Positions 1-64,000 of a stretch of DNA of 64,000 bases are shown here, in pieces. The DNA is taken from NCBI GenBank assembly GCA_040285855.1, contig JAUFOQ010000016.1:310001-374000 (forward strand), written 5' to 3'. The stretch is from Eukaryota sp. GEM-RC1. Taxonomy: Eukaryota. Position numbers and translations under genes: made by a program. The notes under the pieces were generated by a model that did not search any database, had not been told where the DNA came from, and saw nothing but the letters and a program-made list of their open reading frames with translations. Within the stretch, counting starts at the first letter, position 1, and each line of letters starts with the position of its first letter.

Positions 1-299
1 TGTATTAGAAAAAGTAAAATTTGCTTCACAACAACCACACCAATCTCTATCAAACATAACAACAGAGATCCTCTTAAGAGCAAGACGTCTCCTCATCTGT
101 ACTTTGTATCTCGACAACATCAATTTGTTTCACGCCGTAAAAGAAGAAATCAAGTCATCAAATTGTCACAAATTTCTGTACATGTTGTATTTTAAATGAA
201 AGAACTTTTTTAGATCTCTGTTAAAAATGCGGGCATGTGCATATCAAATGGAAAATTCTGACAAACACTTCAAGTCTCGAGTGTATTAATGATAGTTGT

Positions 300-1050
300 A
301 CTTCAGAAATTACATATGTGCAACAATGTAAAAATATCTTATTGTTATCTTATTGTTTTTCTGACATTCAACAATAAATATATTGTCTGGATTGATAACG
401 TATCTTATTTATTGGTTATCTTGAGTCAAAGAAATAAATATATCTTCAATAACGACAGTAACAAATCACTAAGAGCAAGAATTTGATCACATTCATCAAT
501 TGTAGCCTGATTGTATTGAGGTGTGCGATACTTTATTCAATTTTTCCAATAGAAGTTTGATCCCATAGATCAACATTGTACAACAAGAAAACTTGCTTTC
601 CTAACGCTTTTGAGTTCAGATTTGGTTTAGTGTTTCCTGAAGTCCTTCTGAGCTAGACTGAAAAGCATCCCATCTTCATTTCTAGTTGCAGGTATCCAAC
701 TTAAATCTATATGCTGTCGATTTTGATTAGTTCGTTGCTGTTTACGTTTGTTCAATCTTTTATTTAACCCAATGGTTCTCTGTTATCTTGGAGTTCAAAT
801 GCTTCAACACAATCCTACTTTATTGTAAATTGACATCAAGAAAAAATCAGGTTACAACAAGAAAAAGAAAGTTCTTGAATTATCTTATCTTATTGAAATA
901 TATCGTTTATTGTTGAGTTTTGAAGATAAATATATTGTTGAGAGAGATGTCCACAATAAGATAACAATAAATATATTTGTTGTTATTGTACAATATATTT
1001 ATTTATTTTACATTCCTGTACATATTATGTGCAACAATGGTCGGTTTCTT
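300..1050 (-). mobile_element. Degenerate hAT-like DNA transposon remnant
   Basis: Minus strand at ~650-700 reads IPATRNEDGMLFSLA, resembling the hAT C-terminal dimerisation motif (IPATSxxSERxFS); repeated TTATTGTT/AACAATAA subterminal-type motifs; boundaries uncertain. Confidence 0.35.
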
Positions 1051-1585
1051 GTGATCACAGAACTGGATGGTTGAAAATTTCAAATGTATGATATGATGTG
1101 AATTTGTCGTATACTAATCGATTAAAACCTGGTAAATAGAAACAATCAAATACAGGGTGTCCGTATCGATTGTTTCCAAAACAAGTGAGTGAAAAAACAT
1201 TGGGCAATAAGAGCTTATCAATGAACCATTTAAAGTTACAGAACAATAGTTCATAAACAATATATAAATCTACTGTACTCTCAAGAGACACAATACACGC
1301 AGTGAGAGTTTAAACCAATGAAGAAGACCAAAGAAAGAAGACGTCCATCATTGCTCTTCTGAGTTTTTACGAGTGCTCCTTTCAAATGAGTGATTGTTGT
1401 GATTGATGTGATCACTATTTGTGAATGTGATGTGTGATCACAAATCACAAAAAGGGGAAATATTAGTGTGAAGATCAACTATCGCATTAATAGAATTTAC
1501 TGAAATGTCGAGACTAAGAAAATCGTGTGTAAACTGGAGTATGACGAGATGAGTCAAAATTTAGCACATAAACCGCATTTTTTAA

Positions 1586-2287
1586 ATGTCACACGTCCCA
1601 CTCGTCCCCTCTTTCGATACACTTTTTGCCCTGTTAAACGAGCCTTCTCTATCTGATCAAACGCTTATCTTTGGAAAAGAAGTTCTACAAGTAAACAAGA
1701 ACATCCTAGCCTCCAACTCTCAGTTCTTTCGATCTCTTTGGTACTTGGAGTTTGCAGACAAGTATGAAAATCCTCTGAACTTCTCTCATCTTAAAGTGAG
1801 TGAATCCTCTTTTGTCTCCTTCATCAAGATCATGTATGGCTTCCAAGTTGATGTTACTCAGAACAACTCATATGACCTATTCTATTTGGCTCATTACTTC
1901 ATGGTGGAAAGGCTGGTCAACCAAGTGGAACAAATTTTGATTAAGAACTTCCATGACAAGACATGGGTCGAAGAGTTTGTGTCAAGAGCAGATGAAAATG
2001 AAGATTTGCGAGCTATTGAATTTGCCAAAGCAAACAAGCAGAAAACATTCAAACCATCGATACAGGCTCAGTGTCGGACCTCTCCATTGACTAAGGCACT
2101 ATTTTCTTACATCAAGGATCAACAACACAAAATTCACCAATTGGAATTGGAAATCAACCAAATTCAATCAAAATCTGTTACTGAAATACACACTTTGAAA
2201 TCTGCTGTGGATGGTCTTCGAAAAGAAAACACTAGATTAAAGAATGGACAGAAACATACCGAATCTGATTCTCTATCCCCAGTCTGA
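1586..2287 (+). CDS. BTB/POZ domain protein with C-terminal coiled coil
   Basis: LSDQTLIF..VNKNILASNSQFFRSLW..FIKIMYG..LAHYFMVERL fits the BTB pattern; nt ~1647-2024 nearly identical to ~18946-19320. Confidence 0.85.
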   Translation: MSHVPLVPSFDTLFALLNEPSLSDQTLIFGKEVLQVNKNILASNSQFFRSLWYLEFADKYENPLNFSHLKVSESSFVSFIKIMYGFQVDVTQNNSYDLFYLAHYFMVERLVNQVEQILIKNFHDKTWVEEFVSRADENEDLRAIEFAKANKQKTFKPSIQAQCRTSPLTKALFSYIKDQQHKIHQLELEINQIQSKSVTEIHTLKSAVDGLRKENTRLKNGQKHTESDSLSPV

Positions 2288-2452
2288 CAGATGCATTGTG
2301 TTTCAAAATAGAATCACTAGTATCATTTGATGTATATTTTCTAATGTTGCTATACAGTGTCTTCTCATTAGATGTGTATAAGGAATTTCAAATACTGATA
2401 TTCAAAGAATTCTAATTAGTTGTTGCAAATATACAATCTAGAATGTATTTCT

Positions 2453-2524
2453 AAAACAATTGCCCTAATCATCTCCAAAGCTTTACTAGCTGTGAGTTTC
2501 TCCTTTTATGAGGACAAAGCCGTT
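2453..2524 (+). mobile_element. Short 3' fragment of RLE-type non-LTR retrotransposon
   Basis: Matches the reverse complement of ~17155-17228 (KTxxLIISKALLAVSxFYEDKAV). Confidence 0.6.
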
Positions 2525-2698
2525 CCTACATTTATAAACAATACACATGTAGTTCATAGAAAAATGTGTTTTGTCCATTCGGAAAGATACGTCGCTAAAA
2601 CGCAATGGTTGAGGTAGAAGTGTTATAAGATTAATTACAATAAATTTACCAACAAAAAACAAAAAAATCTATACACAATCAAAAACTACCCGATATGT

Positions 2699-3448
2699 TC
2701 ACGACAACTGATATGTATGAGAAATCTGTTGTCTGGTTAATGGATTCTGCGACGATTGAGCTAACCAATCACTCAATGCGTCGTGATCAAACAAAAATAC
2801 GTGAAATCCAGACTCTCTCTGTTGAAGAACAGCAGTAATGTTAGGTCGAAGTCTCCCACGACTAGTCATATTCTCAAGAGTAATAGGATCCTGAGAGTTA
2901 TCTCTGATAGCATGCCGAATAGCAACAGCTATATCATCAGCAGCACATCTAGGAAGACCAGAAACAAAGTCAGCTCGGCATCCCAGAGTGACAAGTTCAG
3001 ATTGCTGTGTAGGAGTGACAGGTTCAACTGGGTATTCAACAGGAGCAGAAGGCTCTTGATCCACATCCATGGGTGGTGCGGTTGGTATTGAGTCGTCTTC
3101 TTGGTGTGCTTTGTTTATAACAGTGTTCATCATTGAACGTGCTTGGTTGACGTCATTGGTGATGAGAAAGAGCAAAGGTAGTAAACGTGCGATTCCAGTT
3201 GCGACATCACCACGTAGTATGGCTTCGAAAGCAGAGAAGAGTCTAGTTTCAAGAATAGTTTGTTGCCGACGAGTCATATTAGGTTGTTTCTCACGTATAA
3301 CACCAAGAGCTATTCGAGACAGGGAATAAACTATTCCCATTTTAGCGACACCACCGAGGACAGTACCTAAAAATGAAGAACGAGGTCGGTGACGAGAAGG
3401 GCGAGATCGAGATCGAGAGGAAATAGATCGAGAAGGTGCAGTACCCAT
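2699..3448 (-). CDS. U-box-like E3 ligase domain protein with possible N-myristoylation site
   Basis: C-terminal DPITLENM...FDHDALSDWLAQSSQNPLTRQQI fits the U-box pattern; N-terminus MGTAPS (MGxxxS) followed by an Arg/Ser-rich basic tract. Confidence 0.65.
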   Translation of the reverse strand: MGTAPSRSISSRSRSRPSRHRPRSSFLGTVLGGVAKMGIVYSLSRIALGVIREKQPNMTRRQQTILETRLFSAFEAILRGDVATGIARLLPLLFLITNDVNQARSMMNTVINKAHQEDDSIPTAPPMDVDQEPSAPVEYPVEPVTPTQQSELVTLGCRADFVSGLPRCAADDIAVAIRHAIRDNSQDPITLENMTSRGRLRPNITAVLQQRESGFHVFLFDHDALSDWLAQSSQNPLTRQQISHTYQLS

Positions 3449-3480
3449 TATGATGGAAAAACAGTGCTCTAAATCACAAT

Positions 3481-3820
3481 AAAAAAACGGGGTTTATAAT
3501 CAATCGGTGAAATAAATACATTTGCAGAAGTTAATAACTAACAGACACTAACTAAAGTGTCTAAACTCTGATCCTTCTGTCCATCACCGAACAACTTACC
3601 TAATATTGAATTAAAATATCTGTGCATTGAACGAAACAACGCAAACGTTAACCTACTCAACCAAAAATTGTCGAAGAAAACTTTACCATACTCAGAACAC
3701 AATTTACCAAAGGAAGTTAAAAAAACCTTGTGCAGCTAGTCCAATATTGCGATATATCGACATCGCAAATGGTTGAAACACAAAAGAATTGTACCTGTCA
3801 AAATTCAATTGGTTAATTAA
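3481..3820 (-). mobile_element. 5'-truncated RLE-type (CRE-like) non-LTR retrotransposon 3' end
   Basis: Reverse complement nearly identical to 28199-28431; encodes FVFQPFAMS..NIGLAA motif. Confidence 0.75.
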
Positions 3821-4840
3821 GTACAACAATAATCAAATCTACATTGTATAATCAAGATCAAGATCGAAAATTGTACAAATTTCTAATACTTACTATCGTA
3901 CCAGGCGGCTTACGTTAGTAATACGGACGGTTGAGTACTGCAGTATTTGCGTGTATTTTGTTTGAACTTACATGAACTTTTGATATTGTTTTTTATTGTA
4001 ATTGTAATTTTGTACCTGGAAACAATATGCAGAAATATGTTTGATAAAAATATCCGGTTTCGGTTTCAGTACATGAACCAGTTAATCAATACGTTGTGCT
4101 GAGCTTTAAAAATAAGCAAAACTGCATTAGTATTCATTGTACTGTACGCTAAGGTAGTCCAAAATTCAAAATTAAAGTAAAACAAATTGATCTACTCTAC
4201 TTCAGCTAAAAAGGTACTGTATGGTCAATAAAGTGTGACCTGTTCTCAATCCTCTTGTCACAACTGTCTCTCTTAAATTTTCATATTCAATTTCCGTTTT
4301 GCATTTAGGTATGAATTCACTTAACTCCGTGCAACAGATACCAGTATGTGAAGGGTCCAGTCTTATCCAAAACTGAAGAGAAAAAACTAATGATGTAAAG
4401 TAGATGAAGTGGTTTCTGTTCTTAAAGGATACAATCTCGAACTATCAGATGCGGATTGATGTATTGAAGGGACTTAAGTGACGTGACGTTTGAATAATGA
4501 ATCTCGGTTGAATATTTTTCTATAAGAAACACAATTTAATATCGTTTCTTGTGTTCGACTTTTATTGAGTTTTTTTAATACACGTACATGTGATACTGGT
4601 ATAAAAGAGTTATGTACTGTGCTCAGAAAACAAAATAAACAAGTTTGAGGTCTGTTTCTGTTCCTTTCGAAATTTTAAAATAAAATAAAATAAAGTAAAG
4701 TCACTTTAGTTGACCATTGGAGCCTGGTTACACCAAAGTCCTGAGATGGTATGACCAGTAGTAGGGATTGTTCATTTTCATGAGAATGATGGATCAAAAA
4801 CCACTTTCCCTGCACCAACTCACTTCTTTCCTTACTTTTG

Positions 4841-6152
4841 ATGGATCTTTCAAATGCAGTCGAAGTAATTAAAGGTACGCTCCACTAATGGCTTCTAATC
4901 TCATATCGATTATACTTCTTCGTTCAGAGACGAAAGACTTTATCTCTAGATCCTCTCATTCAAAAACACAAAGACACTACTCACTTCTTTACTACAGATC
5001 ATGTCCATGTTTATGAACCATTTGTATCTGATTTTGGGCCTCTACATCTTGGCCATGTTACAACATTCACTCGTAATATGTCCGCCATGTTATCGGTTTG
5101 AATCACATCTTTTCCTCATTTCAGTGTCCCGAATATGCCTCTAAAAAACTCTTCTATTGCACCTCATCTGATCATGGAAAAGGGAAAATGCCATCTTGCT
5201 ACTGTCTTCCTTCTGCCTACTAGCTCTCAGAAAATCCCCTGAAGAAGCATATCGTCCATTCCTCTCCATTCGCCCTCCACTTACTCCTTTTCGTGATGCT
5301 TCTGCTGGACTTTCCACATTCAACCTCACGATTCCCGATATTCTGAAATCCTTGAACAAAGCCATTAACACCGGTCTCTACGATTACAACACCTTCGATG
5401 TGGAGCACTACGAGTACTACTCTCGTGTTGAAAATGGAGATCTAAACTGGATTACCCCCAAGCTCCTAGCCTTTGCTGGTCCTGTGGATTCTCAGGAAGC
5501 TAACCTGGGCTATTCCACCCTAACCCCTTCTCATTACATCCCTTACTTCAAGAAGCACAACATTACTGATGTTGTTAGACTCAACAAGAAGTGCTACAAT
5601 GCCACCCAGTTCACTTCTAACGGAATCAATCACGTGACTCTTTACTTTGTGGATGGTGGACTTCCTCCTAGTGGCTATGTCCGACAGTTCCTCAACATTG
5701 TTGACAATGCCCCTGGAGTGGTAGCTGTTCACTGTAAGGCTGGTCTAGGTCGTACCGGGACTCTCATTGGATGTTGGCTTATGAAAGTGTGTTGTCTTTA
5801 TGATCATTAATCATAGGAATATTTCTTTACTGGAGTTGAAGTCATTGCTTATCTTCGACTAGCACGACCTGGTAGTGTTATTGGTCCTCAGCAGAACTTT
5901 TTAGTTGATATGGAGAAGAAGCTGCACAAGTATGGACGTCAACAATCTGCTGCTTCCAACTCACCACTAGCTCCTTCACCTGCTGCTACTTCCAACAATC
6001 TTGTTTCTCGTCAAGATGTGTCAGCCAAGAGTCCCCTCAGTAGGCTTTCTGTTGGAAGAGTTTCAGATCGATCGATCTTAGATACTCCACCAAGGCTTAA
6101 TGCTACAGGGGAACCGTCGACTATGAAGAAGCTGGAACGGCTTAAATTGTAG
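4841..6152 (+). CDS. CDC14: Cdc14 dual-specificity phosphatase; introns 4875-4904, 5096-5124, 5787-5816; one homopolymer frameshift at ~5180
   Basis: Spliced product MDLSNAVEVIKDRLYF..YEPFVSDFGPL..ENGDLNWITPK..HCKAGLGRTG..RPGSVIGPQQ. Confidence 0.93.
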
Positions 6153-6223
6153 AATAGAAATGTTTTTTTTTGAAAAATTGGAAAATACATGTAAAAATAC
6201 AAATTTATTGATCATTCTGCTGA

Positions 6224-7570
6224 TTAGTCCTCATAACTACCAATTAATGCAGCCACTTCGTCAGTTGTAACAAAAGGGCATGGTCTACCAATAGACTTTG
6301 AAATCATCATGTTCGCTTTGGCAGATTCCATATCATGAGTCATGTTGATGACCATTCCAACTCTACCTGCTCTCGAACACCTTCCAGACTTGAAAACCCA
6401 ACGGTGAAAGTCAACTTGCGGTTCTTCTCCTTCTACAGAAGGAAGAAAGGGGAGATCCATGTGGATTACAGCACAGACGTTGGTAAAATCAAGTCCACAA
6501 GCAGCGATATCTGTAGCTAAAATAACGTCATAAGCTCCAGTGTGTATGCCTCGAAATACTCTAGAACGGTAATGACTTTGATCAGCTGCAGTTAATGATC
6601 CAACTCTAATCTGATCCTTTCTAAGAGTGGCTGAGAGTCGACGATAGAGAGGGGAATTGAGACTTTGATCGGAGAAGACAAGTACTTGACCAAAAGGAAC
6701 AAGAAGATCAATAAGGGAAAGAGCGAGATCCATTCGATGATCTCTGTTTTTAGCATGCACTGCACAAGTGAAGAGTTGAGGTGGTAGAACAGACTTATCA
6801 TCACAGAGAGAAACCTTTGGTTTAGGAGCAAGAATTGAGGACTGTTTCCTTCCTTCAGCAGAGTAAACGATACTAAAGAGGAAAATGCGAAGAGATTCGG
6901 GAAGGCGATTCCTTAGTTGTTGTAGTGGACAGGGAAGTGTGGACGAAGTATCGGGAGATTCAAAGGTATGTAGTAGATGTTCAGCATCGTCGACTGCCAT
7001 AACAGAAAGAGAATCAAGACAGGTGTCTGCATCAATCATATTTGATAGAGGAATGGGGTGTCCTATGATAATTTGGGCTGAGAGATTCTCTGTGGAGGTT
7101 GGATTCTGTGATTGTTTAGCCACTTTGACAGTAAACGGTGGGTCACACTTGTCACTAATCTGAGTGAGGATATCAGACAGTTGAGTCATGATTTCACGGG
7201 AGGGAGCACAAATGATTGCTTGAAGATTGTCATTGGTTCTGTCAATGAGAGAAAGAACAGAGATGATGAGTGCTAGGGATTTACCAGAACCTGATGGAGC
7301 AGAGCCAATGTAGTGTCCATTGGAAGAGGAAATTTTAGAAAGGGCATCTACCTGTATAGGAAATGGCTTTTTGATGTTCAACGTAGACTCCACAGCGTCT
7401 ACAACATCAGAGGGTAGGTCAAGCTCACCGAAGGAGGATTCAGCATGAAGATAGGATTCTGGATTGGACTGAAGATTGTCCAGGTGCTGCAAATAAGTGT
7501 CAGGCTCAAGCTGTGTCTGAAAGAGCTCTGAATCAAAGGTGTCGAAATGGCTTTGGAAGGGGTGAACCAT
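6224..7570 (-). CDS. DEAD-box helicase-like protein (DDX19/Dbp5- or eIF4A-like) with degenerate catalytic motifs
   Basis: Q motif PFPIQ, motif I APSGSGKS, Ia APSRE; motif II is DDAE, III SIV, V AACGLD, VI FKSGRCSRAG. Confidence 0.8.
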   Translation of the reverse strand: MVHPFQSHFDTFDSELFQTQLEPDTYLQHLDNLQSNPESYLHAESSFGELDLPSDVVDAVESTLNIKKPFPIQVDALSKISSSNGHYIGSAPSGSGKSLALIISVLSLIDRTNDNLQAIICAPSREIMTQLSDILTQISDKCDPPFTVKVAKQSQNPTSTENLSAQIIIGHPIPLSNMIDADTCLDSLSVMAVDDAEHLLHTFESPDTSSTLPCPLQQLRNRLPESLRIFLFSIVYSAEGRKQSSILAPKPKVSLCDDKSVLPPQLFTCAVHAKNRDHRMDLALSLIDLLVPFGQVLVFSDQSLNSPLYRRLSATLRKDQIRVGSLTAADQSHYRSRVFRGIHTGAYDVILATDIAACGLDFTNVCAVIHMDLPFLPSVEGEEPQVDFHRWVFKSGRCSRAGRVGMVINMTHDMESAKANMMISKSIGRPCPFVTTDEVAALIGSYED

Positions 7571-7761
7571 TGAAGAAATTTTGGATTTTCAAAACCAAAA
7601 CGCTTTAAAACCAATATTCGATTAAACGCAGCATTACCATCAAGTCATGGTAGCTCTATCTTGTAAAATGAACAGCAAATATTATAACGAGATTTTTGGG
7701 AAATTTGGACTTTTCAGACTTCTTCTACCTCATTGGTCATCAAAGTTAGACTTGTCAACAG

Positions 7762-10700
7762 ATGAATCTTGAGAAAATACTGTCATACATCACCAACAAC
7801 AAAGCTGACACTTTCCGTATTGTCGAGCTTCTGAATTCTCTGCTTGATCATATCCAACTCCCGCTTTCCTCACGGTATCTCTCAAACATCATCAACAGTA
7901 TCCACCCTCTTCTATCACATACCAATGTATCACTACGTTTTGCTTCTGAAAAGGCCCTGTTGTCATTCATCCACTTCTTCCTCTTGCACAATTACGATCA
8001 AACACAACTCTCTGAACTTCTTACCATTATCTCGTCACTGCTACCCTCTGATTCCTGCAATCTTACTGTTCTCTCTGCTTATTCCCTCACCCTGTCATTC
8101 TCTTCTATTTCTGTTCGAGTATCTCAAGCCGCTTTCTTTTTCCCTTTGTTAGGTGGTCTAAGTAAACAGTTGGGTGGAGCACCGGGATTCTTTGGAGTTA
8201 TATTGTACCTGTTTTCTCTCTTTCAGCCTTATTTGTGTGATTATCTGGACCAAATTTCAGGTTTTATTCGAAAATTTGGTAGAAATACGTCTATATTTTT
8301 GTGGTTTTTACATAATTCACCCTTCGTGTATCACAATTTGTTACTAGAAATATTATTTTCTGATTTTAATTCAACTGAAGATCAGAATATTGTTCATTGT
8401 TTTAATCAAAATTTTGATCATTTTTTTAAAAAGTTGAGTTCCAATCCTGAGTTCTTGTCCTTTTTCCATCAATTTACACAGTTAACATCGGAGTTTTCTT
8501 TCTTTGGTCAAGTTCCTTCTGATGAATTATCACGTTTCCTTGAGGAAATGTTACAAACTTTCAAAAATTCAACAGATTCATCCGATATCTTTGTAAAACT
8601 GATTTTAATCGAAAGTTTTTCGATATTGTTTCATTTTGGATTAGTTTTCTTGATGAAGGTCATCTCAATCAGATTCTCGAAGAATCGCGTGATTCTCTGA
8701 CTTTTTCAATTCCCTCGCTTAAAATTCTAACTCAACAATCAGATTGCACCGTTGTTTTAGAGCAATCAAATCTGATTTTTGACCTTTTGGATGATGACTT
8801 TTTTGAACTTGATGATCTCTTGTTTTTTGTTTCTAATTCTGATCTTAAGAATAACACTGAATTTACTTCTAAACTAGCCCAATGTTGTTTTGATGGAATA
8901 TTCTCAAATTATTTAAATGCGTCAAAAGAACAAAGCTACTGTTACTTTTGTTGAATATATGTCTTACTAATGAATCGTGTTTCCACTATGTACAATTCTT
9001 GTTTTCAACTAATTCTGAGGAACTGTTTGCTGATGTTTTGATTTTAAAATGTTTAAACCTCAATATTTCAAAATTTGTCCCACAATGCTTCTGTCTTTCC
9101 TCTTTCCTGTCATTTCTAATACCATTGATTCCTTCGGTAAAGCTTCGAGCTGAAACTTTAGTTGAAGTCATGGATATTCTTTCCAAAATTTACAAAGAAT
9201 TTAATATTCCTGAATATTCGTCAATTTTGACTCCTGTTTCTTGTGAAATTGGTTACTTTTTGACCTTAATTTTTACAGAAAATCTACCTTATAATGTGAT
9301 CGAAAGGGGTCTGACTTTATTATTAAATTGTTTTGAATTTTTGAAGTTTTTCGAGGCCTATTGCAGTGATCTGATAAAGTCTGTGCTGCTTTTAGGTTCC
9401 AAATTTTCCCAAAAATTTGAATTTTGGTCTTCTAACAATCATCTCGTTCCCATCTTCCTGTCATGTGCTGTTAATTCTGTCTCGAACTATCACCTTCATG
9501 ATACAGATACCACCTGCTACCACCTTCATTTTCATCCAAGTCATCGAATAATTGACCTGGTGATTGCCTCTATTGACGTGTTTCTTTTCTATTTTGTACC
9601 ATCACCGTCATTACATCAGAGTTTATTCGATTTTTTTAAATTTGTTGACTTTCATGTCGCCTTCAGTTATCAAATTGTTCTGTTCCAAATACTTTTCCAC
9701 TCATTTATTTGCTTCGAATGGGATTTTTCAGTTAGACAAATCGTATTTTGCTTGTACGAATTACAGTTCTCTTCATTTTTTAAATTTGCTTCAGTTTTGG
9801 AATTTCCGACTTTCCAAATCAGATGTTGAGCCCGACTGTTTTGATGAAGTTTTACCTCTTTTTGAAAATCTGTTGAACTTTCCTCTTTCACATTTACGTT
9901 CAAATGTCATTGAAGAGTTGTTCCGCTTTATATCCCTTTTTCATGATAATTTTGAAAACAATTTAAATTTTCAGATTCTTAGGATGATCACATCTCATGA
10001 AGAAATTCAATTAAATTCAGAATTACTACATTTTCTTTCTACTGAGGGATCTTTTGATGTATTGCTTCAACTTACAAAACGGTGTTCTTACATACCAAAT
10101 ATTTTATCAATTTTTAAAAGTTTGGACCTCATCCACTATCCTTCTCTTTTTTTGTATTTTTCAAATCTTAATAGTGATCTTCGTGTTGATGGTGTTTCTA
10201 CGAGCTCAATCACGACAGTGATGGTAGAAACTGATAAACGAAACACGGAGTTTAACTTGGAATTAGCCAGCAATTTTAAAACAGTGAGCAGTATTTCTTT
10301 ACTGAATAATTCAAGTTTTTGTTGTTTTTTCACTTCGAAATCTAAAAGAACCATTTTGACTTCATTTGCCCAAGAGTTTCAATTTAGTGATGATTTTGAT
10401 TTCTTGTACCACACTCCTTACTTTCTGAATATTTTAAATTTCATGCCAATTCATAATCTCAACGATGAACTCATCAATCAAATCGTTCAAATCATTTTGA
10501 CCCCGTCCAATGATCACGTTCTCCGAATGAGTCTGTTGAAGTCTTTTGACCAACTAATAGTTTCTCTAATTGCTTCTAGAAACCAGCACAACTTGTCCAT
10601 CAATTCTCCTTTGAATTCTCCCAGTCTTTCTCAAGCAGGACGTACTTCATCTACAACAACTCTTTGTCAAGACTTGTTCACGATATCGGGTGGAGTATCG

Positions 10701-11849
10701 GCTTACAAAATTAGAAGTCAATTGCAGGTGGATGATATTCAAATATTGTTGAAAATTTTGGATGGTGCGGTTCATTTAGTGTCGAATGTATTTCTTTCAG
10801 GTTCGTCATTTGATATCATAGTTGCTGCTGTTGAACTTCTTTTAAATATTTGGAATTTCTTACCAACACCGACTCAAATTGGGTTTGTTTCGGGGCCTTT
10901 AACACAATTTTTCTTAAAGAATCCTGTTTCATCTCATTTTTTCAATTATTCTGAGCTATTTTCGGTTTTTCTTCGATTTCTATCTTTCATTCATATTACG
11001 TTCTTAGATAAGGTTCCACCACAAATTCAATCACTTTTCAACCAATTTTTAAAATTTTGCAGACCACCCTTTTCAATTCTACATTTACCTGCCATTTTCG
11101 ATGTTTTCAGTTCATTAATTTCGGCAAATCAAGCTGACATTATTAGAAATTCTACTGATTCCCTTACGAGTTGGAGTCTTTTCAATTTTTCACAATATTT
11201 CAATTTTGTAGCAAGTCCCTTTACAAAGTATGGATTTTCTTTGGTACATTCTCCTTTTTTTGTAAATGACTTTTACTTTGCTCGAAAATGCTGTTTGTTT
11301 CTCAGTTGTGTTTTGAATTCTTTAAATATCCCACACTGTCGTCAAATTTTCAATTTTTTCTTATCTTCAATTCCACAACAACCTAGTCCAACATCTATTG
11401 TTCTTTCTTCAATTCAAAGTGCATTGCTGTCACGCCAAATTCACATTGAGAATTTTGTTGAACAATCTTTAGGTTTTTTCAACAATACTAATGATAATGG
11501 TATTATTTCTATTCTACCTATTTTAGTTTCTCTCGGTTTTGTCGACATTGCTACTGCATCAACTGCGGTTTCCGATCTTTTAGTGGAAACTTTAAAATTT
11601 GATCAGTTTTTAATTGATTCTGTAGCTAACGTTCTTACTTTTCTTACTTCGAAAGATCAATACGTTGCTGTAACATCAATTCTTTTTTCTAAACTTTCAG
11701 CAATTAATGCTATTGTTTTACTGAAGCAATTATTGCACATGAATTCTGATATTGTTTTGGATATTCTTGAATTAGTTAAAGAGATTTTACTGCAAAAAGA
11801 AGATACAGGAGCTCTAGACTTCTTGAATCAGTTGGATTTCGTAAGTTAA
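7762..11849 (+). CDS. Large Leu/Phe/Ser-rich alpha-solenoid (HEAT/ARM-like) protein, split by probable indel errors
   Basis: Three consecutive same-strand ORFs (312, 293, 761 aa) with helical-repeat composition; family not recognised. Confidence 0.55.
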
Positions 11850-12408
11850 AATATGTTTAAATGTTTCTCATGTTTTCCATTCTTTATTTTTATCATGTAT
11901 TTATTTATTTCATGGCACCGATTTTTTGAACTTTTTGTTTCATTTGTTGATCTCATTTTAACTTTCTGTTAGCACCATCGTCATTGTCTTAATATTACTT
12001 TCACGTTTACCTCTACACCAATTTGTAAGTAAAAGTATCTGTTAAATATTTTTTCATGTACAAACGGGTATATTAAGCAAGTTTTTTATTTGTTTGGTTT
12101 TACAATAATCCTTAGATAACTGAATTTCAATGATTTTAATTTCAGTGATTGGAAACGACCAAAAAAATCAATATGGGGGACAAATATTGTTGACAAACTT
12201 TTTAAACAAATCTCTTCATGTGGAAGTTGACTTTCTGACAAACTTTCAAATAAATTTTCTTCGATTGAAAGGTGTATAAGGACAATTTCAGAGCTGATGT
12301 GAAGAATTTTATTTCTTTCATTTTTTATGTTTGTTTTTGTTAATCAGTTGGTGTTTAGATTAATTATCAGTTTGTGTCATAAATTAACGAAATACAAACT
12401 ACTAGTAC

Positions 12409-12645
12409 TTAAAAGATATTAAATAATCTACAACTGCTCTTGACCCACCACGATACAATTTGTTCAGTACTGATTGGAAACTTCAATACAAAGAAAAAAT
12501 AATGCGAAAGCGTCTGATTAAAATTTTTCCTATGATCACGGCACAATTTTGAAAAGGAATCAAAGAAATTTTCGGCAGTACTTCCAATATTACCAAGAAT
12601 TGATATAGCAAAAGGAATGACTATAAAAGAAGAATTCAAATTAAT
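12409..12645 (-). mobile_element. RLE-type non-LTR retrotransposon fragment
   Basis: FIVIPFAISILGNIGSTAENFF, the same C-terminal motif as the other copies. Confidence 0.7.
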
Positions 12646-12899
12646 TACAACAACAAGTTATGGGTACAACCATTTATCAAGCATTAAGAGTGTGAAGATG
12701 CATGAGTCTTTATGCAAGGAAAAATGAGAGCATGAGGAACCTCCCTCTAGTAACAACATGTAAATGTAGATGTGCTAGAAGCAGAACCAGTAAAAGAAGT
12801 TTTCCTTCCAAAATACAAATAAAAATAGAGTTTTTGATGGAGGGTATAATAATACATATTATAAAAAAAAGCTATGAAACACTAGACACCGAAAATTCC

Positions 12900-13300
12900 T
12901 GGTCAACAGTACCATAGTATTTATACAACTTTGTGAAAATTGATTTAAAACACTTAGGCACCAAACGGAACAAAGAAAAAAATCAAACGGTTATGCCAAA
13001 TTGATAAGTTAAATCTCTTATTCTGAGACTTACACATAGATCCAAAATCAGTTAAAAACTGAGAAGCCATTTCACCAATACTACCAAAAATAGAAATAGC
13101 AAAAGGAACAAATATACATTTTGATTGAGATTAACATCTTTGGAATACAAATCAATTTTACGTTTTTCAGCTGTTTCTAGGTGATTGAAACCTTTTAAAT
13201 TTAAGCCATTGACATAAATTTGAGCACATGGATCTAATGTTGTTAAATCAAGGATAATTTGACGGGAATCAATAAAAGGACCAAAATAATCAATATTTTC
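12900..13300 (-). mobile_element. RLE-type non-LTR retrotransposon fragment
   Basis: Minus strand reads ILDLTTLD..AEKRKIDLY..FVPFAISIFGSIGEMA. Confidence 0.7.
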
Positions 13301-13309
13301 AAGATACTA

Positions 13310-14206
13310 CAGTCTACCCTCTAATTAGTGACACCCCAGCGGCAGTCACTATATAGAGGGTGTCACTATATCGAGGGAAATAGATCGTGCGTCTACTATA
13401 CAAACGTATGGGCTTTATTGCTGATAAACTATACTATTGAACCAACTGTGCACCTTTTGATCCTATCAGTGGTATCACAACTGGAAAGGAGGATGAGACT
13501 TGATGATGAGAATAATGGAGGTATGCAAAGTGAGAGAAAATAGACTGTTTGTCAACATCCATCAAACATAGGAAGATCTTAGACACTCGATCCGTCTAAG
13601 GGAATGATACTGAGTCATTTGGAGAGAGAAATGAGGAGATATATACGGATTTGTTATGTTGGTCAACTTCGGATGTGTAAGTGAAATTTGAAGAGAAGAT
13701 GCGTGAAAACACCATCAGACTGTAAATGAAGTGTCGCACGAACCAATTCCAACACTACTTTTTCTCTTTTTTGCTTGTTGTAAGGGGAAAGTGATGTGAT
13801 GAGCACCCTAGTTTCTCCCAGCAACATGTATATATCCCCCAAATGACATATTCAGTGTCGGCAAGGAGGAAGTATTCCTCTCAGACAACTGTCTTGCTTT
13901 TAGAAGTCACCATCACGGTTTTCACCCAAAGGTCTTAGTCTTCGATCTAATCTAACGGAGACCGTTTGACTTATAGTGGTAAATATGATATAAAAGTGAC
14001 ATCAGAGTGAAACGGTTAGAATCTTGCCAAATTCTGGTAGAAACAGGATGCACGTGAAGAATGTGGGTGTTGTGTTATGTGCAGAGAAAGACAAACATGT
14101 GGTTTATTTGATCATGAAGAAGTTGATGGAGTCAACAAAAAGTTGGGCAGAGGAAAAGTGTCACTATATCACTATTCAGAAATGTCACTATTCAGAGGGT
14201 AGACTG
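13310..14206 (-). mobile_element. Non-autonomous pogo/Tc1-mariner element with degenerate DDE transposase remnant
   Basis: TIRs CAGTCTACCCTCT / AGAGGGTAGACTG flanked by TA; internal minus-strand remnants resembling the DGxxxH and LxPNxT..PLD motifs; a solo end also lies at ~33803-33816. Confidence 0.85.
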
Positions 14207-15659
14207 TAATACCAATATACAATTGGTATTCTAGTTCGAGCCTTGGATTGTAATAACTCATGCGAATTACAATACTTTGGTAGGATTGTTCCTCTTTGTT
14301 TTGCAAAAATTATCTGTTTTTATATTATCTATTTGAATACATGAAACGTGATAACGGCGAAAGGCAAAGATGTGTATAAATAAAAAAACCACTTCATAAT
14401 TACACTTAAAAGTTGGCCTGTGGTAAACTATTTAGTGACTACAAACCCTCCAGTTCTACCGTTACTAATCAATTCTCTTTTAAAAATGAACACATTACAA
14501 CTTTAAATAATATGTCCGATAAAACACCATTTACTTCTCCAAGTACTCCTCGTTCATCAAATGTGCTTGTTACAGACCTTTTTTTTGGAGGCTGTTTTGC
14601 TGCTCGAGGTATAAGTGATGTTCAATCCTGAACTGGCAGCTACTGTGTCTTCCAGTCGTCCTCTTGAATCACAAACCAGGGCTCTCGAAGTTTTTCCTAT
14701 ATATGATGATCGAGTCCGTTTAGTAGGATATGCCCCGAAGCTCTTTCCTGGTTTCATCCCGGCCTCAACAGTGGATCCAGGCTCCAAATTATACACTACA
14801 CCGTATGTGTCGCGGTCAATTAACGAACCACCTGTGCTCAAAATTTCAAACGTATTAGGAATTTGCGTTAGCATTTAGCCGATGGGCTCAGTGCAAACCT
14901 CAAGAAGGTACAACAAAGGAAGCCTTAGCTTGGATTAAATTTCAACAATACTAAGTGAATGGTTGAGTCCTCACTTTAAGAGATTCTCCAGAAGTCAGCT
15001 ATATTTACGCTGAAGAAACTTTCGTTTTCCGAGAAAGTGGAATTCGGAAGACTTTCCTAATGTTTCAATAATTCCAGTACAATTTCGCTGATTTACTAGT
15101 ATTTAGGACTTTCATTAACCGATTCGCAACCCCTTCTTAGAACATCTTTCTATAAATGACGATAATCCTTTAGACAACATGATATAACGTATCACATGAT
15201 TAAAGAGAGTTTGAACTCATTGTTACAGAAATATAAAACTGGGCATTGATGTCGTAAATCCACTTGAATTACTCAAGGAATGAAAGGAAAAGAAGTACTG
15301 GTACCAATAAGTTGAGAAAAACAATTGTTTCAGCAAGTTTGACTTCCTGATTCACTCTTCACCGAACTGCAGTGTTAAGTGTTAACTGCAAGGGATCGAC
15401 AGAGTAAGGCAAATGGACTGTCGGGGCAGTCATAAATGTTGAGGACCTTAAGATGTGGAAAGGTTCAAGTATTTACAGTAACCCTTTTCAAGTTTGATAC
15501 AGAAAAAGCTCGTAGTTTGGCGGATATCTTTCGATCAAATCAAGTCATTTCTATAGTTCGAATTTCTAGTTCACGACGATTGTAAGAAGTGATTTGTTTG
15601 CGCCAGTTCTTATCGAACTTCGTCGTAATTCAGTTGTTCTAGAAGTTGATCTTTCTTGT

Positions 15660-16626
15660 TTGTACTTCGCTGATTCTTCTTGTATTCCTCCTTTATAGAT
15701 CTCCTTTAATCAATACTCTTGTGAAATAGACACTGAAAAGCTTATTCCCTGTATTTCTTCTAAACTTTCCTTAGAAGATTCTAGTATACAACAGAGCATT
15801 CTACGTCTAGCTCCCGTTGTTCCTCACGATCTCTCTTATGGTCGTGCGATCGTCGTTACCTTACTTCTACTTACTCATATTTCGCTCTCTACTTCTAATA
15901 TCTCCCCAACTGATATCTCCCTTGAAATTACCGTCTCTTCAGACTAAAATCTTTTCCTCAATCAATTGGACTGGGTTCATCATCTGCTCTTTGTACCTCA
16001 TTAGCAGCCTCTTTTCTCCGTTGGTTTGGTAAGATTGGTGTCTTCTCTGAAGATAAAGATATTGAGGTTGTGTGTAAGTGGTCTAGGTTAGGGGAAATTG
16101 TCTTTCACGGAACTCCTTCTGGAATTGACACGTCAACTTCTGCTGTAGGTGGCTTTGTTTTAATACAAAAACATCAGCCACGTCGCATCACGTTTCCCCC
16201 CTCTATCAGTTTTGATTGTTGATTCTACGAAACAACGACCTCAGGGTGGTACAGCTGCAGCAGTCTCACTAGTAGAACGTAACATTCGTGAGGACAAGAA
16301 GAAGTTGTTAGCACTGGAAAGAATTAATGTAGTTGTTGGTAAACTCATTGCTTCGTCTCCACAGGGGCTTTTCTTTTCCTGAACTGGCTGAGCTCTTCAA
16401 TGACAATCATTTGTTATTAACTGAAATTGGTGTTGGGTTTGAAGAAGCAGAAGATATTCGTAGTATTTGTAGTCAGTTTGGATATTCAGCAAAGATTACG
16501 GGGGCTGGGCTTGGTGGTTGTTTACTAGCAATACCAACTTCTTTAACAGTGACGTCTGATGGTGCGAGTGCAGCTTTTAAGGATAAAGGATATAAAGTGT
16601 TCAAAAGTACTTTAGGAGGAGCGTGA
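15660..16626 (+). pseudogene. MVK: Mevalonate kinase (GHMP family), 5'-truncated and disrupted
   Basis: PQSIGLGSSSA (~15956), GEIVFHGTPSGID (~16092), AKITGAGLGGC (~16490); stops and frameshifts; no N-terminal PGKVILxGEH motif seen. Confidence 0.8.
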
Positions 16627-17107
16627 TTAGATATTAATCTTATTTCTTCATAAAGTTGTGAGTTTTTTTCTACCCTTGCAACGTTGGGATTCACCACATC
16701 GAGTCTTTAGCGCTACCGTATCTGGGAGAAGTCAATAACCCAATGTTATTGTCACTAATGATGACAGGATTCATTTGAATTGTGTTGAAAAATTAAATTT
16801 TTAGTATATAAACTACTTGTTGGTCATGCTAATCACTTTTTATGAGTATTAACACCTGTCTGCACAAATACAAATTTCAGTTCTGACAGAATTGATTGAA
16901 GTTACCTTTAGAAACTTCGGCTATTGAGTCAACTGTTGCTATTCGGGTCTTTTATTTGATCCTTTGAAGTCAATGACAAATGGCGATGACTTTCGTATGT
17001 TTGTTACCATGTTCAGAGATAGTTGGGAAATTCACTTTTTCTGTATTTTTGTGTTTTATTTTGATATTTATTATTATTTTTTATTATAAATGTAATAGAT
17101 CAAACAA

Positions 17108-18050
17108 CTAGAATTCGATATCATTAAAACAACACCCGTCGCTATCAAACCGTACAACAGCTTTGTCCTCATAAAACGAACTCACTGCTAATAAAGCTTT
17201 GGAGATGATTAGGGGAACTGTTTTAAAAACAGTAAAAGCGATCCGATTCAACCATAACATATGATCAAAACGTTTGTTCATCCTATTTTTTACGATTTTT
17301 CCGAAATCGATTAAAAAATTCAAAGCACTTTTTCCTAAACGTCCGTAAATTGAAACGGCAAAGGGCATAATTCGTACTCAACATGTTTTACATGTATTAA
17401 AGCCATCAATGGTTTCTTGTACTTATCCTGTTTGGCCTGTTCAGAAATGTCTAAAGGAGAAGTTTCAGACGAAGCGTTCTTTAAAGATGTCTTTTACAAA
17501 CATCCACTGACACTACATCAATAACAAACAATTTGTCTGAAAAGAAGGGACAACAACATCTGCTCTCCGTTTTACCAAAAAATTGGTTCTGTTTTTCGAC
17601 ATTACAATTATTACTTGGTTCTAAAGATCTTAGAAGTGGTTCAACAAATGACTCAATTTTGTATGACTTACACATAGCATGTATTTGATTTCTTACAGCA
17701 TCATGCTTACACGTTCAAAAAGTTATGTCGCGATTACAATTTAACAGATGAGAAAACGTTAATTGTTTTCCACAGCTACATTGAAGATCATTTGGCAAAT
17801 TCTATGGCCATAAATAACAACGAAGCCTCATTGTAGTGGTCCATTAATGATCATTTAATAATAAACCATATACTGTACTTGTGAAATTTGATTAATTAAT
17901 GCCACAGCAGAATTCTGCTTTAATCCAATTAAACAATTAGCGAAAGCTGGATTGTTTTCCTTAGCCGAGCTAAGACGGACTGTAAAATCTAAGCTTTCAA
18001 AATATGTCAATAAATGATTTTGTAGCTTTTTTAAAGCAAACTTTTACGAC
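17108..18050 (-). mobile_element. 5'-truncated, degenerate RLE-type (CRE-like) non-LTR retrotransposon
   Basis: CSCGK..HLLNC zinc knuckle, HDAVRN, EP, VIDVVSVD, PFAVSIYGRLG. Confidence 0.85.
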
Positions 18051-18189
18051 AAAATGTTTCGATATTAATGAATCAGAAAATGAAAGAAGTTAAGTTCTCC
18101 ACATCAACACGAATATTATTCCTATACCACTTCGAATAAATGGAACTTAAAGACTTGGGAATGCTTCTATAAAGAGCAAACATAATTCG

Positions 18190-18700
18190 ATTCTGCTCAG
18201 AAACGTGGTGATTTTATTGGCCCTTGGTTGTCATGCCAAGAAATTGTTGTTGATTTTACAACCGTTGATCCTTTCAAAGTTTTAGCTATTGCCAATATTT
18301 TGAATACCTCAAATGATCCACTGAAAAACGCCGAGAACGCTAAAGTGTCTAACTACGTACATCAAATTGCTGTATTGAGTTCACAAAGACACAATAATAT
18401 CGTCTTTCAGCCTTTTGCAGTTTCTTTATACGTATACTTCGGTTCTTCTACAAAGGAGTTTTTAAACTTATTTGAAAATTTGTGTTCGTAATTTGGCAAG
18501 AAGTTTAACAGATCGTACTGGAAAAGTAGATTTGCTTTTTCGACTTTTAGGTCTATGTACAGATTTGTTGAATCCATCTTGTCCAAGTTATTTGCAGGCA
18601 ACTACTACATTGTAGGTAGTTCGGTTGATAATTTGTTTAAATAGTGTTCATTTTTTTAGTGTTTTTTTGTTGTGGTTTTTCCACACATAAATCCGTTTCT
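18190..18700 (+). mobile_element. RLE-type non-LTR retrotransposon 3' part
   Basis: KRGDFIGPW..VVDFTTVD..AENAK..FQPFAVSLY; 3' end related to ~55125-55285 (reverse). Confidence 0.8.
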
Positions 18701-18888
18701 TTAATTCGAATAATCCATAAATGACTAACTTATTTAACTTTTTGAATTTACTGACATATCGGAAGTGTAAAAGTGCATATCATGTAACCAACAGATCAAC
18801 CTAGACTACATATTGTCCTCCAAGAAAATTCTAAATGTACTCGTAGTAGAAATTATGTCGAACCGTATTTTTGAAAGTCTGTTTCTTC

Positions 18889-20343
18889 ATGAAACTCTTC
18901 TTGTCTTCTACTGACACCATCACATCTCTCTTTAGTGACTCTTCACTATCTGATCAAACGCTTATCTTTGGAGAAGAAGTTCTACAAGTAAATAAGAACA
19001 TCCTAGCCTCCAACTCTCAGTTCTTTCGATCTCTTTGGTACTTGGAGTTTGAAGACAAGTACGAAAATCCTCTGAACTTCTCTCATCTTAAAGTGAGTGA
19101 ATCCTCTTTGTCTCCTTCATTAAGATCATGTATGGCTTCCAAGTTGATGTCACTCAGAACAACTCTTATGATCTATTCTATTTGGCTCATTACTTCATGG
19201 TAGAAAAGCTGGTCAACAAAGTGGAACAAATTTTGTTTGAGAACTTCCATGACATGACATGGATCGAAGAGTTTTTGTCAAGAGCTGACGAGAATCAAGA
19301 TTTGCGAGCTATTGAATTTGTGGGACCTTTCTTAGACAAAGTAAAAGACATCAATGTAGCAAACGAAATTAATCTAAGTGCATGCTCAATCAAATTGTTG
19401 ACGAAAGTCTGCACTACTAATCAATCACTGTCGTGGATGATTAGGTCAGTTGTGTGTTCAATCAAAAATTCCAATTTTGAATTATCTCATTTGTCGAACA
19501 TTTTAAATTTAGCGAATGTTAATCTTTTATCTTTTAAAGAATGGGAAGAATTTATTTTAAGTCCATTGAGTGACATTCCAGAACTTGAGCAAACTTTAAA
19601 AGACTTCACATTTGACCAGCTTAAAGTTATCTATTTTGATTCTTTGCTCAATGAAAACAAGGAGCTTAAAAACAATTGGATCAATCATCACAGCAAATTT
19701 TAAAAATCCAATCAGAATCGACAAATCAAATAACTTCTTTGTTGTCACTCAACTCTGAATTAAAAGAATCAAATGAAGAATATTCTACACAAATCCAAAA
19801 GTTACAAGCTGAAATTCAATCATTAAAGTGTATTTCTTCTCGGTCTAATGTGGGATCACCAAGAAAATTTAATTTTTTCTTTTCTGATGACAAAAGTCTT
19901 CTAATTTATCTCTCAGTGATGACTGTAAAACTGTTAGAATGCTTAGCAACGAATGATGGAGTAACATTCTGGCAGATAAACCTCTAACTTCAGGACTTAC
20001 TCATACCTAGAGAGTTAGATACATAGGTGACAACGTGAATCTGCATGTTGGAGTCATAGATGAGACCAAGTTTACTTCTGAAGGAGATTGTTATAAGCAT
20101 TCTCATAGTATTTGTAATTCCAACTCCACTATTACTGGTTGTCTTTCAGGTAAACGTCATCAATGGAATCCAGACGAAACACTAGAAATAACTGTTAACA
20201 TGATTACTCACTCTATTACTATTAATACCCTTGATAGTCCTAATATTCACTTATCAGGAACTCTTCCTCGGTTAGAAAGTGGTAACTATTACCCAGTCTT
20301 TGTGCTTTATCATTCGAATCATGAAATAACTATCTTAGATTAA
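18889..20343 (+). CDS. BTB - helical - coiled coil - SPRY-like protein (frameshifted; possible pseudogene)
   Basis: BTB shared with the gene at 1586; C-terminus NILADKPL..LHVGVIDE..LEITVNM..YYPVFVL parallels the C-terminus of the 25548 protein; frameshifts and an in-frame TAG at ~20008. Confidence 0.7.
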
Positions 20344-20882
20344 AGTCCCATATAATTTATCTTAAGCAGAGTCTCTAGTAACATGTAGTGTTATGTGTTC
20401 AGTACATTAAGATGTATATACGGGATGTCTTCAACTAATTACTTTTGATTTTCAATCATCATTTGTACATAACTAGTTATTGATATTGTTTTCCTATAAT
20501 ATATCACACAATGACATATGATACAACAATGAAGACAATGTAAACTACTACATTGTAGTATTTATCACTTAACACATATTAACACTCCACGGCTTAACTT
20601 GGAATTCACTATGGTGCAGGATGGGGCGTTTCTATCCTGTTGATGTTCACTGAAGCCTTTTGGCAGTAATTTATGTCAGCTGGATTACAGCTCTATTGAA
20701 CTTCTCATCTAGTTTTAAATACAGTTTTTGCCGGAAATTTAAGAGAACGAACAGCGGAAGAGATAAAAAGACAGGATTTATCAACAAAATACAAAAAAAT
20801 TACCAAGTTCAATCACAATAATTCAAAAATGTAGCAACCCCAATCACATCATTAAACAGTACAAAGGCAGAGTCAGGATTTC

Positions 20883-22094
20883 CTATTTCATAGAAAGGAG
20901 GGGATCGTGAAACCCCTGATTAATCAATTTCCTAAATAATTCAAATTCAGTACTAGCTTTTGAGCTTTTTACACAAATTTTTAAAAACAGCGACCCTGTT
21001 AAAAGAACAGAAACCCAAACAATCACTGCAATTTTCCGAAGAACATACGAGTAAACTTCAAACTTTTCTTTTTCAAACAGTAAAATCAATATCCGTTCAG
21101 AAACCAATTGAAATAAAACCAGCAGTATCAACCCCAAAGTTACTCTTCTGGAACCACAAAAAGATAATACTAAAACAAAACAAAACAATGAATAAAATAT
21201 CCAATTCATTTTTAAAAAGAACATTCCACTGTCACTAGAAACCTGAAAGTGTCGCAAGGCTTGTACTGTCGAGTCAACCTTCTTCAACAAATCAAATAAA
21301 GAAGTTAACCGTGAAGCAACTAAAGACGTCTGATTCATTAATTCCAACAAACAAGACGAAGCCAGTTCTTGTTCCTTCCTCAAAGCACTGAAATCCTGAA
21401 CTAAGCTAGCGTACTCCTGTTGAATATCACTAGTGCTCTGGATGACTTGTTTTAGAATGGCATTGACTTCAACAGAAGATACTTCAATAACTTGAGCAAG
21501 TTGAGATTCTGTTTCGTCAATGCTTTCAAGAAGAGTTTTGTGATGATCAATGGCTTGATCAAATCCGTCAGAAATCTTGGAAGAAATATCATTGGCTATG
21601 GAGAAAGTGTCTGTTACTGTGGTTTTAAGAGCATTCACAGCATCAGCAGATTCTCGAAAAACTGAATGAGCTTCTGCAATGCTATCGAAAAGAGAAGCAA
21701 TAGAGTTGTAAGCACGTTGCTGCAAACGTTCAGACTGAAGAAAGAAACATAAGTGTTGTGTTTGAAGTTTGAAGTGAGTGAATTGTTCAAAGAAGAACTT
21801 GTCCTTTTGAAGGCATTGAGATATTGGATCTTTCTGGTTACAGAGGAGTTGCTTAAAGCCACCCTTCTGTAAATGACAGTTGGTGAGGCTGATGGCTAGT
21901 CTATCAACGTCGTCTTCTGACAGAGAACAAGCCATATTGGCTGATTGCAGGGCTTGAGAAACACACAGCGATGATTGTGACTCGTACTGAAGTTGTTTTA
22001 ATATGGCTTGACCTCTGTCTCTGATATCAAGCTCAACAGAACAGAAAGCAAAAGCACATAGGAGTAGCAGATAACCGTAGGTGTCGAAGTACAT
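20883..22094 (-). CDS. GEX1: GEX1/KAR5/Brambleberry-family nuclear-membrane fusion protein
   Basis: Signal peptide; Cys-rich domain C..C...RLAISLTNCHLQ..C..C...F..F...HLCFFLQ; coiled coil; three C-terminal TM helices. Confidence 0.85.
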   Translation of the reverse strand: MYFDTYGYLLLLCAFAFCSVELDIRDRGQAILKQLQYESQSSLCVSQALQSANMACSLSEDDVDRLAISLTNCHLQKGGFKQLLCNQKDPISQCLQKDKFFFEQFTHFKLQTQHLCFFLQSERLQQRAYNSIASLFDSIAEAHSVFRESADAVNALKTTVTDTFSIANDISSKISDGFDQAIDHHKTLLESIDETESQLAQVIEVSSVEVNAILKQVIQSTSDIQQEYASLVQDFSALRKEQELASSCLLELMNQTSLVASRLTSLFDLLKKVDSTVQALRHFQVSSDSGMFFLKMNWIFYSLFCFVLVLSFCGSRRVTLGLILLVLFQLVSERILILLFEKEKFEVYSYVLRKIAVIVWVSVLLTGSLFLKICVKSSKASTEFELFRKLINQGFHDPLLSMK

Positions 22095-22745
22095 GTTGGA
22101 AGATATTTATGTACACATTGAAAAATGAACAAGTCTCAAATTCTTGTCATGTCAATATCAACTGACAACGAGTTGATATCTAATATAGCAAGGAAGGACT
22201 GTGGTCATTTGAAACTATATCTCATCCAAACACTTCAAGATTAGTTCTCGACACATGGGAACTGTCTTACCGCTACTGCAGCAAGATCTCTAGTGATGTC
22301 AAACAAATTATTAGTTGTGATCGACAAGACCAAACCTTTGAAGGAACTTACTTGACTAAAAAAGATGATCAAAGACTTATGGTAAACAAATCGCAATATC
22401 GAGTATTGTGATCATAGAAGATCAATTTTGGAGCAATCGTAATTCACATCTAGCATTATTACTCCTGGTAATTGAATTTGGGGTTAATTTTTCTGAGCTT
22501 TAGTATCCCTCTACATTGGTTTTGCTACCTTAAGCTAGCATTTGCAAAGTCACTTTCATTAACAGATTGTTTGACACGACTAATTTAGGATAGATGCAGA
22601 TTTTGTAGAAAGGTGTTTTCTGGAAACAACTACAAGTACTTGTAATGTACATAGAGTAATATCTAGTTGTTAATTTCTGCAGATTGATCTCAAACCCCGG
22701 TTTTTGGTGAAATCCTTTTGGAAACGTTTTCCATTTCTTCTTCCA

Positions 22746-24410
22746 ATGAAGGCCAATCTATTTCGCTTCCTTGCTATCGGCAGTCTTTTCCTTCTATGTT
22801 TCCTGAAAGCACCTGGAAAGAAGGTCTCTGTATTTCTTTCAGATGACAATGAGTGCGTTGATCCAATGAGCAGGGAAGATCCTTGTAATTATGTCAAAAC
22901 TCACTGCTCCGATGAGGACTTCTTCACCTCATTCGGCTTCTCCTGGCTTGAACTCCACGCCTGCTTCTTCCACAACAAAGGTCTCACTCTGGTCTCTTAC
23001 CCAGTCCTCCTCGTCTGCACCCTCCTTCTATTCTCCCTTCTTGGTTCTACCGCTGATGGCTACCTTGCTGTATCCCTCACTGAACTAGCTGACATCCTCA
23101 AACTAGGTCCTGAAGTAGCTGGTGCCACTCTCCTTGCCTTCGCTAACGCCTCCCCTGATGTCTTCTCTATCCTCGCTGGCTCTGAGTCGGACTTCCGTAT
23201 CTCCATGGGTGCTGCTCTAGGATCCTCTCTCTTTGCCGTCTCCTTGATTATCTCAGTGGTCACGTTTGCAGTCGGAGAATTTAAAATCAATAAGGGACCA
23301 TTTATGAGAGATTTGTTGGTGTACTTTGTTGGAGTCTGTTTGTTTGCTGTATTTTCCATTAATGGAGAACTTCATTTAATTGAAATGATCATTGTTCTAG
23401 TCTACTTTTGTGCTTATATTGTTTATCTTATCTTGTCAGAAGTCTTGGAAAATATTAGACTGAAAAAGGCAGGTCTTCTATCATCAAAGTCACTCAAACA
23501 AATCGATGTCGACACAACTGAGCTCAATTACGATTTACTTGCCGAAGAAGGCAGAATAGCTGACCGTGAAATCGATGAGCCCGACTCTTTCCTTTCTCGT
23601 GTAATCAAGGGGTTGGAATGGGATGAAAAGGAAAGAATCCACGATAAGATTATGGGAATTCTTGAACTTCCTTTTGCTTTAGTTAGGTATCTTTCAATCC
23701 CAATGGCCTCTGAAGATGCTTTCCTTAAACCCTTGGCTTTAGTCACACCTTTCTTCTCTGTAATGTTCGTTCTTTGGAGTGCTGAGATTAATCCTTTTAA
23801 AACTTTGATTCTGGGCGTACCATTAGTCTATTTAGTTGGACTTTTTGCTCTAGTTCTCTGTATCTGGGTGTCTATTTCTTCAAAAGAAGGAAATCCTCCT
23901 AAACCATTTGTTCTTTGGTTAATTCTTGGTGTTACAATGGCAGTTGCGTGGTTAGAGTTCATTGCTGACGAGTTGGTATTGTTGTTATCCTCAATCAGTA
24001 CTATTATTGGCTTATCTCCTACTTTAATCGGTCTATTGGTGCTCTCTGTTGGTAATGGAATTGGTGATTTAGTTGCCAATTTAGTTGTTGCTAAGAAAGG
24101 AAATCCTGTAATGGCCACTGCAGCTGTGTTTTCTTCTTCACTTTTGTCAATGAACCTAGGACTTTCTCTCTCTTTAATCCCACGGTTAATTGAGACTTAC
24201 CCCACCCCGTACACATTTGAAATTGATGGGAATATTGGTTTAACGTTCTTCTTTTTAATATTTTGTTGTGTTTTGACTATGGTGATGATGCCTTTGAGTA
24301 AGTATCGAAGTACAAAGTTGTTTGCTGGATTACAATTAGGAGCCTATGTTATCTTTGTGGCTTTGGCTATCCTTATTGGGCTTAATATTTGGACTCCTTT
24401 CTGGGTGTAG
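22746..24410 (+). CDS. Cation/Ca2+ exchanger, CCX/NCLX (SLC8B1-like) family
   Basis: Alpha-1 repeat GATLLAFANASPDVFS, alpha-2 repeat GLLVLSVGNGIGDLVAN, N-terminal Cys region, many TM helices. Confidence 0.9.
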   Translation: MKANLFRFLAIGSLFLLCFLKAPGKKVSVFLSDDNECVDPMSREDPCNYVKTHCSDEDFFTSFGFSWLELHACFFHNKGLTLVSYPVLLVCTLLLFSLLGSTADGYLAVSLTELADILKLGPEVAGATLLAFANASPDVFSILAGSESDFRISMGAALGSSLFAVSLIISVVTFAVGEFKINKGPFMRDLLVYFVGVCLFAVFSINGELHLIEMIIVLVYFCAYIVYLILSEVLENIRLKKAGLLSSKSLKQIDVDTTELNYDLLAEEGRIADREIDEPDSFLSRVIKGLEWDEKERIHDKIMGILELPFALVRYLSIPMASEDAFLKPLALVTPFFSVMFVLWSAEINPFKTLILGVPLVYLVGLFALVLCIWVSISSKEGNPPKPFVLWLILGVTMAVAWLEFIADELVLLLSSISTIIGLSPTLIGLLVLSVGNGIGDLVANLVVAKKGNPVMATAAVFSSSLLSMNLGLSLSLIPRLIETYPTPYTFEIDGNIGLTFFFLIFCCVLTMVMMPLSKYRSTKLFAGLQLGAYVIFVALAILIGLNIWTPFWV

Positions 24411-24596
24411 GTTGTTGCTTCTCTTGGTTGTTTATTGACAAGAGAATTGTTATAAATGTGTTTATTTGTTTTTTCATGTAATCTAGTTTTTTTTTGAGTT
24501 AAACAATCCGAGCTTTTTCTTACTTGAGCACATATATTCAAAAATAATAGTGCTGTCTGTGGTGCAGGTTTATTGTTGCAAATAAACTCTTATATA

Positions 24597-25305
24597 CAGG
24601 GGTACTCAAAATTGAATTGGCAATTAATTGGTTCTCAAATTATGGAAACAATTAATACTGCAATTAGTGCAATTAATTGGCAATTAATTGACCAATTAAT
24701 CAGTTATTGTTTATGAAAACAAAATCGTAAATTATAATACTAAATTCTGAATACAATCGTGTTCCGCATACAAATTTGCTTCGCCAATCTTCGTTAAAAC
24801 TCCCCTTCCCACAACAAAGGCATTTTGTACCCCTCTTTTATGATCCTTAAGAGAATGTCTGCTGGCAGAAATCGATCGCTTTCCGTCTGTCTCACCATTA
24901 TCAACATTGACAGCATTGCTGTGCAGGGCCATTGTTCGACACTTTATCCATTGAAAAGTTTTCAGTTATGTTGGTGGAGTCTTGTTATTGCTATATAAAT
25001 TTGTTATTTGAAGTACATAAATCAAAAAAGATTTCACTTCTTCTGAATCGGCTAATGTAGACGCACTTTATGAGATTTCGATACAAAAGTTTTTGTTCAC
25101 ACACATTTTTTAATGCTAGATTGCTTTCTTTTCGCATTTCAATAATTGTCCTGCAGTATATTCAAAATAAACTGATTAGACCAATAATTGGTTAATTGGT
25201 CAATTAATTGCCAATTAATTGGTGGGCTATGACGATCGACCAATTAATATTGCAATTAATTGATTGGCAATAACTGAATTGGCAATTCAATTTTGAGTAC
25301 CCCTG
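24597..25305. mobile_element. hAT-type non-autonomous element (709 bp)
   Basis: TIRs CAGGGGTACTCAAAATTGAATTG / CAATTCAATTTTGAGTACCCCTG; perfect 8-bp TSD CTTATATA (24589-24596, 25306-25313); CAATTAATTG subterminal repeats. Confidence 0.95.
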
Positions 25306-25547
25306 CTTATATATTATGCTGTCTGTGGTATAGGTTGTACAGTATGTAAGGATACTTATATAATGTTAATAGCAAAAGAATATGTTGCTCTAGAAGAAGC
25401 ACAAAAGGACTTTTTTTACATTAAATTTCAGATTCTGTCACGGAACAGAACTTTGATTGACTTCATAGCTTATTTGAGGAGACGTCACCAGAACCGCTTG
25501 AGTTTCAAAATCCAATTGCTCAAATGCTATTATTTTCTTGTATTTGA

Positions 25548-27506
25548 ATGGCCAAACAGAGTTCTACAGCATCACAAAGAAGAAGTAGGACTGCCCAAAT
25601 TGCTTGTGGGGACACATTAAAGCCAAACTTGAAGAAGCCCCATCCATCTTTGGATGACCCACTCTGTGACTCTCTACCTGAACCTACTCTCATCCAATCT
25701 TCTGTACCAAACATGTACACCAATCTAACTTCTACAGCTGTTGAACGTCTTTCTGACTTACGTGTCAAGAACTTCCTGACAGATTGTGTTGTTATTTTTG
25801 ATGACTATGAGTTCCACTGTCACTTCACCATCATTTCCCTCTTCTCAGAATTCTTCACTGCTCAAGACAACCGTAACCGCATTATAATCAATGATACAGG
25901 CATGGTTGAAGACAGTTCAACTTTTGGAGCTGTTATGAAGACAATGTACGGTTCATCTTTGGATATTACTGAATCTAACTTCTTTGAGATCTTCTTCATT
26001 GCCAAGCTCTTGAAATACTCACCACTACTAGATCATTGTACTAAGATCCAAACAAAAGGTCTACATTCAAGTACAATTCCTTTCTCTCTTGACAAGAGAA
26101 CTTTATTGGACAAGTTAAAGGTGACAGATTCAGCTATTCAGTTGAAATACCACAACCTTGTTGTTTCTACCAATCGTTTGTTGCTCTGTTGTTATTGTAA
26201 CTACTTTTCTAACCTCTGGACAGACTGGGCGACCTCCACTGACCCTGTGATCTCCTTTAATGAGTTTCTGAGAGTGAGTGAAGAATCTTTTAAGCAGTTC
26301 TTTGACTTGATTCATGGTGATAAAGTAGAATTGTCTTCTGATAATGTTTATAGTTTACATTACCTTGCGCTTTACTTTGAAGCAAACTTTCTTGTCACTC
26401 TATGTGAACCTCTCCTGGAAGAGTTTTTCAATGAAAGTTTCATTGAATCAGCAAGTGATTTAGATGATTTGATGTTTATTAGAAAGTTTAGTGACAGATT
26501 AACTCAAATGGGTTCGAAACGTGTTGTTTGCGTGTCTCCTGCTGCATTTGAAGTAATTTCCACTCTTGATGTTGATTGTCTGTGGCTGGCAGAGTCCTTG
26601 AAACATTCATGGGAAAATCACAAAGTAAAGTGGACAGGGCAACAGTTTGACAATTGTTTAAAGGGGATTAGGTGTGACGCCACGAATATTGTCTCCATTT
26701 TTAATATTCTTTCAGATTTAGTCGATGATTCTGAAGTTGAACTCTACTTGTGTAGGCATTTAATCAGATTAATGCCCATTCTAAATCAAGTATTGGGTTC
26801 AATCAATGACGAGAGTGATTCTGAAGAGGATCAATTACATCAATCAGATTCCGATTCTTCTGATGTTGAAGTACTTGAAATTGAAAATACCTCTCCAAAA
26901 TCTCGTACTGTTAGTATCGACAAACCTTCGATACCTAAAGTTGATGGAACAAACAGAATTACTAAAAGTAAAAAAACTCCCGTTACTAAATCTCCAAATG
27001 ATACTATAGCGACAAACTTAGGCTTTGTCTTCTCTTTAAACAACAAGGCTCCCTGTTTATCATTAAGTAGTGATAGGAAAACAGTGATGAGACTTAGTGG
27101 AGTTGGGGAAAGAAACATTCTATCAGATAAGCCTCTTACTCTAGAATCACGTGACTCTTTTACTTGGAAAGTAAAATATAGAGGAACCCCAAAGAACTTG
27201 TTTGTGGGAGTAATTGAAGAAGGAAAGTTCAAGGACAGTCAGAGGTGTGGTGCTCGTGGTGTACGAGTGATGAAGAATGGTATGTGTAAGCTACAGGGAA
27301 TACTGCCCAATGAGGAGTTTAAATGGACTGCAGAGGAAGTTTTAGAAATTACAGTTGATGTGAGTAATAATCTAATTGTTATTAAATCTGTAGATACTCC
27401 TAGAATCAATCTGTGGCGACCGCTTTGTAGTAGAGTTTTGAGTGGAGTTTTTTACCCTTTTTTTACTTTGAGTTATTCTAATCATCAAATTGAATTTGTC
27501 GATTGA
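25548..27506 (+). CDS. Tandem BTB-BTB protein with acidic linker and C-terminal SPRY-like domain
   Basis: TDCVVIFDDYEFHCHFTIISLFSEFF and NRLLLCCYCNYFSNLW BTB-like segments; C-terminal FTWKVKY..LFVGVIE..LEITVDV..FYPFF. Confidence 0.8.
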   Translation: MAKQSSTASQRRSRTAQIACGDTLKPNLKKPHPSLDDPLCDSLPEPTLIQSSVPNMYTNLTSTAVERLSDLRVKNFLTDCVVIFDDYEFHCHFTIISLFSEFFTAQDNRNRIIINDTGMVEDSSTFGAVMKTMYGSSLDITESNFFEIFFIAKLLKYSPLLDHCTKIQTKGLHSSTIPFSLDKRTLLDKLKVTDSAIQLKYHNLVVSTNRLLLCCYCNYFSNLWTDWATSTDPVISFNEFLRVSEESFKQFFDLIHGDKVELSSDNVYSLHYLALYFEANFLVTLCEPLLEEFFNESFIESASDLDDLMFIRKFSDRLTQMGSKRVVCVSPAAFEVISTLDVDCLWLAESLKHSWENHKVKWTGQQFDNCLKGIRCDATNIVSIFNILSDLVDDSEVELYLCRHLIRLMPILNQVLGSINDESDSEEDQLHQSDSDSSDVEVLEIENTSPKSRTVSIDKPSIPKVDGTNRITKSKKTPVTKSPNDTIATNLGFVFSLNNKAPCLSLSSDRKTVMRLSGVGERNILSDKPLTLESRDSFTWKVKYRGTPKNLFVGVIEEGKFKDSQRCGARGVRVMKNGMCKLQGILPNEEFKWTAEEVLEITVDVSNNLIVIKSVDTPRINLWRPLCSRVLSGVFYPFFTLSYSNHQIEFVD

Positions 27507-28198
27507 GTTGTCCGTTTCTTCACCTATCTTCAACAGTGTTTGACTCGAACTGACCAATAATCTGTTCCAAAACCTACAAAAACAAGGTCCATGTCAGAAG
27601 AATCTTGTGTTCTGTCTGGATGCTTGTTAAATTTTAGCAACACCACCCAATTACAAGACAATATGTACGGTAGATGTTTTCCAACAGTAACTATGTTCAG
27701 TATCAAAATAAGAGACTAAGGTAAAAAACACCATTTCACTATAATTTCTTAACCCATCAAATATTATTCACTCAAGCACGCATTAACCAATCAGAGTAAT
27801 ATAAATGTTAAAACATGGGATGCTATGAATTGTAAAATCTCAATGCAAAACTGTCTTTTATCAGCAGAAAATGCTGTTTTACACTGTATTTCAATACAAA
27901 CGAAGAAACATCAAATACAATGTACTACAGATCCACAGAGGATGTAGAAGTAGAGCAAACTGCGTGTCAGTGTTGTAATTAAGCAGTGATGCTATGTACT
28001 GTAAAACTTAATATTTAGTTTTTCAAGTTGAAAACAATAGCAAAAATCCAGTGTTATTAATTTTCAGAAATGCGCCAAACGCGCGCATTTTGACGCCTTT
28101 ACGCATCTGGGATTTTGTGATCTAGCGCATTTTGACATTGAGATTTTTTTTGAATTTTTTTTGCTTCTGTATAAGTCTCTATTTCTCTATATACAGAT

Positions 28199-28431
28199 TC
28201 TCCTTTGGTAAATTGTGTTCTGAGTATGGTAAAGCTTTCAATGAAAATTTTTGGTTGAGTAAGTTAACGTTTGCGTTGTTTCGTTCAATGCACAGATATT
28301 TTAATTCAATTTTAGGTAAGTTGTTCGGTGATGGACAGAAGGATCATAGTTTAGATACTTTAGTTAGTGTCTGTTAGTTATTAACTTCTGCAAATGCATT
28401 TATTTCACTGACTGATCATAAACCCCGTTTT
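28199..28431 (+). mobile_element. Severely 5'-truncated non-LTR retrotransposon with 11-bp TSD
   Basis: TSD TATATACAGAT at 28188-28198 and 28432-28442; same family as 3481-3820. Confidence 0.85.
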
Positions 28432-28648
28432 TATATACAGATGTTGATCTCAAAACAGTGTTATGCAGTCCCTCTTTCGTTGGACAAATGCAAAGTTGTA
28501 TTGTATACAATTCAATGCACATTCTTTTGATATCACAATGTGAATTGGTTTAAAATCTGTGAAGTTAGTGGAATTCAACCAAAACTTTTGATCAAAAATC
28601 TGTTTTACCCATATTAACGAACAATGTAAATCGATACAAAACCATAAA

Positions 28649-29573
28649 TTTAATCGTATTAGGTTGGCTAAAACTAATAGTCCCGAGTTCGCTGCTTTTT
28701 TAATTCATCTTTGTAATAGTGGACGTTCTGGATTTATTTCTCAAATTCCAAAGGTGTATGGATTACATCTATCTGATGAAGCTTGGATGATCAATATGCG
28801 TCTTCGTTTGGCTATTTGGCCTGCAAATTTAAACTATTCAACTTGCTCTTGTGGAGCTAATGGTGTTTTTCGTCATTTAATTAATTGTCGTTATTTTATT
28901 CATCTACGTGCAGTAATTCATGATGGTGTACGTGATTCTTGTTATTCCATGTTTAAAGCACATGGTGTTCACTCTAAAGTTGAACCAGTTTTGAATCATC
29001 TTTCAGAAAATGAATTGACTGATCAAAAATGAGGGGATCTACATACTCTGTGGCTTCAATCGAGTCAATCATTAATCGATTTTACTACAGTAGATGTTTG
29101 TAACAAATCGTGTGTTAGTAGGATATTAGATTCTTCTTTTAATCCGTTAACAGCTGCTGAAAAGCTCAAACACTTCAAGTATGACTCTGAAGTAGAAGAA
29201 TTAAATAGAAACTCATATTCCAAATTTGTGTTTCAACCTTTTGCTGTTTCTCTTTTGGATCTATTAGTCCTGCTGGTGATCAATTTTTCAAGGATTTCGA
29301 AGAATTGTGTAAAGAAAAGAAGCGTAAGTTTAGAATGGCTGAATGGAAAAACCGTATTGTGTTTTCCATATATCGGAATATGCCTTTCTATTTCTCTAGA
29401 TTAATTGAGAAATTGTACAAGTTTGGTGTGAAGGTTAATGTTGATAAACATAATCTTTTACCGGGTGGTGGTGAAGTCGTTTGGATTTAATCTTAGTATT
29501 ATTTGTTTGTTTTTACAATTTCATAGTTTGTAGGAAGGTTACTTTATTGGGTGCCGAATAAATTCACTTGTTT
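28649..29573 (+). mobile_element. 5'-truncated RLE-type (CRE-like) non-LTR retrotransposon with 10-bp TSD
   Basis: TSD AAACCATAAA at 28639-28648 and 29574-29583; CSCG..HLINC..IHDGVRD..EP..GD..IDFTTVD..AEKLK..PFAVS; empty site visible at ~56075-56100 (reverse). Confidence 0.92.
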
Positions 29574-29906
29574 AAACCATAAACGGTTAATAATATTAAC
29601 TTAACATCGTATAAAATACTGAATGAAATATGGTTTAAAGACCATTGATTAAGACATCAACGTCCACTGTTTGTCCTGAAAGTTGAAACACATTTTCTGT
29701 ATAGAGTATGTGATCAACAGTAACAGTTGTTGAATGAGATTGGTCAATGAAAAGAGGATGTGCGTTTTCGAGCTCTCAACTCAGTCGAAAGACTTTCAAC
29801 GAGTTCTGAACACAGTTTTGAACAAGAAAACACTACGTCGTCCCCAGTACAAAGTGTTGTTTCAAATGATTAGTTCCAGTGACGAACTGGTGACAAAAGC
29901 CAAATT

Positions 29907-30188
29907 ATGGGTGCATTTGACAACACCGCAAAAGTCCCAACACATCATATGTCTTGTCCTGGTTGCCCTTCTCAGAGTATCCCTGCTCCCATGTCCACTC
30001 CTTGTAGTGGATCTGTTTCTAAATGTGCCGGATGTCCTTCTCGAACACAGTGCTCTTCCTTTATGGCTCCAACTCAACAACAAGGATCCAAAGTTGTTGT
30101 CAATCTTCAGTCTGATTTCGCTCCCTTCTCCGCCCAGCCTGGAACTAAAGTAGGTTGTGGAAAGCCAAATTGCTGTCAACTACGATAG
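29907..30188 (+). CDS. Small Cys-rich protein (possible metal or Fe-S binder)
   Basis: 93 aa with CPGCP, CAGCPSRTQC and CGKPNCC; more GC-rich than flanks; AT-rich 3' region follows. Confidence 0.5.
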   Translation: MGAFDNTAKVPTHHMSCPGCPSQSIPAPMSTPCSGSVSKCAGCPSRTQCSSFMAPTQQQGSKVVVNLQSDFAPFSAQPGTKVGCGKPNCCQLR

Positions 30189-30517
30189 ATCTCTTTCTCT
30201 CCATTTTGTATTTATTCTTTAGTATTGTCTTCTTCATTGCATGATATAAATAAACTGAGTCATTTTTTTTTTCATTTCTGTTGTTAGCCATTGCTTTCTA
30301 AAAACTGTTCACCTGAACACTCATTTGTTATGAAAACACGTGTCACTTTTTCGGACAAACTCTTGTTATTGGGAAGATTCCAGAGATTTCATGTTAATTA
30401 CAACTCCGTGATATGTACGTAGATTTCAGTGAGGATCAGGCAAATTCGTTTAGTTCGGGATTTGCTTACATTCAGAACATCTCCTTGTTCTCAAAATCAA
30501 TCACCTGGCATTGATTG

Positions 30518-31662
30518 ATGCTCTCCCTTGAACTTCTTGCTATATCTGCCCTGCCCCCTGTATTATGCATTTTTGTGGGTCTCTTTGCAGCACGTCTCAA
30601 CATTATGCCTCATAGTTCTATCGGGCCACTAAATACTTTTGTCCTCAAAATTTGCATGTCTTGTCTGCTCTTCGACTCGATATACACCTTTAAGTACAGT
30701 TCTGATCTATTCACATTTGGAATCACAGTGTTGCTGTTCAAACTTCTCTGCTTCATCTATGCCGTTATTCTCTCCCTACTATTAACATATGTCCGCAAAG
30801 GCGCTCGAATCCCCTTCAAAGTCAATTTATACTGCTTCTTTTCCTCCACTTGCTGGACCAATTCCATTGTTCTGGGACTCCCTATAGTTGCTGATCTGTT
30901 TGAAGCCCAATCATCCTACGGTGTTGGTGATCTTACCAAGTACGTCATTGTTTCAGGTATTATAGACTATCTGCTAATGATGCCCACAGGCTGTGTTCTT
31001 CTTGATGATAATAGTGAAGGACTCAAAAGTGTTCCAATGCTTCTCCTCAAGAATCCGCCGGTAGTCTCCATCGTAATTGGACTCTGCTTCTTAATCTTCA
31101 ACATCCCTTTACATCCCATTGTTAATAACACTCTTCTCTACTTCGCTCATATAGTCAAGGGTGCTGCTCACTTTGTTTGTGGGATGTCCTTTGATCAAAT
31201 TCTGAGAGAGAGTCCTGATAATTTCGTCAATAATAAGGACCGTGATTACCTCTTGATCAACGACCAACGCAATGATGGCAACGCTGAGGAAGATCAGCAG
31301 GTATCGTCAAAGTTCCTTGGAATTGATTCAGAAATTATTACGAACTTAGTTGAACATAGTGTACGTATTATTACAAATCCAAGCTCGCCGTTTTTCATTT
31401 GTTTATTGTTTTTTCAAGAATTGTTGTAGCTCCGCTTTTGATGTTTATGATTGCTCGGTTTATCACCCATCTGAACTCCACTCAAGAACTACTTGCTGTT
31501 TTTGTTGCTTGTCTACCTGTATCTTTATCTGCTTTTGTACTGGCTAAGAACTATGAGAAATGTGTGGGAGCACTCAATAGAGTTGTTGTTATTGGAAATT
31601 TTCTACTCACTCCGTTGTTGTTTCTTTATGTGTTCATTTTCGATTGGGAATTACCTCGATAA
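30518..31662 (+). CDS. Auxin-efflux-carrier (AEC/PIN-like) family membrane transporter, one frameshift at ~31380
   Basis: LNTFVLKICMSCLLF, TNSIVLGLPI, LLKNPPVVSIVIG, RIVVAP, ACLPVSLSAFVLAKNY; ~10 TM helices. Confidence 0.8.
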
Positions 31663-31768
31663 TTGTTTCTGGTTTAAGCTTCATTCTAATTTATTGTTTT
31701 AGTTTTTGTACAAAACAAACTATAAATCAGGCGTTTTGGCATTTTAGTGTAAATAATCTTGTTTTTAC

Positions 31769-32190
31769 CAGCGTTATGCCATAAGACAATTTTTGACTGT
31801 CATACGGACCATGCGCGTATGGTCGTACCGTATGGCTGATGGCCTGTCTGGCGTGTTTTTGAAGTGTGTTTATGAGTTATGTGTTAACCCAACACCACAT
31901 TGTACTTCACGTTAATTCAATATCTAAATACGATATAATAGTCTTTACAGGCAGAAGTCATCAATTAACATTTTTTCATGATCAATTGTCTTGTTCTAAC
32001 CAAATTAGAACACCTCCAGATCTTAGCTACTGTGCTAGAAACTTCTATTAAATGATATCGGATGATTGGATTACATTTGTAAGGATTTAGTTGTAACTTA
32101 TGAATATAGAAATATCACAGAAAATTAAACCTCTTTATGGCAAAAAATGCCATAAGCGTATGGCCGTATGGCATTATTGCACATAACCGT
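31769..32190. repeat. Possible MITE remnant with GCCATA/TATGGC subterminal repeats
   Basis: Clusters of TATGGC/GCCATA at both ends; ends CAGCGTTATG and CATAACCG; no clear TSD. Confidence 0.35.
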
Positions 32191-32403
32191 TTAATGAGGT
32201 CATTTGAATGACCTGTTTTTGATCAGAGCACACAGTTCAAAAACACACACTTGATTCTGACCTACTCTCTATCACATTTCCAAGAGTTCATAATCAGAAT
32301 TGACAGAGATGCGATGTGGACCGTTGGCGACGTCTATACAATCTCCAACTGACAAGATCGAAACGAAGTCAATACAAGTCAAGATCCAATAATTTTTCTT
32401 AAC

Positions 32404-33708
32404 ATGCCATCCGAAGCCGCACTTCAGATCTTTGAACAAACACTTACCGATATCAGAGAGGCTGGTACTTGGAAAAATGAACGTGTCATTGTGTGTCCTC
32501 AATCTGGTGAAGTTTTTGTCAAAGGATCTGATACTCCTGTGATCAACATGTGTGCTAACAACTACCTTGGCCTTAGTAACAACGAAGAAATCAAAAACGC
32601 AGCCATCGAAATGATCAAGGAACGTGGTTTTGGGCTTTCTTCTGTCCGCTTCATTTGCGGTACTCAGGATATCCACAAGCAATTGGAACGTACTATCAGT
32701 GATTTCTATGGTACGGAAGATTGTATCTTATACTCATCTTGCTTTGTATGTCATACCTCTTAGTGACTGACTGTAGGATGCCAATACTGGTTTATTTGAA
32801 ACTCTTCTTCATAAGGATGATGCTATCATCTCTGCAAATGTTTGTCGGTATTTTGACTCTTTTTGACCTTAGCTGAATCATGCCTCTATTATTGATGGAG
32901 TTCGTCTTACTAAATGTCAACGTCTTCGCTATCAATACAATGATATGGACGATTTAAGAGCAAAACTTGAAGAAGCCAAGGATGCCAGAATTCGTCTCAT
33001 CACAACTGATAGTACCTTCTCCATGGATGGAGAAGTTGCTCCTTTAGACAAGATTTACGAACTTGCAAAGGAATATGATGCACTCATCCATATTGATGAA
33101 TGTCACAGTTCAGGTTTTATTGGACCTACTGGTAGAGGAGTCCCAGAACTCTTCAACCTCCATGGAAAAATTGATATTGTTACTAGTACCTTGTATGTTT
33201 CCTATTTGACTTGTTTAACATTAGAGGTAAAGCTTTAGGTGGATCTCAAGCCGGTTTCACAGCTAGTTCTCGTGCAGTTGTTGATCTCCTACGTCAAAAA
33301 TCTCGTCCTTATCTTTTCTCTAATTCCGTCAGCCCAGGAATTGTTGGAGGTAGTCTTAAAGTCTTCGAGCTCCTTAATTCCTCTTCTAATCTCATTGATC
33401 AAATTAGGAAGAATACTCGTCTTTTCCGATCAAGAATGAATGAAGCTGGCTTTGAAGTTGTCGGAAATCCTGAACATCCTATTTGTCCTGTCATGTTGTA
33501 CGATGCAAAATTGGCAGCTCAATTTGCTGATGAGATGTTACAGAGAGGAATCTATGTTATTGCATTCAGTTTCCCTGTTGTCCCCAAAGAAAAGGCACGT
33601 ATCCGTACCCAAATGTCTGCTGCACACACTGAAGACGAAGTAAACCGTTGTGTGGAAGCTTTTATTGAGGTCGGCAAAAGCTCAAAGTCATTCAGTAATT
33701 TTTTGTGA
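32404..33708 (+). CDS. kbl: 2-amino-3-ketobutyrate CoA ligase (glycine C-acetyltransferase); introns 32746-32776, 32840-32872, 33193-33224
   Basis: CANNYLGL, SSVRFICGTQDIH, LNHASIIDG, FSMDG, DECH, STLGKALGG, RPYLFSN, ARIRTQMSAAH. Confidence 0.95.
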
Positions 33709-34324
33709 CTTAAATTCTATAAATTGTATCTACTGTATTAATATTACTTCACCATAGAACGAAAAGGTTCCCATTATGACCTGCCGGACAGATTGACATG
33801 ATGAGAGGGTAGACTGTTTATGTAGAAAACTTTCAAAGTATTCGTTTATTATTTGCGTCAATACTGTTGGATCTCGGTTCCCTTACATCCAGGTTAAAAA
33901 ATACTAAAGTCTACATATAGTTTATGGTCACAGACAAGAGATATCTAGAAATGTATTCTATCACTATTCTTGATCCATGTTAACACTTCCTGCATTAATG
34001 TAGGAATTGTTGCAACTGCTAGATATTAGGCTGCACTTACTTAAGCTCTTAGTAATGTCACAATGTAAAAGTATGGACAACAAGAGTTCACAGAACAGGT
34101 TAGGTCAGTCATCAATAGAGAATCCGCTAGTAAACTGAAATTCAACTGAATGTTAGTTAGTCTGTATCAGGACAAGTAGCCAATTAGTGCCATTTCGCTG
34201 AAAGTATATGTCAGAAAGACTGAACGCAATACATAATTGCAATAAATAAACAAATATCATAATTCAAAGCAATAAATATTTAAATATTTTTTAAAAATAT
34301 TTTCTTCAAATACCTATTGCACGG

Positions 34325-37300
34325 TGTCTTTTAAATACATGTAGGGAATTTCGGAAACTGATTTCTAGTATCCGATTCACTGATGTTTACAGCGAAATAC
34401 ACTGTATTAGATTAGAAACCAAAATTTCCAGGGTCTGTTTCTAAAGTGTGTACCAAAAAGTTCTCCCAATTTTGAGAAATATTGTAAAGAAAGCCCAACA
34501 GCTAAGCAGCAAGTATAATACAGTGATATCATATCATTGATGTGTGGTCTGAGTTCTGTAAATATGAATAGTGCGATCTGGGACGTTGTGTTGTCAGCAC
34601 ATCATCAATTTGAGTCATTTGTATTCTGTACACACATTTCTAGCAGTTGTTTATGTGAAACAATTCTTTGATGTTCAAAATTATGAAGCAATTTCCCCCA
34701 AAGTGCACTGAACCATTCGAAATGTTGCTGTAACAGAGTGGTACATTACAATGTTTAACAATTGATGCTATATGGAGATGCAAAACTGTCTAAAACACAC
34801 TTTAATATAAAGAACCAAAACTTCAACACTGAGGTGTATAATTAGGTCAATGTCTATTGCAGCCTATGGGTAAAGGATCAGCAAACAAAGAGCCATCTCT
34901 GAAGCCGAGACGATTGTTTGCGTTACTTCCCTAACCTACGGAAGATCCATTTTCAAAAGTAGCAATAACGTGAGAATGCCCCACAGTAACAGTCTTTACA
35001 TTTGATAAATCTCGAACTCGAATAGGAGAGTGAACATTATTTGTTGAATCACTTCTCAATAGTCTGTTTGAATTTTGACCCATTCCATACAATCTTGCAT
35101 CAACCGAAATAAGTAGGATAAATGTTGTTCTCGTGTGGAGACTCTTCACCACAAATCCTTTTGTTGCTACAAGGTATGGGCGAGTTTGACTCACAGTTGA
35201 TCCAATTCCCAGTTGACCTTCGGCGTTTCTTCCCCAAGAGTACAGCAAACCAGACGCAGTTAAAGCATAGCTTGACTCCTCCCCAGCAGCTATGTCAATC
35301 ACATTTGTTAATCCCAGCACATGAATAGCTGAATGGCGATTAGAAGTGGTTTCATCACCCAATTGCCCTTGATTATTTCGACCAAAACTGTAAACTGTTG
35401 AAGAATCTGTTAATACTAATGTATGACTGGCTCCAAGAGCAACTTTTTGAATTGGAATGTTGTTGGGCATGCATAAGGCCACGGGGAGTTTCTGTTATCA
35501 GTATGACCCTGACCTAATTCACCATGTGGGTTCATACCCCAAATCCAAACAGAAGCAGATGACAGCGCAGCATAATGATTGTTTCCTGAGTAAACGTGTT
35601 GGACATTAGATATAGCAGAGATGGGTTCTGGTGTGTCAAAAGCGTTACTAGTGGAAGTTGCACCAATACGTCGATCACCTCTTCCTGCTACATGAACAGA
35701 ACCATCATTCATCAGGATAAGAGAAGCATAATCCCCCAAAGCCACTTCTTTAACAGCAGTAAAAGAAAGGGGAGATTGTGGAAACAGAAACGGAGCGTAA
35801 CTACAAGTAGAAATGCTCAACGAACATCTCCCTCTACCACCAGCCAGTTCACCATATGTACCAGCTCCCCAGGACCATAAACGTCCATTTCTGACAACCA
35901 TGCCGTGTCTATATCTTCCAAGAGCATAGAAATCAGCATATTTCACGTCACTTGCCACGTAAGTAGATCCTGCCTGTGACAGAGCGACAACTGAATCTTC
36001 TTTAGCAAGTGTGATGTCATATAAATTAAACTCACTAAGAGATTCAACACCTACTGAAACAGTTTCATCATCAATAAACTCAATCACAGCAGCTCTCAAC
36101 GCTTCTCGTCGTTGGGTAGAGGACTCAGGATTAGTAACTTCTAGACACAAGAACTCGTGTTGGATAATGTCGAGACGATATTTCTTCCAGCCAATCAGAG
36201 GCAAAAGAACAACAACTTGTAACTGATCTGAGACGTCACCATGAGAAACATGAACATCATACACAGTGTCTTGATGTGTAGCAACAACTTCAATAGACAC
36301 ATCTGCATCTGCTGTAACTTCCAATGCTCTGTTTCTGATAGCAGTGATCTTGTCAGAAGTTGTATTTGCTGATGGTAGGTTTTCGAACTTGTGCGCCTCT
36401 AAAAGAAGAACTGCTTTGGCAACTCTACCTGTACTGGACAACACAAACTGCAGAGCAGAAAAAACCAACACTCGTTCAGCATTAGCTTTAGTAATGACAC
36501 ATTGGAAAGCTGAGTGGATTTGATTAAAAGAGACTTCAAAGTCGACCTCATACCCACTTAAAATACTAGCAATAGAGTTCTTCAACACTTCTTCATGTTC
36601 GTCTTGATCGCTGAGGTCGTCAACTTCCAAAGATGAAGGCATCCCATCTGCAACGACTTCATAAGCATCTTGAACAGCTTGGTCATCTGCAGATAGTACA
36701 AATGAAGTTGTGACTAAAACAACTTGTATCGCTCCTGCTTTGGATATTTCAATTTCCATTCTGAACCAAATGTCCTCTGAGACTACTTTGCTACTGGTTC
36801 CATACTGCTGAGTAACGTCCTGAACAATGTTCAACACGGCAGCTTGTCTGATACTGGAATCATCGACATTAGATACAACAATATTTGAAAATCCATGATT
36901 ATCGATTGCCGTGATTGCATCTCGAACATCCTTAGCTTCCTGACTGAGTACAAAAGTAGGAGAAACATCAGTAAAGTCTGTAGCTTCAGCATAGGTAAGG
37001 CGAATACGAAAGGTGTCTTCATCGAGATAAAGAACTTGAATAGATCCAGGAAAACTCGACACTGCTTCTTCAACATGTTTCTTCACAGCACTTTGTTGTT
37101 GAGTTATACTGTCAATAATGTGCACTGGTAGATCAGTCATCTCTGTAACTTTAATAACGACAAGGCCTTCTTCAATTGCTTGAGCTTGATGAGATAACAC
37201 ATAAGTGGGAAGAATGACAAGCTCCCTAGTTAATGGAGGTAGAGACAGAACAACATTGAAGCCGGTAGCAATTCTGATTAGCTGAAAGTCGACAGAAATC

Positions 37301-39266
37301 AGTGATTGTATCAGTCTTTCGACACCCAGCATTTGCTCTTCTTGGCTATTCAACACGTGAACTGGTACATTTTCAAAGGATTCTTCTTCAAGAACAGTAA
37401 CAGCTAACGACATTTGTTGGCCAATGTCACTAAGTACAAATTGAGGGTCTACCAACAGAGACTCAGTTACACCTCTTAAATTTAGTGACACTTCAAAACC
37501 ATTACCACTTGTGGTCACAGTCAAAGAAACTCCATCAAAGAAATCGAAAGAGTCCAGAAAGTTGGTAAGATATAGAGTTAAAGCTGCTAGGAGAAAGTTT
37601 TCATCATCAAGGTCATGGCTTTCAATACCAACAAAGGACTGTTGTCCCAAGGACATTATTAAGCTAGCCAGTTTCCCTTCATCATTAGTAGTGAATGTAG
37701 CATTAATCATTAAAGATTGTCTAGTCCAAGGTCGATTGACTACCTGTAAAACATACATTTGTCGAGTAGAGGAATATTGAAGGAGATCAATTCTAAATCC
37801 ACGGAATTCCAACAGAATATCTTCAATAACATGACGAAGAGCAGATAGAGTCAATTCAGAATCTTTTGGGTCAAACACTGGAATATTGGAATAATGACCA
37901 CTAGATAACTGATCACCTACAGCTTTAGAACCAATGTGATCGGCAATAATGAGTCCAACAATTACCAAAAGCAAGGCAGACAAACAATAGACTAGTGTAA
38001 GTGTAAATCATTGCATACATATGAGTTTATATGGAATGGGTTTAACGACTGCGGGTGGTTCAGGTCTGAGGGTGGGTACAACTTTGTGGTCTTCAAGGGC
38101 TATATCAAAGTTCGGAAACAGTGGTGGTAAGGAGAGATCGAGATATAAGTCACCGGAGTCAACTAGAGGAGCAGATGGCATAAGACCACCATTAGCAGTA
38201 CAGAATTCATCAATGGCCTCAAATATTTGGGATTTAACATCACCAATGGAAGGACGTCTCTGAGCATGAGGATCAAGCATTCCTGCAATCAAGGACAGTA
38301 TCTTACCATGAAGGCCGGCATCACGAAGGCTACTGATGGTTCTAGTGCGGAAGTTTGGAATAACTCTTTGAGGATCACAATTCAGAATTAAACCTGTTAT
38401 AAGCACCCCAATCGAATATATATCACTTGCAAGAGATGCTTTGACATTTGAGTTGCGAATAAGCTCAGGAGGAAGGTAAGTCTCGGTCCCAATGCCTCTA
38501 GCTTTGATGGTTGCAGTCAACGTAGTTTGGGAAGGAAGATGGAGCTCTAAATCAGCAAGTTTTGCACACAGAATGTGGGATTCATCCTCTAAAAGCAGAA
38601 CATTTCCTGAAATGAGTCATGAGAAGAGATCATACCACTAGATATATCTCGATGAACGATGCCTTCGCTATGAAGGGCATACAGTCCATTGAGGACGCTC
38701 TTTACTATCCGTTTGATCTCATTTTGGTTGAACATGTCTGCAGTGTCGAACTTGTCCTGCACAGAACAAGTCATTTCTTCCATAACGAGACCAGGGGGAG
38801 AAAGTGTCACTCCAAACACTCTAACGATGTTCTCCGGAAACTCAAGTTGTTGAAGAAGGGAGTACTGACTCTTGAGGCTTTTGGCAATGGTACTAGATTC
38901 ACAAGTAGCACGGGGCTGCTTCCAAACAACATCGTTGTCTTGGTATGAGGCTTTGAAGAGGTCACAATTGGGATGTCTACGGATCTCTACCAAATTTAGA
39001 AGCTCGTTCGGCTCGATAATGTTTGGGGTGTCGAGCTCGTCAATGAGTTGCTGCAGAACTATGTTTGGATACAACTCATTGCGCTTGGCCGCACTGTTAC
39101 ACGTAGGACACTGACTTGACCGTAAAAGCAAGGTTTGAACACACGATCTACAAAAGGAATGTCCACATGGCAGCGATACAGGATTTTGAAGTACACCACG
39201 ATGAAGAGTGCACACAATTGACGATAACTTAGACATTGAGAGAAAATCATGCCTTCTTGATTCTGT
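34325..39266. repeat. Segmental duplication, copy A part 1 (direct repeat of 56569-61499)
   Basis: High nucleotide identity; weaker homology extends left (~33870-34020 vs ~52990-53098 plus 54581-54625). Confidence 0.95.
34847..39236 (-). CDS. RING - kinase - TM - stalk repeats - RCC1 receptor-like protein, copy A (possibly pseudogenised); introns 38607-38635 and 37992-38018
   Basis: Same introns as copy B; single-base loss in a C-run at ~35485, compensating indels at ~36190-36205, TGG>TAG at 34931-34933, hAT end 30 bp upstream of the ATG. Confidence 0.8.
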
Positions 39267-40154
39267 AGGGCTGTCAAAAAGACTTCTGGTTGTCCATTTC
39301 ACTTCCATTTCCACCACATTTCTTGAAATCAGTTCCATTTCTATTTCCACTTCCACATTCCTGTTCTTCTTTAACAGTTGTGTTTCTGGATATGATTCTC
39401 TCTCTAAGAGTGTTCCTTACGGGTACATTCGGCATAAGAGAAAGAGATTCAGTGCAAGTTAGCAAATCAATGAATGAGTCCGATTCTACAATGTTTAGTG
39501 AAACGTTATTCAAGACAAAGAAGTGAGTAAGTCTGTCGTCGAACGAGGGGTTGATTTCTTAATGCCAAGAAGTTCAGTAATAGGAGCAGTTCTTTGAGGA
39601 TTTCCTTCTAACCATCCGTTGTGATAGTTATCTAGATGTAACTTTAATCTAGAAGTAGTAACCCGAGATTTATTAGACGGTTTTCCGTCAACATAAGGAC
39701 AAAGAGAGCAAGTTGCTACCTTACCTTGATTGGAAGGGGTAAAGTGCTTCCAAACAGCAGAGGTTTTTTTCTTTAAAGTCGACGGGGATAGTACATTAGC
39801 AGAAGAGGGTTGGTCGAAGTCACTATCATAAACATCAATCGGTGATGACATTCTCATTGTACTTTGGTTAGGAAAAGAAACTACAATGTAATGGGTTATC
39901 AAAATCCATTTCTACGGATTCTTAACATTCTTAATATGTAGAGTAGTTTTAATTATCAACTCGTTTATATACAATACAATATACATTGTAGTTCTACTTT
40001 CATTTTCATATTATATTTCCGTTTCATTTCCGTTTCCATATCATATTTCCGTTTCATTTCCATTTCCATATTCTCAAGAAATTCCGTCTATTTCCACTTC
40101 CAGATGGAAATGGAAGTGAGGAGTGTTGAATTTCATTTCACTTTGCCAAGTTTA
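39266..40154 (-). mobile_element. hAT element fragment with BED zinc finger
   Basis: SAVWKHF..ATCSLC..TSRLKLHLDNYH (ORF 39510-39902); TAGGGCTGTCAA end at 39266; GGAAAT subterminal repeats. Confidence 0.8.
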
Positions 40155-40816
40155 TCAATTTCTCCCAACTCCCATCTCCCATGACCTTTGGGAGTGGGAG
40201 CTCGATATTGGGAGGTGGGAACTCCCAAATACTCCCATCTCCCATTTGCAGACACAACTCTAACTTCAATTTTAAGACAGAAACAAGCTAGCTAGACAAA
40301 TACAGTTATAATTTTTCTAGAATATTAATAGGACTAGGTGTATTACATTTTTACTATCATTGTTTTGTTTTGCTATATGTATTTTCATTTTATAAAGAGT
40401 GTGGTTGATTATCTGTAAATTTCAACTTATGTCATCGCTTGATTTATCTGAAGATCCGGAAATCTCTGGTCTGTTTGATCACCCTGATGTTATCGAATTT
40501 GTTTCCTCTCTTTCAGATTCAAAATTCTAAAAAGAACCACGATAAGAAATGATATGTTGAATGTTTATGATTTATTTAAAGGATAATTGATAGATAAAAT
40601 CAAAAATGTGTGTAGTTCTGCTGAAGTATCTTTTGCGATTGATGAGTGGACATAGAATACAAACACACATTTTATTGGGGTAACAGTTTAAAGTATTGAG
40701 GACTGGAATTTAAACACATACAATGTACGTTCTCGGTTTTAAGCATTTAGAAGAAAACCACACTGCCAATGCTGTGGAAGAAATTATTACTAAATTTGGT
40801 TTAAAATACAAAATGT
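39957..40816. repeat. ~860-bp direct repeat (copy 1) made of two hAT ends plus a hAT transposase remnant
   Basis: Nearly identical to 49296-50160; encodes SFAIDEWT..GVTV..WNLNT..HTAN. Confidence 0.9.
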
Positions 40817-40827
40817 TGTGTTTCAAC

Positions 40828-41818
40828 CATACTTGGAAAATACACCGGCCAAAAATTAATACAAATACAAATACAAAAATACAATACAATGCATGTGTAT
40901 TATTGTATTTGTATTTTTGTATTCTCGAACCCTAACAACTTCTTGATTTACTAGTAAGGTAAGTATATACTAGTAGTACAATAAATGTTCTAGTTCTATG
41001 ATTAAAGTTAATTCGCTTTTCTAGATTTCTTGTGAGAGGTGGTTATTTTAGATCTTATTGGTTTGCCAACTGAAGGACCAATACAATCATAAATCAATGT
41101 AAAATCATAGATTCATCAATTTCATCAATTAAGCTTGCTTCTTCTTCTGAGGAAACTGTTACATGTTCCTGTTCCGGTTTTTCGACAACTTCAATTTCAA
41201 CATCATCGGATCTTGTGTACATCATACTGTCCATCTCTGGTAACAAATCATCATTTGACATTTTTACTTCGTTTTCAATCAGTATAGCATTAACTTGACA
41301 TAACTTTTCTGCCCACTTATCGGCTTGATAGTGACTCTCTCTTGTGTCAGTTTTAAGAACTTGTCCTGCTTGTAAAAAATGAAGCCACAACCTCAACACC
41401 AGACATCCATATTTGTAGAATTGGTCATGTTGGTGATTTTGACCATTATCCTTATTACCTTGTTGCTGTTAACAATGTTGGTATGAAAATTTACAGGAGG
41501 TTTTAGTTTCGGAGATTCCTGATAGTGAGAGGAAGATGTAGAACTCATTGTGGAAATGTACTTACCGAAATTCAAAAATGTTTTATCTCCCCACAGTAGG
41601 AGTTTGAACTGGATTATCTTGATTCACGCAGCAATCGATGGATCAAGAACTGACTCTTTTGTAAGTTGTACATGCTCTAAAGGGCCAAAGGTCGTGTTTC
41701 ATTTTTAGACTTTAGAAGAAATACAGAAAATACAGATATATGGTGAAAAAAAATACAAATACAATTACAAAAAATACAAAATACAAAAAAATACACGTAT
41801 TTGTATTTTTCAAGTATG
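40828..41818. mobile_element. hAT-type non-autonomous element with non-matching flanks
   Basis: TIRs CATACTTGGAAAATAC / GTATTTTTCAAGTATG; AATAC subterminal repeats; flanks GTTTCAAC vs GTTAAGAG. Confidence 0.8.
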
Positions 41819-42470
41819 GTTAAGAGTGAGATTTGGGAGATTCAAAACTGATTGAAACTTCAATTCCTAAACACGAACCCGAATTGGTTTAGTCATCACT
41901 GAAAACTGCTGTTGATGGTGATTCTGTCAATCCTTCATATGCTTTAATACACTATTTTTTTGTAAAGGATTATTACCATTGTCTTCACTTGCCACATGTT
42001 CCCCTAAATGGTGTCACACTTTATAATTAACCAAAGGATGTAGACTTCTGAATTTGGTGAAGTGTCTCAATTGAGGCAAAATTTCGTCAAGTCAAATCCA
42101 AACCCTGCCATTCAAAAATTATCAGAAACACCAATTTCAAATTCTCTAAATGATTCATTTAAAACGAAATAGAGATGATGTGAATAGTCATTTATCACAA
42201 CGATGTCACAAACACAAAAGAATAACTTACTTGGTGCTACTTTCCTGTAGGAAACTTTCAGGAAGTAGTAGCAATTTGTGTTCCTCAAGTTCTTTAAAAG
42301 TTGTTCTAATAGTCATTTCAGCAACATCAGTAACTTGATGAACTTGAGTGAGTGTCTGGCTTAAGTTATAAGCCTGACACACAAATAAATAGCGGCAGCT
42401 GCTAGAGTAGACGGCTGCCTATTAACAGCAATTTTCATCTGAGAGCATTGCGATATAACATGGCCAGCAG
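41819..42470. repeat. Segmental duplication, copy A part 2 (direct repeat of 63359-64000)
   Basis: Near-identical sequence including the 3' end of TFIIB. Confidence 0.95.
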
Positions 42471-43210
42471 TGGCTGTGTGTTTCTGACTCATTCGCAGTT
42501 GATTGCAGAAACGAGGAATAAGGTCTTTGCAAGAACTCTCCTCCTGTTGTCCAGATCAGCCACTTTTTGAACATGCTTAACACAACGCCCAATTTCGAAA
42601 GATGACAATGTACAAAAGCTAGCAAGCTCGCGGTAACTCCGACTGACGTTATGTTCAGCAAACGAATGGTAGAAGCAAGCAATGTGAATTCCTTCCAAAG
42701 GACGCCCTCGTAAGCTCACTTGAGATTTAACTTTGTGAAAGATGTCGAGGGCACGGCCTTTTATACTTTCACTACATCCCATTAAGGTTCCCAAACGATT
42801 GAATTCAGTCTGAGCACGCGTCAAAGCTCTGTAATCTGAAGATTGGCCGGCTAAATGAAACATTCTCGTGGAGGGATCGTTACCTTCACCAATGTTCGTA
42901 GACAGTGTACCTGTTCCGAACATAGAATTGGTGGGGCCTCCGACACGAGAAGCCTCATCCCCGTGAGAGTCTGAGAACGTCCTCCATTCTGAATGTGTAT
43001 CAATTAGTCCGCGTTCAGCAACCAAACCGCAGCGTTTACAAACAACATTTCCTTGACGGTGGTCTGCTGTTAGTATCTCTGAAACAAAAAGAACAAAAAG
43101 CTATGAAACACTTAAATCATACCATGTATCAACATAGCATCAGGAGTTCGACACTCGCGACAGCTAGGAGTCTTATACAAAGGTCTTTCATCCGTTCTTG
43201 CTAAGGCCAT
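42227..43210 (-). CDS. TFIIB: Transcription initiation factor IIB, copy A; intron 43064-43122; frameshifts at ~42545 and ~42385
   Basis: Spliced zinc ribbon CREC..IHDHRQGNVVCKRCG, EWRTF..RVG B-reader, GRPLEGIHIAC and RQPSTLAAAAI cyclin folds; intron has TACTAAC next to the 3' AG. Confidence 0.93.
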
Positions 43211-43271
43211 GGAACGAAGAAAACCTCAACTTTTCACTTTTCCCCTTGATGATACAACATTGACCTCACCT

Positions 43272-45190
43272 ATGACTGTTTCTGCCTCTCTTAATGACAC
43301 AATATATGTTACAAACGTCACTCTGCTAAACTTTCGCTGCCATGATCATCTCTCTATGGACTTTCGCCCTGGGGTTACCATCATAACTGGCAGGAATGGC
43401 TCAGGAAAATCTTCCGTTCTCAATGCTCTGACTCTTCTCTTCGGTGCTGTCGAACAACGTCACGGTGCTCGCACTGTCCTCTCAGATTACATCAACTCTT
43501 CTGACGCAAATCATTCCGCCAAAGTCTCTGTCACCATTAACATCCCTTCCCATCATCCTCTCCATAGACAGTCTCCTCTTCTGCACATTTCTCGTAGCAT
43601 CACTCCTTCTGGAGGTGGGACTCATACACTTACTTGTGGAAAACAGACTGTTCTCAAAAGAAGGCTGAAATCTGCCAGTTTCTTGCTGAAAACTTCGACA
43701 TTAACTTTTCTTCTCCTCTGCAAATCCTCTCTCAAGATGACATGAAGATCTTTGGTACAATGGACCCTCGAAAGCTCTTTCGTTTCGTCTTTGAAAGTGC
43801 CCAGTTTGATAAGACCGAAGAGATCATTCAGAACTCCATTGCATTCCTCTCTCGATATCCTTCAGTTGTTAACACGGTTATGAGAGACATTAAGTTGAAG
43901 GAGGAGAATGTAAGTAAGCTGAAAGATCAGTTGGAGTGTGCTAAAAGTCTGGATCATAATAGAAATATGAAAAACCAATTAATGTTTAAAATTTCTGTTT
44001 GTGATTTAAGAAGAGTTATGAAAGTTTTTGATGGCAAAGGGATTTATTCTATAGCTTACAAGAAGAAATTGACAAGATGGAATCGGATATTCCTGAATTA
44101 GATGTCAGACTTAGAAGTGAATTAACTGCTGCTAGACAAATCAAATCTGATTTAACGGACGAGAAGAACTCTACTTTTATGGAAATTGCTTCTTTCAAAT
44201 CAGAAAATGTTAACCTCGAGCATCTTCTTCGTTCTCATTTGGAAAAATTAGATCTTTTAAAAGCCAACAGTACCAGGAAAAACGACCAGTGTGAGCACAT
44301 AATATCTGAACTTCAACAGCTCATGGTTGATGATTTTGAGGAGATTTCAAGAGAAAAGAATCAGCAACTAGAAGAGCTCACTGCAGAACGTGATAGACAG
44401 AAAACCCTCATCAGTGAGAGACATCGTGAGATTGAAGAATGTCGACAGTTAATTAGCTCAAAAGATGCTGAATTCAAGGCCAAAAGAGAACGTGTGCAAA
44501 ACATCAGTACAGAAATCAATCGACTATCAACCAAAAAGGATTCCTTATCATCTTCAGTTCCAGTAATTCAACAAGAAATAGCCTCTTTAACTGGTCAAGT
44601 TAGCTCTCAAGTCTACTTAGATGTTAATGATGTTTGGCCTCACCCTGCTGATCAAAGACAAACTGCTCTGAGATTTCTTCAGAAGTCAACACGAGGGAAT
44701 GTTCAGACAGCTGAACGGTTTCTGCAAGATTTAGATCAAATGAAGGCTCAAAAGAGGTTCCGCCAACCAGTATTTGGTCCTTTAGGATGTTTCTTTGAAG
44801 CTGATCGCCACTACGTCGGACCAGTAAGTCACTATATGGGTAGGTTTGCCATGAGATTTCTTACCACCAACAGTCAGGATCTTGCTTTATTAAAGAAATT
44901 GATGATGTCATCATTTGGTCGTAACCGTCCTGATATTATCTGTTTCCCTTACAAAGGTGAACCACCTATAACACCACCAGAACGTGATTACCTTATTCTT
45001 TCTGAACAAGATGTGGGTATTTCTAGAGTTTGTGATGCTGTCAGGTTCGTGTACTTTGATCAACTGCATCAACTTCCTCAATTAATTTCCGTCTACAATC
45101 AATATATCGAGTTTGGAGTGACTGCCACATCAGTTGCCATGAATGAGGACGCTCTTGATCGTTTCGTCGCTCGAACTAAACGACTAAGCT
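43272..45190 (+). pseudogene. SMC6: SMC6-like (SMC5/6 family) gene, N-terminal half only
   Basis: NFRCHDHL, Walker A GRNGSGKS, LSQD, coiled coil, hinge PVFGPLG; runs into gypsy sequence with no C-terminal head domain. Confidence 0.8.
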
Positions 45191-45534
45191 CTCGGCTTCT
45201 TCAGCGAATCCAGCTGATGTTAGTTCATTAAAAATTTTGTTGGCTATAGCCAGTCGATCAGGGTTGATGCGACGGGGGTTTGTTCACGATTACGTTCTCG
45301 TCATGATATTCTAAACTCATTGGAGGGGCATCTATTCCTTCAGGATGAGGGGGACCGAAGGCTTCTTCATGTTCGTTTAGGAGTTCCAGCAGCTTTTCTT
45401 CGGATTGTCTTGGGAGCTCAATGCGGCATTCTTTAAATGAAACTTCCTTGGTACGATGGTTTTCTTGGGCCTTCAGGGTTCTAGGGGGAGATTGGATCAA
45501 ATGATCAAAGTCGTCTTCAGCAGTTAATAGAGTA

Positions 45535-47385
45535 CAGTATCCTCTCTATATCTTCTCGCTGTATATCTTCTCACTCTCTATAAATTCTCGTTTTTTCAAT
45601 TCCCTAAGTCATTTGGTTATCTAACTTCTCGCTTTATATCTTCTCGCTTTTTATGAGTCAAACTGTACAACAACGGAAACAAAAACCCGTAGAAATCGGT
45701 GTCAAACAGTCAGCACTACTCATTCAGTATGCTGACAAGTATCCACACTTAAAAAATACCGCTCTAGCCCTGTGGGCCAAAGAAACCTTCAATCTTCCTA
45801 CACCTCCTCACCGAACAACTATAGGAAATATACTCAAACGACGTGCCCAAATTCTTGAACAAGCAATTACACTGGAAAAGAACTTAAGACCATCGGCAAA
45901 AGGACACGAACAGTAAAATATCCTGAACTAGATGCAGCTCTTGCTTTGTTTGTGGAAATGAACTCGTCACTGATGACAATCACTGAAGACGTCATTCTGG
46001 CTGAAGCTGAGAAGTTGTATGAAACGCTAGAGATCCCGTTAGAAGGGCATTTAAAACATGGTGACGGTTGGTTTGAATCCTTTAAGCAGAGACATGGCAT
46101 TAAGGTTCTCACTCCTCATGGCCAAGCTGGATCTGTTGATGAAAGGGCTGTGGAAGAATATAGACAGTCTCTTCGGGATTTGTTGCAGCAATATGAAAGC
46201 AGAAACATATGGAATCTAGATGAAGCTGGGCTTTATTGGAGAAAAAACGCATCTACAAGAACACACACTACTCAAAATTCGATTTCTGGATTCAAGGACT
46301 CAAAACAACGAATTACATTAGTGTTCTGTACAAATGCAGCAGGAACGGAAAAGATGCCCCTTGGTATCATAAATAATTCTCTAAAACCAAGAGGAATGAA
46401 GACTAACACGGCAACTTCTTTAAACTTAATTTGGTATGCCAACAAGAAAGCTTGGATGACATCATCCATATTTACCGACTACTGCAAGCGTTTAAGTGAC
46501 AAAATGAAGCAGGAAGACAGAGAAATTTTGCTTTTAATTGACAATGCTCCCTCTCACATATTACAAGAAGAATTGTCCAACATCAGAATCGAATTCTTGC
46601 TTAAAAATGCCACTTCGCACATACAACCTTTGGATGCTGGAATAATAGCAGCTTATAAGAGATATTATTCCAAACAGTTTTTACGAAGATTACTTCCTAT
46701 TGTAGTTGGAGAACGAGTGACTCAAGATGAGGCTCAAAAGAGGATCAAAATTGTGGATAATCTTCCGCTCATAGCCTCGAGTTGGACAATGGTAACACAG
46801 CAATGTATCGCGAATTGCTGGGGAAAGGTAGGTCTCACAAATGACAACCTAAACGAAGCTGAAGAAGCTGCAGTCTCGGATGAGCGTGATTTCGCATTAC
46901 TGAGAGAGTTCGATATGACGGAAGCAGAGTTTGAGCTTATGGTAAATGAAGATTATGAGACGCTGACAGAAGGGATACTTTCAGTTGAAGAATGCTTGGA
47001 ACAGGTTACGGACAATAATCAGGAGATTTATGACAATCATGAAGAAGATCTACAACCACAGGCTGAAGTCACTAGAACAGAAGCATATAATGCTCTTAGA
47101 GCTTTGCAATCCTATGTTTCTGCCAACTTTCACTCAAAACACGCCTCGTTATACACTTTGGATGAAGTTGAACGTGAGTTGGAGGAATTAAGAGTTGGAG
47201 AATTGAGGCAAAGAACTTTGATGCACTTTTTACACTCTACAAACGAATCACATGTGATTGATATTGAGTAGACTCAATAAACATATGTTTTATTTGGGTT
47301 TTTAACATAATTGTATAACTTCTCGCTTTCTATATCTTCTCGGTTTTTGTGTTCCCAAAGGCGAGAAGATATAGAGAGGATACTG
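45535..47385 (+). mobile_element. Full-length pogo/Tigger-like DNA transposon (1851 bp)
   Basis: Perfect 25-bp TIRs CAGTATCCTCTCTATATCTTCTCGC with TA TSD; TATATCTTCTCG subterminal repeats. Confidence 0.97.
45653..47271 (+). CDS. pogo/CENP-B-like DDE transposase (one frameshift at ~45870)
   Basis: HTH regions, GWFESFKQRHGI, WNLDEAGL, LLIDNAPSH, IQPLDAGII. Confidence 0.92.
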
Positions 47386-49295
47386 TATTTCGTTTGTCGT
47401 TGATTCTGATGTTAAGTCCATCAGCAGTTAGTAATCCAAGGCATTTCAGTACATCACAGCCTATGAGGAGTTGTTTTTTGCCAGATAAAACGGGACGTTT
47501 GACTTCTAAGTGGACACGTTTAGGGGATTCGTTACCCATTAAGAGGGATAGTTCGGTATGGTACCTACCTTGGCTCTTCACAATTCGGCCATCGACAACT
47601 TCGAATTCATTAACTTTGGAATGATCGAGATATCCGACGTTTTCGTCAATCAAATCAGCGGTGATGCAGGACTTGATACAACCTGTATCAATCAATCCAC
47701 GAACCTTGCGGGTGCCGACTAAAACGTCTAGTTCCAGAAGAGGGGAAGCAGCAGTGGCTTTGAAAAGTCCTCTGGCGGAGGTTCTGACAAAGTTAGGGGT
47801 ATCAGAGTCTGAATCAGAAATGAAGGAACTAATATGAGGCTTTGGGACATTAGCTGGTTGGGAAGCTTTAGCAGTTGACTTTTGACGAGTGTTATGAGTT
47901 TTAAAGTGAGTAGGGTTTCTGGGGTTTTTGCCTTTCTGGTAATTAGAGTTGTTGGAAGTTTTAGAGGAAGGAGATCGACATTCGCTAGCATAGTGACCTA
48001 TCTTATTGCAATTAAAGCAAGTGATAGTACTTTTGTCGGGGGTACGAGGAGAGCGTGGTTCAGATCGAGGGGTACTGAATCTCGTTGAAGGAGCGGGGGA
48101 AGAGTAGTTAGATCGAGAGTTGGAAGGAGAGGATCGAGATCCTGGTGAGTTACGAGGATTAGAGAATCGTTGGAAGGAACGTCTCTGGTTAGTGTTTCGG
48201 TTGGAAAAGGGTTCAGCGGCTTTAAGTCGAGAAGAATGTTCGAGATGAACGGTCAAGAGTTGATGAGTTTCTTGAATAAGTTGTGGTAAAGAGTGGATTT
48301 GTTTAAAGTCTACGGCTTTCTTGAGAGTGGAGGAGATTGAATCGGGTTTGAGATTTTTGAGGAATTCTAGCATAAGTTGTTTCTGAGGGATGTCGAGTTC
48401 AGAGAGTCTTCTACAAGTCTTAGAGAACGAGGCAATGTAGTCGAATAAGCGACTGAAAGGATCACGGATGGAATGATTCATGGATGAAGATGAAAGAAGG
48501 CGGACAGCATGTTCTAAGGTCTTGACTTTAGTTAGGTCAAGGAGGAAGTTCCATAAAGTAAATTGGTTTGTTAGAGAGTGAGGAGAAATGAGATGGATGG
48601 AATTCATAACATCGCGGGATACAAAGACGTGGAAATCGTCTGGAGGAGTCAGAGTTTCTTCAAATGGCGAAGGAATAGTGGCGGCGGTTGCTCCGGTCAC
48701 GTTTTCTTCGGCTTCAGCAGTAATGGCGGAGCGAGCACTTTCTAATTGTTCTTTCAGTTCTGGTGAGAGGTTCAGTTCTAACAGAGAGTCAAGGGAACCG
48801 ATGGTAGGTTCAGAGGTAGCAGTGGAGGTTCTTGGTACCGTGTAAATATAGCTTCCGAGGAGTGAGTTATCGGAGTCTTCCTTAGTAATGGCATAAGCGG
48901 CCATGTCATCTATCCAGCATAAAATGTGTTCGGCGTCCAAAGTCTTAAGAAGGGGTACTTTGGTTCTAATTCCTTTTCTTCCGAGGGAGGAATTCAGCAA
49001 GGCGACGTTACGGTCGGATGTTCTTGCTTCTTCGAGGTCTGTATCCGAGGCGTAGTTTAGCGAACGGAGAGACAGAGGAGCGGCGGCAACTTCTGGGCGG
49101 CGGCTCGAATAAAGGTTCGGATGAGAGGAGGCATGGCAGCAGTCCTCGTCATCTACGGTGACATGAATATGATCACAATAATTATTGTTGACTATACCGT
49201 CAAATGGGGCACTAGTATCAGAGAAAATATAAGACATAGGTTTATGAGACGGAGATAAGTAAAATCTATAAGGTAAAATATAAAAATAAACAACA

Positions 49296-50160
49296 CAACT
49301 CGTTTATATACAATACAATATACATTGTAGTTCTACTTTCATTTTCATATTATATTTCCGTTTCATTTCCATTTCCATATTATATTTCCGTTTCATTTCC
49401 ATTTCCATATTCTCAAGAAATTCCGTCTATTTCCACTTCCAGATGGAAATGGAAGTGGAGAAATGTTGAATTTCATTTCACTTTGCCAAGTCTATCAATT
49501 TCTCCCAACTCCCATCTCCCATGACCTTTGGGAGTGGGAGTGGAGCTCATTGTTGGGAGGTGGGAACTCCCAAATACTCCCATCTCCCATTTGCAGACAC
49601 AACTCTAACTTCAATTTTAAGACAGAAACAAGCTAGCTAGACAAATACAGTTATAATTTTTCTAGAATATTAATAGGACTAGGTGTATTACATTTTTACT
49701 ATCATTGTTTTGTTTTGCTATATGTATTTTCATTTTATAAAGAGTGTGGTTGATTATCTGTAAATTTCAACTTATGTCATCGCTTGATTTATCTGAAGAT
49801 CCTGAAATCTCTGGTCTGTGGAAGCATCCTGATGTTATCGAATTTGTTTCCTCTCTTTCAGATTCAAAATTCTAAAAAGAACCACGATAAGAAATGATAT
49901 GTTGAATGTTTATGATGTATTTAAAGGGTAATTGATAGATAAAATCAAAAATGTGTGTAATTCTGCTGAAGTATCTTTTGCGATTGATGAGTGGACATAG
50001 AATACAAACACACATTTTATTGGGGTAACAGTTCAAAGTATTGAGGACTGGAATTTAAACACATACAATGTACGTTCTCGGTTTTAAGCATTTAAAAGAA
50101 AACCACACTGCCAATGCTGTGGAAGAAATTATTACTGAATTTGGTTTAAAATACAAATGT
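49296..50160. repeat. ~860-bp direct repeat (copy 2)
   Basis: Nearly identical to 39957-40816. Confidence 0.9.
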
Positions 50161-50225
50161 AAGTATATAATAGCTAATAGCAATCATAAACTATCTTAAT
50201 TTCACTCCATACTCTATACTCTCGT

Positions 50226-51087
50226 ATGACTTCTAACCCAGTAAAGCATCAATATATATTGGCTGAGAATGCCAAGAAGAAACTCACCCCAGATGAATTC
50301 TCTGCTCTGTTTGGTGGAGTACCTTCTTCGGAAGGGTTAGGGAAACTCCCCCTCCCAAAGAGCAAGGGCTCCTCGAAAAGAACCAAGCGAAAGCCCCAGC
50401 CTGCCAAGCCGGAAATATCCGACTTTGCCGTTCATCCTCCCCCTCGGTGTTTTCTCTCCCATAAGTGACTTGGACACTTCCAAATCCTCTCCTGAAACGG
50501 ATGGAGGTACTCCCAACATCTCTCCAGCAATGGATTCGAGAACTTTCCAGATCAAACCTCCCTCTAACAAAGGCAAGAAGGTTGAGAAGAAGTTGGGTAA
50601 GACAAAGCCCGTCTCAAGGTCCAAATCCAGACCCAAGGCTAGTTCCCCCATGTTCCGTATGCTGACGAGTACGGCAGCTAACAGTCTGATCAACAAGTAC
50701 ATCCCATCACATGATGCTGATGAGCTCTCTCTGACAGACCTCCATGTTACTGACCCGGAAAGTAGCAGTCCATCTCTAATGGAAGTTAGTCCAGCTTCTC
50801 TAGTAGACGTCAGTTCTGACGACGGACTCCCTCCCCCTCCCTCCAAGTCGGTTTCCAATGAAACAGGTGATAAAATGATCGAGCGCCTCATTCGAGAAAA
50901 TCATGAGTTGAAGCTCTCAATGATGAAACTGATCAGCGAAGTCAGGGCTGATAAGAAGAAAACTCCCTTACATCCAGTTCCTGCTCCGATTACCCCTCAG
51001 AAAAAGACCAAAGGTGGTAGCATCCAGACTATCGGCACTGATGATCAGTTGCCAAGCATAGCTCTGCCATCAGCCTTATGTCTATAA
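50226..51087 (+). CDS. Uncharacterised low-complexity Pro/Ser/Lys-rich protein with short coiled coil (two overlapping ORFs; possibly a retroelement ORF1/gag fragment)
   Basis: GC-richer coding-like segment between transposon remnants; no recognised domain. Confidence 0.4.
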
Positions 51088-51187
51088 AAATTTTAAAATA
51101 AATTGCAAGTGTTTTACGAAACGTTTCGGCGTTTCCGACGTTTGCGTTCCCGATACGTTTCAAAACCGTTAGTTACTGTGTGGAAAC

Positions 51188-52008
51188 CATACTTGGAAAA
51201 TACAACTACTGTATTTTTTTGTATTTTCTCAGACTCGATAAATACTGTATTTTCGGTATTTTTATGGCTAAAATGGTACCAGAACAGTTTTTGGATAAAG
51301 ATGTACTGTTCAATTCTCTCCACTGCTACGTGTTGGTCGGAATTTTGAACCATACTAGACACCAATTGGTCAAAAGAACGAAATGTGCTTCACACCCAAC
51401 ATTTGATAGTTCTCTAGACCTGCAATTTGCATCAACTTTACAAAACAGGTAACACTAGTGTTTAACTTTTTATAACTACAAATGGAGGTATGAGTATGCA
51501 CAAATACTAGTAGAATGATCAAAAATCTCATGTTGATGTACTCCTTCTCGAGAACGAAGCTGTTCTTGATGATGACAATGAAGATAGCATATGCAAATGT
51601 GTTTTCTTGGAATAGAAATTGCAAGTACAGTAGTTCTTCTTGATGAATATATTATCTGTTGTTGTCACAAACTCGTCTGATGATGAAAATAACCCAATCC
51701 TCTTGGTTTATTTTTGGGGAATCTCAACCTTTGGAATGGTTGAAGAAGTGTGTTGGAAAGGCAGCTTCTCAGAAAAGATGGCAAACTAAATAATGGCTTC
51801 CTGGTATTTGCTCAGGTATTTTTGATGTTTTGTAATGTTTAGTTTGGCTGTGAAACCCATATAATTTTAGTCATTGACATTTTTAAATAGAACAAGTTCT
51901 CTCCATGACTTTTGCCAAAAATGTCTAAGGTCGAGTTATTTTGTATTTTTTTGTATTTTCTGTATTTTGTTTCCAGGGAGTGGCTGTAATTTCCAAGTAC
52001 ATTGTATG
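51188..52008. mobile_element. hAT-type non-autonomous element (same TIR family as 40828)
   Basis: Perfect 8-bp TSD GTGGAAAC (51180-51187, 52009-52016); right TIR carries a 7-nt insertion. Confidence 0.9.
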
Positions 52009-53098
52009 GTGGAAACGCACCCGAAACGTCAATAAACGCTTCCACATTGATAATTACTGTTAATTTGTTGAAAAGTATGTTCCAAGCCAGCTTGTAAAAA
52101 ACGTTCAAAAAGAGCAGCAGAGTTCAACTATTTCAACTTTTCACTTTTTTCTCACTTCATTTTCATCAACCAAATCTTTCATACCAGCTATGTTCTTTTG
52201 AGATTAAAAGGAGAACATCATCGAGATGAAGTAAAGTGGTCATCTAACGATGGTCACATGGACAGGGTGAGAAGATAACAAGGTGTATGCAACAAGAACA
52301 CTGTTCCAGTGTACTCGAAGGTCGTTTCACTCAGATACAGAACCAAAGAGCATAAACTGTACCAGTAGTAGTAACACCAACAAATGCTCTTCCCTTGTTT
52401 CAGTCTTGTTTGGTCAGAAACAACATACCTGAAATAACACCTGTCATGTTAAGACAAAAGTGGAGTAGAAATTCGTGCTTTTTGAATCAATCCAGAATAT
52501 AAAAAAAGTTGACAACAACAATTTTTAGGTATTTTTCAAAATACGTTTTAAACGTTTTTTATTAACTGACAAGCCTGAAAGACAGTGTTGGTGTTAACAC
52601 GCGTGTTCACACGATGTCTTTGATGTGTCTTTTTGAAAATAAGTTTCTGATACACTGTGTAGAGTTTGATAATATAAACAGTGTTTTGGGCCAATTCTTG
52701 CCTTTATCTGACATCTCATCACAGAATCTTGGATTCTTTGGTTCTGTTGAGTTGAATTGATGTTTGAGAACTCATTATGTCAGATTTTTTACCACTATTT
52801 GCCGTGCAGTCTATTGTGTTATAACATATAGAAAAACATTCAAGTCAAGCAGTACCGAGGGAAATAAATGGGTACTTTCGAAGATCCCTGGGTCATTACA
52901 TAGCCTCTCTCCACTGGTAGAGGTACCTACAGTCAACATGAGATCATAATGGGAAGACTCTCCTACCCTTGTAAAAATGGATTGTTGTTGATGTAGGTTC
53001 CCTCAAAAAATATGTAAATTGAACACATATCTAGTTTATAATCACAAAGAAGAGATGTATAGAAATTAATTCTATAAATGGTCTTCATCCATGTCAAC

Positions 53099-54580
53099 TA
53101 GGGGTGGGCAAAAGTTAACCCACTAAAGTCAAACTAAACTAATGACGCACCAAAGTGAAATGGTAAATTCATTAGTTGCACTAACACTAAACTAACAAGT
53201 AATTAGTCCGGTGAAAACCGATGTCAGATTCCTTTAGTCGGGTGAAAACTAAACTAAATTGAATTTTGGTGCACTAAACCTAAAGTTAGTGTCAATTAAC
53301 GTACGTTAACCTAAAATTGTATATTTTGTAATTGCATGTATTTGTTCAAACAAAAACTTAATCATCTGTTCTTCAAACAACTAATAAGATCACACTAAAA
53401 CCAATAATGAATCATCTTCAACTACATTGTACAATATCGATCATCTCCTCGTCTCAATTTCCATTGTCCAACCACAATTTCAAACACAATTGACTTCTAA
53501 CTTTTGTGGCGGAAGGACAACTTCTCTTACGCGATACTAAGTTACCAGCACTGGCAAAGACACGTGCACATGGTACAGAGGTAGGTTGGATTCAATTTGA
53601 GGGGCTTTTTTGAGAGAAGAGCTATCGGGATTAGTGTCAGACTCAACTTCCATGAAACGAGACTTTTTAGAAGATGAAAAATTCATTGAACTAGTTGTTT
53701 ATGAGGTAAAGAAGATGTAAGACATCTGATTTAGAAGATCAAAATTATAAGATTAGTGACTCATCATTACAATGTAAAAACAAATTATCGATAGTTTAAT
53801 TTGAGTTAACCCAGGCCCTCTCATAAGATAATATAAAATAATTTGAACATCCAAAAATGCCAAAAATAAATGTGAAATAAATATAATTAAAACAACATAA
53901 AAACCAAATAAAAACAAAATATTGTATTAGTACATCTAATCTGAGTCACTATCGATGAATACACAATCCATTTGATCATCCCTTTTTGTCGAAATCGGTT
54001 AGTTGCCTTTCTGCTTCGTATAAGTACTCTAACTGTGTCATCGTGGACGACTATGAGCATTGTTCACTCCCGGTTATAGTCGTTGGATTGGCTTCGAACT
54101 CAGGTAAAGGCTCGACTGCATCAGTTAGGTTCGACATAGAAATGGCAAAGTTTGAGGGAAATGTCTCAACTTTGATTTTTGGCTGAGCTTGATTATGTTC
54201 ACACATCATGTTTCAAGTCAATCAACAACCTTGAGTACTAAGTAAACTCATGCATTAAACAGATCAATGAAGTTTACTTTGCAGCATTTTATTTATATTT
54301 ATTTATATTTTGTTTTACTTTGTTTTATTTGCATGATCGCCAAAAAGGTGCAAAAATAAATATAAATAGAAATAAATACTAGTAGAAATAAATAGAATTT
54401 ATATTTATTTATGAGGAGCCCTGAGTAAACCCACACTAAATGTCTTTAGTCGGGTGAAAACTAAATTCTTATTTTATTAGTCACACCTTAGTGAAACCAA
54501 AGTATGTGCACCAATTGGTGCACCAAAGTTAACTTTTAGTACCGGGTTAACCTACAAAGTTGACTTTGTGCCCACCCCAA
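53099..54580 (-). mobile_element. Internally deleted hAT element
   Basis: TIRs TAGGGGTGGGCA / TGCCCACCCCAA; TSD ATGTCAAC (53091-53098, 54581-54588); QPTSVPCARVFASAG dimerisation remnant; empty site at ~33977. Confidence 0.92.
53812..54423. mobile_element. Nested hAT-type MITE
   Basis: Ends CAGGCCCTCTCATAA / TTATGAGGAGCCCTG; TSD AGTTAACC / AGTAAACC (7 of 8 match). Confidence 0.75.
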
Positions 54581-54738
54581 ATGTCAACACTTCCTGCATT
54601 AACGTAGGAATTGTTGGAACTGCTAGTTATTAGACTGCAGTCTCTGAATCTCATAGCAATGTTTAACGGTAGAATTTATGACGTTGGTAAATGTTGAAAT
54701 CTCACATTGGGTCACCATGTTGAAAATAGTGACGGTTT

Positions 54739-56444
54739 CAGTGTTGTCAAATGCGCACTTTTTCCAGAAATGAAATGCGTAAAAATGCGCCAAATGCGCG
54801 CATTTCTGTGCATTTTGATTTCGAACTTGAGACACCCCATAAATAAAAAATCTTTTTCGTCATACTGATACATAACGTAGGTGTCCCAATACAAGCAACT
54901 TTATATTTTATACAAGCAAACACTTTTGTTTGCTTGTATTGGGACCCTATTATACGGTGAAGTGACGAAACCTTTGTTTTCAATATATTACAGGACCACA
55001 TGCCCTATTTCGTAATGCTACTTGTACACTGTATTATAAATAAAGCAACAATATATAACAATACATCAATATGCCACATGCTTTAATAACAGTATTTTAA
55101 TATGTTCTACAAATACACAACACAGAACAAAAAAAACGGATTTATGTGCGGAGAAAAACACATAATAAGATAAGTACAAATAAATAAACACTATTAAAAC
55201 AAATTATCAAACGAACTACCTAATTCCGAAAAGTAGTTGCCTCCAAACAACTTGGACAAAATGGAATCAACATATCTATACACAGAACATGTATTTGTCT
55301 GTATAGGAGCAAAGTTCTATTGATAGGGACTCTATTGCCTATTGTTTCCAATTGGATTTTGATACGCCCTTTTGTCCTTCTGATTGTTTAAATTTCAAAC
55401 AATACAATAACTCCATCGAGTTCTTCGGACAAAAATCTGCAACAACATTTAAGCACCCAAGTGGACACTATGAAGTTCGTCCACAGCTCCATACGTTGTA
55501 ATACATTTTAATACACTTTGTATAGAAGTACAACTCGCTCGACATCCGGAACGCATGAAAAGAATACAAGCAAACACTTTTACTTGCTTGTATTGGAGTC
55601 TTGCTTGTATTGGAACCTTGCTTGTATTGGGACACCTATGATATACTCGTAATTCTCTATATTCCATATCCGTTTCGAGATGTATCAAAATCCCACATCA
55701 TTTGGCATCACGCTACAATTGTATACCAACCTCCTTCCAAAGGTTCTTTTGTATCAGAAGCTACAGTTCATTGTCATCATTGTGTCCACCAGTCCGTCAC
55801 TGGAACTAATCGTTTGAAACAACACTTTGTACCGGGGACGACGTAAGGTTTTCTTGTTCAAAACTGTGTTCAGAACTCGTTGAAAGTCTTTAAGCTGAGT
55901 TGAGAGCTCGAAAACGCACATCCTCTTCTCATTGACTAATCTCATTAAACAACTGTTACTGTTGATCACATACTCTATACAGAAAATGTGTTTCAACTTT
56001 AAGGACAAACAGTGGACGTTGGTGTCTTAATAAATGGTCTTTAAACCATATTTCATTCAGTATTTTATACAATATTAACCGTTTATGGTTTTGTATCGAT
56101 TTGCGAAATATGGGTAAAACAGACTTTTGATCAAAAGTTTTGGTTGAATCCCACTAACTTCACACAATTTAAACCAATTCACGTTGTGATATCAAAAGAA
56201 TGTTCATTGAATTGTATACAATACAACTTTGCGTTTGTCCAACGAAAGAGGTACTGCAAAACACTGTTTTGAGATCAACATCACTGTTATTGTTTGTAGA
56301 GACTTATACAGAAGCACAACAAAAAAAATTCAAAATACAAATCTCAAAGTCAAAATGCGCAAGATCACAAAATCCCAAATGCGTAAAGGCGTCAAATGCG
56401 CGCATTGGACGCATTTGGCGCATTTCTGAAAATTGATAACACTG
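54739..56444. mobile_element. hAT-like element with ATGCG subterminal repeats, containing nested inserts
   Basis: TIRs CAGTGTTGTCAA / TTGATAACACTG; flanks GACGGTTT / GATAATTT (degenerate). Confidence 0.65.
54878..55638. mobile_element. Nested MITE, itself containing a non-LTR 3' fragment at ~55125-55285
   Basis: 21-bp TIRs TAGGTGTCCCAATACAAGCAA / TTGCTTGTATTGGGACACCTA. Confidence 0.8.
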
Positions 56445-57075
56445 GATAATTTATTATAGTTGGTCAAAAGAACACTACCAGTACTTGTACTGTACGTGCG
56501 TACGTACAGTACAATACGCCTAAAATCGTCGCGCAACGGAACATTTGCGTTCCATGCATGTGACACAATGTCTTTTAAAAAGCACGTAGGGAATTTCGAA
56601 TACTGGTTTCTAGTATCCGATTCACTGATGTGGACAGCGAAATACACTGTATTAGAAACCAAAATTTCCAGGGTCTGTTTCTAAAGTGTGGAGCAATAAG
56701 TTCTCCCCCTTTGTTGAGAAATACTGTGAAGAAAGACCAACAGCTAAGCGGCAAGTATAATACAGTGATATGTGGTGTGAGTTCTCTATATCTGAATAGT
56801 TCGATGTGGGGCGATGTGTTGTCAGCACATCATCAATTGGAGTCAATTGTGATATGTACACACATTTCTAGCGGTTGTTTATGTGAAACAATCTTTGATG
56901 CTCAAAATTATACAACAATTCCCCCCAAAGTGCACTGAACCATTCGAAATGCTGCTGTAAACAGAGTGGTAAATTACAATGTTTTACAATTGATGCTATA
57001 AGGGGATGCAAAACTGTTTGAAACACACTTTACTAAGAAAACACAACACTTCCACAATGAGGGAGTAAAAAAAGG

Positions 57076-60000
57076 TCAATGTCTATTGCAGCCTATGGGT
57101 AAAGGATTAGCATACAAAGAGCCATCTCTGAAGCCGAGACGATTGTTTGCGTTACTTCCCCAACCTACGGAAGATCCATTTTCAAAAGTAGCAATAACGT
57201 GAGAATGCCCCACAGTAACGGTCTTTACATTTGATAAATCTCGAACTCGAATAGGGGAGTGAACATTTTCAGTAGATTCACTTCTTAATTGGTGGTTTGA
57301 ATTATGACCCATTCCATACAGTCTAGCATCAACCGAAATAAGTAGGATAAATGTTGTTCTCGTGTGGAGACTCTTCGCCACAAATCCTTCAGTTTCTACA
57401 AGGTATGGGCGAGTTTGACTCACAGCTGACCCAATTCCTAGTTGTCCTTCAGCGTTTCTTCCCCAAGAGTAGAGCACACCAGACGCAGTTAAAGCATAGC
57501 TTGACTCCTCCCCAGCAGCTATGTCAATCACATTTGTTAATCCCAGCACATGAATAGGTGAATGGCGATTAGAAGTGGTTGCATCACCCAATTGACCGTG
57601 ATTATTTCGACCAAAACTGTAAACTGTTGAAAATTCTGTTAAGAACATTGAATGACTGACACCGAGAGAAACTTTTTGAATTGGAATGTTGTTTGGCATG
57701 GATAAGGCCGTGGGAATGTTTCTGTTAGAAGTATGGCCCAGACCCAACTCACCATAGGGGTTCAAACCCCACGTCCAAACAAAACCAGATGACAGCGCAG
57801 CATAATGCGTGTTTCCCGAGTAAACGTGTTGGACATTAGATACAACAGAAAGAGCTCGTGGTGTATCATAAGCACGATCGGTTCTGGGTGCTCCAATGTG
57901 ATGACTGCCTCGACCCGCTACACTGACAGAACCATCATTGAACAGAATAAAAGAGGACCAACTTCCTAATGCCACCTCTTTGACGGTAGTATAAGATAGA
58001 GGAGACCTGGGATACAAATAGGAACCGTGAGTACCGCAGGTTCCACCAAAGGTACATCGATCCCCTCTACCACCAGCCAGTTCACCATTGCTTCCAGCTC
58101 CCCAAGACCATAAACGTCCATTTTTGATCGCCATGCCGTGTCTATATCTTCCCAAAGAATACAAATCAGCATATTTCACGTCACTCGCCACATAAGTAGA
58201 TCCTGCCTGTGACAGAGCGACAACTGAATCATCTTTTGTTAGTGTAATGTCATAGAAGTTGAACTCACTTCGAGAGTCAACACCTACTGAAACAGTTTCA
58301 TCATCAATAAACTCAATCACAGCAGCTCTCAATGCTTCTCGTCGTTGGGTAGAGGACTCTGGATTAGTAACTTCTAGACACAAGAATTCGTGTTGGATAA
58401 TATCAAGGCGGTATTTGTTTAACAAATCAGAGGCAAAAAGAACAACAACTTGTAACTGATCTGAGATGTCACCATGAGAAACATGAACATCATAAACAGT
58501 GTCTTGATGTGTAGCAACAACTCCAATAGACACCTCTGCATCTGCTGTAACTTCCAATGCTCTGTTTCTGATAGCAGTGATCTTGGCAGAAGTCGTAGTT
58601 GCTGATGGTAGGTTTTCGAACTTGTGCGCCTCTAAAAGAAGAACTGCTTTGGCAACTCTACCTGTACTGGACCATACAAACTGCAGAGCAGAAAAAACCA
58701 ACAGTCGTTCAGCATCAGCTTTAGTAATGACACATTGAAAAGCTGAGTGGATTTGATTAAACGAGACTTCAAAGTCGACATCATACCCACTTAAAATACT
58801 AGCAATATAGTTCTTCAACACTGCTTCATGTTCGTCTTGATCGCTGAGATCGTCAACTTCCAAAGATGAAGGCATCCCACCTTCAACAACTTCATAAGCA
58901 TCTTGAACAGCTTGGCCATCTGCAGATAGTACAAATGAAGTTGTGACTAAAACAACTTGTATCGCTCCTGCTTTGGATATTTCAATTTCCATTCTAAACC
59001 AAATGTCCTCTGAAGCTACTCTGCTACTGGTTCCATACTGCCGAGTAACGTCCTGAACAATGTTCAACACGGCAGCTTGTCTGATACTGGAATCATCGAC
59101 ATTAGATACAACAATATTTGAAAATCCATGATTATCGATTGCTGTGATTGCATCTCGAACATCATTGGCTTCTTGACTGAGTACAAAAGTAACAGGAACA
59201 TCAGTAAAGTCTGTAGCTTCGGCATAGGTAAGGCGAATACGGAAGGTGTCTTCATTGAGATAAAGAACTTGAATAGATCCAGGAAAACTCGATACTGCTT
59301 CTTCAACATGTTTCTTCACCGCATTTTGTTGTTGAGTTATACTGTCAATAATGTGCACTGGTAGATCAGTCATTTCTGTAACTCTAATAACGACAAGGCC
59401 TTCTTCAATTGCTTGAGCTTGATGAGATAACACATAGGTTGGGAGAATGACATGCTCCCTAGTTAATGGAGGTAGAGACAGAACAACATTGAAGCCGGTA
59501 GCAATTCTGATAAGCTGAAAGTCGACAGTAATCAGTGATTGAATCAGTCTTTCAACACCTAGCATTTGCTCTTCTTGACTGTTCAGTACATGAACTGGTA
59601 CATTATCAAAGGATGCTTCTTCAAGAACAGTAACAGCTAACGACATTTGTTGGCCAATGTCACTAAGTCCAAATTGAGGGTTTACCAAAATAGATTCAGT
59701 TACACCTCTTATATTTAGTGACACTTCAAAACCATTGCCACTTCTGGTCACAGTCAAAGCAACTCCATCAAAGAAATCGAAAGAGTCAAGACAATTGGTA
59801 ACATAGAGAGTTAAAGCGGTCAGGAGAAAGTTTTCATCATCAAGGTCATGGCTTTCAATACCAACAAAGGACTGTTGTTCCAAGGACATTATTAAGCTAG
59901 CCAGTTTCCCTTCATCATTAGTAGTGAATGTAGCATTAATCATTAGAGATTGTCTAGTCCAAGGTCGATTGACTACCTGTAAAGCATACATTTGTCGAGT

Positions 60001-61469
60001 AGAGGAATATTGAAGGAGATCAATTCTAAATCCACGGAATTCCACCAAAATATCTTCAATTATATGCCGAAGAGCAGATAGAGTCAAGTCAGAATCTTTT
60101 GGGTCAAACACTGGAATATTTGAATATTGACCACCTGATAACTGATCACCTACAGCTTTAGAACCAATGTGATCAGCAACAATGAGTCCAACAATTACCA
60201 AAAGCAAGGCAGACAAACAAAAGACTAGTGTAAGTGCAGATCTTTACATACATATGAGTTTCCATGGGATGGGTTTAACGACTGCGGGTGGTTCAGGTCT
60301 GAGGGTGGGTACAACTTTGTGGTCTTCAAGGGCTATATCAGAGCTCGGAAACAGTGGTGGTAAGGAGAGATCGAGATACAAGTCACCAGAGTCAACTAGA
60401 GGAGCAGATGGCATAACACCACCATTAGCAGCACAGAATTCATCAATGGCCTCAAATATTTGGGATTTTACATCACTAATGGAAGGACGTCTCTGAGCAT
60501 GAGGATCAAGCATTCCTGCAATTAAGGACAGTATCTGACCATGAAGGCCGGCATCACGAAGGCTACTGATGGTTCTAGTACCGAAGTTTGGAATGACTCT
60601 TTGAGGGTCACAATTCAGAATTAAACCTGTTATAAGCACCCCAATCGAATATATATCACTTGCAAGAGATGCTTTGACATTTGAGTTGCGAATAAGTTCA
60701 GGAGGAAGGTAAGTCTCGGTCCCAATGCCTCTAGCTTTGATGGTTGCGGTCAGAGTAGTTTGGGAAGGAAGATGGAGCTCTAAATCAGCAAGTTTTGCAC
60801 ACAAAATGTGGGATTCATCCTCCAAAAGCAGAACATTTCCTGAAATGAGTCACGAGAAGAGATCATACCACTAGATATATCTCGATGAACGATGCCTTCG
60901 CTATGAAGGGCATACAGACCATTGAGAACGCCCTTTACTATCCGTTTGATCTCATTTTGGTTGAACATGTATGCAGTGTCGAACTTGTCCTGCACAGAAC
61001 AAGTCATTTCTTCCATAACGAGACCAGGGGGAGAAAGAGTCACACCAAACACTCTAACGATGTTCTCCGGAAACTCAAGTTGTTGAAGAAGGGAGTACTG
61101 ACTCTTGAGGCTTTTGGCAATGGTACTAGATTCACAAGAAGCACGGGGCTGCTTCCAAACAACATCGTTGTCTTGGTATGAGGCTTTGAAAAGGTCACAA
61201 TTGGGATGTCGACGGATCTCTAGCAAATTTAGAAGCTCGTTCGGCTCGATAATGTTTGGGGTGTCGAGCTCGTCAATGAGTTGCTGCAGGACTATGTTTG
61301 GATACAACTCATTGCGCTTGGCCGCACTGTTACACGTAGGACACTTACTTGACCGTAAAAGCAAGGTTTCAACACACGATCTACAAAAGGAATGTCCACA
61401 TGGCAGCGATACAGGATTTTGAAGGACACCACGATGAAGAGTGCACACAATTGACGACAACTTAGACAT
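57076..61469 (-). CDS. RING - protein kinase - single TM - ~8 stalk repeats - RCC1 beta-propeller; predicted type II receptor-like kinase, copy B (~1445 aa); introns 60840-60868 and 60225-60251
   Basis: Removing the two GT-AG introns leaves a 4338-nt open frame; RING CTLH..CGHSFCRSC..CPTC; kinase VVWK, HRDISSGN, ADLE, YLPPE, SDIYSIG; TM LIFFCLSALLLVIVGLIVA; RCC1 WGxNxxGQLG repeats. Confidence 0.88.
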
Positions 61470-61683
61470 TGAGAGAAAATCCTGCCTTCTTGATTCTGTC
61501 AATTTGAAATGATGAACAACTCAGAACCATTCGCCACCAGTTCATGTGTAACACCATTGAGTAGCTCGCTCATGGTACGTACAAATTATCTGTTATGGGT
61601 GTAGTTTTACAGGCTTTGTAAAACAGAATTGTGTGATATAACAATCGATGTGGAGTTACCACATATTATATTTATATTCTAAT

Positions 61684-63357
61684 TTACAAGTAGATGTTCA
61701 ACATGGGAAACTTTGATCGCATCAATCTAGTTTGTGCCTCCGATACCTGATCTTTTGAGAGAAACAAGGCTGGTTCATATATATCATTACGTAATCGATA
61801 CTCACCAATAAAGCCACGAGAGCGCAGCAACGGCGTAATGTCTGACACATCGGAATTCTCAAGTATCAAATATTGTAAGGACAAATACGATAAGGGAGCT
61901 AGATTTTTCACTCTAGTGTTTCCCAGTCCCAATACACGCAAATTAACCAATCCGGATAGGGGTGAAATATCTTGAATCTTAGTAAACTGGAGAAACAACA
62001 CTTCTAACTTAACTAAGTCAGCAAGTGGAGATACATCGGATACACGAGTTCTTGTCAAATCAAGAACAATCAGATTTGAGAGGGAGCTCAATGGTGAAAT
62101 GTCAGAAATGTTGCCAACAGATAAGATCAACTCCTTTAAGTTGATCATCCACATTAGAGGGGTGAAGTCATCTGATTTGATACCAAAAAGGTCCAGTTTT
62201 TCAAGGTGTCTTAAATTTTTAATTTTAATAACAGTGCCTCGTCCAATGTCAGCACAGTTTCGGATTACCTCTTCAAACTTTGAACCTGAATCGAAGTGAA
62301 AAATGTCTTCATCAGATGGTGCGACAACGACATTGTTATCACGATTGGCTGAGAAATCAAGAAATGACTGTTGAACATTCACAACGTTATTGACATTTGG
62401 AAATGAATCACAAGCAAGTGATGGGCTCGCAACTGGAGCTATTGAATGATTACGAAGACTCCTAGGTCGATGAATTTCCACAGAACATAATTGACACAGA
62501 TAGGTATCACACTGACAACAATAAAGAGTTGCTTCAGCATTGGAGCATTCTACACAGACTTGAATTGTTGGAGAAGACAGAGAAGATGTCAGTGAAACAT
62601 CAAAAACCGGAACTGTCGAATATTGTGGATGAGTAGGAGAATATAGGTTCTGAATTTGTCCAGGCAAAGTATTGTGGATCCCAGTGCTTCCAAGAGATCC
62701 AGTAGAATAAGCAAGTTGTTGTTGCAAAGACAGAAATCCATTTCTCATCTCAGAACAAATCGTTTCAGTGTGAGAGGACAGAACAGAATGTAGTGCTTGA
62801 TCGCGATCGATGATCGCTTCAATTGAGCTATTTGATAGCTTTTCTAGAGTCTTACCAGTGAAACCGATAAGCACTTCGTGTGAAAAGTTGTCCAATAGTC
62901 TGTTACAATCCAAAAATTGTCGTTTGAACGTCTCTCGACAAAACACTCTTTTGAGCAAACCTGCATCATCATGTTGAGATATGGATTGCCTAACTTTGTT
63001 GCACAGCTCAACGAAATGTAAGATGACTTGACGTAAACCCCTACATTTCGAGAGATCAGGGACTCTGAGCAAAGGAGAAACAATGAGTTCGGTGAGACGA
63101 AGCATTCTTGCGCCCAGCACTGCAGATTCAGATTTGTTAATCTTGACAGTCTTTATGGTTGAGAAAAGAGTTTGAAGTCCAGAGCCTAGAGGTTGCAAGA
63201 TAACTGAAGAAGCCATAACGACAGCAGCCAGCCGCAACACCGAATGTCCAACAGTGTCGATGAAAAGCTGTGGATTGATCTCCGCAAGATGATAGGGAAC
63301 ATCAGAAAGCATGGCACATAAAGATGAACTTAGATTCTGGTCCGTAGATCTGGACAT
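61684..63357 (-). CDS. MLKL-N-terminal-like helical bundle - B-box zinc finger - LRR protein
   Basis: aa ~55-165 IKTVKINKSESAVLGARMLRL..LLKRVFCRETFKRQFLDCNRLLD; B-box CVEC..CCQCDTYLCQLC..IH..H; 22-aa LxxLxLxxxxIxDISPL LRRs. Confidence 0.78.
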   Translation of the reverse strand: MSRSTDQNLSSSLCAMLSDVPYHLAEINPQLFIDTVGHSVLRLAAVVMASSVILQPLGSGLQTLFSTIKTVKINKSESAVLGARMLRLTELIVSPLLRVPDLSKCRGLRQVILHFVELCNKVRQSISQHDDAGLLKRVFCRETFKRQFLDCNRLLDNFSHEVLIGFTGKTLEKLSNSSIEAIIDRDQALHSVLSSHTETICSEMRNGFLSLQQQLAYSTGSLGSTGIHNTLPGQIQNLYSPTHPQYSTVPVFDVSLTSSLSSPTIQVCVECSNAEATLYCCQCDTYLCQLCSVEIHRPRSLRNHSIAPVASPSLACDSFPNVNNVVNVQQSFLDFSANRDNNVVVAPSDEDIFHFDSGSKFEEVIRNCADIGRGTVIKIKNLRHLEKLDLFGIKSDDFTPLMWMINLKELILSVGNISDISPLSSLSNLIVLDLTRTRVSDVSPLADLVKLEVLFLQFTKIQDISPLSGLVNLRVLGLGNTRVKNLAPLSYLSLQYLILENSDVSDITPLLRSRGFIGEYRLRNDIYEPALFLSKDQVSEAQTRLMRSKFPMLNIYL

Positions 63358-63756
63358 TGTTAAGAGTGAGATTTGGGAGACTTCAATTCATGAACTATTG
63401 ACACTAACCCGAATTGGTTTAGCATCACTGAAAACTGCTGTAGATGGTGATTCTGTCAATCCTTCATATGCTTTAATACAGTATTTTTTTGTAAAGGATT
63501 ATTACCATTGTATTCACTTGCCACATGTTCCCCTAAATGGTATCACACATTATAACTAACCAAAGGATGGAGACTTCTGAATTTGGTGAAGTGTCTCAAT
63601 TGTGGCAAAATTTCGTCAAGTAAATTGCAAACCCTGCTATTGAAAAGTTAATCGGAAACACCAATTTCAAATTCTCTAAATGATTCATTTAAAACGAAAT
63701 AGAGATGATGTGAATAGTCATTTATCACAACGATGTCACAAACACAAAAGAATAAC

Positions 63757-64000
63757 TTACTTGGTGCTACTTTCCTGTAGGAAACTTTCAGGAAGTAGTA
63801 GCAATTTGTGTTCCTCAAGTTCTTTAAAAGTTGTTCTAATAGTCATTTCAGCAACATCAGTAACTTGATGAACTTGAGTGAGTGTCTGGCTTAAGTTATA
63901 AGCCTGACACACAAGCCAAATAGCGGCAGCTGCTAGAGTAGACGGCTGCCTATTAACAGCAATTTTCATCTGAGAGCATTGCGATATAACATGGCCAGCA
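63757..64000 (-). CDS. TFIIB: TFIIB copy B, 3' part (5' end outside window)
   Basis: RQPSTLAAAAIWLVCQ..VAEMTIRTTFKEL in one intact frame. Confidence 0.9.
   Translation of the reverse strand, partial: AGHVISQCSQMKIAVNRQPSTLAAAAIWLVCQAYNLSQTLTQVHQVTDVAEMTIRTTFKELEEHKLLLLPESFLQESSTK

What the first reader, a model, noticed from the sequence alone, without database searches (positions are those of the whole stretch)
57076..61469. Hidden 'inverted' receptor kinase: RING-kinase-TM-stalk-RCC1 joined by two micro-introns
Seen: the ORF track shows three genes. A 29-nt intron (60840-60868, GTATG..TTTCAG) restores the catalytic loop HRDISSGNVLL. A 27-nt intron (60225-60251, GTATG..CACTAG) removes the kinase stop and joins it in frame to the 1046-aa ORF, which has no ATG of its own (it was called from TTG). 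Both introns keep their length and splice sites in the paralogue (38607-38635, 37992-38018), and the 27-nt intron differs internally. The junction creates KPIPWK-LIFFCLSALLLVIVGLIVA-DH, a single hydrophobic helix with Lys before and Asp after, and there is no signal peptide. Knowledge: familiar receptor kinases (animal RTKs, plant RLKs) are type I with a C-terminal kinase. Inference: N-terminal cytoplasmic RING E3 plus kinase, and a C-terminal extracellular RCC1 propeller on a stalk, so one chain could couple sensing to phosphorylation and ubiquitination. I do not recognise this architecture as described.
Basis: partly seen in the sequence, partly recalled or inferred. Interest (0 to 1): 0.92.

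Follow-up and report, generated by a model that had tools for sequence, protein, structure and literature searches.

The report
Inverted ubiquitin-ligase receptor with degenerate kinase
A soda-lake protist gene, predicted to be spliced through two tiny introns, encodes a likely membrane receptor built back to front, with a predicted ubiquitin ligase and a worn-down kinase likely inside the cell and a propeller on a repeat stalk likely outside, so binding outside would likely be turned into protein tagging inside rather than phosphorylation.

Summary
Removing the 29-nt and 27-nt introns gives a 1445-aa chain identical to a deposited but unnamed model (KAL0235740.1, Skoliomonas sp. GEM-RC). Two proteins of Skoliomonas sp. 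RCL (41-45% identical) share the order RING, kinase, one membrane helix, stalk, RCC1 propeller; one aligns without a gap across the second junction only if exactly 27 nt are removed. No RNA reads could be obtained. The stalk is eight copies of an unmatched ~82-aa alpha/beta unit (seven and three in the relatives). The reading needs one correction: the kinase is degenerate (no Gly loop, alphaC Glu to Gln, DFG to DLE) and both RCL relatives lack the catalytic Asp, so phosphorylation is unlikely to be the shared output. The RING is intact and is predicted to dimerise like TRIM/Riplet RINGs. Best reading: a type II receptor-like E3 ligase switched on by clustering (0.5). The in-window paralogue is broken and only weak support. 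Each part has precedent (bacterial PknD topology, plant CRINKLY4, KEG); the combination was not found in print.

The parts
60869..61469 (-). Exon 1: start codon, RING (aa 1-70) and kinase N-lobe up to HRDISS
   Evidence: same N-terminus in the RCL relatives
61260..61469 (-). RING-HC zinc finger (ligands C9, H12, C24, H26, C29, C32, C43, C46) with a flanking helix; best solved relatives RNF135/Riplet, RNF4, COP1, TRAF6, TRIM21
   Evidence: predicted dimer interface 4-7, 16-27, 56-68
60840..60868 (-). Intron 1, 29 nt, phase 1, in the catalytic loop
   Evidence: restores HRDISSGNVLL as in intact family rows
60252..60839 (-). Exon 2: kinase C-lobe and Pro-rich linker
60436..61259 (-). Degenerate protein kinase domain (aa ~71-335, spans intron 1): K106, D197, N202, D219, E248 kept; no Gly loop, Q124 for alphaC Glu, DLE for DFG
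60225..60251 (-). Intron 2, 27 nt (3n), phase 1, holds the in-frame TAA at 60246-60244
60175..60258 (-). Single transmembrane helix, aa 395-413 (spans intron 2); basic residues on the N side
58183..60162 (-). Stalk of eight tandem ~82-aa alpha-beta-alpha-beta-beta-beta units (aa 418-1077), no Pfam family or clear solved fold
57076..58182 (-). RCC1-like beta-propeller (aa 1078-1445) and stop codon; N-terminal blades are the most divergent part between the two copies
57076..60224 (-). Exon 3: most of the membrane helix, stalk and propeller
34847..39236 (-). Paralogue B (deposited as P0001, KAL0235083.1): same two introns, but a 1-nt deletion at 35488/35487 and a premature stop at 34933-34931; pseudogene or assembly error

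Best explanation
The gene is predicted to splice into one 1445-aa chain that is likely a type II membrane receptor whose likely output is ubiquitination: a repeat stalk would hold an RCC1-like propeller outside the cytosol, and binding of a multivalent ligand would cluster the chains and dimerise the cytosolic RINGs into a likely active E3 ligase. Shown in the sequence: reading frame after splicing, domain order, one hydrophobic helix, intact zinc ligands, eight stalk units, degenerate kinase motifs, and the same architecture in a second species. Predicted: N-in/C-out topology, stalk fold, RING-RING dimer. Inferred: the kinase domain acts mainly as a regulatory or docking module between membrane and RING, as in receptor guanylate cyclases; the ligand (prey-bacterium surface, virus or another cell) and the substrates are unknown.
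For: Spliced chain equals the deposited model. P0020 and P0021 of Skoliomonas sp. RCL have RING, kinase, one hydrophobic helix and RCC1; the four rows form one branch, 97/95, among 27 rows. Of six removals tried (0, 27, 96, 102, 117, 141 nt), 27 nt scores best and leaves no internal gap against P0020 across the helix. No second hydrophobic segment and no N-terminal signal; basic:acidic residues within 20 aa on the N side are 4:1, 4:1, 5:0, 4:0 in the four rows against 1:2, 1:2, 3:2, 2:3 on the C side. Stalk units: 0 of 300 shuffles reach the leave-one-out score for each of 8 units; 7 units in P0020, 3 in P0021; model of units 6-8 pLDDT 92.4. RING dN/dS 0.20 and kinase 0.12 between the copies. 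HRD Asp in 2 of 4 subfamily rows and 13 of 24 family rows; alphaC Glu in 0 of 24; GxGxxG in 0 of 24. Two copies of aa 1-338 fold as a RING-RING dimer: score 0.44, best of 3 controls 0.00, contacts agree at least 79%, pLDDT at least 81; the mark was reached by 20 of 30 solved pairs and 1 of 23 single chains (eukaryotes 17 of 29 and 0 of 30). Clustering activates TRIM21, TRIM5, TRAF6 and RIPLET RINGs (PMC7900206, passages).
Against: Splicing was not observed in RNA, and the deposited models are predictions: the same pipeline bridges the frameshift of copy B with an implied 29-nt intron inside a conserved blade. The window kinase keeps all three residues (K, D, D) by which pseudokinases are usually defined (PMC4718504), and is under the strongest purifying selection of all parts, so it may be active. 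The dimer score is barely above the mark (0.44 against 0.42) and may be memory of solved RING dimers. The residue after the last RING Cys is Asn/Asn/Asn/Ser in the four rows, where most family rows have Arg, which may weaken E3 activity (role of that residue recalled). The C-terminal part has few marks of a secreted domain: 2 sequons in 1031 aa and 6 Cys. P0132, a relative with kinase, helix and stalk, has no RING or propeller in its model, and its helix flanks are not asymmetric. No ligand, location or substrate evidence.
Confidence: 0.5

Rival explanations
1. One reading: an active, atypical receptor kinase with two outputs, phosphorylation and ubiquitination, like a membrane-bound KEG.
For: K106, D197, N202, D219, E248, D262 and R318 are all kept; kinase dN/dS 0.12; the HRDISxGN / D-L-acidic form scores against the fungal kinase family PF17667; some kinases work without canonical motifs (PMC4718504, passages).
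Against: No Gly in the 30 residues before K106, Gln at the alphaC Glu, Glu at the DFG Gly; both RCL relatives and P0132 lack the catalytic Asp, so activity is not conserved in the subfamily.
Confidence: 0.2
2. A membrane-anchored E3 of an inner compartment (ER, food vacuole, endosome) or a surface adhesin: the propeller picks up cargo or substrates and the RING works constitutively, with no signal switch.
For: Topology does not tell plasma membrane from lumen; variable stalk length (8, 7, 3 units) also suits an adhesin; weak fold likeness to streptococcal adhesin domains (Z 5.1); the cells eat bacteria in food vacuoles (PMC11603281, passages).
Against: A long stalk suits reaching out from a surface; a conserved kinase fold between helix and RING suggests regulation (inference).
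Confidence: 0.15
3. The fused membrane chain is a minor or absent product: intron 2 is retained (soluble RING-kinase of 398 aa), or a downstream acceptor skips the helix and gives a soluble kinase-RCC1 protein like NEK8/NEK9.
For: In-frame acceptors exist at 96, 102, 117, 141 and 156 nt; most RING-kinase relatives are soluble (of 23 hits with a RING-like N-terminus, 4 have a strong hydrophobic segment, one of them a C-terminal tail); P0028 has RING, kinase and RCC1 without a helix.
Against: Other introns read from conserved genes in this window are 30-32 nt; the helix and its flanks are kept gap-free in P0020; exon 3 has no Met before the helix; both copies carry a stop inside the 3n intron at different codons.
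Confidence: 0.1
4. A product of domain shuffling in a repeat-rich genome, with no coupling between the parts.
For: The RING-kinase module carries many different tails (Sel1, ubiquitin-like, RCC1, tail anchor); copy B is decaying; the genome is 48% repetitive (PMC11316075, Table 1).
Against: Whole architecture kept in two species at 41-45% identity; dN/dS below 1 in every part.
Confidence: 0.05

Closest known systems
Bacterial Hanks-type receptor kinases: PknD (propeller sensor), PknB/PrkC (PASTA stalk), and P0017 of Mycobacterium sp. URHD0025 (kinase-TM-RCC1)
   Same: N-terminal cytoplasmic kinase, one helix, C-terminal outer repeats or propeller (PMC6213207, passages).
   Different: Eukaryotic intron-bearing gene; adds a RING; degenerate kinase; kinase does not group with P0017 (long branch); stalk is a different, unmatched repeat.
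Plant CRINKLY4/ACR4 and CCR1-4
   Same: [quoted passage not shown]
   Different: Type I with signal peptide and C-terminal kinase, TNFR domain, CWG Cys motifs, no RING, no stalk.
Arabidopsis KEEP ON GOING (KEG)
   Same: N-terminal RING followed by a kinase and C-terminal interaction repeats (PMC5385374, passages).
   Different: KEG has ankyrin and HERC2-like repeats and an active kinase; no membrane helix or ectodomain is described in the passages read.
Clustering-activated RING ligases (TRIM21, TRIM5, RNF135/RIPLET, TRAF6)
   Same: RING with flanking helix; best solved matches; predicted RING-RING dimer.
   Different: Those are cytosolic sensors or adaptors, not single-chain membrane receptors with a kinase fold.
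Receptor guanylate cyclases
   Same: Ectodomain, one helix, pseudokinase next to the effector enzyme (PMC4718504, passages).
   Different: Type I; the effector is a cyclase, not an E3.
NEK8/NEK9 and Giardia Neks
   Same: Kinase with RCC1 in NEK8/9 (recalled); expanded, largely inactive kinases, some with RING, in Giardia (PMC3218828, passages).
   Different: Soluble; the Giardia RING is C-terminal; that paper concludes Giardia has no receptor kinases.

Membership tests
Type I receptor kinases (RTK, plant RLK, CRINKLY4) | Signal peptide, N-terminal ectodomain, C-terminal kinase | tested here: not met
   Only hydrophobic segment is 395-413 and the kinase precedes it; conserved N-terminus starts in the RING. 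Hydropathy only; no SignalP.
CRINKLY4 family | RCC1-like outer propeller | tested here: met
   PF25390 202.6 bits, PF00415 five stretches; outer location is predicted.
CRINKLY4 family | TNFR Cys domain and C(X10)CWG crinkly motifs | tested here: not met
   Six Cys in aa 414-1445; no TNFR Pfam match at E<=1.
Bacterial Hanks receptor kinases (PknB/PknD type) | Kinase-TM-outer sensor order | tested here: met
Bacterial Hanks receptor kinases (PknB/PknD type) | Kinase descends from bacterial receptor kinases | tested here: inconclusive
   Groups within the skoliomonad RING-kinases, apart from P0017, but only one bacterial row on a long branch was in the tree.
Active protein kinase | beta3 Lys, HRD Asp, DFG Asp | tested here: met
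   K106, D197, D219; not met in P0020 and P0021.
Active protein kinase | Gly-rich loop, alphaC Glu, DFG Gly | tested here: not met
   No Gly in the loop, Q124, E221.
Active protein kinase | Phosphotransfer | not testable with these tools
   needs an assay
RING-HC E3 ligase | Eight zinc ligands in RING spacing | tested here: met
   C9, H12, C24, H26, C29, C32, C43, C46 (second ligand His); PF13923, PF00097, PF13639 above cut-off.
RING-HC E3 ligase | E2-dependent ubiquitin transfer | not testable with these tools
   needs an assay
KEG family | Ankyrin and HERC2-like repeats | tested here: not met
   No ankyrin match at E<=1.
Stalk as a known repeat fold (gp25/TssE-like, adhesin 'unique' domain) | Clear structural match | tested here: inconclusive
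   Best Z 6.8 (rmsd 3.1, 75 aligned) among 48161 chains, none at Z>=8; no Foldseek PDB match at E<=0.001.

The most novel reading that the evidence does not exclude
Skoliomonads independently built a new receptor class, a single-chain 'receptor ubiquitin ligase': a cytosolic RING-pseudokinase cassette was joined in bacterial-style reverse orientation to a length-adjustable stalk of an undescribed repeat and a variable propeller, so that touching prey or virus clusters the receptor and fires ubiquitin chains directly, a job that animals split between receptor, adaptor and TRAF/TRIM ligase.
Probability: 0.35. Interest if true: 0.82.

Novelty: new variant of a known kind. Interest (0 to 1): 0.62.

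Why it matters
How free-living anaerobic protists sense prey, viruses or each other is open, and the best-studied relative, Giardia, was judged to have no receptor kinases (PMC3218828). This names a concrete candidate receptor subfamily in the sister lineage. It also suggests that kinome surveys looking for signal peptide plus C-terminal kinase could miss type II receptors. A one-chain link from outer ligand to RING activation would be a new signalling layout and a natural template for ligand-gated E3 ligases. The stalk unit is a well-predicted repeat domain without a family. Limits: the organism has no genetics that I found, the model is already deposited as a hypothetical protein, and each part has a precedent.

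Tried and rejected
Whole genome: none held. RNA: no RNA holder listed, so no reads were laid; this is no evidence on expression. Single-sequence fold of aa 1-341 failed (pLDDT 34). ESM Atlas: no usable hit for aa 420-1075; the search on aa 1-420 did not complete. Word-based protein searches missed even the 41-45% relatives, so absence in S. litria, Barthelona or other groups is not shown; the 50%-cluster library can also hide members. Pfam: no match at cut-off for 9 stalk rows. Fold searches: no clear match in PDB; 8 viral matches at E<=0.001 all have TM-score (query) at most 0.34. Alignment A3 misaligned the repeats and was dropped; A2 was not used. Intron-scan shuffle control (8 candidates in the window, 0-4 in 20 shuffles) is weak because shuffling destroys ORFs, and 2 of the 8 are out-of-frame artefacts. 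Positive selection on the propeller: rejected; dN and dS both rise (0.20, 0.49; dN/dS 0.41), which fits patchy gene conversion or segment exchange. Paralogue as proof of the introns: rejected as weak. UVR8-like photoreceptor: top solved match is UVR8 but that reflects RCC1 repeats; the Trp array was not tested. Origin of the propeller from bacteria: not resolved (32-34% to several metagenome proteins, 33% to a short stretch of alsin). Literature: searches gave 0 papers; one search gave 5 and one search gave 1, none on such a receptor by title and abstract start; one search listed 9 Skoliomonas papers, none on kinases by title; locus numbers and 'RCC1' were absent from 5 of the 6 held supplements of PMC11316075; file 6 (scan) and the large supplementary PDF could not be read and may hold intron or domain data. 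Earlier findings: nothing shown.
Full report
Observation. The minus strand holds three stop-to-stop frames over 57076-61520 that match RING plus kinase N-lobe, kinase C-lobe, and RCC1. Removing 60868-60840 and 60251-60225 joins ATG 61469 to TGA 57076 into 1445 codons without a stop. The product is identical to P0016, deposited as KAL0235740.1, hypothetical protein GEMRC1_002322 of Eukaryota sp. GEM-RC1. That name corresponds to Skoliomonas sp. GEM-RC, a free-living anaerobic, bacteria-eating metamonad of soda lakes (PMC11603281, passages; PMC11316075, passages and section 6). Its gene models came from AUGUSTUS trained on RNA-seq mapping and checked with PASA (PMC11316075, passage). Introns of 30-32 nt also restore conserved motifs in a Cdc14-like phosphatase (5787-5816) and an aminotransferase (32746-32776, 33193-33224) of this window, so micro-introns are ordinary here.

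How firm is the second junction? It was not observed in RNA. The deposited model is not proof: for the second copy the pipeline bridges a frameshift with an implied 29-nt intron inside a propeller blade. The paralogue is weak support, being 92% identical in DNA and broken by a 1-nt deletion at 35488/35487 and a TAG at 34933. The better evidence is from another species. An HMMER search with aa 1-422 against 1.84 billion representatives (best 150 listed) returned P0020 (1356 aa) and P0021 (1005 aa), RCL1_006008 and RCL1_001309 of Skoliomonas sp. RCL. Both have RING, kinase, one hydrophobic helix, stalk and RCC1 and are 45% and 41% identical to P0016. Of six removals tried, 27 nt aligns best and without an internal gap across the helix of P0020 (scores 155 against 137, 95, 101, 90, 68). 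These relatives are also predicted models. I put the spliced, fused chain at about 0.9.

Topology. One 19-residue window stands out (KD 3.13 at 395-413; next 1.70) and the N-terminus is hydrophilic. All four rows start at the same MSK directly before the RING. Basic residues outnumber acidic ones on the N side in all four rows. A zinc RING and a kinase fold belong in the cytosol (established knowledge), so N-in/C-out follows, about 0.85. Against: few sequons or Cys in the C-terminal part, and P0132 shows no charge asymmetry. Plasma membrane versus inner compartment is untested.

Stalk. Residues 418-1077 are eight tandem units of 78-85 aa, 11-25% identical to each other; for each unit a profile built from the other seven scores 19.6-36.2 bits and 0 of 300 shuffles reach that (unit starts were set by hand). 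Among 168 stored proteins the profile hits 5: both window copies (8 units), P0020 (7), P0021 (3) and P0132. P0132 (RCL1_004924) has a dead kinase, a helix and the stalk but no RING or propeller in its model. AlphaFold2 on units 6-8 with a 9-row alignment gives pLDDT 92.4, pTM 0.73 and a helix-strand-helix-three-strand unit. No solved structure matches clearly (best Z 6.8, rmsd 3.1, 75 aligned), which does not show that the fold is new.

Kinase. The window kinase keeps K106, D197, N202, D219, E248, D262 and R318, so it passes the usual three-residue test (PMC4718504, passages). It has no Gly in the 30 residues before K106, Gln where KSR2 has the alphaC Glu, and DLE for DFG. This is family-wide: of 24 RING-kinase rows picked from the hits (18 named as skoliomonad, 6 not looked up), 0 have the alphaC Glu, 0 a GxGxxG loop and 13 the HRD Asp. 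Both RCL members of the membrane subfamily read HCN. The four membrane rows form one branch (97/95, 27 rows). So the architecture is conserved while catalysis is not, although the kinase fold is under strong purifying selection (dN/dS 0.12; RING 0.20; stalk 0.28). The wider family is a RING-kinase cassette with many tails (Sel1, ubiquitin-like, RCC1 without a helix, tail anchor, 31 of 150 hits scanned); 18 of 20 hits looked up by name are skoliomonad.

RING. Eight zinc ligands are present, the second being His. Best solved relatives are RNF135/Riplet, RNF4, COP1, TRAF6 and TRIMs. Two copies of aa 1-338 are modelled as a dimer through the RING and its flanking helix (residues 4-7, 16-27, 56-68): score 0.44, best of 3 controls 0.00, contact agreement at least 79%, pLDDT at least 81; the mark was reached by 20 of 30 solved pairs and 1 of 23 single chains, on eukaryotes 17 of 29 and 0 of 30. 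The score is near the mark and like dimers are solved, so it shows likeness, not binding. RING dimerisation and clustering switch on TRIM21, TRIM5, TRAF6 and RIPLET (PMC7900206, passages).

Propeller. Residues 1078-1445 are RCC1-like. The first blades differ most between the copies (60% identity at 1126-1200), but dS rises with dN (dN/dS 0.41), so this is not shown to be positive selection. A variable loop there is flanked by two Cys in 3 of 4 rows, possibly a disulphide (inference).

Mechanism. Most likely (0.5): a type II receptor-like E3. A multivalent ligand would bind propellers held out on stalks of tunable length, cluster the chains and dimerise the RINGs; the degenerate kinase would act as gate or docking site. 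Rivals: active dual-output kinase (0.2), constitutive E3 or adhesin of an inner or surface membrane (0.15), soluble products (0.1), uncoupled shuffle (0.05).

Comparison and novelty. The reverse layout is standard in bacteria, where PknD has a propeller sensor and PknB a PASTA stalk (PMC6213207, passages), and P0017 of a Mycobacterium has kinase, helix and RCC1. CRINKLY4 puts an RCC1-like propeller outside a type I receptor kinase, with near-inactive members (PMC4617170, passages). KEG joins RING and kinase (PMC5385374, passages). The protein is a member of none of these: it fails the type I, CRINKLY4 and KEG tests and its kinase sits among skoliomonad RING-kinases. Searches found no description of the combination; the library lacks most subscription journals. 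Verdict: real gene model, new variant of known receptor kinds, better called a receptor-like ubiquitin ligase than a receptor kinase; interest 0.62.

Noticed in passing
window 34325-42469 and 56569-64000: Segmental duplication about 22 kb apart: the receptor gene (92% identical, 4.95 kb) and the 3' half of a TFIIB gene (41816-42469 and 63356-64000, 94%) both recur; upstream similarity of copy B stops about 30 nt before its ATG, where a BED-finger transposon remnant lies (39510-39911).
   Followed up: partly
window 35487 and 34931-34933: Copy B has a frameshift and a premature stop in the propeller; the deposited model P0001 bridges the frameshift with an implied 29-nt intron that is probably spurious.
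   Followed up: yes
window 39957-40812 and 49296-50157: Direct repeats of about 860 bp, 97% identical; one abuts a gag/protease-like ORF (47330-49303, minus), which ends next to a DDE_1/Tc5 transposase (45859-47271). Probably LTRs of a retrotransposon.
   Followed up: no
window 61684-63387 (-): Upstream neighbour of copy A: 567-aa frame with an unassigned helical N-terminal region, a B-box and internalin-like LRR_4 repeats; not present next to copy B.
   Followed up: no
P0022-P0036, P0039, P0045, P0073-P0076, P0145: An apparently undescribed skoliomonad family of RING plus degenerate kinase proteins with exchangeable tails (Sel1, ubiquitin-like, RCC1, second kinase, C-terminal membrane anchor); none of 24 rows has the alphaC Glu or a GxGxxG loop.
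   Followed up: partly
P0132 (RCL1_004924): Second type II architecture: dead kinase, membrane helix with adjacent Cys pair, same stalk repeats, no RING or propeller in the model.
   Followed up: partly
window 5787-5816, 32746-32776, 33193-33224 (+): Micro-introns of 30-32 nt in a Cdc14-like phosphatase and an aminotransferase; one starts GTGTG.
   Followed up: partly
window 1586-2287, 19101-19703, 25548-27506: Several BTB/POZ frames, two of them recent duplicates (1644-2024 and 18941-19320, 94%).
   Followed up: no
window 7750-11849 (+): Long T-rich open frames (316, 311, 761 aa) with no Pfam match at E<=0.01, beside a DEAD-type helicase.
   Followed up: no
P0008/P0017: Mycobacterial kinase-TM-RCC1 proteins: a bacterial counterpart of the same inverted layout with the same propeller type.
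   Followed up: partly

Follow-up and report, generated by a model that had tools for sequence, protein, structure and literature searches.

An MLKL-like helical bundle joined to a B-box and leucine-rich repeats in a skoliomonad gene that very probably lost its kinase

The window analyzed here (the whole 64,000-nt stretch of DNA) carries a single-exon gene on the reverse strand in which an MLKL-type helical bundle is followed by a B-box zinc finger and leucine-rich repeats (LRRs). Read with the standard code, the frame at 61684-63357 (−) contains no internal stop and its start codon matches the starts of the paralogs described below; an identical protein is already present in a public collection as a predicted gene product. 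The following features were assigned:

61684..63357 (−): whole gene, single exon, 557 aa, 1674-nt frame
63208..63357 (−): N-terminal extension, aa 1-50, with predicted helices at 3-18 and 29-50
62839..63207 (−): MLKL-type four-helix bundle, aa 51-173, from profile, AF2 model and superposition
62698..62832 (−): brace-like long helix, aa 176-220, helical over 176-218 in the model
62617..62697 (−): junction, aa 221-247, where a kinase block would be expected from the paralogs
62593..62616 (−): putative remnant motif with the core PVF, aa 248-255, the end of a post-kinase domain
62431..62562 (−): B-box zinc finger, aa 266-309 (Pfam zf-B_box)
61825..62214 (−): about six LRRs of the internalin/SDS22 type, aa 382-511

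The content of the window is eukaryotic, with a TFIIB repeat, BTB, RCC1 and transposon genes recognized by Pfam and a neighboring gene with tiny GT-AG introns. The 3′ end of the TFIIB-repeat gene lies 400 bp upstream of the bundle-B-box-LRR gene (63757-63999, −). On the other side, 215 bp downstream, three ORFs at 57076-61469 (−) make up one gene of 1445 aa after removal of two GT-AG introns (29 nt from 60868 and 27 nt from 60251). Its product, a receptor kinase with a ubiquitin-ligase head, consists of a RING, a kinase, a transmembrane helix near aa 395, a long ectodomain and RCC1 repeats; the kinase keeps HRD and has DLE instead of DFG, and the ectodomain is weakly similar to that of P0014, one of the paralogs described below (E 0.002).

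The layout proposed in the initial annotation, a helical N-terminal domain with a B-box and about six LRRs and with neither NTPase nor kinase, was confirmed by a Pfam scan, and the two N-terminal sequence patterns that it had pointed out were found at aa 71-88 and 135-156. No Pfam match to a kinase or NTPase was detected in the protein at E≤0.1 and none to NACHT or NB-ARC, and with tblastn nothing resembling the family kinase was detected within the gene. A hidden intron housing the kinase was considered and rejected: the ORF holds a single GT-AG candidate of 28 nt, at 62855, which sits in a stretch that is coding-conserved in the paralogs, and splicing it out would lead to a 194-aa product. 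No other copy of the bundle turned up when the window was searched as 618 six-frame pieces.

Both C-terminal modules are regular. The B-box is recognized by Pfam zf-B_box above the cut-off (E 6.6e-9), retains all eight C6H2 zinc ligands (aa 268-304), and aligns with the B-box of the paralog P0013 (E 6.5e-10). B-boxes are capable of self-association. In TRIM/RBCC proteins the order is RING, B-box and coiled coil, whereas the ORF studied here has a B-box and no RING, the nearby RING belonging to the separate downstream gene. The LRR region matches Pfam LRR_4 (E 5.6e-17), and its best PDB sequence matches are internalin A and a bacterial LRR-Roc protein. The 22-residue units begin near aa 382, 404, 426, 448, 470 and 492 (four of them exact by regular expression, the remaining ones read by eye from the sequence), and the repeats are 38% identical to those of the paralog P0019.

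A Pfam scan of the whole protein did not return MLKL_N. When the N-terminal domain was excised, MLKL_N (PF22215) became the top family, with an E-value of 0.013-0.028 and 14-15 bits versus a cut-off of 27. More telling was a 12-sequence profile, built from the window domain and 11 relatives (the 105-aa fragment P0018 was left out), for which all seven PDB matches at E≤10 are MLKL (best E 9.4e-5), aligned without gaps over 114-118 positions. K72 and R84, which are invariant in the family, align with K22 and R34 of human MLKL; K72 is located at the alpha1-alpha2 junction and R84 in alpha2, the region of human MLKL's lipid-binding basic residues.

The AF2 model of the domain (mean pLDDT 82) contains helices at 3-18, 29-50, 55-70, 75-98, 106-128, 137-173 and 176-218. 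It superposes on human MLKL 6ux8 with Z 9.1 and rmsd 3.0 over 117 aligned residues, pairing model residues 51-171 with chain residues 1-121 (the register also given by sequence), and on mouse MLKL 4btf with Z 8.7. Structure alone does not discriminate MLKL from other helical bundles, as unrelated ones superpose with Z up to 10.9 (versus 9.1 for MLKL). The identity to MLKL (16%) is the highest among the superpositions listed, and since, in addition, the sequence and structure registers agree, homology of this bundle to that of MLKL is well supported; the MLKL likeness asserted in the initial annotation is thus borne out by the family profile and the shared register. In Foldseek, the comparison named there, no match to the isolated domain reached E≤0.001; MLKL 2msv (E 0.34, rank about 9-10) had the best probability (0.98) and rmsd (4.1) of the matches listed. 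In the ESM Atlas, basidiomycete and oomycete clusters at 0.93-0.95 are nearest to the domain, two clusters carry MLKL_N on 22-26% of their members, and the closest structural resemblance is to the N-terminal region of a NACHT-TPR protein from a basidiomycete (TM 0.69 over 170 residues).

A phmmer search with aa 36-217 against 1.84 billion representatives matched 13 other proteins, 12 of which come from Skoliomonas, five from Eukaryota sp. GEM-RC1 and seven from TZLM1-RC. Both isolates are anaerobic free-living metamonad flagellates according to the available text of PMC11603281. A bacterial repeat protein (P0017) with 23% identity in three stretches was dropped before relatives were counted; the resulting 12 relatives, drawn from 50% cluster representatives, are a lower bound. 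MLKL_N matches 11 of them at E≤0.007, with four passing the cut-off, and the window domain is 33-43% identical to ten of them. Against a family profile built without it, the window protein scores 232 bits over aa 4-220, and all six invariant columns of the family are present.

The majority of the relatives (nine of 12) show a full layout of bundle, brace, kinase, a helical domain of about 100 residues and a variable tail. The tail consists of RCC1 repeats in P0007, LRR_6 in P0015 and P0016, LRR_4 in P0019 and a B-box in P0013, the only relative that has one, and P0009 has little tail; transmembrane segments are found in P0008, P0013 and P0014. In P0010, RCC1 repeats and a transmembrane helix are placed ahead of the bundle. 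The automatic gene model of this protein reads, in order, a signal-peptide-like start, RCC1, one transmembrane helix, bundle, brace and kinase, and the MLKL-like module is predicted to form the cytoplasmic part of a type I receptor. The catalytic Lys, HRD and DWG are kept in eight of the nine full kinases, P0015 having HGD and GWG, and judged by these motifs the kinases of eight full paralogs are apparently catalytically intact. For the model of P0009, the top Foldseek match is full-length mouse MLKL (4btf, E 2.9e-11, 493 columns), followed with comparable E-values by hundreds of kinase domains. Sequence comparison does not assign the P0009 kinase clearly to any one family, with CK2, B-Raf, PknB and MLKL all near 1e-9. 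The all-helical domain behind the kinase (about 100 residues, aa 520-616 in P0009), modelled at a pLDDT of about 90, occurs in all nine full paralogs and has no Pfam name.

Three relatives are short: P0011 ends in the kinase N-lobe, P0012 consists of a bundle and a short tail, and P0018 is a fragment. P0012, a second kinase-free member whose domain is 74% identical to that of P0016, reflects either a separate kinase loss or a broken gene model, and in P0011 an Hsp70 fragment precedes the bundle. In the automatic gene models, the bundle is internal in three of the 12 relatives (P0010, where it lies behind the transmembrane helix, P0011 and P0019). A weak second match to the bundle profile precedes the main one in P0019 (aa 84-124, E 2.4e-4 in a five-sequence search) and is possibly a degenerate tandem bundle.

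The brace is the last part of the window protein that is homologous to the kinase-bearing paralogs, and the family profile alignment ends with it at aa 220. At this junction, the kinase-bearing paralogs have about 370 aa more, comprising a further helix, the kinase and the post-kinase helical domain. The alignment of the window protein with P0013 falls into two blocks in collinear order, pairing aa 5-206 with 6-212 and aa 249-314 with 622-689. The second block (E 6.5e-10) begins at the PVF motif and runs through the B-box, with 18 residues between the motif and the first cysteine in the window protein and 20 in P0013. The same motif closes the post-kinase helical domain in six of the nine kinase paralogs, whatever their tail type. 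Scored with a matrix made from the paralogs only, the copy in the window protein reaches 17.3, versus 8.2 for the next-best site in the protein, and neither 10000 shuffles of the linker nor 9552 8-mers from the other long ORFs of the window attained its score (0 of each), counts that are no blind test as the motif was picked after being seen. With an HMM that covered the entire post-kinase domain, the window protein did not match significantly, and only the terminal motif was aligned; a full-length alignment was left unused, as it artificially paired the kinase with the B-box and LRRs. The junction itself (aa 221-247) is unrecognizable relative to the paralogs, and the domains flanking it are intact.

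Because the brace and the end motif are kept at nearly the P0013 spacing to the B-box, a deletion of about 370 residues is indicated, and the simplest reading is either one in-frame loss or a recombination between two paralogs with the same outcome. Thus, the window protein is very probably a member of the MLKL-like family that lost its kinase. For the direction of change, loss rather than an independent fusion, the motif and the collinearity are the evidence, and in the tree most forks are open, so that it names no closest paralog, donor or order of events. A gene that never had a kinase, formed when an exon-like bundle-brace module recombined straight onto a B-box-LRR gene, with the shared motif arriving together with the B-box from a P0013-like donor, would agree with the lack of a kinase remnant and with a tree that does not set the window protein beside P0013 (34% identity), identity being higher (42-43%) to P0007, P0008 and P0010. 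However, the motif stands before the variable tail in kinase paralogs of any tail type, so both halves would derive from kinase-family genes either way, and this very improbable alternative would alter the route (recombination of two paralogs) and not the outcome.

The family also bears on the idea, put forward in the initial annotation, that the B-box drives oligomerization in place of a NACHT or NB-ARC domain. Neither has a Pfam match in any of the 12 relatives, and nine of them have a kinase at this position; a history of that kind is thus not supported, and what the window protein lacks compared with its family is a kinase and not a NACHT. In mouse MLKL, the oligomerization element is the brace helix (10.1101/2021.05.03.442385, available text), and the contacts of the AtMLKL3 tetramer are likewise mediated by the brace (10.1101/681015, available text). 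Since this element is retained in the window protein, the B-box is dispensable for that role and need not stand in for an NTPase.

Residue 1 of MLKL aligns to aa 51 of the window protein, so that the bundle is not at the extreme N-terminus. The 50-aa extension ahead of it is conserved in the skoliomonad family and has no counterpart in human MLKL. The most hydrophobic 19-mer of the window domain (aa 36-54) has a mean Kyte-Doolittle value of 1.77, and none of the 19-mers in the N-terminal domains reaches transmembrane level (maxima 1.2-1.9 for the nine listed of 12 members).

Retention of the bundle and brace after loss of the kinase points to a kinase-independent use, either partner binding in trans or membrane action. 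Tentatively, we favor a role as a non-catalytic adaptor or decoy for the kinase-bearing paralogs. Binding of a ligand or scaffold would fall to the LRRs and B-box. Through the bundle and brace that it has kept, the protein would enter oligomers together with the kinase-bearing paralogs, a partnership that could lend these new specificity or damp them. Rather than forming a pore, the bundle would then mediate contacts and self-inhibition, the role proposed for it in wheat Pm13. In Pm13, the bundle and the bundle with brace do not kill and the brace with kinase does (PMC11297308, available text), and a non-lytic role is suggested because this protein, the closest tested bundle with an active kinase, has a non-toxic bundle. 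A non-lytic role is also suggested by the 50-aa extension preceding the bundle, a feature on account of which Goodbye-like domains are not credited with a death function (PMC9815663, available text), by the internal bundles in the automatic gene models of three of the 12 relatives, and by the lack of a transmembrane-level N-terminal 19-mer in the nine listed of 12 members. Against an adaptor or decoy, the piece retained here corresponds to the toxic piece of AtMLKL1 and 3, whose bundle and brace suffice for cell death, boosted by forced oligomerization (10.1101/681015, available text), and the invariant K72 and R84 would fall into the lipid-binding region of MLKL. Membrane permeabilization by the bundle of the window protein is possible, but the N-terminal extension and the non-toxic Pm13 bundle caution against taking it for granted.

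An all-in-one sensor-executioner, the corrected form of what the initial annotation had proposed and one without a kinase switch, is a possible, if somewhat unlikely, alternative. Ligand binding by the LRRs would lead to clustering through brace and B-box, which would free the N-terminal helices to form a cation channel or cause lysis. The MLKL-type fold and register and the killing by AtMLKL1/3 bundle and brace alone speak for it, as does the moderately hydrophobic helix at aa 36-54. The human bundle and brace is self-inhibited (PMC13180255, available text), so that a form lacking the kinase would not have to be toxic all the time. The downstream neighbor carries its RING in the same N-terminal slot, before kinase, transmembrane helix and RCC1 repeats, which suggests a slot for output modules, and the best look-alike in the Atlas is the N-terminus of a NACHT-TPR protein. 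On the other side, the Pm13 bundle is non-toxic, an N-terminal extension is present and bundles are internal in three of 12 relatives, the switch domain is absent, and the fold by itself shows no function, as unrelated bundles score equally well. Also fairly unlikely is a wider reading in which skoliomonads would run an NLR-like repertoire on MLKL logic, with membrane-acting bundle, kinase switch and shuffled sensor, and the gene studied here would be its switch-free, one-piece sensor-executioner, the bundle being set free directly by binding at the LRRs. If true, a unicellular metamonad would possess immunity that is necroptosis-like or works through ion channels.

Improbable, in our view, is a reading in which the gene is neutral or decaying: it would be a by-product of the birth-and-death shuffling of an expanded kinase family and would have had no function under selection after the kinase was lost. 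No relative of the same architecture was found among the 1.84 billion representatives by phmmer, nor by an insensitive word-index search of 5.8 billion proteins in the length ranges covered: queries with aa 30-220 and aa 240-420 over lengths 306-975 returned the query itself only, and three matches were obtained with a profile over lengths 399-2000. Decay would also fit the further broken-looking family members P0011, P0012 and P0018, the transposon genes in the window and the absence of some family-conserved tryptophans. However, the 1674-nt frame is intact and the domain fits the family profile no worse than those of kinase-bearing members (234 bits in a leave-one-out test, in which ten paralogs score 196-316 and P0019 scores 100). 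The end branch of 0.74 is in the range of the paralogs (0.11-1.07, P0019 aside), and the junction is eroded while the flanking domains stay intact. Profile fit, branch length and the regular B-box and LRRs favor constraint, as far as sequence can indicate it, and they are also compatible with a recent deletion, which would spare the domains even without selection.

Among known systems, animal MLKL (4btf, 6ux8, 2msv) has bundle and brace in the same register, offset by 50 residues. It carries a pseudokinase, whereas the window protein has no kinase or pseudokinase and adds the 50-aa extension, B-box and LRRs; the skoliomonad paralogs differ from it by apparently intact kinases and sensor-like tails. 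Arabidopsis AtMLKL3 (6ka4) superposes over bundle and brace with Z 8.2 and rmsd 3.1 (134 aligned, model 51-187). AtMLKL1-3 have a pseudokinase and no repeats, in contrast to the window protein with repeats and no kinase, and their bundle and brace is toxic as far as described in the available text. Wheat Pm13 (MLKL-K) has a bundle and brace joined to a Ser/Thr kinase that is predicted to be active (PMC10951266, PMC11297308, available text), like eight of the nine full paralogs. It is a recent grass-specific fusion without a C-terminal sensor tail, and the two layouts are likely convergent; the kinase that kills in Pm13, according to the same available text, is absent from the window protein. 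In plants, kinase-free precedents exist in which MLKL_NTD is fused to WD40, BRX, PLAC8 or an NLR (PMC11297308, available text). The HeLo-like, Goodbye-like and basidiomycete MLKL-like N-termini of fungal NLRs share with the window protein a four-helix core and an extra N-terminal helix (PMC9815663, available text). These fungal domains sit on NACHT/NB-ARC receptors or bear amyloid motifs, whereas no NTPase is found in the window protein or its 12 relatives; likewise, the central NACHT or NB-ARC NTPase of NLR/STAND proteins is absent from the window protein.

MLKL-like bundles are known from animals, plants and fungi (PMC12881547, PMC10197012, available text), and MLKL-like domains outside animals are not new, as they occur in fungi and plants and in oomycete clusters of the Atlas. 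A literature search mostly outside subscription papers returned no report of MLKL-like proteins in Metamonada or of a fusion to B-box and LRRs, and the word "MLKL" is absent from the main text and six readable supplements of the genome paper PMC11316075 (one image-only file aside); domain databases may already tag the MLKL-like paralogs. The wider skoliomonad family matters more than the single gene, as it extends the complete MLKL layout to Metamonada, where it comes with apparently active kinases and interchangeable sensor tails in free-living anaerobic flagellates distant from animals, plants and fungi. Its kinase-bearing and kinase-free members also form a natural pair for the question posed by Pm13 versus AtMLKL, whether the bundle is killer or brake in fusions with an active kinase.

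Elsewhere in the window, an ORF at 47330-49237 (−) has matches to a zinc knuckle and a retroviral-type aspartyl protease, resembling the gag-protease of LTR retrotransposons, and a DDE transposase of the Tc5/pogo type is encoded at 45946-47271 (+). Another long ORF, at 35416-37983 (−), has RCC1 repeats at its end, and short ORFs upstream of it may be further exons.
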